Origin: Macrostomum lignano
Taxonomy: Eukaryota
Reading direction: 5' to 3'
NCBI GenBank assembly: GCA_002269645.1
Contig: NIVC01000695.1
Coordinates: forward strand, 1-64,000
Length of the DNA stretch: 64,000 nucleotides
In this document: positions 1 to 64,000 of the stretch, in pieces
Layout: every line of letters starts with the position of its first letter
How positions within the stretch are numbered: position 1 is the stretch's first letter
Translations under genes and position numbers: made by a program
Notes under the pieces: generated by a model
Told to the model about the DNA's origin: nothing
Database searches by the model: none
What the model saw: only the letters and a program-made list of their open reading frames with translations

Positions 1-136
1 AAGTAGATATATTAGTGACAATTTATAGGATAGAGAAGTTAGAACTAAAGAACTGCAGCAACTTGGTGAGATAATTTCAGTAGGAACCATAAGGGCTAGC
101 ACAATACTGTAGTAAGTTAGAGTGCATAGATCTGTA

Positions 137-1416
137 CTACAGAAGAAAGATACTAAACATTAAATAAGTTACATATACAATGAACACGCGCACCTTTATT
201 CCTTCTCCAAAGTCCAAGACAATTTCGTATACATCCCGGAAGGATTCGTGCGAAACCGGTAGTTGCATAAAAACTCGCCTGTTGTTTCCCCTTTGGTCAG
301 AAGAGCCGCCAACCGCGCCTGATGGACACGGAGCACCCAGAGGTTGAAACTCAGTATCGCTCTGCTTAGCATTCGTGTACCAGTCAGTCAAAGTCGTAAC
401 CTCGGTGTCGTCCGAGTTGAGCCGAACTTCAGAGCAAGTACATCCAAGTACAACAGCGCCGGCGTACTCCTGTACTTTTGCTCGTCGTATCGACAAAATG
501 TCGCCGACACTCCAATTGACAGCTTGATCGGAGGACGACCCCCAAAACGTGCAGGAGACAGAACGACAGGACTGGTCAACAAGAGTCACTTTAGCTACGT
601 TTATTCGCTTCCCAGCCTTCGTCATGACTTTCTCGGACTGCTGCAGTGTGTCGATTGCTCCAAGGACATCAACATTTCTAATAAAAGGCAATGAAGAGGG
701 GACAATTTGAAAAGTATTTTAAAACCTTAAAACGCTTTTTGAAGTTCATTTGAATCCTACCTACATCAATGGTCGAATGAATATAATGGACTGCTAGACT
801 AGCCAACATAAAGGGATGAAGGCATAGATTGGATTGCTAATCTAGTCAAAATAATTTATAAAAGCCGAACATACACTACAGTGCTACACGATTGCATATA
901 CAATTCACATTGTCTATACTATTATGTCTATTGTACATATAATAATATTGTATACTGTCTGTCTATACAATACATACAAGTAGACAGATACAATGCAACT
1001 CACCCTTGCAGGCGTACGTTTTGAAGGTCGCTTATTTCAGTATAGTTACACGCCCGTTCAATAACAGTCGGAACTTCATTGCTTCGATATATTGATCCCT
1101 TGGAGTCAACTGAAAGAGATACCTCCATAGGATTGTTCGTTCAGTTGTACCAGTATCTCGGATCCGAAGTCTTTACCATACCGCCGGCTACGCGAACAGC
1201 ATCGGAAGTATTACAAACTTTCTCTCATCTGACTGACTCTCATCTCAGCCGAGTCGTCCACCAAGACGAATGAAAAAACTTCGCCACGAACATCGTTCTT
1301 CATGTAGGACCTGGTCTCCTTCAACTCGGTCACAAGGCCAGTAACCGCTGTATTCATGTAGCCCAGTTCAGGCCGGAGATTTTAATCCTAATCTTCTTGG
1401 TGATTGTAGACGCCAT
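137..1416 (-). pseudogene. RPA1 (RPA70)-like ssDNA-binding OB-fold gene, frameshifted, with a phase-2 intron at 678-1003
   Basis: ORF 137-691 resembles RPA70 DBD-B (VDVLG...KVTLVDQS...SCTFWG...LSIRRAKVQEYAG...DWY). Manual translation of 1004-1416 gives DBD-A-like text (TAVTGLVTELKETRSY...GEVFSFVLVDDSAEMRV...GGMVKTSDPRY) broken by frameshifts and stops. A GTGAGT donor at 1003 and TTAG acceptor at 678 join in frame (LQG|NVDVLG). ATG at 1416. Confidence 0.75.
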
Positions 1417-2200
1417 TGTTGCTAAGTTGTTCAGTTTTAACAAAGTATAAACAAAACTTAGAAAATAGAAAGAGCTTCTAAAATTTTGCAGTGCAAAATA
1501 CTTCAGTAGAAATAGCAGGTTAAAAATCACAATTTGCAATAAATTTTGACTTAAAAAGTCAAGCCGACACCCCAATCACCAGCAGTCAACCCACGCCACT
1601 AAACAGCCAATCAGAATGCAGATACCCCCCTCCCCTGTCTGCAATCTCTTCGCTTCCAGACTAAATCGGCTGGGTGAGTGGGCTCTGGACCTTGTGGCGT
1701 GATCTCGCGACGCTAATTGAACTCCCACGGCCAACCCCTCTCAACGTTATCTGCGACTTATCGTTTTTCACACTCATGAAAAGCAGCACAAACTTTCTTA
1801 GTCATTTATCCAGTAATCTGAACTTGTCTGTGTTTACTCCATTTTCATTTTGAAAGTTTTGTGTAGCCAATGTTTGGCTTGGAGCTTAACTGACAACACT
1901 CCAAGGGCTAGTACGCACTGTTGATATTGGCTGGCGTTTGTTCATCAGAAATCCCCACAAGTTATGATTGAGGATATTTACATAATTCGGATTTCTTGGA
2001 GTAGAAACAGAATAGGGAAAGTAGCCTTGGGTATAGATCTAGACCACATGTAACACTAAGTGTGAGCGAGCTGGCTACCTCGTGAGTTGAGCTGCGCAAC
2101 TCATGGAAATTGTACTGAAAATAATTAAGTGTTAAAGGCGGCTTTGTTTTATTTGAGCATGTTTAGTTGACTGCTATGAGAAACTAATTGAATCAGTTTG

Positions 2201-2986
2201 AACCGAGTCTCTCTTCTATATAACTTCTTCTATGTAACTGAATCTCTATATAACTGAGTCTCTATATAACTGAGTCCCTATAGACTTAGGTATGGAGCCA
2301 ATGACAACATTGAGGATTAAAGCTTGAGTGGGGTATAAATGATCAAAAAAGTAAAATAGGTTAAAGTAAAGACTAAAAGGCGAAAGTAAACACTCAAATA
2401 CAGACGCCGAGGTTAGGGTTTATTTTTGCACCTTTGAGGCTTGTACAATAAATATGCTTTGATTTAGGATTATGAAAATGAACATCTCTAATTCCCACGT
2501 GCTGAGTACCATCCCCATTCTGCATTCTACGTGGCCACCACATCCATAATTCCCACTTGTTGAGTTGAGTGCAATTGCTCATCTGCTCCCCACAGAGCCA
2601 CCAGAAATAACTACAAAATACAACCACATTGCGCAATGCTTACAGCTCTTTTGTGCGGCTTAAGTAAACCCCACTTTTGCCGAAATGATGAGTAGATATT
2701 ATTCAGCGTTTTTTTAATATAGCAACAAACCAGAAGCAGGGGACGGCAACTAATAGGAGAGCTTTCCAAAGAATTCTACAAAGTTTATTCCTAAGTCTAT
2801 AGAGACTCAATTAAATAGAGACTCAGTTATATAGAGACTCAGTTATATAGAGACTCAGTTATATAGAGACTCAGTTATATAGAGACTCAGTTATATAGAG
2901 ACTCAGTTATATAGAGACTCAGTTATATAGAGACTCAGTTATATAGAGACTCAGTTATATAGAGACTGTTATATAGAGACTCTGTT
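2201..2986. mobile_element. Foldback/MITE-like non-autonomous element with inverted arms built of 16-bp tandem units
   Basis: The left arm (CTCTATATAACTGAGT units, then CTATAGACTTAGG) is the reverse complement of the right arm (CCTAAGTCTATAG, then about 11 ACTCAGTTATATAGAG units). No TSD identified. Confidence 0.55.
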
Positions 2987-4329
2987 GATTTTTGAGCGGG
3001 TTGAGATCAAGCTAGTCATCATATGTACACAGGTGTTAAGAGTCGCCGGGGCCGAAACTCTTGCTTCAGCTCCGTTGCCAAGCGGCGCGGCCTGCTCACT
3101 GGTGGGCGCGGCTGCTGCAGACCGGTATATATATATATATATATACTCGCAGAAAACTCAAGACCTCTGCACTCAGCCATAGTCACTCGGAACATTCTTT
3201 ATTCCCAGACATTCCCAGACTAAAAAACAAAGCATGCGCGGCTATTTTCTGCTGTACATTTTCATCTCTAGCGTCTTCACCGAGTATAGGTAAGTATTTA
3301 TTATATACTTCTTTAATTTTTGTTAAAAAGAGGCATTAGTACAAAATTGTATATTATCAGAAGAGACTGTATTGGATCTTATTCCTTCTTTTTATAATTA
3401 ACCTAGCCTAGAAGAGGAAGCATTTCTATTTTTAAAAAATTATGTGACATGTTCTGCGTTCTTATTCGTGTTTAACTTTACGAATATGACAGGTCACGAC
3501 CCTCTATTTCGTGTGAACTTAACGACTAAACGTAACGGCCAAATGCATTTCGAGCTTGATGCCAACATTTATGTTCTGATTGCCGAAGTAGCTTTCTGGG
3601 CTATTATCAAGATATTTATGTTGGTAATAAGAAGAATTTTTAGCAAGGAAAGAAGAGGACGCATGCAGAGCCCAGCAGCCGCAGATTTTTTTACGTTGAA
3701 TGTGGTGAACTACATTTATAATTTCTTCAACTAGACTTTTTATTCACTTCGTTCCTTAATAAGTATGCCGAGGGAGTGTCAAGCCAACACTCCCTGGCCG
3801 CGCGTCAGCCGTTTTAAAGATTGGCTCTTGCGCCTGTATATTTTTAAATAGTAGGTTTGCAGATGTACATAGACTTAATGCTTAGGTTAGACTGTATTTT
3901 TAGTAGACTTTTTATTCACTACTTATGCGGACGGTTTTCTACATTCTTGTTTTATAATTCATGTTTTAAACTTGATTTTCATGTTGCATGTTTTATGCCT
4001 TCAGGCTCGACAATTCTCCAGTTTTTGTATTTTTTTGTTTTGAAATTTTGCTTCTTATGTAAATAATGTAATGTAAAATGTAATGTAATGTAAATAATGT
4101 AATGTAAATAATTGCTTCCTATCATGTAAAACAGATAGATAAGTTTCATGTGTGAGATAAAGGAAGGTAAAGGCAACAACACGTGGCAACAATAAATCTT
4201 ATTCAATTCAATAAGTCGGAACAGGTTGGCCACGGATACAATCAATATTCGACCAAATCCTGGTGATGACATTGATCAGTCTTTTACTTGACTTGTTGTT
4301 TCAAAGAGAATTGGAAATTTATTGTTATG

Positions 4330-4697
4330 GAGCTCAATTTTCTGTATTTAGTTTGAGCCGCTCTAACGGCCTCAAATACCGTTCTCAGGGCCTCAAATAC
4401 CGTTCTCAGGGTTATGAAGCTCACTTTTCTGTTTTTAGTTTCAGCCGCTCTAACGGCCTCAAAAACCGTACTCAGGGCCTTAAATACCGTTCTCAAGGCT
4501 TCAAAAACCGTTCCCAGGGTTATGGAGCTCACTTTTCTGTTTTTAGTTTCAGCCGCTCTAACGGCCTTAAGTACCGTTCTCAGGGCCTCAAAATCCGTTC
4601 TCAGGGTTATAGAGCTCACTTTTCTGTTTTTAGTTTCAGCCGCTCTAACGGCCTCAAAAACAGTACTCAGGGCCTCAAATACCGTTCTCGTGGCCTC
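4330..4697. repeat. Higher-order tandem repeat (about 87-108 bp units with 21-bp subunits)
   Basis: GAGCTCACTTTTCTGTTTTTAGTTTCAGCCGCTCTAACGGCC-like text recurs 4 times, with variable numbers of CTCAGGGCCTCAAATACCGTT subunits. The long ORFs on both strands follow from periods divisible by 3. Confidence 0.9.
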
Positions 4698-4719
4698 TAG
4701 ATAGATATATGGATATATG

Positions 4720-4762
<43 letters not shown>
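4720..4762. repeat. (GATA)n microsatellite
   Basis: Direct reading. Confidence 0.95.
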
Positions 4763-5084
4763 GGCAGAAACCACCAGAAAATTCTGATTAAGGATGAGGG
4801 CCGGTTTGAAGATGGGGCTTTTATGGGGCTTTGCACATCTTTGAGAGGTGCCTCGCACGCTTGTAAATGGGCTTCACACCTTTATAGGAGGGGAATCGCA
4901 CGCTTATAAGAGGAGAATCGCACGCTTTTAAGAGGGTTTTTGCACACTTTTGTGAGGGGCCTCGTTGTTGATCAGGAATCCCCACAAATAATGATTGAGG
5001 ATAAAACAGAATTTCGCGACAAATGCCTCAAAATAAACTTTTGAATATTGCCTCCTCATGTGACCGAAGTGCCGCCTTGATTAT

Positions 5085-5300
5085 CTGAAGATCTGTAGTC
5101 TGTATTATAATTAATCAAATACCCCTTTTTGGCTTTAAAATATGAATTTTTTCTATATTAATTATAATTTAGGGGCAAACACGCAAACTCACCTACTGAC
5201 CACAGTAGCATGCTAAGGGTATGCCAAGGACCCGATTTTTTATGCAAGAACAAAAAATCATAGATGCCCATAGATTTGAGCAGCAACATAGGAGAGTTAC
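5085..5300 (+). repeat. Dispersed repeat module (second copy at about 7617-7800)
   Basis: TCTGAAGAT...TCTGTATTATAATT.ATCAAATACCCCTTTTT...GGGCAAA(A)CACGCAA...CACCTACT...GTAGCATGC...GGACCCGATTTTTTAT occurs at both sites. Confidence 0.8.
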
Positions 5301-7299
5301 ACTACAAGTTAGCGACATTCTGGACGCCACAGGCTTACATATTGACCTGGATTTTAATGGGGATCGCTTCTGCGTCTATTTCAGAGTACGGGAAATCAAA
5401 TCGCATTGAGATCCATCAAAATTAAGTGGCATCCCGAAATCAATTCTGTCAGTGGTACCCCCGTCAAAATGACAAGCCTTGACAGGCAATGTAATGCTGT
5501 CATGCTTTCTACAAACAGTAAAATTTTCACCCTTGTAAATACAATTAGAAAATAGATTAGGTTTAGATTTACTTTATAACAGACAAACAAACGTACCGAC
5601 CATTTTTGTTTCTATTTGCAAAGCAGAAACCCCTCCCCCCCAGATAGATAGATAGCTGGAGAACGGAGACAGGTCGCGCAGCAACAGAAACCTGCCAAAC
5701 TCCGGCATGCAACCCGAATCCCTGTCGCTCCATCAACCGGAGCCACCTAGGCTGGCCGAGAGGCGACCGCGAATTCCCGCTCGAAAACCGCTCGCTAGGA
5801 AACCACTTGGCAACGGACAGCAGCTGTCTCCGGCTGCAGCCATCGGCCTCTCCGTATAAGAGTTAGAAATCTGAAGTTTTGCTCTCAGAAAGAAGATAGA
5901 TAGAAATTTATGAAAAGTCCAGACGCAGTGAAGGGCGAGGCAGAAAAGCACAATGGAACCTTTAGTTAGTAAGAGAACAGCAAATAGAAACAGCTCTAAG
6001 ATAATTACACAGCTGTCAATCAAATTGAATCTCGAATCCAATTAAGCCCCTTCCCATTCCAGTCAGCCACGACACCCCGCCGCAGGAACCATGCCGATTA
6101 AACTGGCTGAGAGAAGTGGCCCAGCTTAGAGAACAACGCGGCACGCGGCATCTTCTGGCGCACCCTGAGGGAGAAAAGTGAGGCCCACCTACAGACTCCT
6201 ATCCAATCTGAAGTGGCCCAAGAGGGCGAGATCAACCCCAAGCTGCCTGACAACCGAGAGAAACAAAGGACTGTTTAATCATCAATGGACAGAGTCAAGA
6301 GACGGAAAACTAAGTACTTTTCTATAATCTTTCTATCCTAAATTTTATCCAACTCAACACATAGATTTGCGAAAGCCCGAATAATCTCTAACCCTCACAC
6401 TTAGCAACCTGCAACCTACTAGAACTAACTAAATTCATGTACAACTAGGGGTCTGTGTCCCAGATTGTTATTGCTCAACCCCCCCGCCGTTGCTAACAAC
6501 GCGAAGACACCCCACCGGCGGCGGGGGAGGCCAAAAATGCTAATTGGTATAAATAGACGCTCATCTCAAACTGGAGCGGCGCTTCGTTTTTTTCTGCGCA
6601 GTTTTTGATCTCGAATTGCTCCATTGAATCAGTCTCTGGATTATCCAGTTGGCACAAATCCAAGTCTTCAATATAATTATTTGTCTTAATTGTCGCGCAG
6701 ATCAAATCCGAGAGAGACTCAAACTCAGCTTAGATACTAGCAGATCCCGTCAGTTTATACGGTTTTCTCTTACGGCCTGATCGGAGAAATTAGAGCTGTA
6801 CGAACCTTAGACCGCTAGACATCTATCTTAAGAAAGTGAGAGCACAAACTCAAAGGCCCCAGTGAACAACGCGTATATTCCGGCCTCACCGGTCTCAACC
6901 TTTGAAGTCGAGCTTTCGAATCGGATCGAAAATCCCGGAGCTGGCCTCAGCAACAGCCGCAGGCGCACCTGTGGAGTCTCAACTCGACTGATTCTAAAAA
7001 TAGCACAAACCGGCCAACAATGAGTGCCTAGCTGAGCTGCATGCCCAGTGGGGGGTTCGAATTCTTCCCCTTTTTTGTTAGCTCTACTATTGATACATTT
7101 CAGCTGCATGCAGGTGTGAAGGCGTAAAACATTATGTTGCGGCTTGTTAACTTTCGGCTTGTTTTCGATATGTAAAAGAAATGCACTGAAATCGTAAATA
7201 GATCCTCTCTAAATGTTAATTAACTCACTAGACATCATAAGAACATTATATATTTGTAAAATACAAGGCTGATGAAGACTCGACTACCCGTGAGGCTTA

Positions 7300-7800
7300 T
7301 AGGAACGGTTTTTTAGGCTCCAAAAACGGTTTTTGAGGCCGTGAAAACACTTATAATTGGCCAGTGATCCTTACAATTCAACAAGCCAGGAGCGGGGGCG
7401 GCAATCAATAGGAGAGCTTCACTAAGGATTCTGTAATTTCATTTGTAAGTAGATACAGATTCAGTTGTATAGAGATTCAATTACATAGAATAAGTTATAT
7501 AGAGACTTAGTTATATAGAGACACAGTTATATAGACATTCAGTTATATAGACTCAGTTAATAGTTATTCCAAATAATCAAATTTAATCCCTAATTATTTT
7601 TTAAAAATGTATTCTAATCTGAAGATACGTATTCTGTATTATAATTTATCAAATACCCCTTTTTTCGATTTAAAATATTACTTTTCGTAAATTAATTATA
7701 ATTTAGGGCAAAACACGCAATTTCACCTACTCACATTAGTAGCATGCCGTGGATATGCAACGGACCCGATTTTTTATTGCAAGAGCGAAAAATGCAGAAA
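7300..7800. repeat. Composite of the same repeat modules (21-mer reverse complement, AATAGGAGAGCTT block, degenerate 16-mers, 5085-type module)
   Basis: Similar by eye to 4330-4697 (reverse complement), 2745-2986 and 5085-5300. Confidence 0.65.
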
Positions 7801-8961
7801 ATATTTCAAGACTTTTACTAATCCCTAATCAAATAAAATTAAGCCTTGCGGTCACTAAAGTTCTCAGCCAAGCCCATAATCCCAAGTGTTGAGGGAATAA
7901 TTACGCTTTACCTGGCTCCGCTGCCCTGACGCTCCAGGTGAATCATTGGGCGCGATTAATGCCTTGAAATAAACTTTTTATAACGTGTAGCGCCAGTAGC
8001 AAAACTATAAATAAATAAACATTTTCTTGCTTCAAAAAGCTCTAGCTCCCTCCCCCAAGCCTTGCGCGCACTGCCATCGTCCCGGTCGGTCTGAGTTCTG
8101 TACGAAAACGCTTCAAATCTACTGAAAGTAAGTCGACTGTAAATTTCTTCTTTATTTTCTATTTCGTTTAAATTTTAATTTTCTTCTCATTTCCTTGGCC
8201 CATAGAATGTCTTAGGGACTAAATTCTTTAGCTAGTTTGCTGTCCCAGTCTCGCCTGCCCTGAGACTCCCTCTCCCCTTCTTTTTGCTCTCTTATTTGTT
8301 TATTTTCGGGCTCTTTAGCACTTAGGGTTCCTCTTTAAGGGTTGGGTCTAGGACGCGCTGTCCTGTTAGCTAGCTAGTTATTTTTCAGTTATTTAGCTCT
8401 TTTTGTAAAAATTTTTGGCTTCGGCTTGGGGAAACCCCTGCCCAAATTTTTCTTAATTAGTTTATTTTAGATCGTTTTTGCAAGTTTCTCTTGCTGTTCG
8501 CTTTTGCAGTATTTTTTAAACAACTTTAAAATTTAATTAATTCATTTTCGATCTGATTTCTTTAATTTAAGATTAATTCTCATTCTGCCTACTTTTCGTT
8601 AAATACTTAGTTACAGGTTTTTCGCTATTCTTCACTCTTTATATCTAAAAATTTAACTTGATTTATATTAATTTATTTACAATTTCCCCGGGTTTCTTTC
8701 ACTTTCTTTTCTTTCAATCGAGACAGTGCGTGTGAGGCTTGTGGACGTATTTAACTGCTCTGACAACTGCTTTGAACTGCCACTATCTACCAATTCATTT
8801 GAACTGCTCCATTTATTAACTGTTTTACATTTTTATATTGAACTGCCCTAGTTTTACAAGTTCTGCATTCCGTTTTACATTGCTGAACTGACTCATAGTT
8901 TTACTTTGACTCTCTACCTCTAATAGCATTATATTAATTAGTAAACTTACTCAGCATTGTC

Positions 8962-10011
8962 ATGAGCACAATTAAAGAAGAAATGGAAGTCACTGACAAC
9001 GGAAAGAGGCCAGCTCGAGACACTTCGTCGCCGGTGGTCGCTTCAACCAAAAAGCCCAATACTCGAGCCTCAGCAGGACCTGAAGACAGCAGAGCTACAC
9101 CGGCAAGAAGAACATTCTTGCCTGAATCCTCTCCAAGGTCTGCAGATGGCCGCTCTGCTGGCAAGCAGCCTCAAACAGCGTATCCTGACCTGAAATATGA
9201 TGCGACTGATATGGCACTCCTTAGCATTCCTAGGCCAAACAGAAGCAACGAGAAAACAGTTAACTTACTGCAAAATTGCAACATTACCTATGCACCCAAT
9301 GCTCTAAACGGCTCCGAGACAGCTCTCTACAAGGCAATAATGAAAGAAATTGCACCTAGCGCATTCCACCACTGCACTAACGGAAAACCTGAGGCCTGTC
9401 AAATCGCATGGTTCGGGCCCAGTTACTGCTACGGAGGTACTAGAATCGAAGCTAATGACAACTGGCACCCTATCATAGCTCGTCTTGTGACTTGGCTGCA
9501 TTTAGAATTCAGGCTGCCACTTTTCAACTCATGTTTAATAAACTTTTACAAGGACGGCACTATTGGAATACCTTGGCATTCTGACGATGAAACAGAGCTC
9601 GGCGAAGACCCGGTAATTGCCTCTCTATCTCTAGGAGCCGCTCGTGACTTCCAGGTTCGCTCCAAATCATCACCGGCGAACATCATGTACTCACAAAAGC
9701 TTGGCAATGGCAGCCTCCTGGTAATGAGTGGTGCCACCCAGCGCCTTCTGCAGCACTCAGTGCCAAGGGATCCAAATTGCAAAGAGATGAGGATAAATCT
9801 TACGTTCCGCCTTACCAAGGACAATAGAATTTCTGCCGCTGACGACGCTCTGCCGCCCAACCCGTGCGTCAGGTTCACCCAAAACGCGATATCCATCACT
9901 TGTGACCTAGACGATGAGGACTGTCAAACGCAGGGCAGAAGAGGAGGCAGTCAATCTGGAGAGAGTCAGGCAAAACTCTGCAAGCAAAAGCAACCAGGAC
10001 CAAGTGGATAG
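8962..10011 (+). CDS. AlkB-family (ALKBH2/3-like) 2OG-Fe(II) dioxygenase with disordered N-terminus, probably transposon-borne
   Basis: ATG start and no intron needed. Motifs: WFGPSYCYGG, FNSCLINFY, HxD (WHSDDE), distal His (LQHSVP), RxxxxxR (RINLTFR). Confidence 0.88.
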   Translation: MSTIKEEMEVTDNGKRPARDTSSPVVASTKKPNTRASAGPEDSRATPARRTFLPESSPRSADGRSAGKQPQTAYPDLKYDATDMALLSIPRPNRSNEKTVNLLQNCNITYAPNALNGSETALYKAIMKEIAPSAFHHCTNGKPEACQIAWFGPSYCYGGTRIEANDNWHPIIARLVTWLHLEFRLPLFNSCLINFYKDGTIGIPWHSDDETELGEDPVIASLSLGAARDFQVRSKSSPANIMYSQKLGNGSLLVMSGATQRLLQHSVPRDPNCKEMRINLTFRLTKDNRISAADDALPPNPCVRFTQNAISITCDLDDEDCQTQGRRGGSQSGESQAKLCKQKQPGPSG

Positions 10012-10761
10012 GAAGTCACGCAGTCAAGATCAAACAGCAAAGCAACCAGGCAAACAGGACATCAAGCAACAGCCAAGCAATCAGGACACGAGGCACCAAC
10101 TAGATCTGCAGCCAACAGGCAACATGAGCAACCAGCAACAAAGTCAAAATCAGCAATGTGGGCCGGCGGCCAGTGCGGCCAGCCAGGCTAAAAAAAGAAA
10201 ATACCAGTAACCCGGCGGCCAGTACAGCCGACCAGGCAGAAGTAAAAACCAGTAAACCGGCGGTCAGTATAGCCAACCAGGATACTAACTCTGAAAACAA
10301 TAGACCGGCGGCAAGTACAGCCGACCAGGACACCTCAAATCAGCCAAGCAATCAACACACTGAATCAACTCAACAGAAGAATCACAGGAAAATAGCACCA
10401 TCCGAAAGGCTCTGCCTGATAATCGGGAGTCGGAATCCAGTCGTAGTGCAGCAGCTACTATCGAAAGAAAGTCTCGACCGAAGCAACTAGCAAAGCGGGA
10501 ACTACTAAGGACGCTGTACGAGTGTGTGTGACCTACGAAAGCATCGTTTGCAACAGGATGTGGATTGGGGAGCTGAAGAAAAAGAAATTGGAACTTGAAA
10601 TAAAACTGCTGGAACGGGAACCAAACAAATGTGCGTGAACGAGATATTTTGAAATTATGTGACACGTTCGTGAAAGAAGCATCAAAAACCTAAATTGACA
10701 TATTTTACTAACTTAAACGGTTTATCTGTTTGTTGTTGTTTGATTGTTCTTATTCAAATCC

Positions 10762-11783
10762 TTAGGCATTAGCTGCAGAAATAAAGTTCAGGAGTCGACT
10801 GCGTGGATCGTTGCCTTGCAATGGATCGCCCTCATTGGCGATTGGTTCGTACATAAATTCTTCCGTGGGTTGCAATTCTTCATGCCGATTGTTAGAGGCC
10901 ACAATGTAATTCTGCAGTAGTGTACAGTACTTAATGATCTCACATGCGTAGACAGGGTCAACTCGCAACTGTGTAGATAGGCAGGCAAAGCGCTGCTTTA
11001 GAACGCCTAAGTAGCACTCGACTAGTCGTCTCGTTTTTGCATGAACAATGTTAAACTGATTCTACGATTGGGGTGATAAGCCACTGCTTTAGACTGTATC
11101 CGCTATCTCCCAATATTAATGCATTGGGAAATGGTCTCCAGCCTCCTTCAAAGGCGTCGCTCATCGTGCTGTTGTTCAATACACGTTTGTCATTGAGTCT
11201 CCCAGGCCAACGCGCAGACACTAAATGCCTGAAGCTGAGGGCCAGCCACTACCATGAAATTTATAGAGTGGTTACCGTGTCTGTCAACGAACTGATCTTC
11301 ATCAGTAACCGGAGCTCGGATCTTGATCAGCGTAACATCGACACAGCCAGCAACGCATGGCATGCCACCGACTCTGTAGAAATCTTGTGCTATCTGTGCT
11401 CGCTTCTGATTGCATTCCGGCCAACGGACCAGCTCGTCGAATAGTCTGTTATTCAATGCAGTAACGACGCGCCGGACAGTACGACATAGGGTGGCCTTTG
11501 AGACGCCATGCGCGTCTCCAACAGCATGATAGAAACTTCCGCATGCGAGGAATCGGAGCGTACTCAGTAATTGCTCTCGTACAGTCAACGATCCTTGTCG
11601 GACAGTTGCGTGGGTCAAGGCAGGTCCAATAATTTCCAACAAATCTTCAACTTGATCAGATGAAAGCCGGAATTTCTCCACGAAATCTATGCAATGGGGC
11701 TGAAAGTTGATTCGTTCTTTGAAGATCCGCACTGCATAAGCTTCATTGAGAAGAGCATCTTCTTCTTCACTGTCGCTAAACAT
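10762..11783 (-). pseudogene. PIF/Harbinger transposase (DDE_Tnp_4/HARBI1-like), frameshifted
   Basis: KFRLS...QLLSTLRFLACGSFY...GVSKATLCR...WP...PCVAGCVDVTLIKI...NHSIN. After a frameshift the text continues WPG..ND and ILGDSGY. The C-terminal helix CEIIKYCTLLQNY is in ORF 10762-10968. Confidence 0.9.
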
Positions 11784-11824
11784 GCTTTATCCAAGTATTC
11801 TATCCTATATAAGTTCTAGTTCAT

Positions 11825-12083
11825 CCAAGTAGACTGTTGACAAGAGCTTAGGCCACTTGTAGACTTGTCATTGACAAGTGGGACCCTTCGATAGTGCTCA
11901 AGCTAAATCTGTGTTGTCTATGGCCAAAATAACGGCAAAAACGGCTTGACAAATTGTCACTTATCACTTATCACTTGTTAAATTGTCATCCCTCCTCATG
12001 AAACGCTATAATTGTGAAATTTTACACTTGTCCCTTGTAAATTGTCAACTTGTCACTTGTACTTGCTTCATGAAATCGGCCCC
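11825..12083 (-). mobile_element. Probable terminal region of the Harbinger element
   Basis: Clustered TTGTCA/TGACAA subterminal motifs end in TTCATGAAATCGGCCCC (reverse complement GGGGCCGATTTCATGAA, Harbinger-like TIR start). The partner TIR was not found. Confidence 0.45.
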
Positions 12084-12232
12084 TGATAAAGAGAGTATAA
12101 AGAGAGCTGTTTTAAAGAGAGCTGATAGTATGTCCCTTGCATTGAAATGTCTATGGCCCTTCCTACGTTTTTGGGTGTCGTAGAATGACTGCGAAATATT
12201 TTGTGCGAAAGCTTTAACCCTCAACAAACAGC

Positions 12233-12612
12233 GTGATAATGCCATCAATCAATGTAAACTGCGTCATCTGCGATGCGGAAATGCGTAAAGACAACCTGAC
12301 ACGCCATGCTAGAAGTCAACAACCAGATCATCGCGTCGAAGATATCTTATGGTTTGCGACCTTCGAGCGATCAGTTAATTCTGGTCACCACATGTGCTGT
12401 GTGTGTAGAGAGGCGTGCGTGCAGCTCCGCTCGCACTACAGAAGCCACCACCCGGAGCTCAATGAGCATAAGGGAAAGCCCATAAAGGGCGAGGATCATA
12501 AGTGCAGGCACGTGAGTACGCACGAGCCTATCTAGCTGTGGCCCGCACAAAGATTATTAATGGCGACCACGACCACTGCCACCGCATCTTGATCGTGGCA
12601 CCAAGCCAAGAC

Positions 12613-12653
<41 letters not shown>

Positions 12654-12910
12654 CGCTACAACCGGCCGAAACAGCAACAGGCCCAGTCTACCGTGTTGTG
12701 CTGCAGCCAAGAGACACATTGCTTAAGCCAGCAGGGTGGATCCATGCAGTCTACACCCCCGAGGACTCAGTGGGATTTGGCGGCAACTTCCTAAGCGTCT
12801 ATGGCTCGATTACGCACATTGCCGTGACTCAATCAAAGAAGAGGATCAAAGTCGCAGAGCAGTTTCGATTTCCGAATTTAAAATTTATCCTATGGCACTT
12901 TTCTGATTAG
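12233..12910 (+). pseudogene. C2H2-like zinc fingers plus C-terminal half of a KDM2/PHF8-type JmjC domain, decayed
   Basis: CVIC...RH and CVC...HYRSHH fingers. GDHDHCHRIL ... PAGWIHAVYTPEDSVGFGGNFL ... FRFPNLKFILWH matches the JmjC C-terminal motif. The region is interrupted by frameshifts and a (GCA)n-containing insert. Confidence 0.75.
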
Positions 12911-13401
12911 CTTATTAATACTGAAAATTTAGAAAAAATGAAACTTACTTTTATTCTATTTCGAATCATTAGCAGGAAACCTATCGAAATGGAGGATTAG
13001 GGTTAGGGTTAGGGCAAGAAGTCCTGCCGGCCGAAGTCCGGTCCTCGCCGCTGCCCGACCTATGTGACCCGGAGACGGCCACATGGGAACGCGCGGCCAA
13101 GGTTCGGGTGACTGTCCTGGCCCTCGGCGCCTCTACCTGGTCAGACGAGAGCAGCCTGGACGACCACCTGTGCCGGGCCAATGCGATGCTGCCCCCGACC
13201 GAGGACTCATCCTGCTGCTCGTCGGGACGACTGAGGACCAGCTGGCGGAGACCAAGTCCGCAGTCTCCCTACCTGTCTACCGGCGCTGGGTAAGTGCGGC
13301 CGTTCCCTCTGTCCCTAATATCCCCCCGCTCTTGTTCCTCTCATTAGGACTCACTGGACAAACCTCGCTGCCAGGAGGGCCCCATAGGGCTCAACCAGAA
13401 T

Positions 13402-15200
13402 TTGCTCGTTCTCCATCCCACCTTTTCACCTGACCCCCCGACCCTCTCTCTCCTTCAGAAGGGGCTAAATTTCGTCCCCACAAACAACAAAATCTTTCTC
13501 CCTAGACTTCACCAAGACACCATCGAGTTCACCCGCCGTCTTCAATGGACTGAACAAATCTCATCGCCCGAGCTCGGGCGCCCTCTCACCCCTCTGTGGT
13601 CCCTCTGCCAGATCCCCCCGCCCAGCCATTTCCCAAGCTACCCTGGACTTCTGCGAGGAACTCCTTGAGGAGGCCGCGGAACGATCCGCCCTCAAGGCTC
13701 TCAGGGATGACCCCTCCATCATTATCAGGAACGCCGACAAAGGCGGCGCCATCGTAATCTCCCACACAAGGGATTACACCTTTGAAATCCTTTCTCAGCT
13801 TGGGGATAGGAATTTCTATTCCCCCATCGCGGGCCCCATCTTTCCTGAGACCAAGGATCGCATCCAGGCCATTCTGTACATCTCAAACTCCAGGGGTATC
13901 TGTCAGCTAGACAGCATTCCTTCCTCTCCCCTCCGGATAACCCCCGCCCCAGACACTTCTACACCCTCCCGAAGATCCACAAGGATCCCGCTTCTTGGCT
14001 CCTACCTTCTCGGCTACCCAAGGGGCGCCCCATCGTCAGTGGCTGCTCCTCCGAATCCATTGGGGCTGAGAAGCTTAATTTTAGCTCATCGATCACTTCC
14101 TCAAACCTTTGGCCCAGGCCCAACCTTCCTTCATTAGGGACTCCATTCACTACAAGACGCTCCTTGAAAATCTCCCAGTCTCCCCTTCCACTCTCCTGGC
14201 TACCATGGACGTGGCCTCCCTGTACACCATGATTGACACCTCTGATGGCCTCCGCGCCATCAAACACTTCTTTCAAACCAACCCTGACCCTCTCAGACCA
14301 GACTCTGACATCCTCCGCCTCCTCCAAATCTGCCTCGACCGCAACGATTTCTGCTTTCGGGGTCTCTGGTTCCTCCAATCAAAGGGCACTGCCATGGGCA
14401 AAATCTTCGCCCCCAACTATACCTGCCTTTTCATGAGCCACTGGGAACAAGCGGCGCTCAACACCGCCCTGTCCCACTCCATCTCCCCGGGCACCTTCCT
14501 CCGCTACATCGACGACATCTTCGTCACCCTGGATGGGCCCCCCTCCACGGCTCAGAAATTCCTGGACATCCTAAATGCCCAGGACCCCAACATCCAACTT
14601 TCTCTCACCGTCTCTTCTTCCTCCGTTGACTTCCTGGATCTCTCAGTCAAGATCTCGGACTCCTCGCTCCAAACTTCTATCTACTCAAAACCCACTAGCT
14701 CACTTCTCCTGCTTCACATGGCTTCGGCTCACCCTAAACACACCTTCAAGGGGGTTCTCAAATCCCAGATCTACGGGCTGCATGCCTCTGCGATTCCTAC
14801 TCTGATTTTTCCTCTTTCTGCCACACCCTCTGCCGCTCCCTCCACTCTGTGGGATACTCCTTCTCCTTCTTCAGCAACACCAAGGCCTCCGTCCTGGCCC
14901 AGCTTGGCTGGCCTCAAACCATCCCACGTCCCATCCTCATCCCAAAAGAATTCCAATCCTGCAACTCTGCCCGCTGCAGAACCTGCCCCCACGCCATCCC
15001 CAGGATCTCTTTTCAGGGCCCCTCCCCTGCCTCTGCTTTTCTCATCTCCCAATCTCTCTCCTGCGCCTCTTCCCACCTCATCTACGGCATTTCCTGCCTC
15101 CGCTGTCTTCCCTCCTCCAACCTCTACGTGGGCTGTACTACCAATACCCTGAGGGACCGTCTGAACGGCTACCGCTCGGACATTAGACTCAACAAGGACA
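13402..15200 (+). mobile_element. Penelope-like retroelement (RT + GIY-YIG endonuclease, Neptune-like Cys linker), multiply frameshifted and 3'-truncated
   Basis: LLQKGLNFVPT, ADKGGAIV, LPKIHK, GRPIVS, MDVASLYT, GTAMG..FAPNY, RYIDDIF, VDFLDL, YSKPT, SAHP. These are followed by CNSARCRTC and LIYGISCLRC...LYVGCT..LRDRLNGY. Confidence 0.9.
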
Positions 15201-15375
15201 AACCCAGAATTTTGTCCTATTGTTTTATTAGTAAATTTATTTACTATGTTTTATTAGTAAGCCCAGAATTAAAATGAGAATTCGATTCCTAGTCCCACTC
15301 CCTAAGAATTCTTTTCATTTTACAGGATTCGTCCCTTGCTTATTGGCCACCCCGAGGGGGGCGCTAGATTGCTAG

Positions 15376-15844
15376 TGACGCTTCTATGATTGTTTACATG
15401 ACGCTTCTATGATTTTTACATGACGCTTCTATGATTTTTACAAGACGCTTCTATGATATTTTGCATGACGCTTCTATGATTGTTTACATGACGTTTCTAT
15501 GAATTTTTACATGACGCTTTTATGATTGTTTACATGACGCTTCTATGATTGTTTACATGACGCTTATATGATTGTTTACATGACGCTTCTACGATTTTTT
15601 ACATGACGCTTCTATGATTGTTTACATGACGCTTCTATGATTGTTTACATGACGCTTCTATGATTGTTTACATGACGCTTCTATGATTGTTTACATGACG
15701 TTTCTATGATTTTTTTACATGACGCTTTTATGATTTTTACATGACGCTTCTATGATTGTTTACATGACGCTTCTATGATTGTTTACATGACGCTTCTATG
15801 ATTTTTTTACATGACGCTTCTATGATTTTTTACATGACGCCTCT
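15376..15844. repeat. 23-bp minisatellite (CATGACGCTTCTATGATTGTTTA), about 20 units
   Basis: Direct reading. Confidence 0.95.
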
Positions 15845-16176
15845 AGTCCTTTATTATTTATTTAATAAAGCTTTTAATAAAAAAATTTCACTACTAAAAT
15901 TCGAACCCAGGTCGCTGCATTAGCAGTCCAGTCTGTTCACATCTAGGCTAGATCTCATCGAATTTATAAATGAAATTGTAGCACTTATATAATTCAACAC
16001 TCACTCACGAAGCAGTTATGACATAATTAATTTCCCAGGCAAGTCAGTATTAGTCTCAATTAAAGTTGACAATATAGTTACGCAATCTAAATTATGTCTG
16101 ATGCTACGCTTCCACACTGCATTTTCAATACTGTGAGGCAATTCAAGTTAGAGTCACAATTCAGTTATGATGCAAT

Positions 16177-17070
16177 TGTAGTAGGGGGGTTTAGTTCAAG
16201 CAGTTTTGCTAAGGGCGTTTGCCAAGGTTTCCGATTCGTCGAGATAATTATTTTTAGTTTTCCGAAATCGAGAATAAGCAGTTTTGCTTTTACGCTACTG
16301 TTAGTAGTTCACCCTCGGGGAAATATCTGAAGTTGTGGGAATTCGAGTATTAGCGGGTTCCTCTATTAGTAGAAGGCTGTTTAGCCTCGGAAGAAGCATC
16401 CGTTCGGGACAAGCAGTCAAGGATCCGTTCAGGACCGTCCATCAGGACAGTGTTTATAGAGACAAAAGATCTCAATTCAAAAATAGAAAATAAGGGAGTT
16501 TCCTTTCAAAGATTTAATATAGAAACTTAAGGAAATTAAGGGTAAGTTAAGGATAAAATTCTAAAAAGGGTAAAATAGGGAGGCTAAGAAGGAGTCTACC
16601 ACTTAGTCAAACGGAGTCTACCGAGAATAGGAATATTAGTATAGTCAGTTAGATAAAATAGGGAAAGACTAAGGGAGTCTACCATTAATCTAATTAAGAA
16701 TCGGAGTCTACCGAATTGTTAACATAGGGATTAATTGTGTACTTTCTTTGCATATTTGGTTAAATAATATTTCTTTTGTTTGTTTGATCTAAAATAATCC
16801 TATATGAAATTGACTCTTGTCTCACTTATTTTAATTTAACATTAATTATAAGGGGCATTAGTCTGGTGGCAGCGACCTACCAAATAAAAGTACGTAATAG
16901 CAGATTAGTAGAGCAAGGTGACCTAGATCGTAACAACTATTCATTCAAATTAAGGTAGCTAGGAAATCTTCCAGCTTAATCTAAGCCCGGAGTCTCTCGA
17001 GCTCAGATTAATCAAATTAAAAATAAACCAACAAACCAGTAGCCTAAACCGCAGGTACCACGCTTGTCCA
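16177..17070 (+). repeat. 5' LTR of Gypsy A (894 bp)
   Basis: Near-identical to 38999-39224 plus 51640-52306, with a few differences seen by eye. Contains four GGAGTCTACC motifs. Confidence 0.92.
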
Positions 17071-17072
17071 AT

Positions 17073-17082
17073 TGGTGGCAGC
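17073..17082 (+). promoter_or_regulatory. Primer-binding site of Gypsy A (tRNA-Leu-like)
   Basis: TGGTGGCAGC lies 2 nt after the LTR-terminal CA and is complementary to a tRNA-Leu 3' end (GCUGCCACCA). Confidence 0.75.
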
Positions 17083-17471
17083 TTAAAGGATTAGTAAACC
17101 CGAGAAACGCAAAAGTTAAGACTGGTGCAAACTAGCAAAAAATTAGTAAAATATATAAACCTGCAAAATAAAAACGTTTCGGAAAGTCAGAATCAGGTGC
17201 GAAGGTAATTAATCTAAAATACTGAAACTAATACGATAATCCTAAATCCTAGGATTAACGAATTAAGAACGAATTAACGCTAGTAGTTTCAAAATTTGAT
17301 AGCAAAGTCATAATTGACCCAAGTAAAGTGAAGAGATCACGCAGTCTAGCAGTTCTGTTCACAATTAGAAGTAACCAATTAACTAGTTAGGTAGATCAGT
17401 GACTCAGGAGTCTCCCAGTCTCACTGAAATCAATAAATCATAAGAAGCGATAATTCGTAATCAGAAATCTA

Positions 17472-18480
17472 ATGGACGCTAATGACGTAGTAGAAGCTTT
17501 GGCTGAAGGCATTAGATACAGACTAGACATTAGGAAGCACATTAGGATCAAAAAGTACACGCCTAATCAAGATATTGACGTGTGGATTCAGGCTTTTGAG
17601 CAAAGGTGTATCGCAGATGAGATACCTGCAGCCGATTGGAAAAATGAACTACTATCTAATCTAGATGTCCAATCAGCGTTTGCTATTGTGACAAGGTTGA
17701 ATTTAGATCCTAATCTACCGTATGCTGAATTCAAGGATAGGCTCATCGAACGATTCACGCATGCGGGTAGTGCTCAAGAAGCTAGAGAAGAATTCCGTAG
17801 CAGATACCAATCTAAGACAGAGAGCTCTGACGACTATGCGGAGAAGCTGACAGAGTTAGCCTATAGGGCGTTTCCCCATTTAACTAATGACCAAAGACAG
17901 GAAGAAGTGGTGGAACAATTTATTAGAGGCGTTAGGATAACCCCAGAGGCTAGGGAAAAGCTACTGCTAGCACAGGCGAACACACTCCAAGACACGTCGA
18001 GTCTTGCGACGTATCGAAATGGCGTATGCCATGTCTCGCCGAGGGAGAGATCCAGCTCAGTGCAAGGCAACTGGAGGAGATGAGGCTGAGAGTAGCTTGA
18101 GGGAGTTAGTCCGCAAGCAAGGTGAGACACTAGAAAGCCAACAGAGGGTACTCCAGGAGTTGCTTCGACACCAGCAGAGTGCTGAGCAGAAGGCTAGACA
18201 GAAGCCGTACCAAGGCCAGCAACAGGGCCAAGGTCAGAAGCAGCCAGTAAAGTGCTTCAAGTGTGGGAAAGGCGGCCACATAGCTAAGCATTGTCAGCAG
18301 CAGCAGAATCAGCCGCAGTTCCCGCAGCAGCAGTTTCCACCACCACCACAGTTTATTCCGTACCAGCCGCAGTATCCGCCGCCGCAGTTTCCGCAGCAGC
18401 AGTTCCCGCAGCAGTACCAGAATAAGAATCAGGGAAACGGAGTAACCGGAAGCGTAGGGGGCAACGCTTTCCAGAAGTAG
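17472..18480 (+). pseudogene. gag: Gypsy A gag (capsid + CCHC knuckle), one frameshift near 17990
   Basis: ORFs 17472-18083 (capsid-like: WIQAFE, FRSRYQ..ES.DDYAEKL.ELA.RAF, EQFIRG) and 18004-18480 (CFKCGKGGHIAKHC). Confidence 0.88.
18432..18438 (+). promoter_or_regulatory. -1 ribosomal frameshift heptamer G GGA AAC (gag to pro-pol of Gypsy A)
   Basis: The heptamer is phased X XXY YYZ in the gag frame. The -1 frame opens after TAA 18423-18425 and runs uninterrupted into the protease (…EVVYLL). Confidence 0.8.
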
Positions 18481-18750
18481 ACAGTCAGCAGTCTGTAGCC
18501 TCGCAACCTGTAAATAGCAGCGATAGTTTTTCTGTAAATAGTGAATTGAATATGCATGCGCAACCATTTAATCAATCATTTAATCAACCAAATATTTATT
18601 CTCAGCACTTTTCACACGCACCACAGCAGCAGTCTTGTTCTAGTAAGCAGAAAATTAAACCACAAAATTTAAGCGAACCAACTAAAAAACAAAATTATGA
18701 TCCGTATATTACTGGCAGCATTCTAAATAAGGAGGTAGTTTATCTATTAG

Positions 18751-19403
18751 TGAAATATTTTAGAATGTATGTTATTGTTCTTCTTCTGGTCTCTCACTTC
18801 TATGGCTCCTGTTCTACTTCAAATATCAATGTGAGAGCCAAATAACTGAGGCGGCGGATTCAACTGACTTTTCCTGATGATGCAAACACTTGATGGTAAC
18901 TTACAGACCGTTGTATTTGATGGTCACAATCTCGAGATGTTTTCTCACAAAATATAATGTCTAAGGTGGAATTCCAAATAAGAAGCTCGTTCGATTTAAG
19001 TCACAAGGTGTTTCTAATTGTTCGGGCGAACCGAAGGTTCAGTCTATTGTAGAACGTGGATTGGGTGTTGGTTTAGCTTTAGTGAGTCAATTTATCAGTT
19101 TTAGCGTTTGGGTTGAGACCCTAACTGTGTTAATCAAAATTAGTCAAAAGGAGGTTGGCTAGGAGAAGGGCGAAGGAGAGAAAAGGCGAGGAGAGGCGGA
19201 GCGAGAGAAGGCGAGCTTCTTGCTTGGTTAACATGAGCTTTTATAGTACTTTTCAGTCTTGATCGCATTGGATGGTACATAACTGCTTTTCATTGGTTGA
19301 GGTTGGGGTCGTGTCCTCAGCTTTTGCTATTTGGAGCGCATTCATTGGTTAAAATACATTCAATCTGGATGGGAACTTTCTAGAGCCAAAATGTATCACT
19401 TCA
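18751..19403 (-). repeat. 3' LTR of element E (PPT-like GAAAAATAGAGCGAA immediately before it on the minus strand, 19404-19418)
   Basis: Direct repeat of 32849-33501. Confidence 0.95.
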
Positions 19404-20045
19404 TTCGCTCTATTTTTCGGGGAAGCGAGGCCCTCCGAGCGCATAAAAACAGAAAAGGTATAGTAGGGGGGTTAAAATTGATAAAATTGCAGAAAAGGAT
19501 AACGTATTGTATTAAACGAGAAAAGTTGTTGCAGAAAAAAATAGTGCGCAGTGAATAATGTTAGCAAAAATGTTTGAGTAAAAGGGAACCAATTTAAGCA
19601 AAGTAATATAGGTTAAAGTACAACAGCAGTCTAAATAGCTAAAGAAGGAATAGCGCAGAGGGCCTGTAGTTAGGCGAAGCTAAACTAGCTATGCAAGGAT
19701 GGAATAAAACGTAGCAAGGGTTAACCAAAAATCGATAAAATAGGTGTACAAGGCAAAACGGGGGTTTAACGACGCAAGCTTAAAATGAAAACGCGTTGAG
19801 TTAAAAGGAGGGTAATAAAAATCATTGTACAGCGAAAGTTGGGGGGGGGGGTTTAGCGAGGAACCGCGCAGCTAATAAATCATGTACACGGTAGAGGTTA
19901 AAATTTTAAATGGGGAACGAAGAACTGTAAAAATTCCAGGGACAATTGTACAGTCAAAAGGGTATATAACGCGAAACTTAAAACGGAGCAAAGGGTTAGG
20001 CGATTTGTCTTTTTTAACTGACTGTTAATAATTGAATGTTAATAA

Positions 20046-20471
20046 TCAATTGAGTTCCATTTGAGTTGCAAACATCATGAGCACGGTGAAGAATTTACGA
20101 TTCTTGCTCGGCGATCTTGCTAGGCGGTCCCAAGATGATTGGGATTTGGGCGATAGACGGTGGACAATCACCGTCGTCCTCCTAGTTGTACTAGGAGCGT
20201 TAGTGCTGCTGCTGCTGCTGTGCCAGTGCTCGGCCTGCCGCTGGTGCTGTCGGTGCTGTCGTCGCAGTTGTTGTTGCGCGGGCCCGTCTGAAACGCCGGT
20301 CGCCGCGGCAGATGCAGAAGCGCCGTCGTCAGAGTCGGCAGAAGCGGCCGTGTAAGAGCCCTGGTTGCTCTGTCGGCTCTGCCGGCGTTTGTTGAACGTT
20401 GAAACGGCCCTTTTCAGGGCCACCACTTGATGTGATGCCGAAAGTGTCAGATGAGCAGACTGTGCAGTCAT
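20046..20471 (-). CDS. Element E second accessory ORF (141 aa, low complexity, basic/Gln-rich)
   Basis: ATG-initiated, GC-rich island in an otherwise T-rich 3' region. Confidence 0.4.
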   Translation of the reverse strand: MTAQSAHLTLSASHQVVALKRAVSTFNKRRQSRQSNQGSYTAASADSDDGASASAAATGVSDGPAQQQLRRQHRQHQRQAEHWHSSSSSTNAPSTTRRTTVIVHRLSPKSQSSWDRLARSPSKNRKFFTVLMMFATQMELN

Positions 20472-20902
20472 GAAGGAACAAATGTTGTTGAGCCGTATGC
20501 TTTAGTGCTAGTTGATTGACTTAGGTGGGAGCAGCGCTCGAGGTCGAGGATTGCAGAGACCAGGCATAGCGTAGGGCGATGGCTGCGTAAATCAGGGCTG
20601 TGGCTTGAATTTGGTTGAAGCAGCGCCAGAGACAGCAATTGGCAGTGACCAGGCACAGAGCAGCAGTCGTGTAGGTCAGGGTTGGGCAGGGTTGAGCAGG
20701 GTTGAGCAGGGTTGAGCAGGCTAGCGCGTGATGACTTTTGAAAAAGCAGTTGACAGGATAACAAAGGAAAATAGCATAAGCTTTACACAAGTGAGCGCAA
20801 AAGAACGGAGGAGTAATAGGCAGAAGAACGGAAAATATTTTTTGAGTATTTTTGAACAATTTTTTGTAGTGTTTCAGCGCTCAATATTGAAGAAAAAGCG
20901 GA

Positions 20903-21859
20903 TTAAAATAGTGAGCGATGATGGTGAATCAAGTCATAAAAAAGAGCGTATGCCAGTCGAGCAAAATTAATATTAGGATCAGAAGGCGGAGAATGCTGAA
21001 TACGCTTGATGGGGAAGGTATGAAGAGCGGCATACTCTGGCAAGGTGTTAGGGTAGCCAACATGAGCATTTCGTATACGGTGAATATTGTATAAATATCG
21101 ACGAAGCGGAGGACAAGAGAAAGGGAAGATAGTATGGGCAACTACCGAGCGAGAATAAAAGTCGATAATTATAAAGGCAAAGTTTCTTGAACGCGTTGAG
21201 AGAATGAAAACAGCGTGGGTGAAGAAAAAATTGTGCGGATACAGACGATTTAGCGTGCGTATGATAGCGCTCTTAGTAGCACGAGGAAAAAACGGAGGAA
21301 AAATTTGATAAACATAAGGGGCGAGAGAATCGAAAGAGGTTAAATAATTTTGGAGCGTAGAAGTTAACTGTTGCGCCGAAAGATTAGCAGCATCATGGCG
21401 GAATTGTTGCCATGGGTAGCGCAGAGAGGAAAGCAACAGAGGCCAAGTGTCTTGGTTAAAGCGCATGCATGGTTGAGGGAGAGTAGAAGCAGAGAGTTGA
21501 AAGAAATCGTCGATAGATATATTAGGAGAAAAAAGAAAATGTAGGATTGGTACGAAGCTGCGGTTGAGAACGTCAGTCATAGGGGGAGAAAAGTTCTGTA
21601 TACGTGGTCGTGAGTGAGTACGACGCAGCACACCAAATAGACTAATTCGCAGAACGCGGAGCATCTTAGGATAAAAGCGATGGCAGCGGATAACATAAAA
21701 ACGAGAGAAGAAAGCGGAGGCCATGCGTAGCCGTTGGGGTTCACCAATAGTTTCAGAATAAAATATTGTTTCGGTGAACCAAGCAACAACGGTTGCGAGG
21801 CAAATAAGATCATGATGTAACTGTGGTCGGATATCCACTGGTTGCGGAAATGGATCCAT
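20903..21859 (-). CDS. Element E accessory ORF (318 aa from ATG 21859), unknown function
   Basis: Long open frame inside the LTR boundaries, on the sense strand, downstream of integrase. Confidence 0.6.
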   Translation of the reverse strand: MDPFPQPVDIRPQLHHDLICLATVVAWFTETIFYSETIGEPQRLRMASAFFSRFYVIRCHRFYPKMLRVLRISLFGVLRRTHSRPRIQNFSPPMTDVLNRSFVPILHFLFSPNISIDDFFQLSASTLPQPCMRFNQDTWPLLLSSLRYPWQQFRHDAANLSAQQLTSTLQNYLTSFDSLAPYVYQIFPPFFPRATKSAIIRTLNRLYPHNFFFTHAVFILSTRSRNFAFIIIDFYSRSVVAHTIFPFSCPPLRRYLYNIHRIRNAHVGYPNTLPEYAALHTFPIKRIQHSPPSDPNINFARLAYALFYDLIHHHRSLF

Positions 21860-22157
21860 AAGAGAAAGGAAAAAGGAGAAAAGCAATAGATACACAAAAT
21901 ATTGTTTTAGCGCGTGAGCTCTGCAATGTAAAGAGGGAAAAGAGAGAAATTTTTGTAGCTTTTGTTGATAAAACGGAAAATAAAAGTTCACTGTGTCAGT
22001 TCGTCAATATAGTCACGTAAAGTGTCGCAATGCAGGGAGAGAGAGCAAAATTGTTAGAAAAGAAGGAAAAAAGCAGAAGAGAAAGAAAGGAAGAGAAAGC
22101 AATATTGTCAGTCAAGGAAAAGAAAGGAGAAAAGGAATTTAGAAGATTTTTTATCAT

Positions 22158-25010
22158 TCACGACTTCTTGTTCTTCGATCTTAGGTTGTAGCCGTGCGTC
22201 TGTGGCTGACCTGGTGGCTCATCAGAGGACGTGGTTTGCAGCGCGATGGACTTGCTCAATGGCGGCCGATGGTTGTGGTGGACCTGAATGTCATCAGTTG
22301 TGAACTCAGGTAGGTGACTAGGTCCAGCGCTGAGTCCGTCTCCAGGCCATGGTTTCAGCTTGGAGGCATGTACCACGATTGGTCGTTCGCTTGGCCGGTT
22401 GACATCAGAAATCAGTGCGTTCTGATCGGAGAGCCATGCTAGTAGACGCATTGGGCCACGATAAGGATTGGAGAATTTTGTCTCCTTCGTTGCTGAGACA
22501 TCTAAATAGCATCGTGCACCGGGGCGTATGTAGCGGCTGTTGGTCTTCTTATCAGAGTTTTCAGCGCGCTGTTCAGCTGAGTTGTGCAGAAGTTACTTGG
22601 CGACTTCTCTGGCAAGCAAAATAGCTGAACAGGTCAAATTGACTGGTTTAATAACGTCCATGTATGCAGTTGTCTGGTGTTCCATGATCTGTGCGTTGGG
22701 TGGCAGGAAGTCTCGAGCGAAGAACAAGTAGAATGGTGATTCATTCATCGTTGAGTGTGCGGCGGTATTGATTGCTAGTGTCACCGCAGGTAGGAAGTCA
22801 ATCCAGAGATCTGGTTTGTCATGGACAAATGCCGTAAGAGTTTGCTTCAGTGTCTTGTGTGCGCGTTCGACGAAGTTGCTGGATGGTTGGTACACCGAGG
22901 TGTAGATCAGGTGTATTCCAAGGGCACCCATAAACTCTCGAAATTCTTGCGAGATGAATTGGGGTCCATTGTCTGAGATGATGTGTGCTGGTAGTCCTGC
23001 GAAAGCGAACACACGGTTGAAGAGGTTGTTGCAGATAGTTGCAGAAGTTGTCTCAGTTAGCGGGATAGTGAACAGGAATTTGCTAACGCCGCATTGGGCC
23101 GTGAGTATGTACTTGTAGACGTCGCGGCCGTGTGAAGCTGGTGGCAGTGGACCTACAAGGTCAATAGCCAAATGAGAGAAAACCTCGTTAAATTTGACGG
23201 CTTTGTGCAGCGGTCGTAGACGGGGTGCTGTTTTCGCTTTGTGGCAGACTTCGCAGTTGTTAACGAAATTGTAGACATCTTGTCGTAGTGTAGGCCAGTA
23301 ATAGAAGTGATTGATTTTGTCTGCTGTCTTTTGGTGACCTAGATGACCACCAAGGGCTGTCGAGTGGTTGCTTGTCAAAAGAGCTTCACGATAGCGTGTT
23401 GGTATCACGAGGCGGCTTCGTCCTTCGTCATCTTCAAAGTATAAAGTGTTTCCATCCAGAAAATAACGGGCCAGTTGTCGGCGAACATATTGTTGGTCTT
23501 TCTTGGACAGCTCGTGAGTGGGTGATTTTTCCGATAGAAGCGCTTTGATTGTAGACAGTAATGGGTCTTGATCAATGGCATCCTGCAGTCCGTTGAATGT
23601 TGACAGCGATTGTATCTGACAGACTTTGGGGATGCGTGAAAGGCAGTCCGCTACTACGTTTGATTTGCCTTTCACATAGTTGAGAGTGAAGTTGTAATCT
23701 TGTAGCGCTAGAATCCACTTCTGAAGTCGTTTTGAAATTGGCTGCTTGTCACTGAATAGACTCTTGAGTGGCTGGTGATCAGTGAAGACGTGGAACTGTT
23801 GGTAAGAAGCGTAGAGGAACACGTGTAGCTTCTTTATTGCCCAATAGATGGCGTATGCTTCGCGTTCAATCGGTGGATAGCGTCGTTCAGTTGAGCTTAG
23901 CGTCTTAGAGATGTAGGCAACCGGGCGTTGGTGGTTGCTGTCGTCTAGCTGAGAGAGTACTGCTCCAATGGCGGTATCCGAGGCATCAGTGTGCAGGAAG
24001 TACGGTTTTCGCGGATTTGGATGAACAAGTAGTATATCCGTAGAGAGAAGTTGTTTCAGCTTTTCAAAGGCTGCTTGGGCGGCGTTCGTCCAGACGAATT
24101 TGTTAGGCTTCGAAGTATTTTTGATGATACTCAGAAGTGGTTGTACTACTCGTGAGTAGCCAGCAATGTGCGTTCGGTAGAAATTTGCAAGTCCAAGAAA
24201 AGATTGTAGTTGTTTAACCGTTTGAGGCACAGGAAAGGTTTTGATTTTCTCGATAAGGCTGGGGGCTGGTCTAATGCCTTGAGCAGAAACAACAAATCCA
24301 AGATATTGTACCTCTGTTTTAGCAAAGATGCATTTTCGTAGTGAAATTCGCAATCCATGATGTCGTAACTTTTGGAAGAAGCGTTCGATTTCTTTGAGCA
24401 TGCCGGTGAAGTCTTCGGCGATGAGCATGACGTCATCCAAGTAGGCAATCTGATTTGGAGAGTCAGCTGTTAACAATGCTACAAGACGGCACATTAAGCT
24501 AGGACTGGACTTGAGTCCTTGAGGTAGTCGATTGAATTCCCAAAGTAGGCCGTTGGGTGCAATGAACGCAGTGTATTTTGTGCTTTCTGGATCGATCCGA
24601 ACTTGGTAGAAAGCATCTGCTAGGTCACAGAGTGTGTACAGTTTAGCGTTCTTTAATCGATGTAGCAAATCCGGAATCTTCGGAGGTCGGATGCTGGGAG
24701 CGCGAATTAGCTTGTTCAGCTTTCGGTAATCTGTCACGAGTCTTAGTTGTCGGCGACCTTGAGCGTCGAGCGTCTTCTTTTCCACGAGAAGACATGGACT
24801 TGAGTATTCAGATTCACTCGGACTGATGATTCCTTTTTGACGGAAGTTTTCGATGAGCTCATCAAACCGTTCTTGTAGTCCATGAGCGATTGGATAGGGT
24901 CTGGACGTGACTGGCTCAGAGTGTGGGTGTAGATGCAGGTGAGCCGTGTATTGGGTAGAGCAACCCATGTCGGTTGGCAGTAGTGCCAAGACGTCACGGT
25001 ACTTGTTCAT
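22158..25010 (-). CDS. pol: Element E RT-RNaseH-integrase. Frame break to the protease ORF at about 25030 and an in-frame TAA at 22593-22595 before the GPY/F tail
   Basis: YLDD, LHTDASD, YPPIEREA, GHLG..C..C, IDLVGP/SDNG. Reading through TAA gives KFSNPYRGPM...VVHASKLK up to 22158. Confidence 0.93.
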
Positions 25011-25026
25011 TAGAGTAACTAATTGT

Positions 25027-28000
25027 TCACTCTGCTCGGTTGAGGTGCTGGTTGGCTTGTTTGAGTTGAGTACGGATCATGTCAGTCGTAGGTACTTCTT
25101 GTTGCAGCGTGCGGAGACTGTTGATTTGAGCTGCTGGGCGCACGATGTTGTAGTCAGACATGTTGGCTAGATTTCCAATGACTTGTTGAGGATGCAAGGT
25201 TTGCGTTGTCAGCGACGGGTTGGCAATTTCCACAGTGATAGTTTGTCCGTCCGGGTTGACAGAAACAAGGCAAGTTGGTATCATCAACTGGTGTTTCTGG
25301 ATCGTGTGGTCCTTAGGGACGAACAGGACAGGAATCGTTGGCTCATGTCGAGAAGAGAGTTTCAGCGTGACTTGGTGCTTTGTCTGTGGTGGTAACTCTA
25401 GCTTGTTTTGCATCACCGCAGAGGTTTCTTGCAACTGTTGGATGGAGTTGAGCATCGCAAATTGCTCATTGCCAAGCTTAGCTGTCGCTTTTGAGTAGTC
25501 AAATTGTAGTGGTATTCCTAGTGACTTAAAGGTTTCTACTCCTAAGAGCAAATCATAGTCAGCGTCGGGGGTGTCAAGCACAAAGGCCGATATCTTGTGG
25601 TTGCGTCCATCGATTTCGAGATCGAAAGTGGCCTTTTTGTTGAGGTTTAGTTGTTGTCCTCCTGCACAAATGGCGTTCATATTGGTGTCTTGTAGTGGTA
25701 CTCGAAGCTTCTTGGCGAATGCCGGTGAGATGCAGGAGATCGAGGCGCCGCTGTCAATGAGGGCGGTGCATCTGTGTCGAGTATGCGGTGTGTTGCGGCA
25801 CCACAGGTTGATCATAGTTGCTGTTGTTAGATGCTTCAAAACAAAGGCGTATGAGTAGTTTGCTGGCCATTTTGGAACTTTAGGTTCTGGCGGTGGTCTC
25901 CGTGGTGGCGGAAGGGTGGCACGAAGTTCAATCGTTTCGATGGGTGCCGAGGGTGTTGGCGCTTGTCTCGGTGGTATCAGTTGCTGTTGTTGGGAGTAGT
26001 CGTTTCGTGATTCCACTCGAGTTGGAGTTCGTTGTTGCCGCAGCACTTGTATAGTGTGCGTTCTGCCGTAACGGATGGTGCTGGCAACGCATAGTCGGCC
26101 AAGATTGCACACGAAGATAATAACGGCAATGTAGACAATAACAGCTGCTGTTAATACGAACTTTTCTTGATAGTTTGCGACTAGTCGATCCCAGTTGAAT
26201 ATCGACGAAGACCATAGATTGAGGAGAGCTAGTTTTGAGTCCAGGAATGCACTGTCAGCATGTGCTGTTCTATGTCGTGTTCGATTCGGAAGTTTGAAAA
26301 CCGTAATCAGAAAATCACGAGTTTGCATGAACTGGTGCATTAGGTCGGTCACCGTTATCGGACTACGAAGTGAAGTATAATTGATATCTCCCATAGGTTT
26401 GAAGATGCTTTCGGAGACTGAAGTTTGCAAATCGGACAACCGATAGTTTTCATCGGATCTGACATTAGCAGTTGTGGGTTCAAACCTCGAAAAATTTAGT
26501 GTGGTCTTGAATAGCATCGATTGTTTAGGCAGGTAGTAGTACGGGAAGGCGTCGCATGAGATTAGAGCTGGAGTAGCTGTGGAGACAATACGAGTCGTTG
26601 TGTCCAAAAATCCAAGAACAGTATAATTTTGTAGGCGGAATTCCAGTGGGGGACGCGTGAAGCATTGGTTCGTCTTATACTTTGGTTGGACAAAGCGAAA
26701 TTGATGTAGAGGTTTGCACTGGTAGACGAAGAGATATCCAGCAATGGATCTAGCTCGCAAGAAAGGATCATTTAATAAGAGTCGACCAGCGAGCGTTGGT
26801 TGTGTGTAGTATAACTGTCGGTTGTACTTGAGATTAGTTGCGTACATCATGCATTGAGTAGTTGCAAGCTGCCTCTGTACTTGGAGAAGGTCTTTTCGAG
26901 CTTTACTAGCAGCTCCTTGTAGTTGTCCAGCAAGAAGTTCAGCGGATGCGAACGTTGATGAAAGTTGCGCAGTAGAGTTGCCTGAAGGGGCTGCGATGGT
27001 TTTGTCATCTGTGCTTCGCTTGTTGCGTGGTAGTAGTAGGAGATCCGGTTGACCACCTTGTGGTTCGTGATATGGAACTGCTAGATTCGTATGAATAGAA
27101 GCCAGTTGTGGATCTGTTGTTGTCGCTGGTGAGTTTGTCGTGAAGGTTGAGGTTGCAGACTTTGCTGGTGCACTGGTTGTGCTGCTAGAGGTTGAGGTTG
27201 TTGGCGGTAAAGTGGTGGTGGTACTAGGTTGTATCGTCACTTTTGTAGTCGTCGTAGTTGAATCTGCTGTCGTTGTTGCTGCTGAGGTTGTAGCATTGGT
27301 GGTTGTTGAAGTTGTCGGTGTTACGGTTGTTGTAGGTATTGCTGTCGTTGTAGTCGGTGGCATTGTCGTCGTAGCTGGTGGTGTTGTCATTGTAGTCGGT
27401 GGTGTTGTCGTTGTAGCTGGTGGTGTTGTCGTTGTAGCTGGTGGTGTTGTCGTTGTAGCTGGTGGTGTTGTCGTTGTCAAAATTGTAGTTGTTGGTGGTG
27501 ATTTTGTAGTAGTTAGTATCGTAGTTGTTGGCGTCATTGTTGTAGAAGTGCTTGACGTCGGTGGATGATCAGGTCGTTCTTGTCGTAAAGGTTGCGGCGG
27601 TAGGAATTGTCGTGACTGTGTTGTCGTAGTGGAAGGATGTTGAGTCGTCGATTGCTGAACTGGTAATATAGTTGGTGGCGTTGGTAGTATGGCTGGTGGT
27701 GAACGACGTTTTTGTCTCGAAGAAGTGGTTTCTTCGCTAATTTGAGGTTTTGGAGTAGCTTCTTCTAATGGGCTTCGTAAGGTGGCGAGAAATTCTGCTT
27801 CTTTGTTGTCGAGGATGTCTACGTATAGACCTTGTGTTGAAAGGTACAACGTCTTACGGACGCCAGTGCAGGTGAGAGTGTGAGTCGACGGCACTGGGTT
27901 GAAGGTTAGTCCCAATGTTTGATCATTAGTTAAGAACAAGCCGGAGTTTAAGTTGCCTTCAAGAGTACGAAATGGTTTTAGAGGACAATCAGCGAGCGGT

Positions 28001-28860
28001 GGAGGTGTCAAAATGAGATTTAGATGTCTTGGTCCTTTTACGTCAATTTGGTAGATTGCTTCAGTTTCCAAAGGATCCCAGGGGGATGTTAGTATCGGCA
28101 AAGGTAGGTTGAAAGCTCGCATTTCTTGTGCAGTTGTTTTAATTGTACAAAATTTGTCGGCGAGTTTGCAGTTGTTCATTGGGAAGGACAAATATTCCAT
28201 TTTTTGATCTGCTGTTGAGTAGGCTGGGATTCCGGTAATCACTGTTGTTACTATTTGTTCTGAATTGGAACCGGGAGTGCAACGCACAGCATTTTGCGTG
28301 TTGAATGTCGATTGCAGGCGTTGGATAGACTGAGTTGACGCAGTCTTTAACACTAATGATCCATCAGGCGATAGCTTTGTTCGTGCCCAGTTTTCACAAT
28401 CAGCTTGAGTGACTGGTTGCGGTTCCAACTCTACCAGGGCGGATGTCCAGGTTCTTATCACCGCCTTATCACATCTGATAGTGATTTTCTCGCGGAAACA
28501 GACAGTCATAACCAGAGAACTGGTTTCCACGTTCGTTGTGTAAAGTTCCAGTTTCAACGGGAGTGTCGGCGTTGTTTGGTGTTTGAGCTGTTCACAACGG
28601 ATCTCATGTGGTATCGTGAAAATTCGTGGGATCTGGTTGTACGGACAGACCATTGGTGTGTCAATGAAGCCCTCGTGGGATTGTCTCTCGATCGACGGTG
28701 GAGTTGACGTCGTTACCGGAGTAGCGTTGGCTAGTGCGAGGAGTGAAGTTGCTAGGCACAGGAGAAAAAGTGCCAGTAGTGATCGGCGAATTCCAACGGA
28801 AGCTTTCACGGTTTTCTCGCGGTTTTTGTTGCTGGTCGGTGGAGTGTAGGCGTTAGTCAA
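25027..28860 (-). CDS. env: Element E envelope-protease fusion ORF: signal peptide, class III (gB-like) glycoprotein with mucin insert, TM, Pro-rich tail, aspartic protease
   Basis: One 1277-aa open frame containing: hydrophobic LLALFLLCLATSLLALANA; Cys-patterned ectodomain; RQKRR and RNKR sites; Thr-rich region; TM FVLTAAVIVYIAVIIFVCNL; ALIDSGAS...DLLLG protease motifs. Confidence 0.85.
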   Translation of the reverse strand: MTNAYTPPTSNKNREKTVKASVGIRRSLLALFLLCLATSLLALANATPVTTSTPPSIERQSHEGFIDTPMVCPYNQIPRIFTIPHEIRCEQLKHQTTPTLPLKLELYTTNVETSSLVMTVCFREKITIRCDKAVIRTWTSALVELEPQPVTQADCENWARTKLSPDGSLVLKTASTQSIQRLQSTFNTQNAVRCTPGSNSEQIVTTVITGIPAYSTADQKMEYLSFPMNNCKLADKFCTIKTTAQEMRAFNLPLPILTSPWDPLETEAIYQIDVKGPRHLNLILTPPPLADCPLKPFRTLEGNLNSGLFLTNDQTLGLTFNPVPSTHTLTCTGVRKTLYLSTQGLYVDILDNKEAEFLATLRSPLEEATPKPQISEETTSSRQKRRSPPAILPTPPTILPVQQSTTQHPSTTTTQSRQFLPPQPLRQERPDHPPTSSTSTTMTPTTTILTTTKSPPTTTILTTTTPPATTTTPPATTTTPPATTTTPPTTMTTPPATTTMPPTTTTAIPTTTVTPTTSTTTNATTSAATTTADSTTTTTKVTIQPSTTTTLPPTTSTSSSTTSAPAKSATSTFTTNSPATTTDPQLASIHTNLAVPYHEPQGGQPDLLLLPRNKRSTDDKTIAAPSGNSTAQLSSTFASAELLAGQLQGAASKARKDLLQVQRQLATTQCMMYATNLKYNRQLYYTQPTLAGRLLLNDPFLRARSIAGYLFVYQCKPLHQFRFVQPKYKTNQCFTRPPLEFRLQNYTVLGFLDTTTRIVSTATPALISCDAFPYYYLPKQSMLFKTTLNFSRFEPTTANVRSDENYRLSDLQTSVSESIFKPMGDINYTSLRSPITVTDLMHQFMQTRDFLITVFKLPNRTRHRTAHADSAFLDSKLALLNLWSSSIFNWDRLVANYQEKFVLTAAVIVYIAVIIFVCNLGRLCVASTIRYGRTHTIQVLRQQRTPTRVESRNDYSQQQQLIPPRQAPTPSAPIETIELRATLPPPRRPPPEPKVPKWPANYSYAFVLKHLTTATMINLWCRNTPHTRHRCTALIDSGASISCISPAFAKKLRVPLQDTNMNAICAGGQQLNLNKKATFDLEIDGRNHKISAFVLDTPDADYDLLLGVETFKSLGIPLQFDYSKATAKLGNEQFAMLNSIQQLQETSAVMQNKLELPPQTKHQVTLKLSSRHEPTIPVLFVPKDHTIQKHQLMIPTCLVSVNPDGQTITVEIANPSLTTQTLHPQQVIGNLANMSDYNIVRPAAQINSLRTLQQEVPTTDMIRTQLKQANQHLNRAE

Positions 28861-30625
28861 CCGTACAAAGGCGAATAGAGTTGATAGTCGCAGCGGCAGT
28901 AGTCGGTTTTTTGAGTAAAGATTTCAGCTGCTTAGCGTCTCCAGAGTAGCGAATTTCGTTTCCAAAAGTCGGTGGGCGTTCATCAACTGTAGCAATGTGC
29001 ATCAGTTGGGCAGACTCGGGAGCGTCGTGAGTCGTCCATCCAATCTGCGGCTGTTGATTCCATCCTGGGTGGGACGTTTCAAGGTCCTGAGCAGTGATGG
29101 CGCGGATCGGTGGATATTGTTGTTGCGCAAATCTCGGAGGTTGTCGTTGATTGTTGGCGCCGTTGTATCGAGGCGGATAGCGTTGCTGAGGCCGGTTTCC
29201 ATAGTCTTGACGGGGTGGAAATCGTGATTGTTGTGTCGCCGGTGGACCGTAGCCTTGTGTACGTTGGGCTCGTAGTCGGCACTGGTTAATAGAGTGTCCT
29301 GGTTTCCGGCAATAGTTACAGGTCAATCGTGGCGGTCCCTGCTGGTAACGATCCCGCGGGGCATCAGAGCCGTATTGAGCTGTGTTCCTTCGATCGCTTG
29401 AGTTAGGTCGGAAGGGACGAGGTTGTTGGTCATTCCTTCGACGACAGTCGGCGGCATAGTGTCCAGGTCGACCGCAATGATAACAAGTGGGCTTCTGTTG
29501 TATATTAGCGATAGGTGGCTTGGTTTGTGTTTGCAGGGAGGCAACCACCTGCTGATTGGCTTCCTTCGTCGTTTTTTCTAAGGTAGTTAAACGCTCTGTG
29601 AGAGCTTTCAAGTCAGTGCCATCAGAGTCCATGGTGGAGTCGCGGATTTGTTCGGCGCGGATGGCCTTGTTGATTAGCGTACTTTCCGTGGTGATATTTT
29701 GCTTCAAGAGTTCTCGTTTGATGTAGGGTAGAGCATTGTTAATAGTCGTAGCCATCAGGGTAGCAAGGAAGTCTCGGTTGCGCTGGTCGATGACAGCTTG
29801 ATTCGCGGGTGGTGTTTCCGGACCGGCACCTTCCGGAAATTCTTCCGGTATTTCCGGCATAGCTGACCTGAGCTTTCGACGAATGTCGGTGAAATAAGAC
29901 AGGAACGGTTCGCCGTACTGTTGTTTCCGGGTTGTTGCATTATGCAACGTTAGAGCCGAGCCAATGGTTACTTCCCGAAGGCGTTGAGATAGTGCCTCAA
30001 TGGTGGCTGGATAAGAGGCTTGGACTGCGGCAGAGAGGCGACTGTATTCGAGTTTAAGAAGGTCATTCAGTAGTCGCGGGAAGAGCCGAATCTTTGCGTT
30101 CTCCGATAGTCCAAAGGAGCGTGTGATCAAGTCGAACTCTTCAGTGAAGGAACGGAAGTCATGCATTTGGTCGATTCCTTTCAGGGATTGACGAATTTCA
30201 GCAAGAGCAGTAGCTGAGACGGGATGGTTTGATTGCAATTGCAGACTGCGGTTCATAACATCAGTAAGTTCACGGACAGCATTTGTGGCTGCAGCATCAA
30301 CATGGGGAGCGCCGTCCGGATCAGCCATGTCTAGAGTAGATTCTTCAGCAATAGCGTTTGGGGCTTGTTGAACTGTTTCGTCCGCGTCTGTTAGAATGGA
30401 ACTGGGTGCTGGCGAGTGTGCACGGTTGTGTTCAAAATGATCCGCAAGAGGATTATTAAACTCAACGTTATCTGGTACAAACAGGTTAGGTACTGGTGAA
30501 CTATTTCGTGGGGGCTGTTCACCTACTTGGCGGTCAGAAGTTTCTAAATTTTGTTCAGGAGGTCTGTTAAGATTTGAGCTTTGAAAAACTGGTCCGGAAC
30601 GTAAATCTCGGACAGGTGTGGTCAT
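28853..30625 (-). CDS. gag: Element E gag (capsid + two CCHC knuckles)
   Basis: First ATG at 30625 (MTTPVRDLRS). Capsid-like QQYGEPFLSYFTDIRRK. Knuckles CYHCGRPGHYAADC and CNYCRKPGHSINQC. Confidence 0.92.
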   Translation of the reverse strand: MTTPVRDLRSGPVFQSSNLNRPPEQNLETSDRQVGEQPPRNSSPVPNLFVPDNVEFNNPLADHFEHNRAHSPAPSSILTDADETVQQAPNAIAEESTLDMADPDGAPHVDAAATNAVRELTDVMNRSLQLQSNHPVSATALAEIRQSLKGIDQMHDFRSFTEEFDLITRSFGLSENAKIRLFPRLLNDLLKLEYSRLSAAVQASYPATIEALSQRLREVTIGSALTLHNATTRKQQYGEPFLSYFTDIRRKLRSAMPEIPEEFPEGAGPETPPANQAVIDQRNRDFLATLMATTINNALPYIKRELLKQNITTESTLINKAIRAEQIRDSTMDSDGTDLKALTERLTTLEKTTKEANQQVVASLQTQTKPPIANIQQKPTCYHCGRPGHYAADCRRRNDQQPRPFRPNSSDRRNTAQYGSDAPRDRYQQGPPRLTCNYCRKPGHSINQCRLRAQRTQGYGPPATQQSRFPPRQDYGNRPQQRYPPRYNGANNQRQPPRFAQQQYPPIRAITAQDLETSHPGWNQQPQIGWTTHDAPESAQLMHIATVDERPPTFGNEIRYSGDAKQLKSLLKKPTTAAATINSIRLCTVD

Positions 30626-32833
30626 TAACAAGAATTCAATCAATAATTTCAAGGCAACGATAGCACAAAAATGTAACTGATAGCAAAGTAAAGAGAGAGT
30701 GTCAAGTTCAAAGTGAGCAAACGGCAATGGCTTTCAGGGTTGCGGTTGGCGGACTGGCTGGGGAAGGGAGAAAAAGAGAGACTGTGTGATTTTTTGAACT
30801 GTGATCTGCAACGAGCTTTGAAAATCGAAGTAATTTTGAATTAAACTGCCTTTTGATCGGTTCTGAAACTTTGAATTTTGAAATTTTGAACTGGGTGAAA
30901 TTTTGAATTGAACTGCCTTTTTGATCGGTTCTGAAACTTTTATTGAAACTGAATTTGATAAAGGAGCTCCTGAATGTTGGACTAGACGGACATCAGTGGT
31001 GGCCAATAAAATCGAATTTGTATCATTGAAATAGGCAGTTTTCTTTTTCTTGAAGTCGGCAGTTTATTCTTTTTTTTGAAGTCGGCAGTTTTCTTCTGAG
31101 AATTCGTTCTGGCTTTTGAATTTCTAATCTGAATTTTTGAGCTATCTGACGAGTTTCAGCTAGGGGGTTGATTTCATAATTTTAAGCAAACGTAGAGTAA
31201 TGTTTTTGTAGTTTTGTAAATTTGCTATTTTTAATTTTTGAAAATTTTATAATTTTTATTGATCGGACTGATCATTTTGCAACTTTAACATGATAAGAGC
31301 AGTACGGATTATACGAAATGGACTATAAGCAATGGTATTATTTTTTGTGTTTTCAAGTTTTATTATTTTTTGGTGATCGAATGACCATTTTTAAGCTTTG
31401 TCATAAGCGAAGGGGATATGGGGTTACCAAAAAGCTCGCGCCACTGGCAGTAGAGGGATGGGAGAAAATTTGAGGTTATTTTGGTCTTAATCCATCATGC
31501 GAAACGGGGGGGGGAGCTAGGGACAGATCCCAGGGGAGGTCGGTTGTCAGTGATTGCAGAGAAAACATCGCTGGGCCGGTGATGAAGTGGCAGGAGGGAG
31601 CTGGCCTGGACAGTTTGGTTAGGAAAAATATTTTTTGTGGGAGATGAAGTTGAGTGATGGTTTTAATCAAGAAAAGAGGTCTCTCTGGGAGGTTGAGTAG
31701 GCACACAAAGTCTGATGTGGGCAGTTTGTTTAAGATGAATATTTATTGGAGGAAACTGGAGTTGATTAAACACACAAGAAATTCCCAGCATCCTGAATGA
31801 TCCATAGAAGGCAACTGCCAGAATCAGCAATCCGAAAAAAAAACTTGGGTCGATAAGGATTTGATGGATGGGGCTCGTGGGGTTTGCAAACAGTGAGTTT
31901 GGAGTGTTTAATCAAGAAAAATAATGGAAGGCTAGGCAAGCGGTCTACGAAAATAAGAAAAGTTTTCCGGATGAAGCACGCAGGTTCGGCAAACAATTGG
32001 TTGGGACTTTAATCAAGGAAAATGATGAATGGTCAGGCAAGCAGCCTGTCGGATAAGCGAAAAAAAATTTTTTTGTTGACAGCAAGAAATTGGTGGCTCC
32101 AGAGTTTGATTAATATTTGCTGTAGTGACTTTGTTTGAATAGCTCGTCAGGTTTTTTGCGTTTTCGTCTTTCTTTCGGGCGCTTAACGGCGCAGAGAATC
32201 TGAGATAAGCCAGTTTTCTAGATGTGGCCACACACTGGGAAAAACCGAGGAGGAAATCGAATGGCTCAGTCGCTTTGGAGAGTTTCAAATATATATGAAG
32301 AAATCCAGAGCAGACTTTGCTATTCTGTGGAAAAGCAGTGAAGGAAGAGGCGTCCAACATTAAATAAACTTGAACAATTGATGATGCCGCGGTCTTTGAA
32401 AAATCGAAGCTTTGAAGCTTGAACAATTGAGGATCCGAATAACTGAATTGAATTTCTGCATTGAAGCTTTGAGGCTTGAGAATAAGAACTCGATATCAGA
32501 CGTTCGACGACGTTTCTTGAATTGAATTGAAGTTGAAATTGTTCCGGAACGATAATAAATTGACTTTCATGGATCCTTTGAATTTGAAACAACTTGAATC
32601 AGGTCTCAGTGCACTGGACAAAACTTAAAACCGATTTGAATTCTGAATTTGAATTTGAGAGCTCGTGATTTACGATTCATTCTTCGAATTTGTATTACTG
32701 ACAGTCTCGAATGCGCAAAATGGAGGGGAGGGGAAGCCAGTCCAACCGTTCGCACCCATCAGCCACGCCTATAGCTGTCTACCCCATGCAGGGCATGGCG
32801 GCTATTGTGGTGAAAAGCATCGGAGGAAAAGTA

Positions 32834-32847
32834 CGGTCAGGGAACCA
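32834..32847 (-). promoter_or_regulatory. PBS of element E (tRNA-Glu CUC-like)
   Basis: TGGTTCCCTGACCG on the minus strand, 1 nt after the LTR, is complementary to a tRNA-Glu 3' end (CGGUCAGGGAACCA). Confidence 0.85.
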
Positions 32848-32848
32848 G

Positions 32849-33501
32849 TGAAATATTTTAGAATGTATGTTATTGTTCTTCTTCTGGTCTCTCACTTCTA
32901 TGGCTCCTGTTCTACTTCAAATATCAATGTGAGAGCCAAATAACTGAGGCGGCGGATTCAACTGACTTTTCCTGATGATGCAAACACTTGATGGTAACTT
33001 ACAGACCGTTGTATTTGATGGTCACAATCTCGAGATGTTTTCTCACAAAATATAATGTCTAAGGTGGAATTCCAAATAAGAAGCTCGTTCGATTTAAGTC
33101 ACAAGGTGTTTCTAATTGTTCGGGCGAACCGAAGGTTCAGTCTATTGTAGAACGTGGATTGGGTGTTGGTTTAGCTTTAGTGAGTCAATTTATCAGTTTT
33201 AGCGTTTGGGTTGAGACCCTAACTGTGTTAATCAAAATTAGTCAAAAGGAGGTTGGCTAGGAGAAGGGCGAAGGAGAGAAAAGGCGAGGAGAGGCGGAGC
33301 GAGAGAAGGCGAGCTTCTTGCTTGGTTAACATGAGCTTTTATAGTACTTTTCAGTCTTGATCGCATTGGATGGTACATAACTGCTTTTCATTGGTTGAGG
33401 TTGGGGTCGTGTCCTCAGCTTTTGCTATTTGGAGCGCATTCATTGGTTAAAATACATTCAATCTGGATGGGAACTTTCTAGAGCCAAAATGTATCACTTC
33501 A
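32849..33501 (-). repeat. 5' LTR of element E
   Basis: Direct repeat of 18751-19403. Confidence 0.95.
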
Positions 33502-33505
33502 TTAG

Positions 33506-36500
33506 ACACTGGCAGCAATAGGAACATTCTAGGACGTGAAACCTGGAAACATCTGTTCACTGGCAAGAATAGTCACTTAATTAAGCAGTGGAACAATAGA
33601 ATCGTGTCATTCACGGAAGAGCCGATTCCAATTAAAGGTTCCGTAGTTATTAAAGCAACATTCGGTGATTTCGAAGAAGAAATCGAGTTTCTCTTATGTG
33701 ACGCAGAAGTAGACAATGTGATAGGCGTGACGTTTGTCCAACAATATTGTAATGCTATTGACTTTGAAGCAGGAATGCTAACTATGAAGCAGGGAACTAG
33801 AATTCCACTACGTTCGACGAGAGCTAAGCCTCAGGTTAAGAGAATCTATGTTGCAGAAAAGACGACAGTTCCAGCTAATAGTTCAGGGTTAGTCAAGGTG
33901 AGATTAGCAACAGGTAGTGAATCCAATTTCGGAGTGCCGTCAGTTGTTGAGCCGCTCAGATCAGGATTAAGAACTAGAGCAGCGAAGGTAACTGTAGTAC
34001 CAAGTCTAGTAACTTTGAGGCAAGGAGAAGCTTATTTAGAGGTCAATAACACCAGCTCACAGGAAGCTAAAGTTCCAGCATCAACACTAGTAGGGATGGC
34101 TAAACTGCTTTTAGCTAGCGAATTAAACTATCTTAAAGATCAACCAGAGAAAGAGCAGTTATGCCAAAATAGAGACACGCAGTTTTGCGAAAACATCAGA
34201 CAGGTGCAAGACAAATCAGAAGATTGGATTAGTGAGATTAACATAGGAAATGAACTGACTCAGGAACAGAGACAAAATGTGATCGAGGTCGTCAAGGAAC
34301 ATTCAGCAGCTTTCTCGCAGCACGAGTTAGACTTAGGCCGAACGCATTTAGTCACTCATGAGATTATCTTGAAGGACAACAACCCAGTTCAGATACCAGC
34401 TAGAAAAATTCCACCTCATTGGATTAAGGAGGTAGATGAGCAGTTAGATCTCATGTTGGCTAGAGGCATCATTAGGCCTAGTTACTCGCAGTACTCGACT
34501 CCATTAGTCATAGTACCTAAAAAAGACGGTTCGCTGAGATTAGTTAACGACTATCGAGCGCTAAATAACAAATCGGAGTACTTTCCGTATCCAAAAACTA
34601 ATATCAATGAAACATTTTCATGTCTCCATGGAGCCAGTCAATTCTCTACGTTAGATCTATTTTCGGTATATTATCAGATAGCTCTTAGGGAGGAGGATAA
34701 GTGCAAAACTAGCTTTCCAACTTTACATCGAGGCTCGTTTGAGTACGAAGTTTTGCCAATGGGATTGCAAGGAGCTCCAGGAACTTTTCAAAGGTGCATG
34801 AACTTAGTTCTTAAAGACATTGCGCAAAAGTTCGCCATAGCTTACTTAGATGATGTGATAGTTTATAGTGCAGACTTTGAATCTCACTTAGAACACCTGA
34901 AGGAAGTGCTCAAAAGACTAATCCAAGCTAATATGAAACTGAAAGCTAAGAAATGTCACCTTTTCAAATCAGAACTGCAATATTTAGGACACGTCATTGG
35001 CAAATCAGGAATTAAGAGAGACGCGTCAAAGTTAGGAGCGATTAGGAACTGGCCGAAACCTAAATCTGTGACAGAGCTTCGAAGTTTTCTCGGACTCTGT
35101 AATTATTATCGAAAGTTCGTTAGAGATTTTGCCGAGGTAGCAGCACCACTCTGTGAGCTAACGAAGAAGAACATCAAATGTATCCAGGACAAATGGACCA
35201 GGATTCATGATGAATGCTTCGAGCTGTTGAAGGAACGGATGTGTTCCGAAGAAGTGCTTGCTTACCCAGAGTTCAATACAGACCCCCAAGTTTATTTTGT
35301 GTTAGACACTGATGCATCAGATGTCAGAATTGGGGCGGTCTTAAATCAAGTACAGAGCGACGGAGTTGAGAAACCGATCGCGTATTATAGTCGGAAAATG
35401 AGGCAGTCAGAAAGTAGATATCCGATTACGAGGAAGGAGCTTCTAGCGATTGTTGACTCGCTGAAGTACTTCAGGTTTTACCTCGTAGGGAAACGTTTTA
35501 AGGTGTGCACTGATCACAATGCCCTAACCTGGTTGCTTCGCCAGACCGAGCAGACAGGCATTTTAGGTCGTTGGATCGAGAGACTTAGCGAATTTGATTT
35601 TGAGATTGAGCATAGAAGTGGCCCTAAGCATGTGAATGCTGATGCTCTATCCAGGATCCCGGATCCTCAACAGGATGAGTCATCCCCATATGCCAGGTCG
35701 CTTAGCTGTAGGGCAACTGTGAACACAGACCCAGCATCAGCTGTTACTGTGAGCTCAGGCAATTCCGCGCAAGCCGAAACCTGTAGTCTGCACAGTGGAG
35801 TTACGTCATGCTGTTCGCCGCAGAATATGGCGCCGAACCGACACAATACTCCGAGTTTTAGTAGCAGGTTGCTAAGCAAAAGGCAAGAACAGGAGCCTAA
35901 GGAAAGGACAGGTGTTTGCAATGCACTGCTGAGTGATTACCTTCGTAGCCCAGTGCGTCGCGAAAATTTGGTCGCAGCTCAGCTAGCCGACCCCGCACTA
36001 AGCTATGTCAGGAATCTGATTGAATCTGACTTGCCGAAACCGAACTTTCAAGAAAGACTAGAATTGTCTCATGAGATTAGAAATCTGCTAGGTTACTTTG
36101 AACTCTTCAGGATAGAAGACGGTGTTCTCAGAATAGACTTAAATTTAGGGCGGACCGAATCTAAAGTGGTGTTGCCCAAGTCTTTGGATGGTGAAGTTTT
36201 TCACGAATTCCACGATTCACCGTTAGCAGGTCATCTAGGAAGAGATAAAACTTATCAGCGAGTTAAAGAAAGATTTTGGAGAGTAGGATTAGCTACAGCA
36301 GTCGAAAAGTACGTCGCCAAGTGCAAATCCTGTTTAGAAAGTAAATCAAGGAAGCGATGCAAGGCACCAGTGCAGAATTTTCCTATTGTCGAACCGTTTT
36401 CACGCCTTCACATTGATTTGATAGGTCCGATTAGTCAGACTAGCAAATCTGGTAACAAATATGTCTTGTCAGTTATTGACAACACTAGCAAATTTCCATT

Positions 36501-37310
36501 TGCGTTTGCAATTAAAAATCAGAAGGCGAAGACAGTAATTAAAATTCTGCAGGAGCGAGTTTTCGCCGACTTTGGAATACCTCAGTGGATTCACACAGAT
36601 CAGGGAACACAGTTTACAGGGAGAGCATTTAAGAAATTTCTGGACCTCTATGGGATTAGGCACACTAGGACAACAAGCTATCATCCACAAAGCAATGGGC
36701 TAGTAGAAAATTTAAACAAACAAATTAAGTCAATTCTTACCTGTTTGCTTGAGAAAGAACATGCGAACTGGGATGTTCTTTTGCCCGGTTGCATAACCGC
36801 ATTGCGCACCAGCACGCATACAGCCACAGGTTTCAGCCCGCATTATCTTGTGTTTGGAAGAGAGGCCCGGATGCCGAGTGACTATGTGTTCCAGCAGCCA
36901 AAGGCGTTCGCCGATCTGCTGCTTATGTTCAAGAGCACTTGACTCACCTGCAAGAGGGGCAAGAACTCGCCAAACAGCGGCTCAAATTAATACAACGTAA
37001 GCGTGAGCAGCACTATTCTAACAAACCTAAACAACCAGACTTACCTATAGGGAGCTTAGTTTTCATTAACAACCCAGTCATCACACAGACAGAAGCCAAC
37101 AAGTTCCACAGGAAAAGAAGAGCAGTCTACGAAGTCATAGAGCAGCTATCAGAAGTAGTTTACAGGATTAGATTATTACACAAGAGTACTAAGGTTAGAA
37201 AAGAGGAATTAGTCATGCATAGGGATAATCTACTACCAGTACCAACAGCCGATTACGTTAATGAGGAAGAAAAGCCAGAAAGCAGTTGTGCCAGGCGACC
37301 GAAACTTTGA
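33506..37310 (+). pseudogene. pol: Gypsy A pol (PR-RT-RH-IN). Its N-terminal part lies at 18438-18750, split off by element E. Frameshift near 36940
   Basis: Rejoined LLDTGS. YLDD, FVLDTDASD, YPITRKELLA, GHLG H2C2 zinc-binding motif, HIDLIG/TDQG DDE core. Confidence 0.93.
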
Positions 37311-37617
37311 GAAGATGTACCGCTTAATCCGATGTACGACACAGCCGACAGTGAGAGTGAGCATGAAGACGAAGTGCAGTTTGTGCCAGTGCAAATTCAA
37401 AATAATGTTCCAGTGCCAGTGCAGGTTATGCCAGTGCAGGATATACCAGTGCAAGATATGCCATTACAAAATAACGAACAGCCAGTAGTCGAAAATAGAC
37501 CAGTTAGAGATAGACGGGAGCCGAATAGATTAGTAATAAACCCAGGCCGGAAGAACTATGTGCAGAAGGTAACGGAGTTGTTTAACCCCTACCTGCTCTT
37601 CCAGCTCGAATAACATT

Positions 37618-38409
37618 ATGGCAGACGCCCCCGAGCGCGTATACCCAGTTAAGTCTATTTACTCTGGAAGAAAGATACGAAGGAACGAATCCGACGAGAA
37701 TGAGCCGCCGAGGGTTCGCTCGGCGAGGGTCATCGAAGAGACGGATAAGATCCAGAAGGACCACCCACGTGAAGAAGTTGAAGGCAAATTGACAATAGAT
37801 TTGGAAGGCGCAGACCTGGAAGAGGCAACCCGAAGGCGTGAAGAAGAGTTAAGAAAAGAGCAGGATGAGTTCATGGAGGCATTATTAGGGGTGGAGCTGC
37901 CAGAAATCGAGGAACTGCCCAGCCCCATTGCCAAAGCTCCGACACCGGAGGTACCGCCACAGGAGCAGGTGCCAGCACCCGATGCCGAAGAGACCCTCCT
38001 AAATGTTGCCAATCTCTTCCAAGAGGAGCCACCGCAGCTGCAGCATGCTGACGAACAGGCCGGTGCAAGCACCAAGGAGTTTAGGCTGAACACAAAGGCA
38101 ATTAAAAAGTGGTTACTACGTACAGGAGAATCGGGCATTTACGACCCCACGGTGCCGCCGGAGTGTTCTCGTTTCCTGGCCAAGGCTACAGCTGCACAAA
38201 AGGTCCAGAGCCTAGAGATCGCTTGTACATACACCCTGCAATACGCAGAGGAGAGAGCAAAAGGGCCAATCTCACCCTACCAGGTGAGTAATCATCTCAT
38301 CGCCCTAACGGAACTATTTGACCCAGAACAACGGAGGACGCCGGCAGCCGGGCTACTCTACCAGTGCTCTCAGCGCGCGCCAACTTGCCGACCGGTAGGA
38401 CAACTTTAG
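37618..38409 (+). CDS. Gypsy A extra ORF3 (acidic, unknown function)
   Basis: 263-aa ATG ORF between integrase and the PPT. Its N-terminus is homologous to 58913-59401 of element B (MADAP.R.YP.K...NEPPR.R). Confidence 0.65.
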   Translation: MADAPERVYPVKSIYSGRKIRRNESDENEPPRVRSARVIEETDKIQKDHPREEVEGKLTIDLEGADLEEATRRREEELRKEQDEFMEALLGVELPEIEELPSPIAKAPTPEVPPQEQVPAPDAEETLLNVANLFQEEPPQLQHADEQAGASTKEFRLNTKAIKKWLLRTGESGIYDPTVPPECSRFLAKATAAQKVQSLEIACTYTLQYAEERAKGPISPYQVSNHLIALTELFDPEQRRTPAAGLLYQCSQRAPTCRPVGQL

Positions 38410-38998
38410 TAAGTGGTATAATAACTAGAATTAACATTTCAGTTTTAGTAATTTCTACACAATTAAAAAGCTTTAATTTTCTTCTTTTCGATGTTGTATG
38501 CATTTTTCTACACAGTGCCATAGTGCCATTTATTTTTTTTTCCTTCCCTCAAATTGTTGCACCGCTTCTTTGCCTTACATATATATTTAAATATCGATTA
38601 TATTCAGGAAGAAAACCTATATGGTCATTGCCTATTTCATTAATCCCATTATGCTCAATTATTACTGTTCAATGCTCACATACTATTGCTCAACTAATAT
38701 TGTATGGCTTAATTATCGTCGTTTACTTTCATTAATCATGTACTCGTACTGTTTTATTACTTTTGCTGATAGTATGCTATTATTATTACCTATACCGTAT
38801 ATTACTAATTAATCATACTATGTTCCATACTATGCTATGCTACAACTACTCAGTTATTATTATTGCTTAATCATGCTCATTATATTGCTTATATTTAGTC
38901 CATGCATGCCACTACTAATACTGTCTGAATTACTTGAAATAAACCCGATATTAACTAAATATGCAAAGGGGATTGCACATTTTTTTAGTGGGGGTAAG

Positions 38999-39224
38999 TG
39001 TAGTAGGGGGGTTTAGTTCAAGCAGTTTTGCTAAGGGCGTTTGCCAAGGTTTCCGATTCGTCGAGATAATTATTTTTAGTTTTTGAAATCGAGAATAAGC
39101 AGTTTTGCTTTTACGCTACTGTTAGTAGTTCACCCTCGGGGAAATATCTGAAGTTGTGGGAATTCGAGTATTAGCGGGTTCCTCTATTAGTAGAAGGCTG
39201 TTTAGCCTCGGAAGAAGCATCCGT
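38999..39224 (+). repeat. 3' LTR of Gypsy A, left part (interrupted by LINEs), preceded by PPT AGTGGGGGTAAG
   Basis: Matches 16177 onward. Confidence 0.92.
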
Positions 39225-39259
39225 AAAGACGGGGCGGCGATCGCCGGTCCTACGCTGAA

Positions 39260-40680
39260 ATGGCGGCGAACAACAACCAAGATAGATCACGGCCCCCGAA
39301 CAATAACAGGGGAAGTAGTAATGTGGTACCAGTAGTGTTCAACACTGCGGCAGAAACGAGTCAAATTGATTTTCTAAAGTGGCTCGCGACCAACTTCCAA
39401 GGGTCGGCCCGGGCTACACTCACCAAGAAGTTGACCCATGAAGTCGGCTTCCTCGTGTTTCCGGCTACTCCGCGTGACCACCAGTTGTTCCTGCGTGGGC
39501 CTCTGCGTGAGCCCCAGTTCGCGGGGGGCCGGTGACGAGGCGCTTACCAAAGGCTCGACCGGACCCAAGAGCTAGGCCTGCTGCGCCACAGCGACCAATG
39601 ACCCGAGCGGTCCACTCGTTCGTGGTGCGCGGCGTGCCTCCGGAGGTCGATGCCAGCGACTTCAAGCGGCACCTGCAAGAAAGCGCTGGTCTTAATATCA
39701 TATCAGCTAGCCGTATCACTGCTAGGCGAGACAACAAGCCTACTAACCTAATCAGAATCTTTGTCCGTAACAAACAGACAGTGGACGCCTGTCTAGCTAC
39801 AGGAATCGTCACGGATTTTACAACATACCAGTGCGAGCCGAACAAGACCGCAGCTCCGGCACGAGCACCGCAGTGCCAAAACTGCCAGCGCTTCGGTCAC
39901 CACGCCCAGAGGTGCAAGGCGGCCAAGCGTTGTCGAATCTGCGCGGCCGAGCACCACTGGCGAGACTGCGACAGCCAGGACGCGGTGAAATGTGCCAACT
40001 GCAAGGAGCCGCACAGAGCAAACTACCGCAACTGCCAGGTGGCGATCGATTGCCACAATGCGGCCCAAAGGCGTGCGGCTGCCTACGCAGCGGGCGCCCG
40101 AGAAGCCGCGGCAGAAACAGACAGTTCGACCGCTCCACCACCTATTGCAGCAGCAGCGGCGGTAGTAGCATCAGCAGCATCAGCAGAGGCAGCGGCAGCA
40201 GCGGCGCCACCCGCCCCCGCCCCCGCACTGGCACCAGCTCCGGCAGCAGCACCGAGATGGGTCGACGCCGCAGCACGGGCGACAACGGCGACAGGGGGCA
40301 ACGATTCGTTTTGGCTCACCGGCCCTGGCCTCCCTAGCCGAAAGCGCCCTGTGCGCAAATCGACCGACTCGGAGACGCAGACAACTGCGCCGGATGAATC
40401 CTCCAATAATGACACGCCGCCAATTGCCAGAGAAGTCTCCCAGCTTCAGGGACTGGTGAGTGGGTTCCTTCCCCTCTTGGTCCAGGCACTTGTAGAGGTG
40501 CTGTCGACTCTCTGGCAGAGCCCGGCTGAACGGCCGCCTACTACCGAAAGCTCCCGTCAAACGGTGCAAGATGTAGTAGGTAGGGTTCTGGCCCGGATCC
40601 TCGAAGGCGAATCGAACAGTCACCAGGGTCTTGGTCAGCTGCTTGGCGCCTCCCGGCGACAGGCGGATGGCCAGACCTAG
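39260..40680 (+). pseudogene. LINE copy 1 ORF1 (RRM-like region + three CCHC knuckles), truncated upstream of SYAEMA, frameshift near 39525
   Basis: CQNCQRFGHHAQRC, CRICAAEHHWRDC, CANCKEPHRANYRNC. Aligns to the C-terminal part of ORF 45170-47974. Confidence 0.88.
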
Positions 40681-40688
40681 AGCAATAA

Positions 40689-43567
40689 AGGATAAATATT
40701 TTCGGTAATAACGGGCACGATAGCTCGAACCCCACTGCCTCAGGGCTAGAGATAGGCCACCTAAACTGCAGGGGGGTAATACCGAAACTAAAGGAACTCA
40801 GGCTCTGGGTCTCAGATCAGAAATTGGATATTGCGTTGTTCTCTGAGACCATCCTGAAAAATACCCAAGTATGCACTTTCCCGGGCTATGCTGCAGTGCG
40901 GTTTGACCTTCCGAATACGAAGCGCGGACTCCTCCTTGTTCACACCCCACGGGTTAAGGTAGCTGACGTCCAGCTCTCGTACGACAACGTCAACCACGAG
41001 GTCCTTACCTGCACAGTCACTCCTGTTGACGGCGCATGTCCTCCTTTCCAAATATCCCTGGTCTATCGGTCCCCGTCGCCGGACAACCTCGACACTGCAC
41101 TCTTGACGAGGCTGTCCTCGGCTAAATACTAGCTCATCATGGGAGACCTCAACGCTAGACACAGCTTCTTGGGTGGTGAAAGTCGCAACAACAGAGCAGG
41201 GCAGCAGCTCCACGATTGGCTCTGCGGCGATCCGTCCCACCGCCCCACCGTTCTCAACCAACCAGGCCAGTTCACTAGAATAGCCCACCGGCAAGGCATT
41301 GTGTCCCGGAATGTGCTCGACCTTGGGTTAGCCTCCGGTGACCTCGTCCCATATGTCCAAGACTTTAAAGTGGGCTCTGACCTGGACAGTGACCATCTCC
41401 CAATCATACTCACCCTGGCGAGTAACTCTCCAGATTGGCAAGGGCCGGAGAAGGCTAGGAACTTTGCCAAGGCAAACTGGGAAGAGTTCCAAAACTCTTT
41501 GATGGAAAAACTGGTACATGCGTGGCCTCCAGACCTTAGTACTAGGCAGCAAATTGATGCAGAGGTCGACGTCATCACGAACGCAATCCAGAAAACCATC
41601 GAGGACAATGTCCCGGTTAGAAACAGCCGTAGAGCCCTCCCCCAGAGGATCATTGCCATGATCAAGGAGAGGAGGAGGCTCCGGCGTCAGTACCACAGTA
41701 CCAGGGACGACAATTTTAGGCTGCTCGCGAATAGAAAGGCGAAAGAAATAAAAAGCGCTATTCATTCGTTTGAGCAAGGCCAGTTTACCCAAATGTGCGA
41801 GAAAATAGTTGAAAAAAGTCAATGCCGGAATGTCAAGGACTTCTGGCAGGACACAAAAAAATTGATGGGGCGTAAGAAGGGCACCACTATCCCGTCCTTA
41901 AATGATAGCGCCACCCTCGCACATACTGACTCAGACAAAGCTGATATGCTAGCGAGAGCACTAGATGCCAAAATGCGCCCGATTCCATCGACTGACGAGG
42001 ATCTGAAGAAGAGGGTTGAGCAGGCTATGAAGCTCCCCATCTTTAGACCAGTCCCCTCGGGCGTAGATCCACACATGGGCCACCCCCTGGAGGCTCCGTT
42101 TTCTGTTACAGACACCCTCTGGGAGCTGGACCACCTAAAAGTTGATAGTGCTCCGGGCCTAGACAAAGTTCCGAACTGCGTCCTCAAATATGGCCTGGAA
42201 CCTATAGCTGTCACCCGCATCACTAAACTCTTTAATGATTGCTATCGAACGGGCATCTTCCCATCGCAGTGGAAAAAAGCGGTGGTGACGATGATTCCTA
42301 AACCTGACAAACCTCCTGAATCCCCGGGATCCTATCGGCCCATCAGCCTGACCTCCTGCCTCGGCAAGGTGTTCGAGAAGTTATTGGTGAGGAGGCTGAT
42401 GAAGCATCTTGAGGGCCAGGGTATCCTCGGCGCGGATCAATGTGCGTACCGGAAGGTTCACTCAACTTATGATAACCTTGTCCGCCTCGTCCAAGACGTC
42501 CAGGTGGGCAAAGCTAAACTAAAAAGGATTCTGGCCATCCTCCTTGACGTGCAAGCGGCGTTCGACTCAGTGTGGTATGACTTCCTAAGGTTCAGAATGC
42601 ATGAAGTTGACACACCGGACGCCCTCGTCAGGATCTGCTCGGACTATCTAGCAGACAGGCTAATGCAGGTGAGGGTTAACGGGGCGCTCAGCCAGCCGTA
42701 TGAGCTGCAGGCGGGCGTCCCCCAAGGCGGCATTCTGAGCCCCTTCCTCTACCTGCTTTTTATCAGCACTATGCCTAGGCCGCAACATCAAAACCTCAAG
42801 CGAAGCCAATTTGCCGATGATATGGCCATTTGGGCCTCGGCGGACTCCTTTGCTGGCCTCAAGACACTCCTGCAACCCTACCTGGACTGCGTGTGGAAGT
42901 GGTGTGGGGGGCAGGGGATAAATATCAACGCCAGCAAGAGTCAGGTTATCGCTTTCAATTATAAGCCAACTCAGCGACTCGATCTTCGCCCCAAGCTGAA
43001 ACTTGGAGGCACGAGTCTTGAATACCAAGAAGAGGTCTGGTTCCTTGGCATGAACCTGGACTATCGGCTGACCCTCAACTCGCATGTTGAAAGAGTAGTC
43101 AGCCACGGCCGGGCGCTTGCCCTGTCCATCAACCGCATTGCCAAGCTGACCCGGCTAAGCAGCAATACCCTTAAAATGCTATATAGGGCATATGTTGAGA
43201 GTGCGCTGACCTACGGTGCCCCGGTGCTGAACATCATTGCACCCAGTAATCTCAACAAGCTCCAGAAAATCCAAAACTTAGCTCTTAGGATCTGCTATGG
43301 TGCCCCTAGTTACACCCAGGTAGCCTACCTGCATGAGCTGGCAGCCATGCCTATGATGGCAGATAGGATTCGTGCCCTGGGCGTAGGCTGGCTCTCCAAG
43401 GTGAAGGCTGCTGGGCACCACGATTTCCACATGGAGCCGGAACTCCCTAGAGCTGCCCGTAACCGCCCCCAGTGCTGAACCTGCTATGGGACAGCCTGAA
43501 GAGGAGGCAAGCAAATAGACAGGCAGATGCAAATGCGGCGGCCCGCGCGGCCCAAAACCCGCCCTAG
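40689..43567 (+). pseudogene. LINE copy 1 ORF2 (APE endonuclease + RT, no RNase H), in-frame TAG at 41130-41132, frameshift near 43470
   Basis: HLNCRG, FSET, MGDLNA, SDHLPI, YRPISL, LDVQAAFD, GVPQG, QFADD. Confidence 0.92.
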
Positions 43568-45169
43568 GTCTACTAGGTTTGCTGCCCCAAAAGTTTAGAG
43601 TGCCCCCAAGACAGTGGCTTCCCTTCCCTATTACTCTGGACCTAGCCGTCTGTCCGTGCACAAATAGAAGGACTAACATAAAAATAGGCGTTGACGGTAG
43701 CGGAAAGTGCTGGACCAGGCGGGTGGGCCTATGACCCAGTAACTATACAGTACAAATAGCTGTGCTTACCTGATAGTACTGCCGGTAATTCTGTGATCCG
43801 CTGTAGACCTCTTCCTGATCCCGCCTCTCTTTACCTTTTTATAATCCAAAAATTTTAAACTGCAAATGCTTCTTTTACATCTGGCTTTTGCCTTGTTTTT
43901 TATTTTACTCTTATTTTTATCCTAACCCAAATATGTAAATATTGCTTTTATACATAATTTTTAGTCACATGCGCCAACCAGGCCAAACCAATACACTTTG
44001 CAAAGGAGCTGCTACTAGTAGTAGTCCCTGCCGCTTAGCTAATGTATCATAACCCAATCAAACACAAATATTTAAATACTGATTTTAAAACCATCGCGCT
44101 GATCCCCCTTTTTGGTCCAAAATAGCTTTGTGAGGACCCGCCCCATTTTCCGTAGAGCCCCCCACTATTAATCAGTTGCGACCAATACTTTTTATTTATC
44201 CCAAATTGTAAATAGTTCAATATTAAGCAAATCTTTTATTAAATTTCTTTTATTCTCTTTCGCTATACCAATATTCGCATTACCTTTTTAAAATCACATA
44301 TTACATAGGCAGAGCCCTACCCGGGCTGATCCGAGAGTCCTACTTTGACTCGCTCGTTTAACAACAACAAAGACGGTCTCTTTATTCTGCTTTTTCTGCT
44401 TTTTTTGAGGCCTACCTCTTGTTTCTAGCCCAAAAATTACCTTAGCCAGCTAGATTTTTAATTTTACACTACTTAGATAGCAAAAACTTAAATTAATTTC
44501 TCTAAGCCTCAAATTTAATTCTAAAATTTTTTTAATAATTTTCATTAGCTGCAGCTTGACTAGTTTTTTCTTTTGAGACCAGGCTCAGCTCCAAATTCCA
44601 AAAACTAACTGAATTATTTAAAATTTAAAATTTACACTAATTAAATAGGCCAAATTTAAAAATTCAATTTTGCAGCAGACCCCTGCTCAAAATTTTCTAA
44701 GTACTTAATAACTTTCCCTAGGCCATCTAAGCTTCCTTTTAAAGTAGCAGTGTGGTCCTAGATCTATCTCTAAATTACCGAACTTAGCATAAAAAAAAGC
44801 AAAAAATCCAAAATAATTAAATTGTAAAATTGCAATACATTACTGCATATTGTAACCTTTTTATTTACATATAAAGTACCAATCTACATTTATATTATTT
44901 ATTAAACTGTTGCTGGACAGCCTTCTTGTCTTCCTCTTTAAATAACTTGCTTAGCCAGGTCCTAGGTCAATTCTTTCTTCTCCGGAGACCGTCTGTGACA
45001 AATTCCTCCTACAAGGCAAGAGTCACAAACCAAACCAATAATTAATTGCTACCAGCCTAATAAATTTTAACTCCCCAATATTCTTAAAAGCTGTGTACTA
45101 AAACTTTGTGTGGTGCGCAACTAAAAAATATCCCATTAGAATTTTTAATATCTATCTTATAGTCTAGTA

Positions 45170-47974
45170 ATGTCAAAATTACCCACTTTTACAAAGAAGG
45201 CGGTAGCAAATGCGGCGGAGCCGCCAGCCAAGCGTCCAAACCACAGGCAGTCCACGGACATGCGCCAAGACAGCACAGCTCTGGCCACGTCGCAACCAAG
45301 GCAGGCCCCAGGCCGCACGTCGGTGCCACCGGCGCAACGGCGGCGAGTCTCGCATGGTGCTTCGGCCAAAACCACGCCTCCGCTCGAACCAGGTGTCCTT
45401 GAGCCGGGCTCGGACAAGTCCTCGGCGGCGGCATCCACCATTCCAAAGTCGCCTGTGCTAGCTATTACGGCCGAGAAGGCCAACTCTCCAAGTAGCGCCA
45501 TCTCGATATCGTCGGCGAGCTGCTCAGACTCTGCGACTGTGCTGGAGGGGGCCGGCCAAGCAGGCTCACAAGACCCCAGCGCAGCTGAAGCAGCACCCGA
45601 GTCTGCAACTGAAGCTGACTCTGCAGGCGATGGCAACGTCGATTTGGACGCTGAAAACACTAGTAGCCTGCCCTACGAAAATCCAATCGGATTCCCTCTA
45701 GGTGCAGACAAGTCAGCGCTACAGATCAAATTGCCCTATCAAGATGTACGGATAGAGTACTATCCTAATATGCTCCGAAGCATAGCCGATGACATCTACG
45801 AACGACTAATCCAAGATCTGCTACCAATAGCTTCAAGGCATCGTCCTCATGAACGGCGTCGGGTGGTTTGGTATGGTCCAGACTACTCCTACTCTGGAGT
45901 CCCACTCGGCGCCAATCTCAAATGGCATCCTCTGGTCGAGGACATGCGAGACTACTTGGAGTTCAACGCAGATATCAACGCTCCTAAATTTAACAGCTGC
46001 CTGATAAATTTTTACGAATCGGCAGAAGATGGCATACCCTACCATGCTGATGACGAACCCGAACTCGGCCAGGACCCGTACATCGCCACAGTCTCTTTTG
46101 GGGCTGTACGCAAATTCCTGGTAAAGAGTAACGAGGATCAGCAGGTAGTGGCAAGCTTCGAGACCAAGCCCGGCTCTGTTATCATCATGAAGGGAGCCTG
46201 TCAAAGTCGGTGCAAACACAGTGTCCCGGCTGTCGGTGTCCAGGAGGGCGTCCGTGTGTCGCTCACCTTCAGGGTGACCCACCCACCTGGCAACGGCAGT
46301 CGGGGGCACGGAGGCACGACCGCGGCAGCTGCACCCAACGAGCAAGGGCCTGGCAGTAGCGGGGCGGACTCCGGTCCTGCTGCGCCGGGCTCCCGGACGA
46401 GCGCGGCGACCGGGCAACCAGGCAGCAGTGGGGCGGCCGGCGCGACCGGCCCTGCTGCGCTTGGCAGACCCCGCATCCAAGCAGGAGGTAGCGGCAACGC
46501 TGGAACGGGGCGCGGAGGTGGCGCTGCACCACGGCGGGAGTTACTGGGGCGCACTTACGCGCAAGCCGCAAGACAGTATCCTACCAATCGTAACGCTGGC
46601 CGCCAGGATGTCGTCCCAGTCGTCTTCACCTTCGATGGTGACACTGGTGACGGCAACTTTGGCCAAATAAGCTTCTTGAAGTGGCTGGCAACCAATTTCC
46701 AGGGCAACGCCAGAGCGACGTTAACCAAACCGCTCCAGACTGGCAAGGGCTTCCTCGTTTTTCCGGCCACTCCCAGAGACCACCAGGTGTTTCTGCGGGG
46801 TGCGCTCCGGGAGCCCAATTTCAATGGCGTGTCCGTTAGTCGTAGGCTACCAAATGCAAGACCAAGCAATAAACCGGCTAGTAGACCTCCACCCGTCCAG
46901 ACGGTGCACTCGGTCGTCGTCAGGGGTGTTCCAACGGACATCGAGGTCCCGGACTTCACTAGGCACCTAAAAGAGGATGTGGGGCTCAATGTAATCTCGG
47001 CGAGTAGAATTACCTCCAGAGCACGTAACGAGCCCACGCACCTAGTCAGACTCTTTCTACCCAACAAGGCCACAGCCGATGCGTGCCTGGCAACGGGCAT
47101 TATCTCCGATTTCACGCACTATGCCTGTGAGCCGAGCAAGACGGCTGCTCCAGCGAGAGCTCTACAATGCCGCAAATGCCAACGATTTGGGCACACTGCT
47201 AATCGATGCCGGTCCGCTCCCCGCTGCAACATATGTGCGGCGGCGCATCGCTGGCAGGACTGCCCCAATCCAGAAGAAGCCAAGTGCGCCAACTGCGGTG
47301 AGGCTCATCGGGCCAATCATCGCAACTGTCCGGTGGCCAATGAGAAGCACGAAGAAGCAGCCCGGCGTGCAGCAGCATTCCAAGCTGGCGCCCGGGAAGC
47401 AGCAGCAACGGCCCAGGCGACAGTGGCGAATACCAACCAAGCAGCACGAGCAGCAGCGCCGGCAGCAGCAGCAGCAGCGGCAGCAGCAGCACCGGCAGCA
47501 GCAGTAGCAGCAGCAGCGCCACCTGCCCCCGCTCCTCGTCCAGCCCCAGCGACAGCGTCACGGCCAAGCGAGACCGCTGCACGGGCGTCCACGGCTACGG
47601 GGGGTCCTGACGACGACTCGTCCTGGCTCACCGGCCCCGGCCTCCCTAGTCGGAAGCGCCCTGTGCGCGACTCGATGGATTCCGAGACGCAGACGCAGCC
47701 GCCAGCGAGAGCTGAAGTGCCAAATAACGTGCCGGACTTTCAAGGACTGGTGAGTGGGCTCCTTCCCCTGCTGGTTCAAGCACTCGTTGAGGTGCTTACG
47801 ACCCTCTGGCTGAGACCAGCCGAACGGCCGCCTACTACAGAAGGTACCGGTCAATCCGTGCACGACGTAGTAGGTAGGGTTCTGGCCCGGGTACTCGAAG
47901 GAGGATCGGAAAGTCACCAAGGCCTCGGTCAGCTGCTTGGTGCCCCTCGGCGTCAGGCGGATGGCCAGGTCTAG
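45170..47974 (+). CDS. LINE copy 2 ORF1: AlkB dioxygenase fused to gag-like ORF1 (RRM-like + 3 CCHC knuckles)
   Basis: Uninterrupted 934-aa ORF. The AlkB part (about 45740-46275) has WYGPDYSYSG, FNSCLINFY, YHADDE, KHSVP, RVSLTFR. Knuckles at about 47165-47330. Confidence 0.92.
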   Translation: MSKLPTFTKKAVANAAEPPAKRPNHRQSTDMRQDSTALATSQPRQAPGRTSVPPAQRRRVSHGASAKTTPPLEPGVLEPGSDKSSAAASTIPKSPVLAITAEKANSPSSAISISSASCSDSATVLEGAGQAGSQDPSAAEAAPESATEADSAGDGNVDLDAENTSSLPYENPIGFPLGADKSALQIKLPYQDVRIEYYPNMLRSIADDIYERLIQDLLPIASRHRPHERRRVVWYGPDYSYSGVPLGANLKWHPLVEDMRDYLEFNADINAPKFNSCLINFYESAEDGIPYHADDEPELGQDPYIATVSFGAVRKFLVKSNEDQQVVASFETKPGSVIIMKGACQSRCKHSVPAVGVQEGVRVSLTFRVTHPPGNGSRGHGGTTAAAAPNEQGPGSSGADSGPAAPGSRTSAATGQPGSSGAAGATGPAALGRPRIQAGGSGNAGTGRGGGAAPRRELLGRTYAQAARQYPTNRNAGRQDVVPVVFTFDGDTGDGNFGQISFLKWLATNFQGNARATLTKPLQTGKGFLVFPATPRDHQVFLRGALREPNFNGVSVSRRLPNARPSNKPASRPPPVQTVHSVVVRGVPTDIEVPDFTRHLKEDVGLNVISASRITSRARNEPTHLVRLFLPNKATADACLATGIISDFTHYACEPSKTAAPARALQCRKCQRFGHTANRCRSAPRCNICAAAHRWQDCPNPEEAKCANCGEAHRANHRNCPVANEKHEEAARRAAAFQAGAREAAATAQATVANTNQAARAAAPAAAAAAAAAAPAAAVAAAAPPAPAPRPAPATASRPSETAARASTATGGPDDDSSWLTGPGLPSRKRPVRDSMDSETQTQPPARAEVPNNVPDFQGLVSGLLPLLVQALVEVLTTLWLRPAERPPTTEGTGQSVHDVVGRVLARVLEGGSESHQGLGQLLGAPRRQADGQV

Positions 47975-47979
47975 ACTAA

Positions 47980-50854
47980 TACCAAGATGACACCTTCGGT
48001 GATAGTGAGCAAGACAGCTCCAACCCCGCTGCCATAGGGCTTAGGATCGCCCATCTAAATTGCAGGGGGATTATACCGAAACTAAAAGAACTCAGGCTCT
48101 GGGTCTCAGACCAAAAACTGGACATTGCGCTGTTCTCTGAGACCATCCTGAAAAATACTCAAGTATGTACATTTCCGGGCTATGCTGCAGTGCGGTTTGA
48201 CCTTCCGAACACGAAGCGCGGACTCCTCCTTGTTCACTCCCCACGGGTAAAGGTAGCTGACGTCCAGCTCTCGTATGACAACATCAACCATGAGGTTCTC
48301 ACCTGCACGGTCACACCTGTTGACGGAGCATGCCCCCCGTTCCAACTATCCCTGGTTTATCGGTCTCCATCGCCGGACAACCTCGATGTCGGCTTGATGA
48401 CTCGGCTGTCCTCGGCAAAACACTCTCTAGTGATGGGGGACCTGAACGCCAGGCACAGTTTCTTAGGGGGCGAGAGTCGCAACAACAGGGCTGGTCAGCA
48501 GCTTCACGACTGGCTCTGCGGCGACCCCATGAATCGCCCTACTGTCCTGAACCAACCGGGTCAATTTACTAGGATAGCCCACCGGCAAGGTACAGTCTCC
48601 AGGAACGTGCTGGACTTAGGTCTGGCCTCCAGTGACCTTGTCCCTTTCATCCAAGATTTCAAAGTGGGCTATGACCTCAACAGTGACCACCTTCCAATTA
48701 TTCTTACCCTGGCGAGCAACTCCCCAGACTGGCAGGGGCCAGAGAAAGCCCGCAACTTTGCAAAGGCCAACTGGGAGGAGTTTCAGAACTCGCTGATGGA
48801 AAAGCTGGTAGACGAATGGCCTCCAGACCTTAGTACAAGGCAGCAAATTGATGCGGAGGTCGACACCATCACCAGTGCTATCCAGCAAACCATCGAACAA
48901 AATGTCCCGGTTAAGAAAGGCCGTAGAGCCCTCCCTCAAAGGATCATAGCTATGATCAAGGAGAGGAGGAAGCTCCGGCGATTGTATCATAGTTCCAGGG
49001 ACGACAACTTCAGGCTCCTTGCGAATCGGAAGGCAAAAGAGATCAAAAGCGCCATCCACGCATTCGAGCAAGGCCAATTTACAGAGTTGTGCGAAAAGAT
49101 TGTTGAAAAAAGTCGATGCCGGAACGTGAAAGATTTCTGGCAAGACACGAAAAAATTAATGGGGCGCAACAAGGGCACCACGATCCCGTCCCTGAACGAT
49201 GGCGCTACCCACGCACACACAGACTCTGACAAAGCCGATATGCTCGCGAGAGCATTAGACGCCAAAATGCGCCCGATTCCATCTACGGACGATGGTCTGA
49301 AGAAGGTTGAGCGGACTATGAAGCTCCCGCTATTCAGGCCTGTCCCACCGGGCGAAGAACAACACATGGGCCACCCTTTAGAGGCTCCATTTTCCGTAAC
49401 CGACACCCTTTGGGAGCTTGACCACCTCAAGACTGACAGCGCTCCGGGCCTGGACAAAGTTCCCAACTGCGTCCTGAAATATGGCCTAGAGCCCATCGCG
49501 GTTACGCGCATCACCAAGTTGTTCAACGACTGTTACCGGACAGGAATCTTCCCATCGCAGTGGAAAAAAGCGGTGGTGACCATGATTCCAAAACCGGACA
49601 AACCGCCTGAATCCCCGGGTTCCTATCGGCCCATTAGCCTGACCTCCTGCCTTGGAAAGGTGTTTGAGAAGCTGCTAGTGAGGAGGCTAATGAAACATCT
49701 CGAGGGCCAAGGTATCCTCGGTGCGGATCAGTGCGCCTACAGGAAGGTTCACTCGACGTACGACAATCTTGTCCGACTCGTCCAGGACGTCCAAGTGGGC
49801 AAAGCCAAACTCAAAAGACTACTGGCCATCCTTCTTGACGTACAAGCGGCCTTTGATTCCGTGTGGTACGACTACCTGAGGTTCAGGATGCACGAAGTCG
49901 AAACGCCGGACGCCCTTGTCAGGATCTGCTCAGACTACCTAGCAGAGGCTAATGCAGGTCAGGGTGAACGGAGCGCTCAGTCAACCGTACGAGCTACAGG
50001 CTGGCGTTCCACAAGGCGGTATACTAAGCCCGTTCCTGTATCTGCTTTTCATCAGCACCATGCCGCGGCCGCAACATCCAAACCTCAAGCGAAGCCAGTT
50101 CGCCGATGACATGGCCATCTGGGCCTCGGCGGACTCCTTTGCCAGCCTCAAGACTCTCCTGCAGCCCTACCTTGACCAGGTTTGGAACTGGTGTGGGGGG
50201 CAGGGGATTAAGATCAACGCTGGCAAAAGCCAGACAATCGCCTTCAACTACAAACCTACTCGCCGGCTCGATCTGCGCCCCAAGCTTAATCTGGGCGGAA
50301 CGAACCTGGAATACCAAGAAGTCCGGTTCCTCGGCATGAACCTGGACTACCGGCTGACCCTGAACTCTCACGTTGAGAGAGTAGTCAGCCATGGTCGGGC
50401 GCTTGCCCTATCGATTAACCGCATTGCAAAGCTCACCCGACTAAGCAGCAATACCCTAAAGATGCTATACAGGGCCTACGTGGAGAGCGTGCTGACTTAT
50501 GGCGCCCCCGTGCTCAATATTATAGCGCCCAGCAACCTCAACAAGTTGCAAAAAATCCAAAACCTAGCCCTCAGGATTTGCTACGGTGCCCCAAGTTATA
50601 CGCAGGTGGCCTACCTTCACGAGATCGCAGCGATCCCCATGCTGGCCGATAGGATCCGGGCCCTTGGTGTTGGTTGGCTGACGAAGGTGAAGGCCGCTGG
50701 GTACCATGACTTTCATGTCGAACCTGAGCTTCCTAGAGCGGCTAGAAATCGTCCTCCAGTGCTGAACCTTCTGTGGGACAGCCTAAAAAGGAGGCATGCA
50801 AACAGGTTAGCTGCGGCAAGTGCGGCAGCCCGTGTGGCTAGAAATCCGCCCTGA
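47980..50854 (+). pseudogene. LINE copy 2 ORF2 (APE + RT), 2-bp deletion frameshift near 49945
   Basis: Same motifs as copy 1. GCAGA-GGCTAATG here versus GCAGACAGGCTAATG in copy 1. Confidence 0.92.
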
Positions 50855-51626
50855 GCTAACAAAGGCCCCCCTCCGCTGTGTGTTGGTGCAGTGTAGAGGG
50901 TTGCAGAGAAAGGGCTTATATGCTGCCAATTAGAAATATAGGAAAAGGAAGAGAGTGCTTGACTGGTTGGGGTGGGTCCCGTGATCCAGTCTGAAATTGG
51001 GTAGTCTGAAATTGGGTAGTCAATTAACATTATCATTACTCACCTGTGATTGCCTGAATTGCACCGCCGCTTTCTTCTTTTTATTGCTTCCTATATTTTT
51101 ATTCATTGTACATATTTTTTACAATACAAATATTTACACGCCTGCCTTTTTTGCATCCAGGCATAAATGCGTTTTTACTCGGCTTTTGCACTTTTTTATT
51201 CTAAAAAATAGCTTTTATTTCACACCCCAAATGCTTTTATTTATGGACCTATCATGGTACATATGACAAATAACTAACTAAATTATTTTATTGCCTGGCT
51301 ACTACTTAAAGTAGTCATATTTAACTATTGCCAATATTTTTTTAGTACTTTAAATTTTCATCCAATAATGCGTGCACTACCCCTACAGTATGGTCCAGAT
51401 CTTTGTGAGGACCCCCTCTATTCAGAATTCCCCCTATTTTAGTGCAAAATATTCTTAATGTAACAAAATGTAAATATTTTATTTTATATACCAAATAGTA
51501 AACATTAACTCGTTTTTTAATACTTCGCAAACTAAATTCGGCTCTATATTTTTAAATAAATCGGCAGAGCCCATCTCGGGCTGATCCGAGGGTGCCCCAA
51601 TTTTCACCCACTCGTTTAACAACAAC

Positions 51627-52306
51627 AAGAAGCATCCGTTCGGGACAAGCAGTCAAGGATCCGTTCAGGACCGTCCATCAGGACAGTGTTTATAGAGACA
51701 AAAGATCTCAATTCAAAAATAGAAAATAAGGGAGTTTCCTTTCAAAGATTTTATATAGAAACTTAAGGAAATTAAGGGTAAGTTAAGGATAAAATTCTAA
51801 AAAGGGTAAAATAGGGAGGCTAAGAAGGAGTCTACCACTTAGTCAAACGGAGTCTACCGAGAATAGGAATATTAGTATAGTCAGTTAGATAAAATAGGGA
51901 AAGACTAAGGGAGTCTACCATTAATCTAATTAAGAATCGGAGTCTACCGAATTGTTAACATAGGGATTAATTGTGTACTTTCTTTGCATATTTGGTTAAA
52001 TAATATTTCTTTTGTTTGTTTGATCTAAAATAATCCTATATGAAATTGACTCTTGTCTCACTTATTTTAATTTAACATTAATTATAAGGGGCATTAGTCT
52101 GGTGGCAGCGACCTACCAAATAAAAGTACGTAATAGCAGATTAGTAGAGCAAGGTGACCTAGATCGTAACAACTATTCATTCAAATTAAGGTAGCTAGGA
52201 AATCTTCCAGCTTAATCTAAGCCCGGAGTCTCTCGAGCTCAGATTAATCAAATTAAAAATAAACCAACAAACCAGTAGCCTAAAGCGCAGGTACCACGCT
52301 TGTCCA
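51627..52306 (+). repeat. 3' LTR of Gypsy A, right part (starts with the LINE TSD copy)
   Basis: Matches about 16390-17070. Ends TTGTCCA, followed by TSD CAAT. Confidence 0.92.
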
Positions 52307-52920
52307 CAATATATTTCAGAATAAGAATTCAACAAGTCAATTTTTTCTAGCATTCTTACAATGAATTTCAAGTCGAAAAGTTTGCTTGACCTTTGAAAAA
52401 AGCATGCTTTTCGAATATTTAATCCCTTTAGCATTTAGCAATTTCTTAGCCAAGATACATGTACCGTCACGGAAAAATTTCTGATCGAATGGTGCAAAGT
52501 TCGAACAAAATCGGACAACGACGAGAAGACGGCTATTTTACATGGAGCCAATTGACATATACAAAGGGTGCTAGCTGGGATAGTGATCGTTTGGGCACTA
52601 ATTTCTATAATAACAGCATCTAAATTGCCTAAAACAGCAGTTAGCTTAAGGAAAAACAATCAATGGTCTAGATGAGTGTTGATTTTTTTTCTCTAGCACT
52701 TTTATTAGCTGAGTTATGGCCCATCACGTGGTGATTTCTATGGCTATAAATTGCGATTTCACTAGCTGCGGGTGACAGATCGCAGTCTAAAGCCGCAAAT
52801 TGCAGCATCAAATCTCAGTCTACCCTGCAATCCCTCTGCTTAATCAGTCTTTAAGCAAATAAGTTCAACAATTGGCACAAGTTAACCGTTCAGTAGGCTA
52901 AATGTTGCTAAAAACACAAG

Positions 52921-54048
52921 ATGGCATCAGCTTCAATGAAAGACATCAAACCAACAATGCGTGGCGTCATTCGCTTCTGGATCGACAGCGGACGCACAAA
53001 TGCGGCTGAAATGCACGCAGAGCTTGTTGCGACATATGGAGAGGCCGTGCCAAGCAAACCGACTGTCCGACGGTGGGTTCGCGAGTTCAAAGAGGGCCGC
53101 ACCACGCTTGACATCGCGCCTGGCCCATCTGGCTCCACACCGGCGCAGGTGCGCGCCCGTCTGCAAAGCGTTCTTGCTGTTAAAGCTGCTGTAAAAGCTG
53201 CGCCTAAGAGCTCACTTCGCAGGCTTTCTGCTACTGTTGGCCTTTCAAATCCATATGTGCACGAGATTCTCAAGACCGATCTTGGGCTGTCCCGCCTCTC
53301 CTGTCGATGGATTCGTCGCATCCTCACGCCAGAGCAGAAGAGTCGACGTGTCGAGGTTGCACACGCGCTGCAGGCTGCCTACACTCTCGAGGGTCAGCCT
53401 TTCCTTGACAAGATCATAACGTGCGACGAGACGTGGCTGCCCTTTTTTGAGTCGGCTGGCAAGCAGAAAGACGCTGAGTGGTGCGTGCGAGGCTAAAACT
53501 CGCCTACGAAGCCTCGGGCGACGTGGACAAAGAAGATCATTATCTCTCTCTTCTTCGATGGTCAAAGTCCCCTGCTGGTCGACTTTCTGCCGGATGGCAA
53601 GACTGTCAACTCAGTGCACTACCAGGAACAGCTTGAGCGCCTCAAGGTGGCTGTTATTGCGAATCGACGTGACAACAGAGTATTTGGAGCATTCAAGCAG
53701 CTCATGCGGGGTCGAGTGCTTAGCAGCGACCGCGCGCAAGTGGAGGCCGAGGCGATGCGCGTTCTTCGCTCGCAGGAATTCCGCGCCGTCTTTTGGCAGG
53801 CTATCAACGAGCTCCCGAAGAAGTGGGCAAATGTGATCGCCGTCAAGGGCTCAAGGATGAAGAAGCTGCTGCATGGACGAATCGTTGCTTTTTGTGGGAG
53901 CCTGGAAGCATTGACTCGCCAAGTTCTCCTGCATGAGATGCCGCGCTCAGATTTTGCTGATGCCATTGACGACATGCACAGCCGATGGCAGAAGTGTGTG
54001 CAGCGCAGTGGTGACTATGTGGAGAAGCCTCAGGACAATTTTGATTAA
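52921..54048 (+). pseudogene. Tc1/mariner (mariner-type) transposase, defective
   Basis: HTH (AEMHAEL...SKPTVRRWVREFKEGR), WIRRIL (WVPHEL-like), IITCDETW. In-frame TAA at 53494-53496. The HDNA..H/YSPDL segment is missing. Ends RWQKCV..GDYVE. TIRs not convincingly found. Confidence 0.9.
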
Positions 54049-54470
54049 CTTTTAACTGTTATTTCCTCAGCTTTCATGTTGCGGATGTTTTGTTGATTCG
54101 TTGAATGTTTCGTTGTTTCGTGCATCAGGTACAAAGCTTTGATCTATGGCAATTTGTAGTAGCACAGGGGGTGGGGCAGAAAAGTTCTCATATCTAAAGA
54201 ATGCCAGCAGATACAGAAATAAACAAAAAGTCATTTTAACGGGCAGATAATTCTCTTGTTAACTGCTACAAAATAAATATTTCTGATCGGTCAGAAAAGG
54301 CTGTAGTGAAGAAATTGCACCGACTTATGGGACACCCCTTGTATTAAGTTTTTGAATTCTGATTTTATGAATCACAATTCCCATGACGAAAACTGTTGGC
54401 ACTGACAGCTAAAAGTCGCACTGGTAAACAGAAACAACTATTGAAATTATCCATACTGTTCATTTTGCAG

Positions 54471-54629
54471 ATCGACGAGCTTCGGCTTTCAGGTGAAGAA
54501 AATCTACGTGACATGGTCAGCCGAATGACTAATCGCCTAATGAGCACTGACGTACAGTGCCAATACAACCAAACTGGAAAGCCTCGCCTCCTAAGCGAAG
54601 CTTCGTACAGGTGGAGCAACTGATAAAAG
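54471..54629 (+). pseudogene. Isolated exon resembling a DUF4806-type (transposon-associated) domain
   Basis: Flanked by TTTTGCAG and GTAAGC. Encodes LSGEENLRDMVSRMTNRLMSTDVQCQYNQTGK, then after a frameshift KRSFVQVEQLIK. The family call is from memory of the motif. Confidence 0.4.
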
Positions 54630-56419
54630 GTAAGCTTGTAACGCATTGAAAAGTGTGCCACTTTCACAGCATCCTAGCTTTATCTTCAAATAACCAGGGC
54701 GACTATAGATAATTTGTCACTTTGCTATTTCTTTAATAGGAGTTATAAGCCTATTCACAAAAAAATTACAAAAAATAGAAATGGAATCTATACTAGTTCC
54801 TCATTTGAATTTGGATAATCCAGTCCAGTGAGTCAGTTAATTGATACATTTAAGCTTGAGCACCACTTATCTAAAAAAGAATTACAGCGACAAGTTTAAA
54901 AGATAGGAATTCTAGCCGACAGCAATACGAGCTGAAAAAACGCTACACTTATCAGTCAAACTTCTCTTCATACCATTTTATAACAAGATTAAATAAGTTT
55001 TGATAGCAGCAAATAATACGCAGTAAAAAAATCCACTAAATCCGTAGAGGCCATAATTCAGCCTGGAGGAAAAATTACGGAAAAATAAATCATAGAGAAG
55101 TTGGCCCACTTTTTGGCCGACGCTCCTGCGCAGAAAGGCGGAATGAAGCAGAGCTGGAGCCAGCGTCAGACCTATGAAGCAGCTGCTAGCCAATCAGGTC
55201 CATTTCGGCTTTGATTCTGAACGTGATTCTACACTCGACATTTGTGCCCTGACTTGAAAGTACTTTTTACTCGTAGTTCCTTTTTTGTAAATTTATTATT
55301 ACTGGGCGGGTACTGCATCATATAAGCATGTAAAAAATCGGTACGCTTTGCATCGAGATGCGAAGGAAACAGTCAAAACTACAGCCTCTTACAGTACATT
55401 CGCTTCTACGATAAAGTTGTAAATAACAGTATACGAGGTAGAAATGGGATGGTATATGGTTTTAAACCTGAATGCGTTAAGACTCAGCCAGTCGATTGGT
55501 TGGGATTTTACAATTTAGCGGCTCACCTGCATCACATGGGTTTCCTTACTTACTGTTTCCTAAGGAATAATTAACAAAATTAGTGCTGTGCATTAGTATT
55601 AAATATTATTTTTAGGATATGAGTTTGCTAGTAAAACATTTTAGACAATTGCAGAAGGTGTACATGTAGTTTCCGTCAAGCATGAATAATTCTCGCATGG
55701 ATTTACTTGCTACTCATAGCTTTACATGCACACCTTCCCACTATACTACTGTAAGTGGGTTCAAGTAGCTCTTGTAGAAATTTATGTAATGCAGTCTGTA
55801 TTTATTGGATGCTATGGCTAACACTTACTCGCTACTTAATTTTAATGGGTTTTCAACTGCAATTTTGTTCCTATGTAACCAAAACATTTTTAAACACTGT
55901 AATGCCAGTTGCACAAAAATTTTCAATGTTCATTAGCAGAATACGCTGTACACTAATTTGCATTATTTGCTATCCGGGAGTCTGACATTTAATCACTTTA
56001 CAGCAGATTACTTTTTTATTTTTCTCAAAAATAAAATTTAGCGCTTGTGCTTTGCCGAAATACTAGCAAAGTGTATATTCAAAGTTTATATGTGTGCTGT
56101 GGTCAAATTCGACTCTATAATAATCAAAATGAAAAATGGGCTACTTTCAATTAAATGCACAAGGGCCGGACTGATATGCATGCATGTCTCATTTTATTAT
56201 CCTTTTTGCTTAAAAATACGCGTACTATTTTTGTAAGGTTTGTGACTTGCAGTCTTGCTTATGGTGCATGTAAATGTGACTTCATTAAATAAAAGAAAAA
56301 ATCCACAGCTCCACTAAAGAACTGATCTTCATGCAACAAAATAAAATTCAAAGCCTCGTTGATTTAAATTTCCGTACTGCTACTTCAAGTGGACTATGAC
56401 TAAAATATCGTATCGAAAC

Positions 56420-58657
56420 GATCGACCTCATAACGACCCATGAGATGTCCCCACATGCCAGGTCGCTAAGCTGTAAGGAAACTGTAAATATAGACCCAGC
56501 TTTAGCTTCTACTGTCAGCTCAGGCAATTCCGCGTTTGCCGAAACCCGTAGCTCGAGCAGTGGTGTTCCGTCATGCTGTTCGTCACAAGACACTGTCACA
56601 AACCGACACAATACTTCGATCTTAAGTAGCAGTAGGCTAGACAATAGACAGGGACAGGAGCCTAAAACCAGAAATCCGCCTGCACGCAATGCCCTGCTCA
56701 GTGCCCTGATCTCTGTAGCCCAGTTTGCCATGACCAATTGATCGCAGCACAGCCAGCCGATCCGGCGGTAGGCTCTGTTAGAAATCCAATTGAGAATGAC
56801 TCGCCTAAACAGACATTTCAAGAACGGCTAGAATTAACCCACGACTGTAGGAACCTTCTAGGTTATTATGAGTTGCTCAGAATTGAGGACGGTCTACTCA
56901 AAGTAGACTTATCTATGGGGCAGACTGATCCAAAGGTAGTGTTGCTTAAGTCTCTGGATAGTGAAGTCTTTCACCAATTGCGTGATTCCCCGTTAGCGGG
57001 ACACCTAGGTCGAGATAAAACTTATCAGAGAATTAAAACTCGATTTTGGAGGCTAGGATTAGCAACAACAGTCGAATGCTACGTAGCCAAATGTAAACCA
57101 TGCTTAGAAAGTAAGACTAGACGAATAATTAAGGCACCAATTCAGAACTATCCTGTAGTCAAACCGTTTTGTAGATTACACATAAATCTGATAGGACCTA
57201 TTGGCCAAACTAGAAATTCAGAGAACAAATATGTACTTTCAGTCATAGACAGCACTAGCAAGTTTCCATTCGCATACGCAATTAAGAATCAGAAGGCTAA
57301 AACAGTTATCAAGATTTTGAAAGAACACGTTTTCGCTGATTTTGGGATTCCACAATGCATTCACACAGACAAGGGAACACAGTTCACTGGTAGGGCCTTT
57401 AAGAAATTTTTAGACCTCCATGGCATTAGACGCACCTGAACAACTAGTTACCATCCGCAGAGCAAATGGCTTAGTATAAAACCTTAATAAGCAGATTAAA
57501 TCAATTCTCGACTGTTTACTGGAGAAGAAGCATTCCAACTGGGACGTTCTGTTGCCAGGTTGCATAACAGCTCTGAGAACCAGCACGCACACTGCCACAG
57601 GATTTAGTCTGCACTATTTAGTCTTAGGAGAGGCCAAAATGCCCTGCGAAAATGAGCTGACGAGCCAAAGCAGTTCCAAGTTTTGCCATCTTATGTCCAG
57701 GAACATTAGATGAATCTGCAGGAAGGCCAAGAACTAGCGAGAAAGAGATTAAAGTTAGTGAAACAAAACCGTGGGCAGGAATACTCTAATAAGCCTAAGC
57801 CGAAAACATTGCCTGTAGGAAGTTTAGCATTTATCAATAATCCAGTAATTGCCAACACAGAGGCTAAAAATTTTACAGAAAACAAAAGACCAGTTTACGA
57901 AATTGTAGAACAACTATCCGAAGTAGTCTTTAAGATGAGGCCAGTGAAAAAAATAAAAAAGCTAGAAAACAGGAACTTATTATGCATAGGGATAATCAAA
58001 TGAGAGCACCACAAGTAGAGTATCAGGAAGAAGTTAGTGCTAAGCCAAAAGAACAGAGAAAGCAGTGCAGTAGGCAACAATTTGTAACAGGTAGGATTTT
58101 GTGTCCATCCTGCCTGCACCTTCTGCTCACGTCGGATAACAAAGAATTGAACTCGAAGCACGGTTTTCTGGGCCCAGGCTGCTGCGGCCTACAGCCCAGC
58201 CGAGGCAATGGCCATGCCTTTAGGCCCGCAGATGCGGGCGAGAGGAAAGTGAAGCCATGGCGCCTACACTGTCTCTCCTTTTATTTAAAACACTGCAGAA
58301 CAGGCGCGTGAGAACGGAAACTCTTATAAGCTACATAGAACAAATGCGAATTACGCAGCTAGTTTTAGGTGCAGCCGTCCTTCGCAAATATGACTGCATT
58401 TTATGCAGCTCATACAATTAACTAATCAGCCGAATGTGTACAACGAATCAGAAAGCGAGGATGAGTATGAAGATGCAGTGCAGTTCACGCCAGTGCAAAG
58501 TCAAAATAATGGGCAGTTAATGCCAGAGCAAAATCAAAATAATGTGCATGTGCAATTAGTGCCAGTACCAAATCAGCAAGTGCAGCATCTAAGTAACAAT
58601 CAAAATAATCTATTAGGAGTACAAGGAGTTATGCCAGTACAATTGAATGATAAAAAC

Positions 58658-58724
<67 letters not shown>

Positions 58725-58741
58725 TTAATAATAATAATAAA

Positions 58742-58772
<31 letters not shown>

Positions 58773-59390
58773 TAGGGAATAATTTAAAAGCCAGACCAGC
58801 GAGAGAGCGTCATGCTCCAGATAGATAAACTGTTAGGCCAAGTCAGAAAAAGTTATGTACAGAGGATTCTTCAACCCATTCAACCTCTTACAGCTCAAGA
58901 GTTGAATAAACGATGGCCGACGCCCCACTCCGCAGCTACCCTAAGAAGATCTATGGCCAAAAGAGAAGGCACGAGGAGGAACAAGAAGAGAACGAACCCC
59001 CGCGAATTAGGGCCGTGCATGTAGCAAGCAGCGAAGACGACTGCAAGAAGCGGAAACAGGAGCTAAAAGAAGGTAGCGAGCCAGAAGGGAATTTAGTCAT
59101 TGATGGAGATTTGGAAGAGTTGGAGAGAGAGACCAAAAGAGAGGAAGTAGAGTTTATAGATGAGATGGTGAGATTTATGGAAGAGATCAGACAACATAAA
59201 GAGGGCCTCAACACGATCGAGGAATCGGATGAAGTAACGACAAGCCAACAGCCCGAAGGAATCGACTTTGCGGCTCTACTCAGAGTGGACATAGGCGAGG
59301 AGCAAGCCCCTGAGCAAAAAGATGACGAACCGCAGAACAGTCCCGGCACGCAGGAGATAAGTTTCGCAATTGTCGCCGCGCCCTCAAGCG
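56420..59390 (+). mobile_element. pol: Gypsy element B remnant (relative of A): RH-IN linker, integrase, ORF3 homolog; decayed and 5'-truncated
   Basis: ORFs 56445-56741, 56738-57439 and 57710-58003 align to A pol (GHLGRDKTYQR, HTDKGTQFTG). ORF 58913-59401 aligns to A ORF3. Confidence 0.9.
58658..58771. repeat. (AAT)n microsatellite inside Gypsy B
   Basis: Direct reading. Confidence 0.95.
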
Positions 59391-60894
59391 GTTCATCCTA
59401 GCGACAGGTCGAATAGGGCATTTCAAGGCCGATCTGCCGGGTCATTCTAAAAAAATGGTCAACACGTAAAAACAAAGAAAAGCTTTATAAAACTTCTGAG
59501 ATATTGAGAATGTCAAAAAAAATCAAAAGGCAAATAATTCTAATGTGTATGTTAGAAAGAAATACTTGATTTATACATAAAGCTTAACAAAAAGTTGCGA
59601 AAATAAGCCTAAAAGGAACGGCAGTTTATCTTTATCGAGAAATTACTTTCCACGGATTGACTGACTATAGTTCTACACATTATTTAGTCAAATGAGAGTA
59701 TGTTTATTTGTTGTCTCAAGTTGGTCGGATGTTTTTTGCAGATAACTATCTAATTTATGAGTTTCAGAGTACAGAAAGTAAAGATATTGTGTTTGCTGCT
59801 GTATTTTTGACATAAAAATATTGGCACTGAAATTTACAACTCTGAATTAAAAGGTTTTACGGACCACTTATACATGTCCTACTTTTTTCGTTGGAAAAGT
59901 AATGGGAAATTTTGTTTTTTTTAGAGAACTTTAGCATTAGATGCTCACGTTAATGATTGTATCTGGACAGAATCGGCAGAGGTTTTATGAAAATCAATAA
60001 GTTTTTTACACACGTCAATTTTCCCTACCACAAAATTGGTGCAATTCTAAATTCATTCTGACGAAACTAGAGGATTAAAATGCACGAAATTAATAATAAC
60101 TACTCCTAACAATGGCACAAATAGGTATTTTTTTATTTTTTGGATTACTTACTTGTATGAAATACAAATTGCAAAAAAATACAGAAAATGTACACAAATG
60201 CTCATATTTTGGTAACCCGAAATTCAGCACGGTGACCTGGAGCAAACTGCAGATCTGAAACTTACCACAATAATAAAGTACATATGGGGTTAGAAGCATT
60301 TGAGTCATTTCTGTTAAAAGTCGATACTTTTGGTATAAATGTACATAATGTGTGATTCATCACTTGTGTAGCTATACATGTAAAGTAATATTATAAATTT
60401 ACAACATATTTTAATGTTGTTATCATCTAGTTTCTTCTGTTTCTTTTGTTTCAATGAAAAAAATTAATTTTGATAGCTGAAGTTCGCAGAATTACTTATC
60501 ACTGTCATTCAAATAATTATTTGTTCAAAGTATGCTAGTACAGTTACATTTATAAAAGTTAAAACAGGGCAACCAGCTCTATCAATAATAAAATTTCTAT
60601 TATTATAGTCAATTATTATAGAGTTTTTTTAGACAATTAATAGTGCGCTTTTGCACACGTTCATTACTTAGCCTAATGACTCAACTATGCGTGCATTAAT
60701 ATTTTCCTTTTCCGCTCGCCAATACAAAATCATTAATAACATTCGCTTGCCTATCACATTAAGTTTCTATATCCAGTATGTCGCTGATAAGTTTAATAAT
60801 ATTTTCTTGCTTAACTAATTTTTGCATGTGCTTAATAAACGCAAATAATTAATGTACAAAAGGGGTTTTGCACATTTTCGAAGCGAGGGGGACG

Positions 60895-61404
60895 CGTAGT
60901 AGGGCATAATTTAGGGGCAGAACTTAGACACGGGACAAATATGCTTTTACACTACTGTCCGTACTTTTGGCCAGGGAAAGTAATTAGGGCTAGGGTGGAT
61001 CGCAAATTTTGGGCTTCTTTATAATGATAGAGCAGCTAGGCTCTCGGGAAAGCATTCCGCGTCGTCTTCCGAGTACGTTTTTCTGAATTAGAAATATCTA
61101 TCAAGGAATTCAAGGTAAAGGGAAAATAAGGAACTAAGAATAGTAAATAGTTTTGCACAGAGGTATCTTGCCTCTAAACTGGGAGTCTTGCCCAAGCACT
61201 CAAGGGGAACATAAAATTTAACATTTTTATAAAACATTTTTCTTTTGTTGTTAAACATGTGTTAGCTTAATATTACATTGGTGTCCTGACTCATTTCTTT
61301 CTAGGGAATATGAGGAACCTGGTGGCAGCATTCTACCGAAAACTCCAACCAGTAAAATTCAATAGAATTAATAAACCAGTAGCCTAAACCACGAGACCAC
61401 ACCA
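60895..61404 (+). repeat. Probable 3' LTR of Gypsy B
   Basis: Follows PPT GAAGCGAGGGGGA and starts (C)GTAGTAGGG like A. Shares internal TGGTGGCAGC and terminal AAACCAGTAGCCTAAACC with LTR A. The end position is approximate. Confidence 0.65.
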
Positions 61405-61489
61405 TTCCGTTCTCTTTTGTAGAGAATCACAGTAAAAATGAAGTAAGCTCTGTTTCATATAGGTAAAGGTTTTACAGGTAAAGGTAGTA

Positions 61490-63350
61490 AAGGTGGCTCT
61501 TTAATGTTCGACATGGTGGCTCTTTTATGTTTAACATGGTGCTCTTAAATGTTCGACATCGTGGCTCTTTAATGTTCGACATAGTGGCTCTTTAATGTTT
61601 CACATGGAGTCACGTATGTGTTTGACATGTAGTCACGTATATATTTGGCATGGAGTCACGTATATGCTTTACATGGTGGCTCTTTTATGTTTGACATAGT
61701 GGCTCTTTTATGTTTGACATGATGGCTCCTTAATGTTCGACATGGTGGCTGTTTAATGTTTGTTATGTAGTCATATGTATATGTTTTACATGGTGGCTCT
61801 TTTATGTGTGACATGGAGTCACGTATATATTTGACATGGAGTCACATATATGTTTGACATGGTGGCTCTTTTATACTTGACATGTTGGTTCTTTAATGTT
61901 TGACATAGTGGCTCTTAATTTTTTACTTGGTGGCTCTTTAATGTTTAACATGGTGACTCTTTACTGTTTGACATGGTGGCTCTTTAATGTTCAACATGCT
62001 GGCTCTTTAATGTTTGACATAGTGGCTCTTTAATGCTCGACATTGTGGCTCTTTAATGTTCTACATTGTGGCTCTTTAATGTTTGACATGGTGGCTCTTT
62101 AATGTTCTACATGGTGGCTCTTTAATGTTCTACATAGTGGCTCTTTAATGCTTGACATTGTGGCTCTTTAATGTTCTACATATTGTGGCTCTTTAATCTT
62201 CGACATGGTGGCTCTTAAATGTTCGACATGGTGGCTCTTTATTGTTTGACATGATGGCTCTTTAATGTTTGACATTGTGACTCTATTGTTCTACATATTC
62301 TGGCTCTTTAATGTTCGACATGGTGGCCCTTTAATGTTCTACATTGTGGCTCTTTATTGTTTGACATGATGGCTTTTTAATGTTTGACATGGTGGCTCTT
62401 TAATGTTCTACGTGGTGGCTCTTTAACGTTCGACAGGGTGGCTCTTTAATGTTCTACACGGAGGCTCTTTAATGTTTGACATGGAGTCACGTATGTGTTT
62501 GACATGGAGTCACGTATATGCTTTACATGGTGGCTCTTTAATGTTTGACATGGAGTCACGTATATGTTTGACATGTAGTCACGTATATGTTTGACATTGT
62601 TGGCTCTTTAATGTTTGACATAATGGCTCTTTTATGCTTGAAATGGTGGCTCTTTAATGTTCGACATGGTGGCTCTTTTATGTTTAACATGGTGCTCTTA
62701 AATGTTCGACATATTGGCTCTTTACTGTTAGACATGGTGGCTCTTTACTGTTTGACATGGTGGCTCTTTAATGTTTGACATGGTGGCTCCTTAAAATTTC
62801 GACCTGGTGGCTCATTATTGTTCGAAATTGTGGCTCTTTTATGTTCGACATGGTGGCTCTTTAATGTTCTACATGGTGGCTCTTTAATGCTCTACATTGT
62901 GGCTCTTTAATGCTCTACATGGTGGCTCTTTAATGTTCTACATGGTGGCTCTTTAAAGCTTGACATTGTGGCTCTTTAATGTTCGACATGGTGGCTCTTT
63001 ATTGTTTGACATGGTGGCTCTTTAATTTTCGACATGGTGGCTCTTTACTGTTCGACATGGTGGCTCTTTAATGTTTGACATGGTGGCTCTTTAACGTTCG
63101 ACATGGTGGCGCTTTAATGTTCAACACGCTGGCTCTTTAATGTTTGACATAGTGGCTCTTTAATGTTTGACATCATGGCTCTTTAATGTTCTACATTGTG
63201 GCTCTTTAATGCTCTACATGGTGGCTCTTTAATATTCTACATGGTGGCTCTTTAATGCTTGACATTGTGGCTCTTTAATGTTCTAATATTGTGGCTCTTT
63301 AATCTTCGACATGGTGGCTCTTTAATGTTCGACATGGTGGCTTTTTATTT
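61490..63350. repeat. 23-bp minisatellite (GACATGGTGGCTCTTTAATGTTY) with interspersed variant GACATGGAGTCACGTATATGTTT, about 80 units
   Basis: Direct reading. Confidence 0.95.
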
Positions 63351-64000
63351 GATGTGGCCGCAGCCTTCTGCTGCAAGCATAGGGCCGCAGTTACATCTTT
63401 AATGCCCAAACGCTCCACCCTCCGCGTTCTATATTAACGAATGCAGGCCCGCTTGTCTGAATTTTTCTCAGAACCGTTTTGACCGCTGGTCAGTCTCGTC
63501 GAGAGCTATCTCCGAGAAAGCGCTCTAGCGCCGGTTAACAGCGAAGCAAAGCTCCTGAGCAGGTCTTGGTAGAGCACTGCAGCGCTCAAGCAGAAGCACG
63601 CTCCTGAGCAGGTCTTGGTAGAGCATTGCTAGTGATATAGCTCTGGTTTTCCAGCCTACCCTATTGGCAGGAAATCAGTTGGCTGAAGCCATTCTGCTAG
63701 TGTCTATTCGCGACACAGGCGCGAATAAGAGTGAGAGTGAGTGTGCAGTCGCAGCACTCGTGCGCGATTCTTAGAAATAGCTGTTGGTTATAGGCCTAGG
63801 GTCTATTGCTGCTTCAGGCGCATAGATCTATTCCTCGCCGCCCATCTGCGCGAGACGTAGCTATTAGGTTAGTAGGGGTTAGGGGTCCTCTGAGAGCTAA
63901 ACTCAGACACGCTCAAGCGCGGACATTGTCAGTGCCAGGACTGCGCCGCTCAGGCCATTTGCTACCATTGAGTCCTGTCACTTGGACATTGAAATCTCTG

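Follow-up and report, generated by a model that had tools for sequence, protein, structure and literature searches.

A single Gag-Env-Pol reading frame in a multicopy Ty3/Gypsy family of the flatworm Macrostomum lignano

The env-protease fusion in the analyzed stretch of Macrostomum lignano DNA (64,000 nucleotides, hereafter the window) is carried by a 14.75-kb Ty3/Gypsy element on the minus strand (18751-33501). In its architecture, the family of this element almost certainly has a single polyprotein of about 2,800 aa as its coding unit, in the order Gag-Env-PR-RT-RH-IN, as deduced from sister copies that are in frame and from related families with single frames. The window element itself inserted recently and is a defective member of this env-bearing family.

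Anatomy of the element

The hallmarks of Ty3/Gypsy elements are present, namely TG...CA LTRs, a target-site duplication, a tRNA primer site and a polypurine tract. The pol order PR-RT-RH-IN and a CCHC Gag were identified by Pfam search. The knuckle type of Gag and the Pfam set fit Ty3/Gypsy; BEL/Pao elements have the same domain order, and the RT trees contained no named reference elements. The features are as follows.

33502-33505, plus strand: right copy of the target-site duplication, TTAG
32849-33501, minus strand: 5' LTR, 653 bp, TG...CA, identical to 18751-19403
32834-32847, minus strand: primer-binding site whose 14 nt pair with the 3' end of host tRNA-Glu
30626-32833, minus strand: 5' leader of about 2.2 kb, from the sequence
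28853-30625, minus strand: gag with its ATG at 30625 and a pair of CCHC knuckles (zf-CCHC), frame break at its end in this copy
28723-28779, minus strand: internal signal-peptide-like hydrophobic segment (hydropathy 2.29), basic residues before and small residues after
26158-28722, minus strand: Env ectodomain, class III (gB/nyamivirus-like) fusogen by profile, Pfam and Foldseek, with dN/dS of 0.11-0.13 against L017
27706-27717, minus strand: first furin-type motif, RQKR
27028-27705, minus strand: mucin-like Thr/Pro-rich insert, about 225 aa long and flanked by the two furin motifs, pLDDT <50
27016-27027, minus strand: second furin-type motif, RNKR
26101-26157, minus strand: Env transmembrane (TM) helix, hydropathy 2.73
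25798-26100, minus strand: cytosolic tail and Pro-rich linker to the protease, with a PSAP late-domain-like motif at 25942-25953
25525-25776, minus strand: aspartic protease, Pfam PF13975/PF13650 (PF13975 E=9e-8), DSG at 25747-25755
24291-24776, minus strand: reverse transcriptase core (YLDD, Pfam), copy-specific frame break upstream near 25030-25090
23694-24092, minus strand: RNase H (Pfam)
22884-23405, minus strand: integrase zinc finger and core (Pfam)
22158-22592, minus strand: integrase C-terminal tail, severed in this copy by the in-frame stop at 22593-22595
20903-21859, minus strand: accessory ORF3, 318 aa, without Pfam family, in this family only
20077-20355, plus strand: antisense accessory ORF of 92 aa, its single hydrophobic helix preceding a Cys-rich stretch
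19404-19418, minus strand: polypurine tract, 13/15 purines
18751-19403, minus strand: 3' LTR, 653 bp
18747-18750, plus strand: left copy of the 4-bp target-site duplication, TTAG

A minus-strand frame of 1,298 aa (25027-28923) runs from the signal-like segment (aa 49-67) through the ectodomain, the TM helix (aa 923-941) and the linker into the protease, exactly as the initial annotation had described it, including the position of DSG. Pfam search places gag upstream and RT-RH-IN downstream of this frame, and env lies between gag and protease, as had been claimed, both in the window copy and in its sister copies. Instead of the single frame break reported before, the window copy carries three lesions: a gag/env break at about 28850-28930, a PR/RT break at about 25030-25090, and the stop in the integrase tail. 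Both breaks are +1 shifts. The integrase core and C-terminal tail share one frame in most other copies. No ATG was found upstream of the signal segment within the env frame of the window. Scattered small indels are common in these copies within the assembly.

One frame across the family

Seventeen other copies span the 5-kb gag-env-PR-RT stretch with 93-98% identity, and they share the env-PR stretch with several divergent families, so the fusion is family-wide, a point which the initial annotation had put forward for checking. The gag-env frame is continuous in 18/24 scorable loci and the post-PR frame (PR-RT) is open in 18/21. The PR/RT break, which the initial annotation had taken for what looks like a small indel, is specific to this copy, judging by these in-frame sister loci. 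The result is divided for the TM-PR frame, where a stop in other copies had been named as evidence against the fusion: 12 of the 22 scorable loci are open, and the other 10 are out of frame or stopped, some of these breaks being shared by two copies. At one locus a frame of 2,086 aa runs from gag into RT. Single frames of 2,370-2,866 aa were found in 9 of 14 loci from related families, which were chosen for long frames, and the Gag-Env-Pol layout is also displayed by database proteins P0002 (2,852 aa) and P0025 (2,486 aa).

Since both breaks of the window copy shift by +1, and Ty1/Ty3 elements are known to use +1 shifting (PMC5009743), programmed frameshifts might be thought to separate gag, env-pro and pol at these two sites. 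This explanation is largely refuted and has very little probability left, because the window spacing at both junctions is seen in no other locus, while 18/24 and 18/21 loci are in frame, and because the in-frame PR/RT form was recovered in contigs of all four sequencing runs examined, two of which may be RNA. The form of the window at PR/RT is absent from every assembled contig examined; these contigs drop rare variants, and the three lesions may be genuine mutations or errors of the assembly. Six joints are listed among the contigs, none of them GT-AG, and they give no evidence on splicing. An assembly chimera, which the initial annotation had raised for the junction, or an RNA-virus glycoprotein gene that landed by chance in one gag-pol copy, can be dismissed as refuted. 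The many small indels would speak for an assembly problem, but the fusion is carried by 17 further full copies and several divergent families, the TM-to-protease stretch is tiled by gap-free contigs from independent runs (X1, X3, X6), and the same layout occurs in nematode and metagenome proteins.

Each of the 10 other frames compared has a signal-like segment similar to that of the window. In these frames the distance back to the nearest Met is not conserved and ranges over 15-319 aa, the distance of 15 aa belonging to one sister family (L037/38/39/44). In the env frame of the window no ATG precedes the segment, and the gag-env frame is mostly continuous, so the signal lies within a longer frame and does not open an Env-Pol gene of its own. 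The Env-Pol polyprotein of the initial annotation is retained insofar as Pol is plausibly a cytosolic tail of Env; Gag, however, lies in the same reading frame, which makes the product Gag-Env-Pol and removes the proposal that Pol reaches particles via Env rather than Gag-Pol. The single frame implies a Gag:Env:Pol ratio of 1:1:1, which is unusual.

Env is a class III fusogen

Purifying selection acts on Env, which is a fusogen of class III (gB/nyamivirus-like). A profile of alignment A1 matched herpesvirus gB with E=1e-16, and PF24664 was matched by 14 of its 20 members; the Env of the window itself matched no Pfam family. A homologue search with A1 accepted none of 7,999 candidates, not even the members of A1, and so lacked sensitivity. 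The best Foldseek matches of the Env model were Nyavirus G (1.1e-19) and HSV gB (3.4e-14), for a model of middling quality (mean pLDDT 62.8, pTM 0.44) and with low TM-scores, at most 0.30 when query-normalised. Values of dN/dS against L017 are 0.11 for envN, 0.13 for envC, 0.07 for TM and tail, 0.02 for PR and 0.05 for RT-RH; dS against other families is mostly saturated. The mucin-like insert has a dN/dS of 0.38 and is missing from more distant Macrostomum families. An Atlas search with Env returned leads at 0.84-0.87 only.

The insert is unusual, and transmission outside Drosophila is described as unknown (PMC13524379), which would suit an Env that is no longer fusogenic and works for an intracellular retrotransposon solely as a scaffold at the membrane or a tag for vesicle sorting. 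We regard this as improbable, given that both halves of the ectodomain are under purifying selection, that five cysteines/residues do not vary among 20 sequences sharing 13-45% identity, and that the gB-like fold is retained by profile and by Foldseek.

Late-domain-like motifs in the Env tail

ESCRT late-domain-like motifs (PTAP/PSAP, YPxL, PPxY) were found in the pre-protease Env tail of all 11 Macrostomum frames tested. These frames are not independent, since they come from about 7 families belonging to 3 lineages. P[ST]AP occurs in 9/11 tails, YPx[LI] in 9/11, and at least one motif in 11/11, against a single P[ST]AP in about 23,100 residues elsewhere. PSAP is kept in 20 of the 22 scorable loci of the window's family. 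The motifs lie on what is, from hydropathy, the predicted cytosolic side of the TM helix.

A library of 40 rows yielded 28 tails after the removal of 11 (no TM, no room, or a tail <40 aa) and of one cluster duplicate; the protease regex used for it missed some proteases, e.g. that of P0018. P[ST]AP is present in 6 of these tails against 0.29 expected by shuffling, and 19/28 have no motif at all. The tails of the four named nematode proteins (P0010, P0012, P0020, P0061) are likewise without any late-domain-like motif. In the metagenome relatives, Gag-Env ends at CAA-TGA-C just after the motifs in 11/20 loci, representing 5 sequence types and thus not independent, and PR-RT-RH-IN follows in frame. 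Loci L082 (frameshifted, no motif), L083, L088, L089 and L090 are uninformative.

In HIV the late domains sit just before the protease, as in the window family. Judged from the sequences, the tail motifs are putative ESCRT recruiters, a role that we hold slightly more probable than its absence. PTAP, PPXY and YPXL act as late domains and are shared with retroviral Gag p6 (PMC8952333), whereas in the window family they sit on the Env tail behind a transmembrane helix. We found no published account of late domains or readthrough in GAG-ENV-POL elements, and Sacco 2022 may discuss processing.

Accessory ORFs

ORF3 is open in 14 of 31 matches, with dN/dS of 0.21-0.59. Pfam search gave no family for ORF3 or for the integrase tail. 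By eye, ORF3 resembles a dead Ulp1-type protease, a candidate likeness. The antisense ORF is open in 17 of 22 matches, with 72-81% identity apart from the self-match and dN/dS of 0.10-0.30.

Proposed mechanism

The data are probably best explained by a single Gag-Env-Pol polyprotein that would be threaded through the membrane, with a tail that recruits the budding machinery and carries Pol. Topology and processing would likely be as follows. Gag would be synthesised in the cytosol, and the internal signal would then thread Env into the ER, where signal peptidase would cut behind the signal and leave Gag tethered by the signal anchor. The TM helix would halt transfer, so that tail, PR, RT, RH and IN remain cytosolic and tied to Env. 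Two furin cuts may follow, possibly freeing the mucin-like insert. Env trimers would gather Gag and Pol on one membrane patch, the PSAP/YPxL tail would recruit ESCRT for budding, and crowding would lead to PR dimerisation and release of Gag and the enzymes. The gB-like fusogen would finally carry the particle into another cell. The net result would be an env lodged within gag, ahead of a late-domain peptide that resembles p6.

In an amended form of the model in the initial annotation, the 1:1:1 ratio would pose no problem: the frame would be continuous, but most of the Env-Pol, or of Gag alone, would be made from a spliced RNA, or from one with an internal start, that sets the stoichiometry. 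A leader of 2.2 kb, the Met 15 aa ahead of the signal segment in L037/38/39/44, and the in-frame stop by which relatives limit Pol are consistent with such an RNA. It is nevertheless unlikely, as the upstream Met is not conserved among the 10 frames, the env frame of the window lacks an ATG ahead of the signal, and 18/24 loci have retained the gag-env frame. The single membrane-threaded chain is preferred.

More tentatively, with chances a little short of even, the GAG-ENV-POL order may have originated when env landed inside gag ahead of the p6-like peptide. This would have produced one membrane-threaded chain in which the Env tail, not Gag, recruits ESCRT, with lineage-specific dosing of Pol: no stop in Macrostomum, and in the metagenome clade a leaky TGA behind either the tail or the protease. 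If true, the assembly plan of these enveloped retroelements would be unlike the Gag-driven one of retroviruses, and the window family would add to it a mucin shield cut out by furin and, from the antisense strand, a conserved TM/Cys-rich microprotein.

Comparison with known systems

The initial annotation presented the arrangement as an undescribed system. This novelty falls by one of the grounds for refutation that the annotation itself had named, an arrangement already catalogued, since GAG-ENV-POL errantiviruses with gB-type env have been published from Nematoda, Bryozoa and Platyhelminthes, including one M. lignano entry (Chary and Hayashi, eLife 2026, PMC13524379), where Sacco et al. 2022 (doi 10.1099/jgv.0.001739) are credited for the nematode case with env ahead of pol. 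The mechanism remains useful. In its available text, PMC13524379 treats GAG-ENV-POL as an ORF order, and the available main text makes no mention of polyprotein, in-frame fusion, single ORF, late domains, ESCRT, cytoplasmic tail or budding. Here, several multicopy families carry GAG-ENV-POL as one polyprotein, in a model flatworm that is tractable by transgenesis. The candidate budding signal in the Env tail and the readthrough-type stop in relatives make assembly and intercellular movement of non-insect enveloped retrotransposons testable.

The window family shares with these errantiviruses the Ty3/Gypsy pol, env before pol, LTRs, a tRNA primer site, multiple copies and a flatworm host (PMC13524379). 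Their ectodomains are flanked by two TM segments, and in our family env between gag and pol likewise encodes a class III ectodomain between a signal/TM and a TM segment. Multicopy, LTR-flanked open frames are found in the family and its relatives, while the window copy itself has its three lesions. From the available part of the published set, the window family is set apart by its tRNA-Glu primer site, 653-bp LTRs, mucin-like insert and two accessory ORFs. Platyhelminthes_Rhabditophora_Mlig_errantivirus_2 (PMC13524379 supplement) has the same species, order and env type but a different primer site and an LTR of about 864 rather than 653 bp. Its primer-site 12-mer was found in 7/68 loci (L034, 35, 37, 38, 39, 43, 44), of families whose RT groups with that of the window. 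Identity between these families and the window family is about 40% in RT-RH and 27-30% in Env-PR.

The nematode endogenous retroviruses (NERVs) of Sacco et al. reportedly have a continuous gag-env-pro-pol frame, as the window family does, and a nyamivirus-like glycoprotein, which fits the Nyavirus G match of our Env. They are also said to carry a Upf1-like helicase as an accessory gene, absent from the window family; the Anisakis protein P0012 has AAA_11. The host here is a flatworm rather than a nematode. In the RT tree the Macrostomum sequences make up a clade of their own; the single named nematode RT in that tree (P0061) does not group with support.

The available text of a study on M. lignano LTR elements (Mob DNA 2025, PMC12801592) makes no mention of an envelope, and its supplements may list the family. 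Anakin, with a chuvirus glycoprotein (PMC12440569), is also an LTR element whose glycoprotein is of class III and of the type known from negative-strand RNA viruses; it belongs to BEL/Pao, whereas the window family belongs to Ty3/Gypsy.

Structure of the element

The element lies on the minus strand at 18751-33501 and is organized as follows.

Features of the Ty3/Gypsy retroelement (PR, protease; RT, reverse transcriptase; RH, RNase H; IN, integrase)
18751-19403 and 32849-33501: LTR pair, each 653 bp, identical
28853-30733, minus strand: gag
25027-28923, minus strand: env-PR frame, 1,298 aa
aa 49-67 of the 1,298-aa frame: hydrophobic segment
aa 403 and 633 of the same frame: furin-type motifs
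aa 923-941 of the same frame: transmembrane segment (TM)
25747-25755, in the same frame: protease DSG
22593-25076, minus strand: RT-RH-IN

The hydrophobic segment, TM and DSG-bearing protease of the middle frame had been correctly recognized in the initial annotation. The whole element extends beyond the interval marked there. Outside it lie the LTRs, the target-site duplication TTAG, a polypurine tract, and a primer site in which 14 nt match tRNA-Glu of the host. The closest proteins (99% and 47% identity) both carry the label Macrostomum lignano. The integrase tail of the window copy contains an in-frame stop where most copies read through.

An outer Gypsy element (17454-18750 and 33502-36942, plus strand) hosts the insertion and is split at its protease motif, with gag and the start of PR on the left side and the remaining pol on the right. 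Segment 16174-16403 matches 38996-39224 (98.7%) and 16391-17070 matches 51627-52306 (99.7%); these are probably the LTR pair of the outer element, its 3' LTR interrupted by later insertions totalling about 12 kb. Two tandem elements (40150-43565 and 47462-50852; 81% identical, 7.3 kb apart) look LINE-like by eye, and two ORFs at 52912-54048 (plus strand) resemble by eye a split mariner-type transposase.

A family-specific sense ORF of 318 aa (20903-21859, minus strand), open in 14 of 31 matches, had no Pfam match. The antisense ORF of 92 aa (20077-20355, plus strand), which encodes a single hydrophobic helix and a stretch rich in Cys, is open in 17 of 22 matches; its dN/dS is 0.10-0.30, and it stays open in copies that share 72-81% identity and have diverged strongly at synonymous sites. 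Its product presumably resembles small palmitoylated viral membrane proteins.

A single Gag-Env-Pol frame

A 5-kb gag-env-PR-RT query yielded 86 genome matches, 18 of them full-length, namely the window copy and 17 others at 93-98%. Frames were scored in 27 loci, window included and some partial. The env-protease fusion proposed initially is family-wide; TM and PR are in frame in 12 of 22 scorable loci. The separate Env-Pol product proposed with it is contradicted by the other junctions and by related families: gag and env are in frame in 18/24 scorable loci and the post-PR-RT junction in 18/21. The spacing of the window copy at the two outer junctions (gag-env, PR-RT) is unique among the 27 loci. 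Frame breaks are scattered over many sites among the copies, some common to two copies, and one locus has an open frame of 2,086 aa reaching from gag to within RT. In contigs of public runs, the PR/RT in-frame form is present (four runs), TM to protease is tiled gap-free, and one contig crosses gag/env with gaps relative to the window. Additional families at 53-56% and 27-30% identity were found with the Env-PR protein as query. Among 14 loci fetched from related families, picked for long frames, nine have single frames of 2,370-2,866 aa in which the CCHC, TM, protease, YxDD and integrase motifs are all present, and the database protein P0002 (2,852 aa) has the same layout. The Macrostomum families form one clade in small RT-RH trees built without named reference elements (support 0.958 and 0.998). 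The window element is a defective copy of a GAG-ENV-POL family in which the feature is real, and the product is predicted from the reading frames to be one polyprotein, not Env-Pol.

No ATG was found ahead of the signal in the env frame of the window. Spliced or internally started RNA supplying the products remains a rival to the single polyprotein, because a stop-free frame offers no ready route to enough Gag. A joint at 24185-28535, skipping env to mid-RT in two runs guessed to be RNA, has non-GT-AG ends and a short side of only 30 letters, and is possibly an internally deleted copy.

Env as a class III fusogen

The window Env alone matched no Pfam family. Monjiviricetes_fusion was matched by 14 of the 20 sequences in Env alignment A1, the profile of which matches herpesvirus gB (E=1e-16). 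The AlphaFold model (mean pLDDT 62.8) displays a long central helix, with residues 351-587 disordered; its best structural matches are HSV gB (3.4e-14) and a Nyavirus glycoprotein (1.1e-19), with low TM-scores. From these domain and profile matches and the predicted fold, Env is assigned as a class III fusogen. Relative to L017, a copy at 93%, dN/dS is 0.11 and 0.13 in the ectodomain halves, 0.07 in TM plus tail, 0.02 in PR, 0.05 in RT-RH and 0.38 in the Thr-rich insert between the furin motifs, which is present in the window and loci L031 and L033 and missing from other families.

Relatives in other genomes and metagenomes

A full HMMER scan gave 56 matches. Several of the proteins found, including some under the labels Pristionchus entomophagus and Ditylenchus destructor, have the fusion domain followed by protease; a protease motif follows TM in 15 of 28 scorable library tails, and P0025 (2,486 aa) carries gag, env, RT, RH and IN in a single chain. 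P0012, an Anisakis env-PR protein, has a helicase domain (AAA_11), and the env-bearing P0036 a NADAR domain. The Env-like proteins P0007, P0015 and P0033, under bacterial genome-bin labels, are probably from mis-binned eukaryotic retroelement contigs.

Distant Env relatives, used as queries against metagenomes, gave 20 loci. Eleven of them, representing five sequence types, have a Gag-Env frame that closes within a tail bearing the late-domain-like motifs described below, 58-87 scored residues in and always at CAA-TGA-C, with PR-RT-RH-IN downstream in unchanged frame. Four others have Env fused to PR, with TGA-CTA after PR in three. A lone in-frame TGA-C stop, placed behind either the Env tail or the protease, characterizes the metagenome gag-env-pol loci L071-L081, L084, L085 and L087; these elements form a supported RT clade (0.997), separate from the Macrostomum families. 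TGA-C is a leaky stop context. Since only one TGA occurs in such long frames, the sequences point to putative readthrough rather than a changed code. A literature search on readthrough in such elements found no paper.

Late-domain-like motifs and a proposed mechanism

The TM-to-protease linker is 95-120 aa long in the Macrostomum frames. P[ST]AP and YPx[LI] each occur in 9 of 11 linkers and PPxY in 4, with at least one of the three in all 11. The shuffle probability for P[ST]AP is 0.01-0.07 per linker, and outside linkers it was seen once in about 23,100 residues. In the family to which the window element belongs, 20 of the 22 loci that could be scored retain PSAP. Six of the 28 library tails contain P[ST]AP (expected 0.29); none of the three motifs was found in 19 of the 28, among them the tails of the four named nematode proteins.

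Most likely, a single chain would be threaded twice through the ER membrane, with Gag remaining on the cytosolic side, the internal signal cut, Env lumenal, and the Env tail and Pol cytosolic. Env trimers would collect Gag and Pol, the tail would bring in ESCRT, the protease would mature the particle, and the gB-like Env would mediate entry. We infer all these cell-biological steps, beside the observed sequence layout, conservation and fold, and budding through the Env tail is offered tentatively, as a model slightly more apt to fail than to hold.

Comparison with known elements

A continuous gag-env-pro-pol frame was reportedly already described by Sacco et al. 2022. According to the errantivirus survey, errantiviruses of Nematoda, Bryozoa and Platyhelminthes have gB-type env only, in the order GAG-ENV-POL, and the nematode case is credited to Sacco et al. 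2022 (PMC13524379). With this survey and the nematode precedent the arrangement, initially taken as undescribed, is therefore known. In the excerpts of its table, M. lignano is represented by a single element, with a copy number of 16. We found its primer-site motif in 7 of 68 loci, all of distant families, and the window's family is thus a sister to the tabulated entry and apparently uncatalogued. The main text of that survey makes no mention of late domain, ESCRT, cytoplasmic tail, budding, polyprotein or fused, and a literature search on late domains in such elements found no paper. PTAP-, PPXY- and YPXL-type motifs are late domains of retroviral Gag according to an excerpt of PMC8952333. 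Whereas retroviruses carry them in Gag, the Macrostomum families have the same motifs in the Env tail, between TM and protease.

Follow-up and report, generated by a model that had tools for sequence, protein, structure and literature searches.

A predicted herpesvirus gB-type (class III) envelope gene in a gag-env-pol Ty3/gypsy element of Macrostomum lignano

The window (the whole stretch of 64,000 nucleotides that was analysed) contains a herpes simplex virus/gB-type, or class III, env gene carried by a gag-env-pol Ty3/gypsy element, an "errantivirus" in the broad sense, of Macrostomum lignano. We assign a probability of roughly 0.85 to this reading taken together with the mechanism proposed below. 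The gene lies within an LTR element and its product has the fold and the domain order of class III proteins; its fusion activity is inferred. Env genes of the gB type have been published as widespread in Ty3/gypsy elements (Chary and Hayashi, eLife 2026, PMC13524379). The element is a new family of this already published kind, and the result confirms a class rather than discovers one.

The features of the element are collected in Table 1. A hydropathy scan alone assigns the env product a type I topology, with a signal sequence, an ectodomain and a C-terminal transmembrane helix. The signal sequence, with a hydropathy of 1.71, is barely above the threshold of that scan, and the signal of the related M. 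lignano protein P0002 was not called by it. No in-frame ATG precedes the signal; the frame has its first Met at residue 91, downstream of it. All of the motifs quoted in an earlier, sequence-only reading of this DNA were found within a single open frame, and the span that it gave to the envelope, 26100-28780, takes in the gene from the signal sequence through the transmembrane helix. That reading mentioned neither the location of env between gag and protease nor the 225-aa Thr/Pro spacer with its two flanking basic sites. Thirteen of the 14 ectodomain cysteines are kept in at least 90% of the aligned homologues; the exception, that of the quoted "RCD" (28473), was found in only 1 of 12 homologues.

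Table 1. Features of the Ty3/gypsy element and its env gene, in window coordinates
Feature	Position	Strand	Basis or remarks
5' LTR, 653 nt, TG...CA	32849..33501	-	identical to 18751-19403
3' LTR	18751..19403	-	identical to 5' LTR
4-nt target-site duplication	18747-18750 and 33502-33505		
Primer-binding site	32834..32847	-	1 nt past 5' LTR; sequence read
gag ORF with two CCHC zinc knuckles	28853..30733	-	Pfam zf-CCHC, E 1.9e-8
Aspartyl protease	25525..25776	-	Pfam gag-asp_proteas, E 9.2e-8; IDSGA at 25758-25744
RT, RNase H, integrase	22158..25076	-	Pfam; Ty3 Gag-Pol
env-containing ORF	28923-25027	-	open reading frame read-out
env, predicted class III fusogen	26101-28788	-	signal sequence, ectodomain with 14 Cys, TM helix
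Internal signal sequence of env	28723..28788	-	basic residues, hydrophobic core, A-x-A; hydropathy peak; putative cleavage site
Ectodomain N-terminal half	27760..28662	-	10 Cys; PH-like domain carrying a beta-hairpin fusion domain as an insertion, plus N-terminal crown strands
Furin-type site 1 (RQKRR)	27703..27717	-	sequence; putative cleavage
Mucin-like spacer, 225 aa	27028..27702	-	38% Thr, 18% Pro; pLDDT <50
Furin-type site 2 (RNKR)	27016..27027	-	sequence; just ahead of stretch aligned with HCMV gB
Long central helix, 47 aa, gB domain III-like	26803..26943	-	model helix 581-627; profile alignment to gB
Beta-rich crown, gB domain IV-like	26440..26802	-	contains motifs of the sequence-only reading; structural match to PRV gB domain IV
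env transmembrane helix	26101..26157	-	hydropathy 2.73
Motif VCFREK	28503-28486	-	in env frame
Motif PVTQADC	28416-28396	-	in env frame
Motif QPTLAG	26802-26785	-	in env frame
Motif QCKPL	26721-26707	-	in env frame
Motif CFTRPP	26664-26647	-	in env frame
Motif GFLDT	26613-26599	-	in env frame
Motif LISC	26565-26554	-	in env frame

Structure searches point to gB. The structure model is an alignment-based AlphaFold monomer with a pTM of 0.46, in which the N-terminal half has pLDDT values mostly between 70 and 94; single-sequence AlphaFold gave a pLDDT of 33 and no usable model. Foldseek found 106 matches in the PDB at E ≤ 0.001, and all 36 that are listed are herpesvirus gB (best E, 6.9e-12). 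In a structure search independent of Foldseek the best six of 48,161 chains are gB (Z 7.1-10.0), and Chandipura virus G, rabies virus G and Bourbon virus GP are also among the matches listed; baculovirus gp64 is absent among the 50 listed. A later structure comparison listed 50 matches, all of them gB. Among viral models, that of Nyavirus G matches best (E 3.4e-19, about 10% identity); by modelled fold, the nearest viral relatives are the glycoproteins of nyamiviruses and other Monjiviricetes.

The match to class III proteins holds domain by domain, since whole-chain TM-scores are just 0.13-0.30 and the rmsd to full gB is 12-40 Å. Residues 31-318 of the model form a PH-like domain with an inserted beta-hairpin and align with gB domains I-II and the G proteins of vesiculoviruses and lyssaviruses, and many PH domains occur among the structural matches of the N-terminal half. 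The two hairpin tips, at about 72-80 and 126-139, may be fusion loops but are only moderately hydrophobic. The central helix (581-627) is followed by a crown assembled from both chain ends (9-748), an arrangement characteristic of class III, and the crown aligns with pseudorabies virus gB domain IV over 165 of 175 residues (Z 9.7, rmsd 4.0). The N-terminal half matches gB domains I-II at Z 8.1-8.6 (for HCMV gB, Z 8.6, rmsd 6.4, 211 residues aligned), Chandipura G residues 34-254 at Z 6.5 (rmsd 6.3, 203 aligned) and rabies G 31-247 at Z 5.8.

Sequence profiles also match gB. When the window protein alone was compared with PDB sequences, HCMV gB accounted for six of the seven matches (E 0.064-0.4). 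One family profile reached gB at E 1.8e-5, and profile A4 reached EBV gB at E 5.9e-11; A4 was built because an earlier profile, A3, is dominated by pol columns, although A3 matched gB at E 1.2e-12. Four sequences that are chimeric or too long (P0004, P0005, P0015 and P0032) were excluded from alignments A2-A4, and three that aligned poorly (P0020, P0022 and P0030) from A3 and A4; P0032, a repeat protein, was treated as a false match. The Pfam family Monjiviricetes_fusion (PF24664) matches the C-terminal half with 16.1 bits (E 0.0028), below its 27-bit gathering cutoff, which 8 of 30 env homologues pass. A profile of 20 distant homologues, from which the window protein and its three nearest relatives were excluded after alignment with the window sequence present, scores 55.6 bits against the N-terminal half and 120.0 bits against the C-terminal half; none of 500 shuffles per half reached these scores (best, 5.4 and 4.8), and of the two only the N-half score is independent because the homologues came mostly from C-half searches.

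Fold and profile tests together bear out the earlier claim of a class III fusogen. The gB parallel that had been drawn for the C-terminal part is upheld by both the profiles and the crown. The parallel with rhabdovirus G drawn for the N-terminal part appears to be one of structure, and gB fits that half at least as well. Two family profiles matched 19 and 24 PDB sequences at E ≤ 10, with neither rhabdovirus G nor gp64 in either set, Pfam Rhabdo_glycop matches neither window half at E ≤ 1, and one of ten family members matches it, at E 0.12.

Other searches returned little. A word-indexed homologue search with the C-terminal half retrieved none of 2295 candidates, and a profile-type search just 3 of 7999. 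Matches of the N-terminal half to two unrelated glucanases in the PDB (E about 0.9) and to DUF7734 (E 0.073) were rejected as chance. The best ESM Atlas score for this half is 0.88, a low recognition, and the second match, PF24664, is taken as a lead only.

The carrier is a young Ty3/gypsy (Metaviridae) element. The order PR-RT-RH-IN, a pol whose best solved relative is Ty3 Gag-Pol (E 1.2e-100), LTRs with a target-site duplication and a primer-binding site all agree with the Gypsy carrier named in the sequence-only reading. We take the primer-binding site to be tRNA-Glu-like; the 64-kb window contains no tRNA gene. Since its two LTRs are identical, the element is a recent insertion in M. lignano and its family has recently been active. 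Env lies between gag and the protease, which shares the env frame and begins about 108 aa past the transmembrane helix. The assembled copy has three breaks, all outside env: frame changes from gag to env at about 28860 and between PR and RT at about 25040, as well as a stop codon in frame within integrase (22595-22593). These interruptions weaken the case for an intact copy and leave family membership unaffected.

We propose that the element yields one polyprotein. Its internal signal would thread Env into the ER, where signal peptidase would release Gag on the cytosolic side, and the transmembrane helix would halt transfer, leaving cytosolic PR-Pol tethered to the Env tail until the protease frees it. 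Furin-type proteases may cleave one or both flanks of an O-glycosylated Thr/Pro spacer. Disulfides would then hold the halves together by linking the first two ectodomain cysteines to cysteines in the central helix and in the crown, the pairing of gB, which we assume for this Env. Env trimers on budding particles would refold and bury two hairpin loops in a target membrane; the ensuing fusion would allow the element to move from cell to cell, plausibly from soma to germline.

It is unlikely, in our estimate, that the protein has a class III fold but is not, or is no longer, a working fusogen, with the element spreading intracellularly and Env acting as a membrane anchor or spacer in assembly or as a passenger. 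Such a role would suit the very long spacer that splits the ectodomain, and herpesvirus gB requires partner glycoproteins (PMC13524379). However, the env frame is open throughout while all three breaks fall elsewhere, the identical LTRs mark a recently active family, and the homologues, at 17-43% identity, retain 13 of the 14 cysteines together with the signal, the transmembrane helix and the basic sites.

Relatives of the element encode Gag-Env-PR-RT-RH-IN as a single chain. P0002 (M. lignano BOX15_Mlig009479g2) carries Gag-Env-PR-RT-IN as one uninterrupted chain of 2852 aa, with identities to the window of 37% in Gag, 39% in the N-terminal and 55% in the C-terminal half of env, and 75% in RT. 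P0004, an M. lignano gene model 93-98% identical to the window, is continuous across all three break sites, and its matches abut at the gag/env and PR/RT junctions with no intron-sized gap; it is possible that P0002, P0004 and P0005 are each a gene model and not a single exon. Among 36 env-bearing homologues, eight carry, within one chain, a zinc knuckle before env and a protease motif after it (four of them also RT), five of the fused examples coming from a pol search biased toward fused forms. Another 21 have no downstream protease motif; many of these are fragments, and several resemble stand-alone env. Certain nematode elements reportedly have a continuous gag-env-pro-pol ORF with an env like the glycoproteins of Nyamiviridae, which is consistent with the single chain of P0002 and the fold match to Nyavirus G.

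Ratio control is common among Ty3/gypsy elements, and the frame changes at gag/env and PR/RT might be sites of programmed recoding or of splicing by which a Gag:Env:Pol ratio is set, with Env made separately from Gag. The 70-nt overlap of the gag and env frames around an A-run and the env-only chains among the homologues would fit. We nevertheless consider this quite improbable: P0002 is unbroken at all three sites, P0004 spans them without room for an intron at two junctions, and at the third site, within integrase, the break is simply a stop codon.

The nearest published counterparts are the GAG-ENV-POL, HSV/gB-type errantiviruses of Nematoda, Bryozoa and Platyhelminthes (PMC13524379). On the viral capture suggested in the sequence-only reading, that study argues for an ancient association in place of a recent capture. 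With these the window element shares Ty3/gypsy pol, gag-env-pol order, a flatworm host, LTRs, a tRNA primer-binding site and a gB-type ectodomain set between a signal or transmembrane segment and a transmembrane helix. The study includes one M. lignano element, Platyhelminthes_Rhabditophora_Mlig_errantivirus_2; its LTR of 863 nt (653 nt in the window) and its different primer-binding site, as described there, probably set the window element apart as another family. Sacco et al. (2022) described endogenous retroviruses of nematodes that, as PMC13524379 cites them, have a flipped env/pol order; their hosts are nematodes, whereas ours is a flatworm. Anakin elements of mosquitoes, in the passages of PMC7642597 that describe them, likewise combine a class III, chuvirus-like glycoprotein with an LTR retroelement, but belong to BEL/Pao and to insect hosts. 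In PMC12801592, the passages that deal with LTR families of M. lignano contain nothing on env.

Compared with viral glycoproteins, the window env differs from those of Monjiviricetes in its sub-cutoff Pfam score, low identity, retroelement context and long spacer. With herpesvirus gB it shares the central helix, the crown, the terminal cysteine pattern and an equally placed cleavage linker (in the profile alignment the position of the spacer is taken in EBV gB by a short linker, rich in Ser, Pro and Thr, that includes a basic site); it differs in its 7-16% identity, shorter N-terminal half and several-fold longer spacer, and the element has no gH/gL partner genes. Outside Drosophila no element has a known transmission route (PMC13524379). 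A young element in a laboratory flatworm is useful here, and could address the question raised in that study of how gB-type envelopes act without herpesvirus partners and whether they move elements between cells.

The sole unusual feature of the env is its Thr/Pro spacer of 225 aa, flanked by two furin-type sites. Partly made of 21-nt tandem repeats, it would be, judging from aligned sequences, a lineage-specific addition: 298 and 250 residues separate the anchors in the two Macrostomum proteins, against 25-85 residues in the remaining 22 of the 24 rows of the alignment. We found no description of such a two-site spacer in the literature searched, and "mucin", "polyprotein", "fused" and "linker" do not occur in the main text of PMC13524379, figures aside. 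That the protein is a chimera joined at the spacer, with an N-terminal half of rhabdovirus G type and a C-terminal half of gB type, is highly improbable: the alignments to Chandipura and rabies G, the restriction of C-half matches to gB among the solved structures listed and the concentration of gB sequence similarity in that half suggest it, but the N-terminal half matches gB (Z 8.6) as well as rhabdovirus G (Z 6.5) so that no chimera is needed, the crown draws on both chain ends, nyamivirus and related glycoproteins align across the full length, and distant homologues have both halves with a short linker. Tentatively, the gag-env-pol elements of a Macrostomum clade may have a class III fusogen with an excisable, mucin-like and O-glycosylated spacer of 160-225 aa, which furin would cut at both ends and which would act as a brake on the fusogen or shield it from immunity. 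Such a fusogen would need no gH/gL-type partners and would be released from a single Gag-Env-Pol chain whose protease is at first anchored by the Env tail. If so, this transgenic-ready flatworm would offer a direct test of germline infection by gB-type errantiviruses. Long spacers are not restricted to Macrostomum, since P0020 has a separate long insert with Thr-rich runs.

The candidate fusogen gene (env) on the minus strand of the window is predicted to encode a single class III protein, a conclusion on which modelled structures and sequence profiles agree. A model built without an alignment was unusable; the one built from a 31-sequence alignment has a mean pLDDT of 63.5 and a pTM of 0.46, and its pLDDT is mostly 70-95, the exceptions being the spacer and the C-terminal 100 residues. 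The class III fold put forward by the sequence-only reading was checked with Foldseek and with an independent structure search, and herpesvirus glycoprotein B (gB) came out on top in both. The best 36 of 106 Foldseek PDB matches at E ≤ 0.001 were all gB (top match, E 6.9e-12), and gB held ranks 1-6 among 48,161 chains, above rabies G (Z 5.8), Bourbon virus GP (Z 5.6) and many PH domains. Pseudorabies gB domain IV aligned over 165 of 175 residues (Z 9.7, rmsd 4.0), the matching env residues coming from both chain ends. Over the whole chain, TM-scores are only 0.13-0.30, which is what a monomer with a hinge and a lengthy disordered insertion would be expected to give. Using sequence only, env family profiles match gB at E 1.8e-5 and 5.9e-11, which bears out the suggested similarity to viral glycoproteins.

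These profile matches bring both the helix-crown region and the Cys pair at the N-terminal end into register with gB, and the N half also fits HCMV gB (Z 8.6, rmsd 6.4, 211 aligned). Together with a crown drawn from both chain ends, this argues for one class III protein, and a G/gB hybrid was rejected. The proposed likeness of the N half to rhabdovirus G stands in structure, where Chandipura G matches model residues 34-303 (Z 6.5, rmsd 6.3, 203 aligned), but was not detected in sequence: a Pfam search of the env halves at E ≤ 1 and the family profile against PDB sequences at E ≤ 10 gave no rhabdovirus G, and of ten family members one matched the Pfam family at E 0.12. The Cys-spacing parallel with rhabdovirus G drawn in the sequence-only reading fits the spacing in VSV G. 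Among viral models, the top match is Nyavirus G (E 3.4e-19). Uncharacterized entomopoxvirus proteins in BFVD (W6JPK9, Q9YVZ3, A0A916KPE9) also match the model strongly (E 1.2e-16 to 1.8e-10), which suggests that these poxviruses have class III-like glycoproteins.

All env motifs originally quoted lie within a single stop-free frame, and the span first assigned to env agrees with its hydrophobic signal and TM helix.

Features of the env-bearing element
Feature	Position	Strand	Remark
LTR	32849-33501		identical to other copy
LTR	18751-19403		identical to other copy
PBS	32847-32834		sequence read-out
Stop-free frame holding env	28923-25027	-	frame translation
Env hydrophobic signal	28788-28723	-	start of env part
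Basic site RQKRR	27717-27703	-	N-terminal border of spacer
Basic site RNKR	27027-27016	-	C-terminal border of spacer
Env TM helix	26157-26101	-	end of env part
318-aa ATG ORF	20903-21859	-	between integrase and 3' LTR
92-aa antisense ORF	20077-20355	+	within 3' region

The ectodomain carries 14 Cys and several N-glycosylation sequons, and is interrupted by a 225-aa spacer (38% Thr, 18% Pro) flanked by the two basic sites. Against a profile of 20 distant homologues the N half scores 55.6 bits and the C half 120.0 bits, the latter partly circular because the homologues were mostly found with the C half; 500 shuffles of each reach at most 5.4 and 4.8 bits. Thirteen of the 14 Cys are each kept by 90% or more of the homologues in the alignment, and the Cys of the quoted "RCD" is common to just one of 12. 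The spacer anchors lie 298 and 250 residues apart in the two Macrostomum proteins; the corresponding distance is 25-85 residues in the remaining 22 of 24 alignment rows. That count excludes the homologue P0020, which also carries a long insertion containing Thr-rich runs.

The element is 14.75 kb long, with 653-nt LTRs, a 2.1-kb 5' leader, a 2.7-kb 3' region, a 4-nt target-site duplication (18747-18750 and 33502-33505) and a PBS that we take to be of tRNA-Glu type. Its genes are, in order, gag (bearing two zinc knuckles), env, protease, RT, RNase H and integrase, and the protease shares the env frame. Ty3 Gag-Pol is the best solved relative of its pol (E 1.2e-100), as a Gypsy carrier implies. 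The host is most likely M. lignano, since the closest proteins come from M. lignano. P0004 is a chimeric gene model that shares 93-98% identity with the main stretches of gag, the start of env and protease, and 79-97% with the other stretches of the element; P0002 (BOX15_Mlig009479g2) belongs to a different family. The 318-aa ORF matched nothing in Pfam at E ≤ 1. The 92-aa ORF would encode one hydrophobic helix with a Cys/Arg-rich run after it, possibly a small membrane protein.

According to Chary and Hayashi (PMC13524379), Ty3/gypsy elements that carry an HSV/gB-type env occur across animals, and the GAG-ENV-POL arrangement is seen in Nematoda, Bryozoa and Platyhelminthes. The authors prefer an ancient association of env with pol to a recent capture, and call the entry mechanism unknown. 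Their one tabulated M. lignano element (16 copies) differs from ours in its 863-nt LTR and its PBS, so our family is probably distinct, though it may be among the 93 POL and 51 ENV matches in ENV-POL order that they report from the M. lignano genome. A BEL/Pao case is treated in PMC7642597, and in PMC12801592 the passages covered, on M. lignano LTR families, hold nothing on env. The env element is a further example of the published kind, with the spacer its sole unusual feature; no long mucin-like spacer in a gB-type retroelement env was found in the literature searched, whose figures and supplements may show some.

The env frame has no ATG upstream of the signal, so Env cannot be initiated independently in that frame. 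P0002 is a single chain of 2852 aa in which Gag, Env, PR, RT, RH and IN follow one another collinearly with the element; its 163-aa Thr-rich spacer (33% Thr) has a basic site at each end. Env matched in 36 of 38 proteins examined, five of which came from a pol search that biases toward fused forms. A protease motif follows env in 15 of the 36 (eight also with an upstream zinc knuckle), and four have a complete gag-env-PR-RT run; the other 21 lack the motif, many being fragments and some resembling stand-alone env. A continuous gag-env-pro-pol ORF with nyamivirus-like env was reportedly described by Sacco et al. in 2022. The window copy changes frame at ~28860 and ~25040 and has a stop at 22595-22593. 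Programmed recoding could account for the frame changes, but the near-identical P0004 reads through all these places, so copy defects or assembly errors are most likely.

In the mechanism we propose, a single polyprotein would cross the ER membrane twice: Gag would remain cytosolic and be freed by signal peptidase, Env would face the lumen, and PR-Pol would be cytosolic, attached to the Env tail. Furin-type cleavage would open or excise the spacer, which occupies the position of the gB cleavage linker in alignments to gB. The Env halves would be held together by disulfides, as the gB halves are, and particles that have budded would fuse with a target cell through their Env trimers.

Two homologues are unusual. 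P0035, an env-PR-RT-IN chain of the same clade (RT 61% identical) annotated to a Kangiellaceae bacterium MAG, is probably an animal retroelement misplaced in a bacterial bin. In P0015 an env fragment is joined to weak matches to dUTPase and to an Upf1-like helicase (AAA_11); nematode elements carrying helicase were reportedly noted by Sacco in 2022.

The element sits inside another Ty3/gypsy element (plus strand), exactly at the start of that outer element's protease active-site motif, and the interrupted pol resumes and reaches 36942. Long repeats (16391-16690 / 51627-51926, 100% identical; 40445-43329 / 47739-50615, 79-88%; 35675-36244 / 56440-57014, 73-78%) suggest that further retroelements, nested or in tandem, surround it. 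Minisatellite arrays with 23-nt and 16-nt units lie at 15367-15856, 61466-62757 and 2766-3011.
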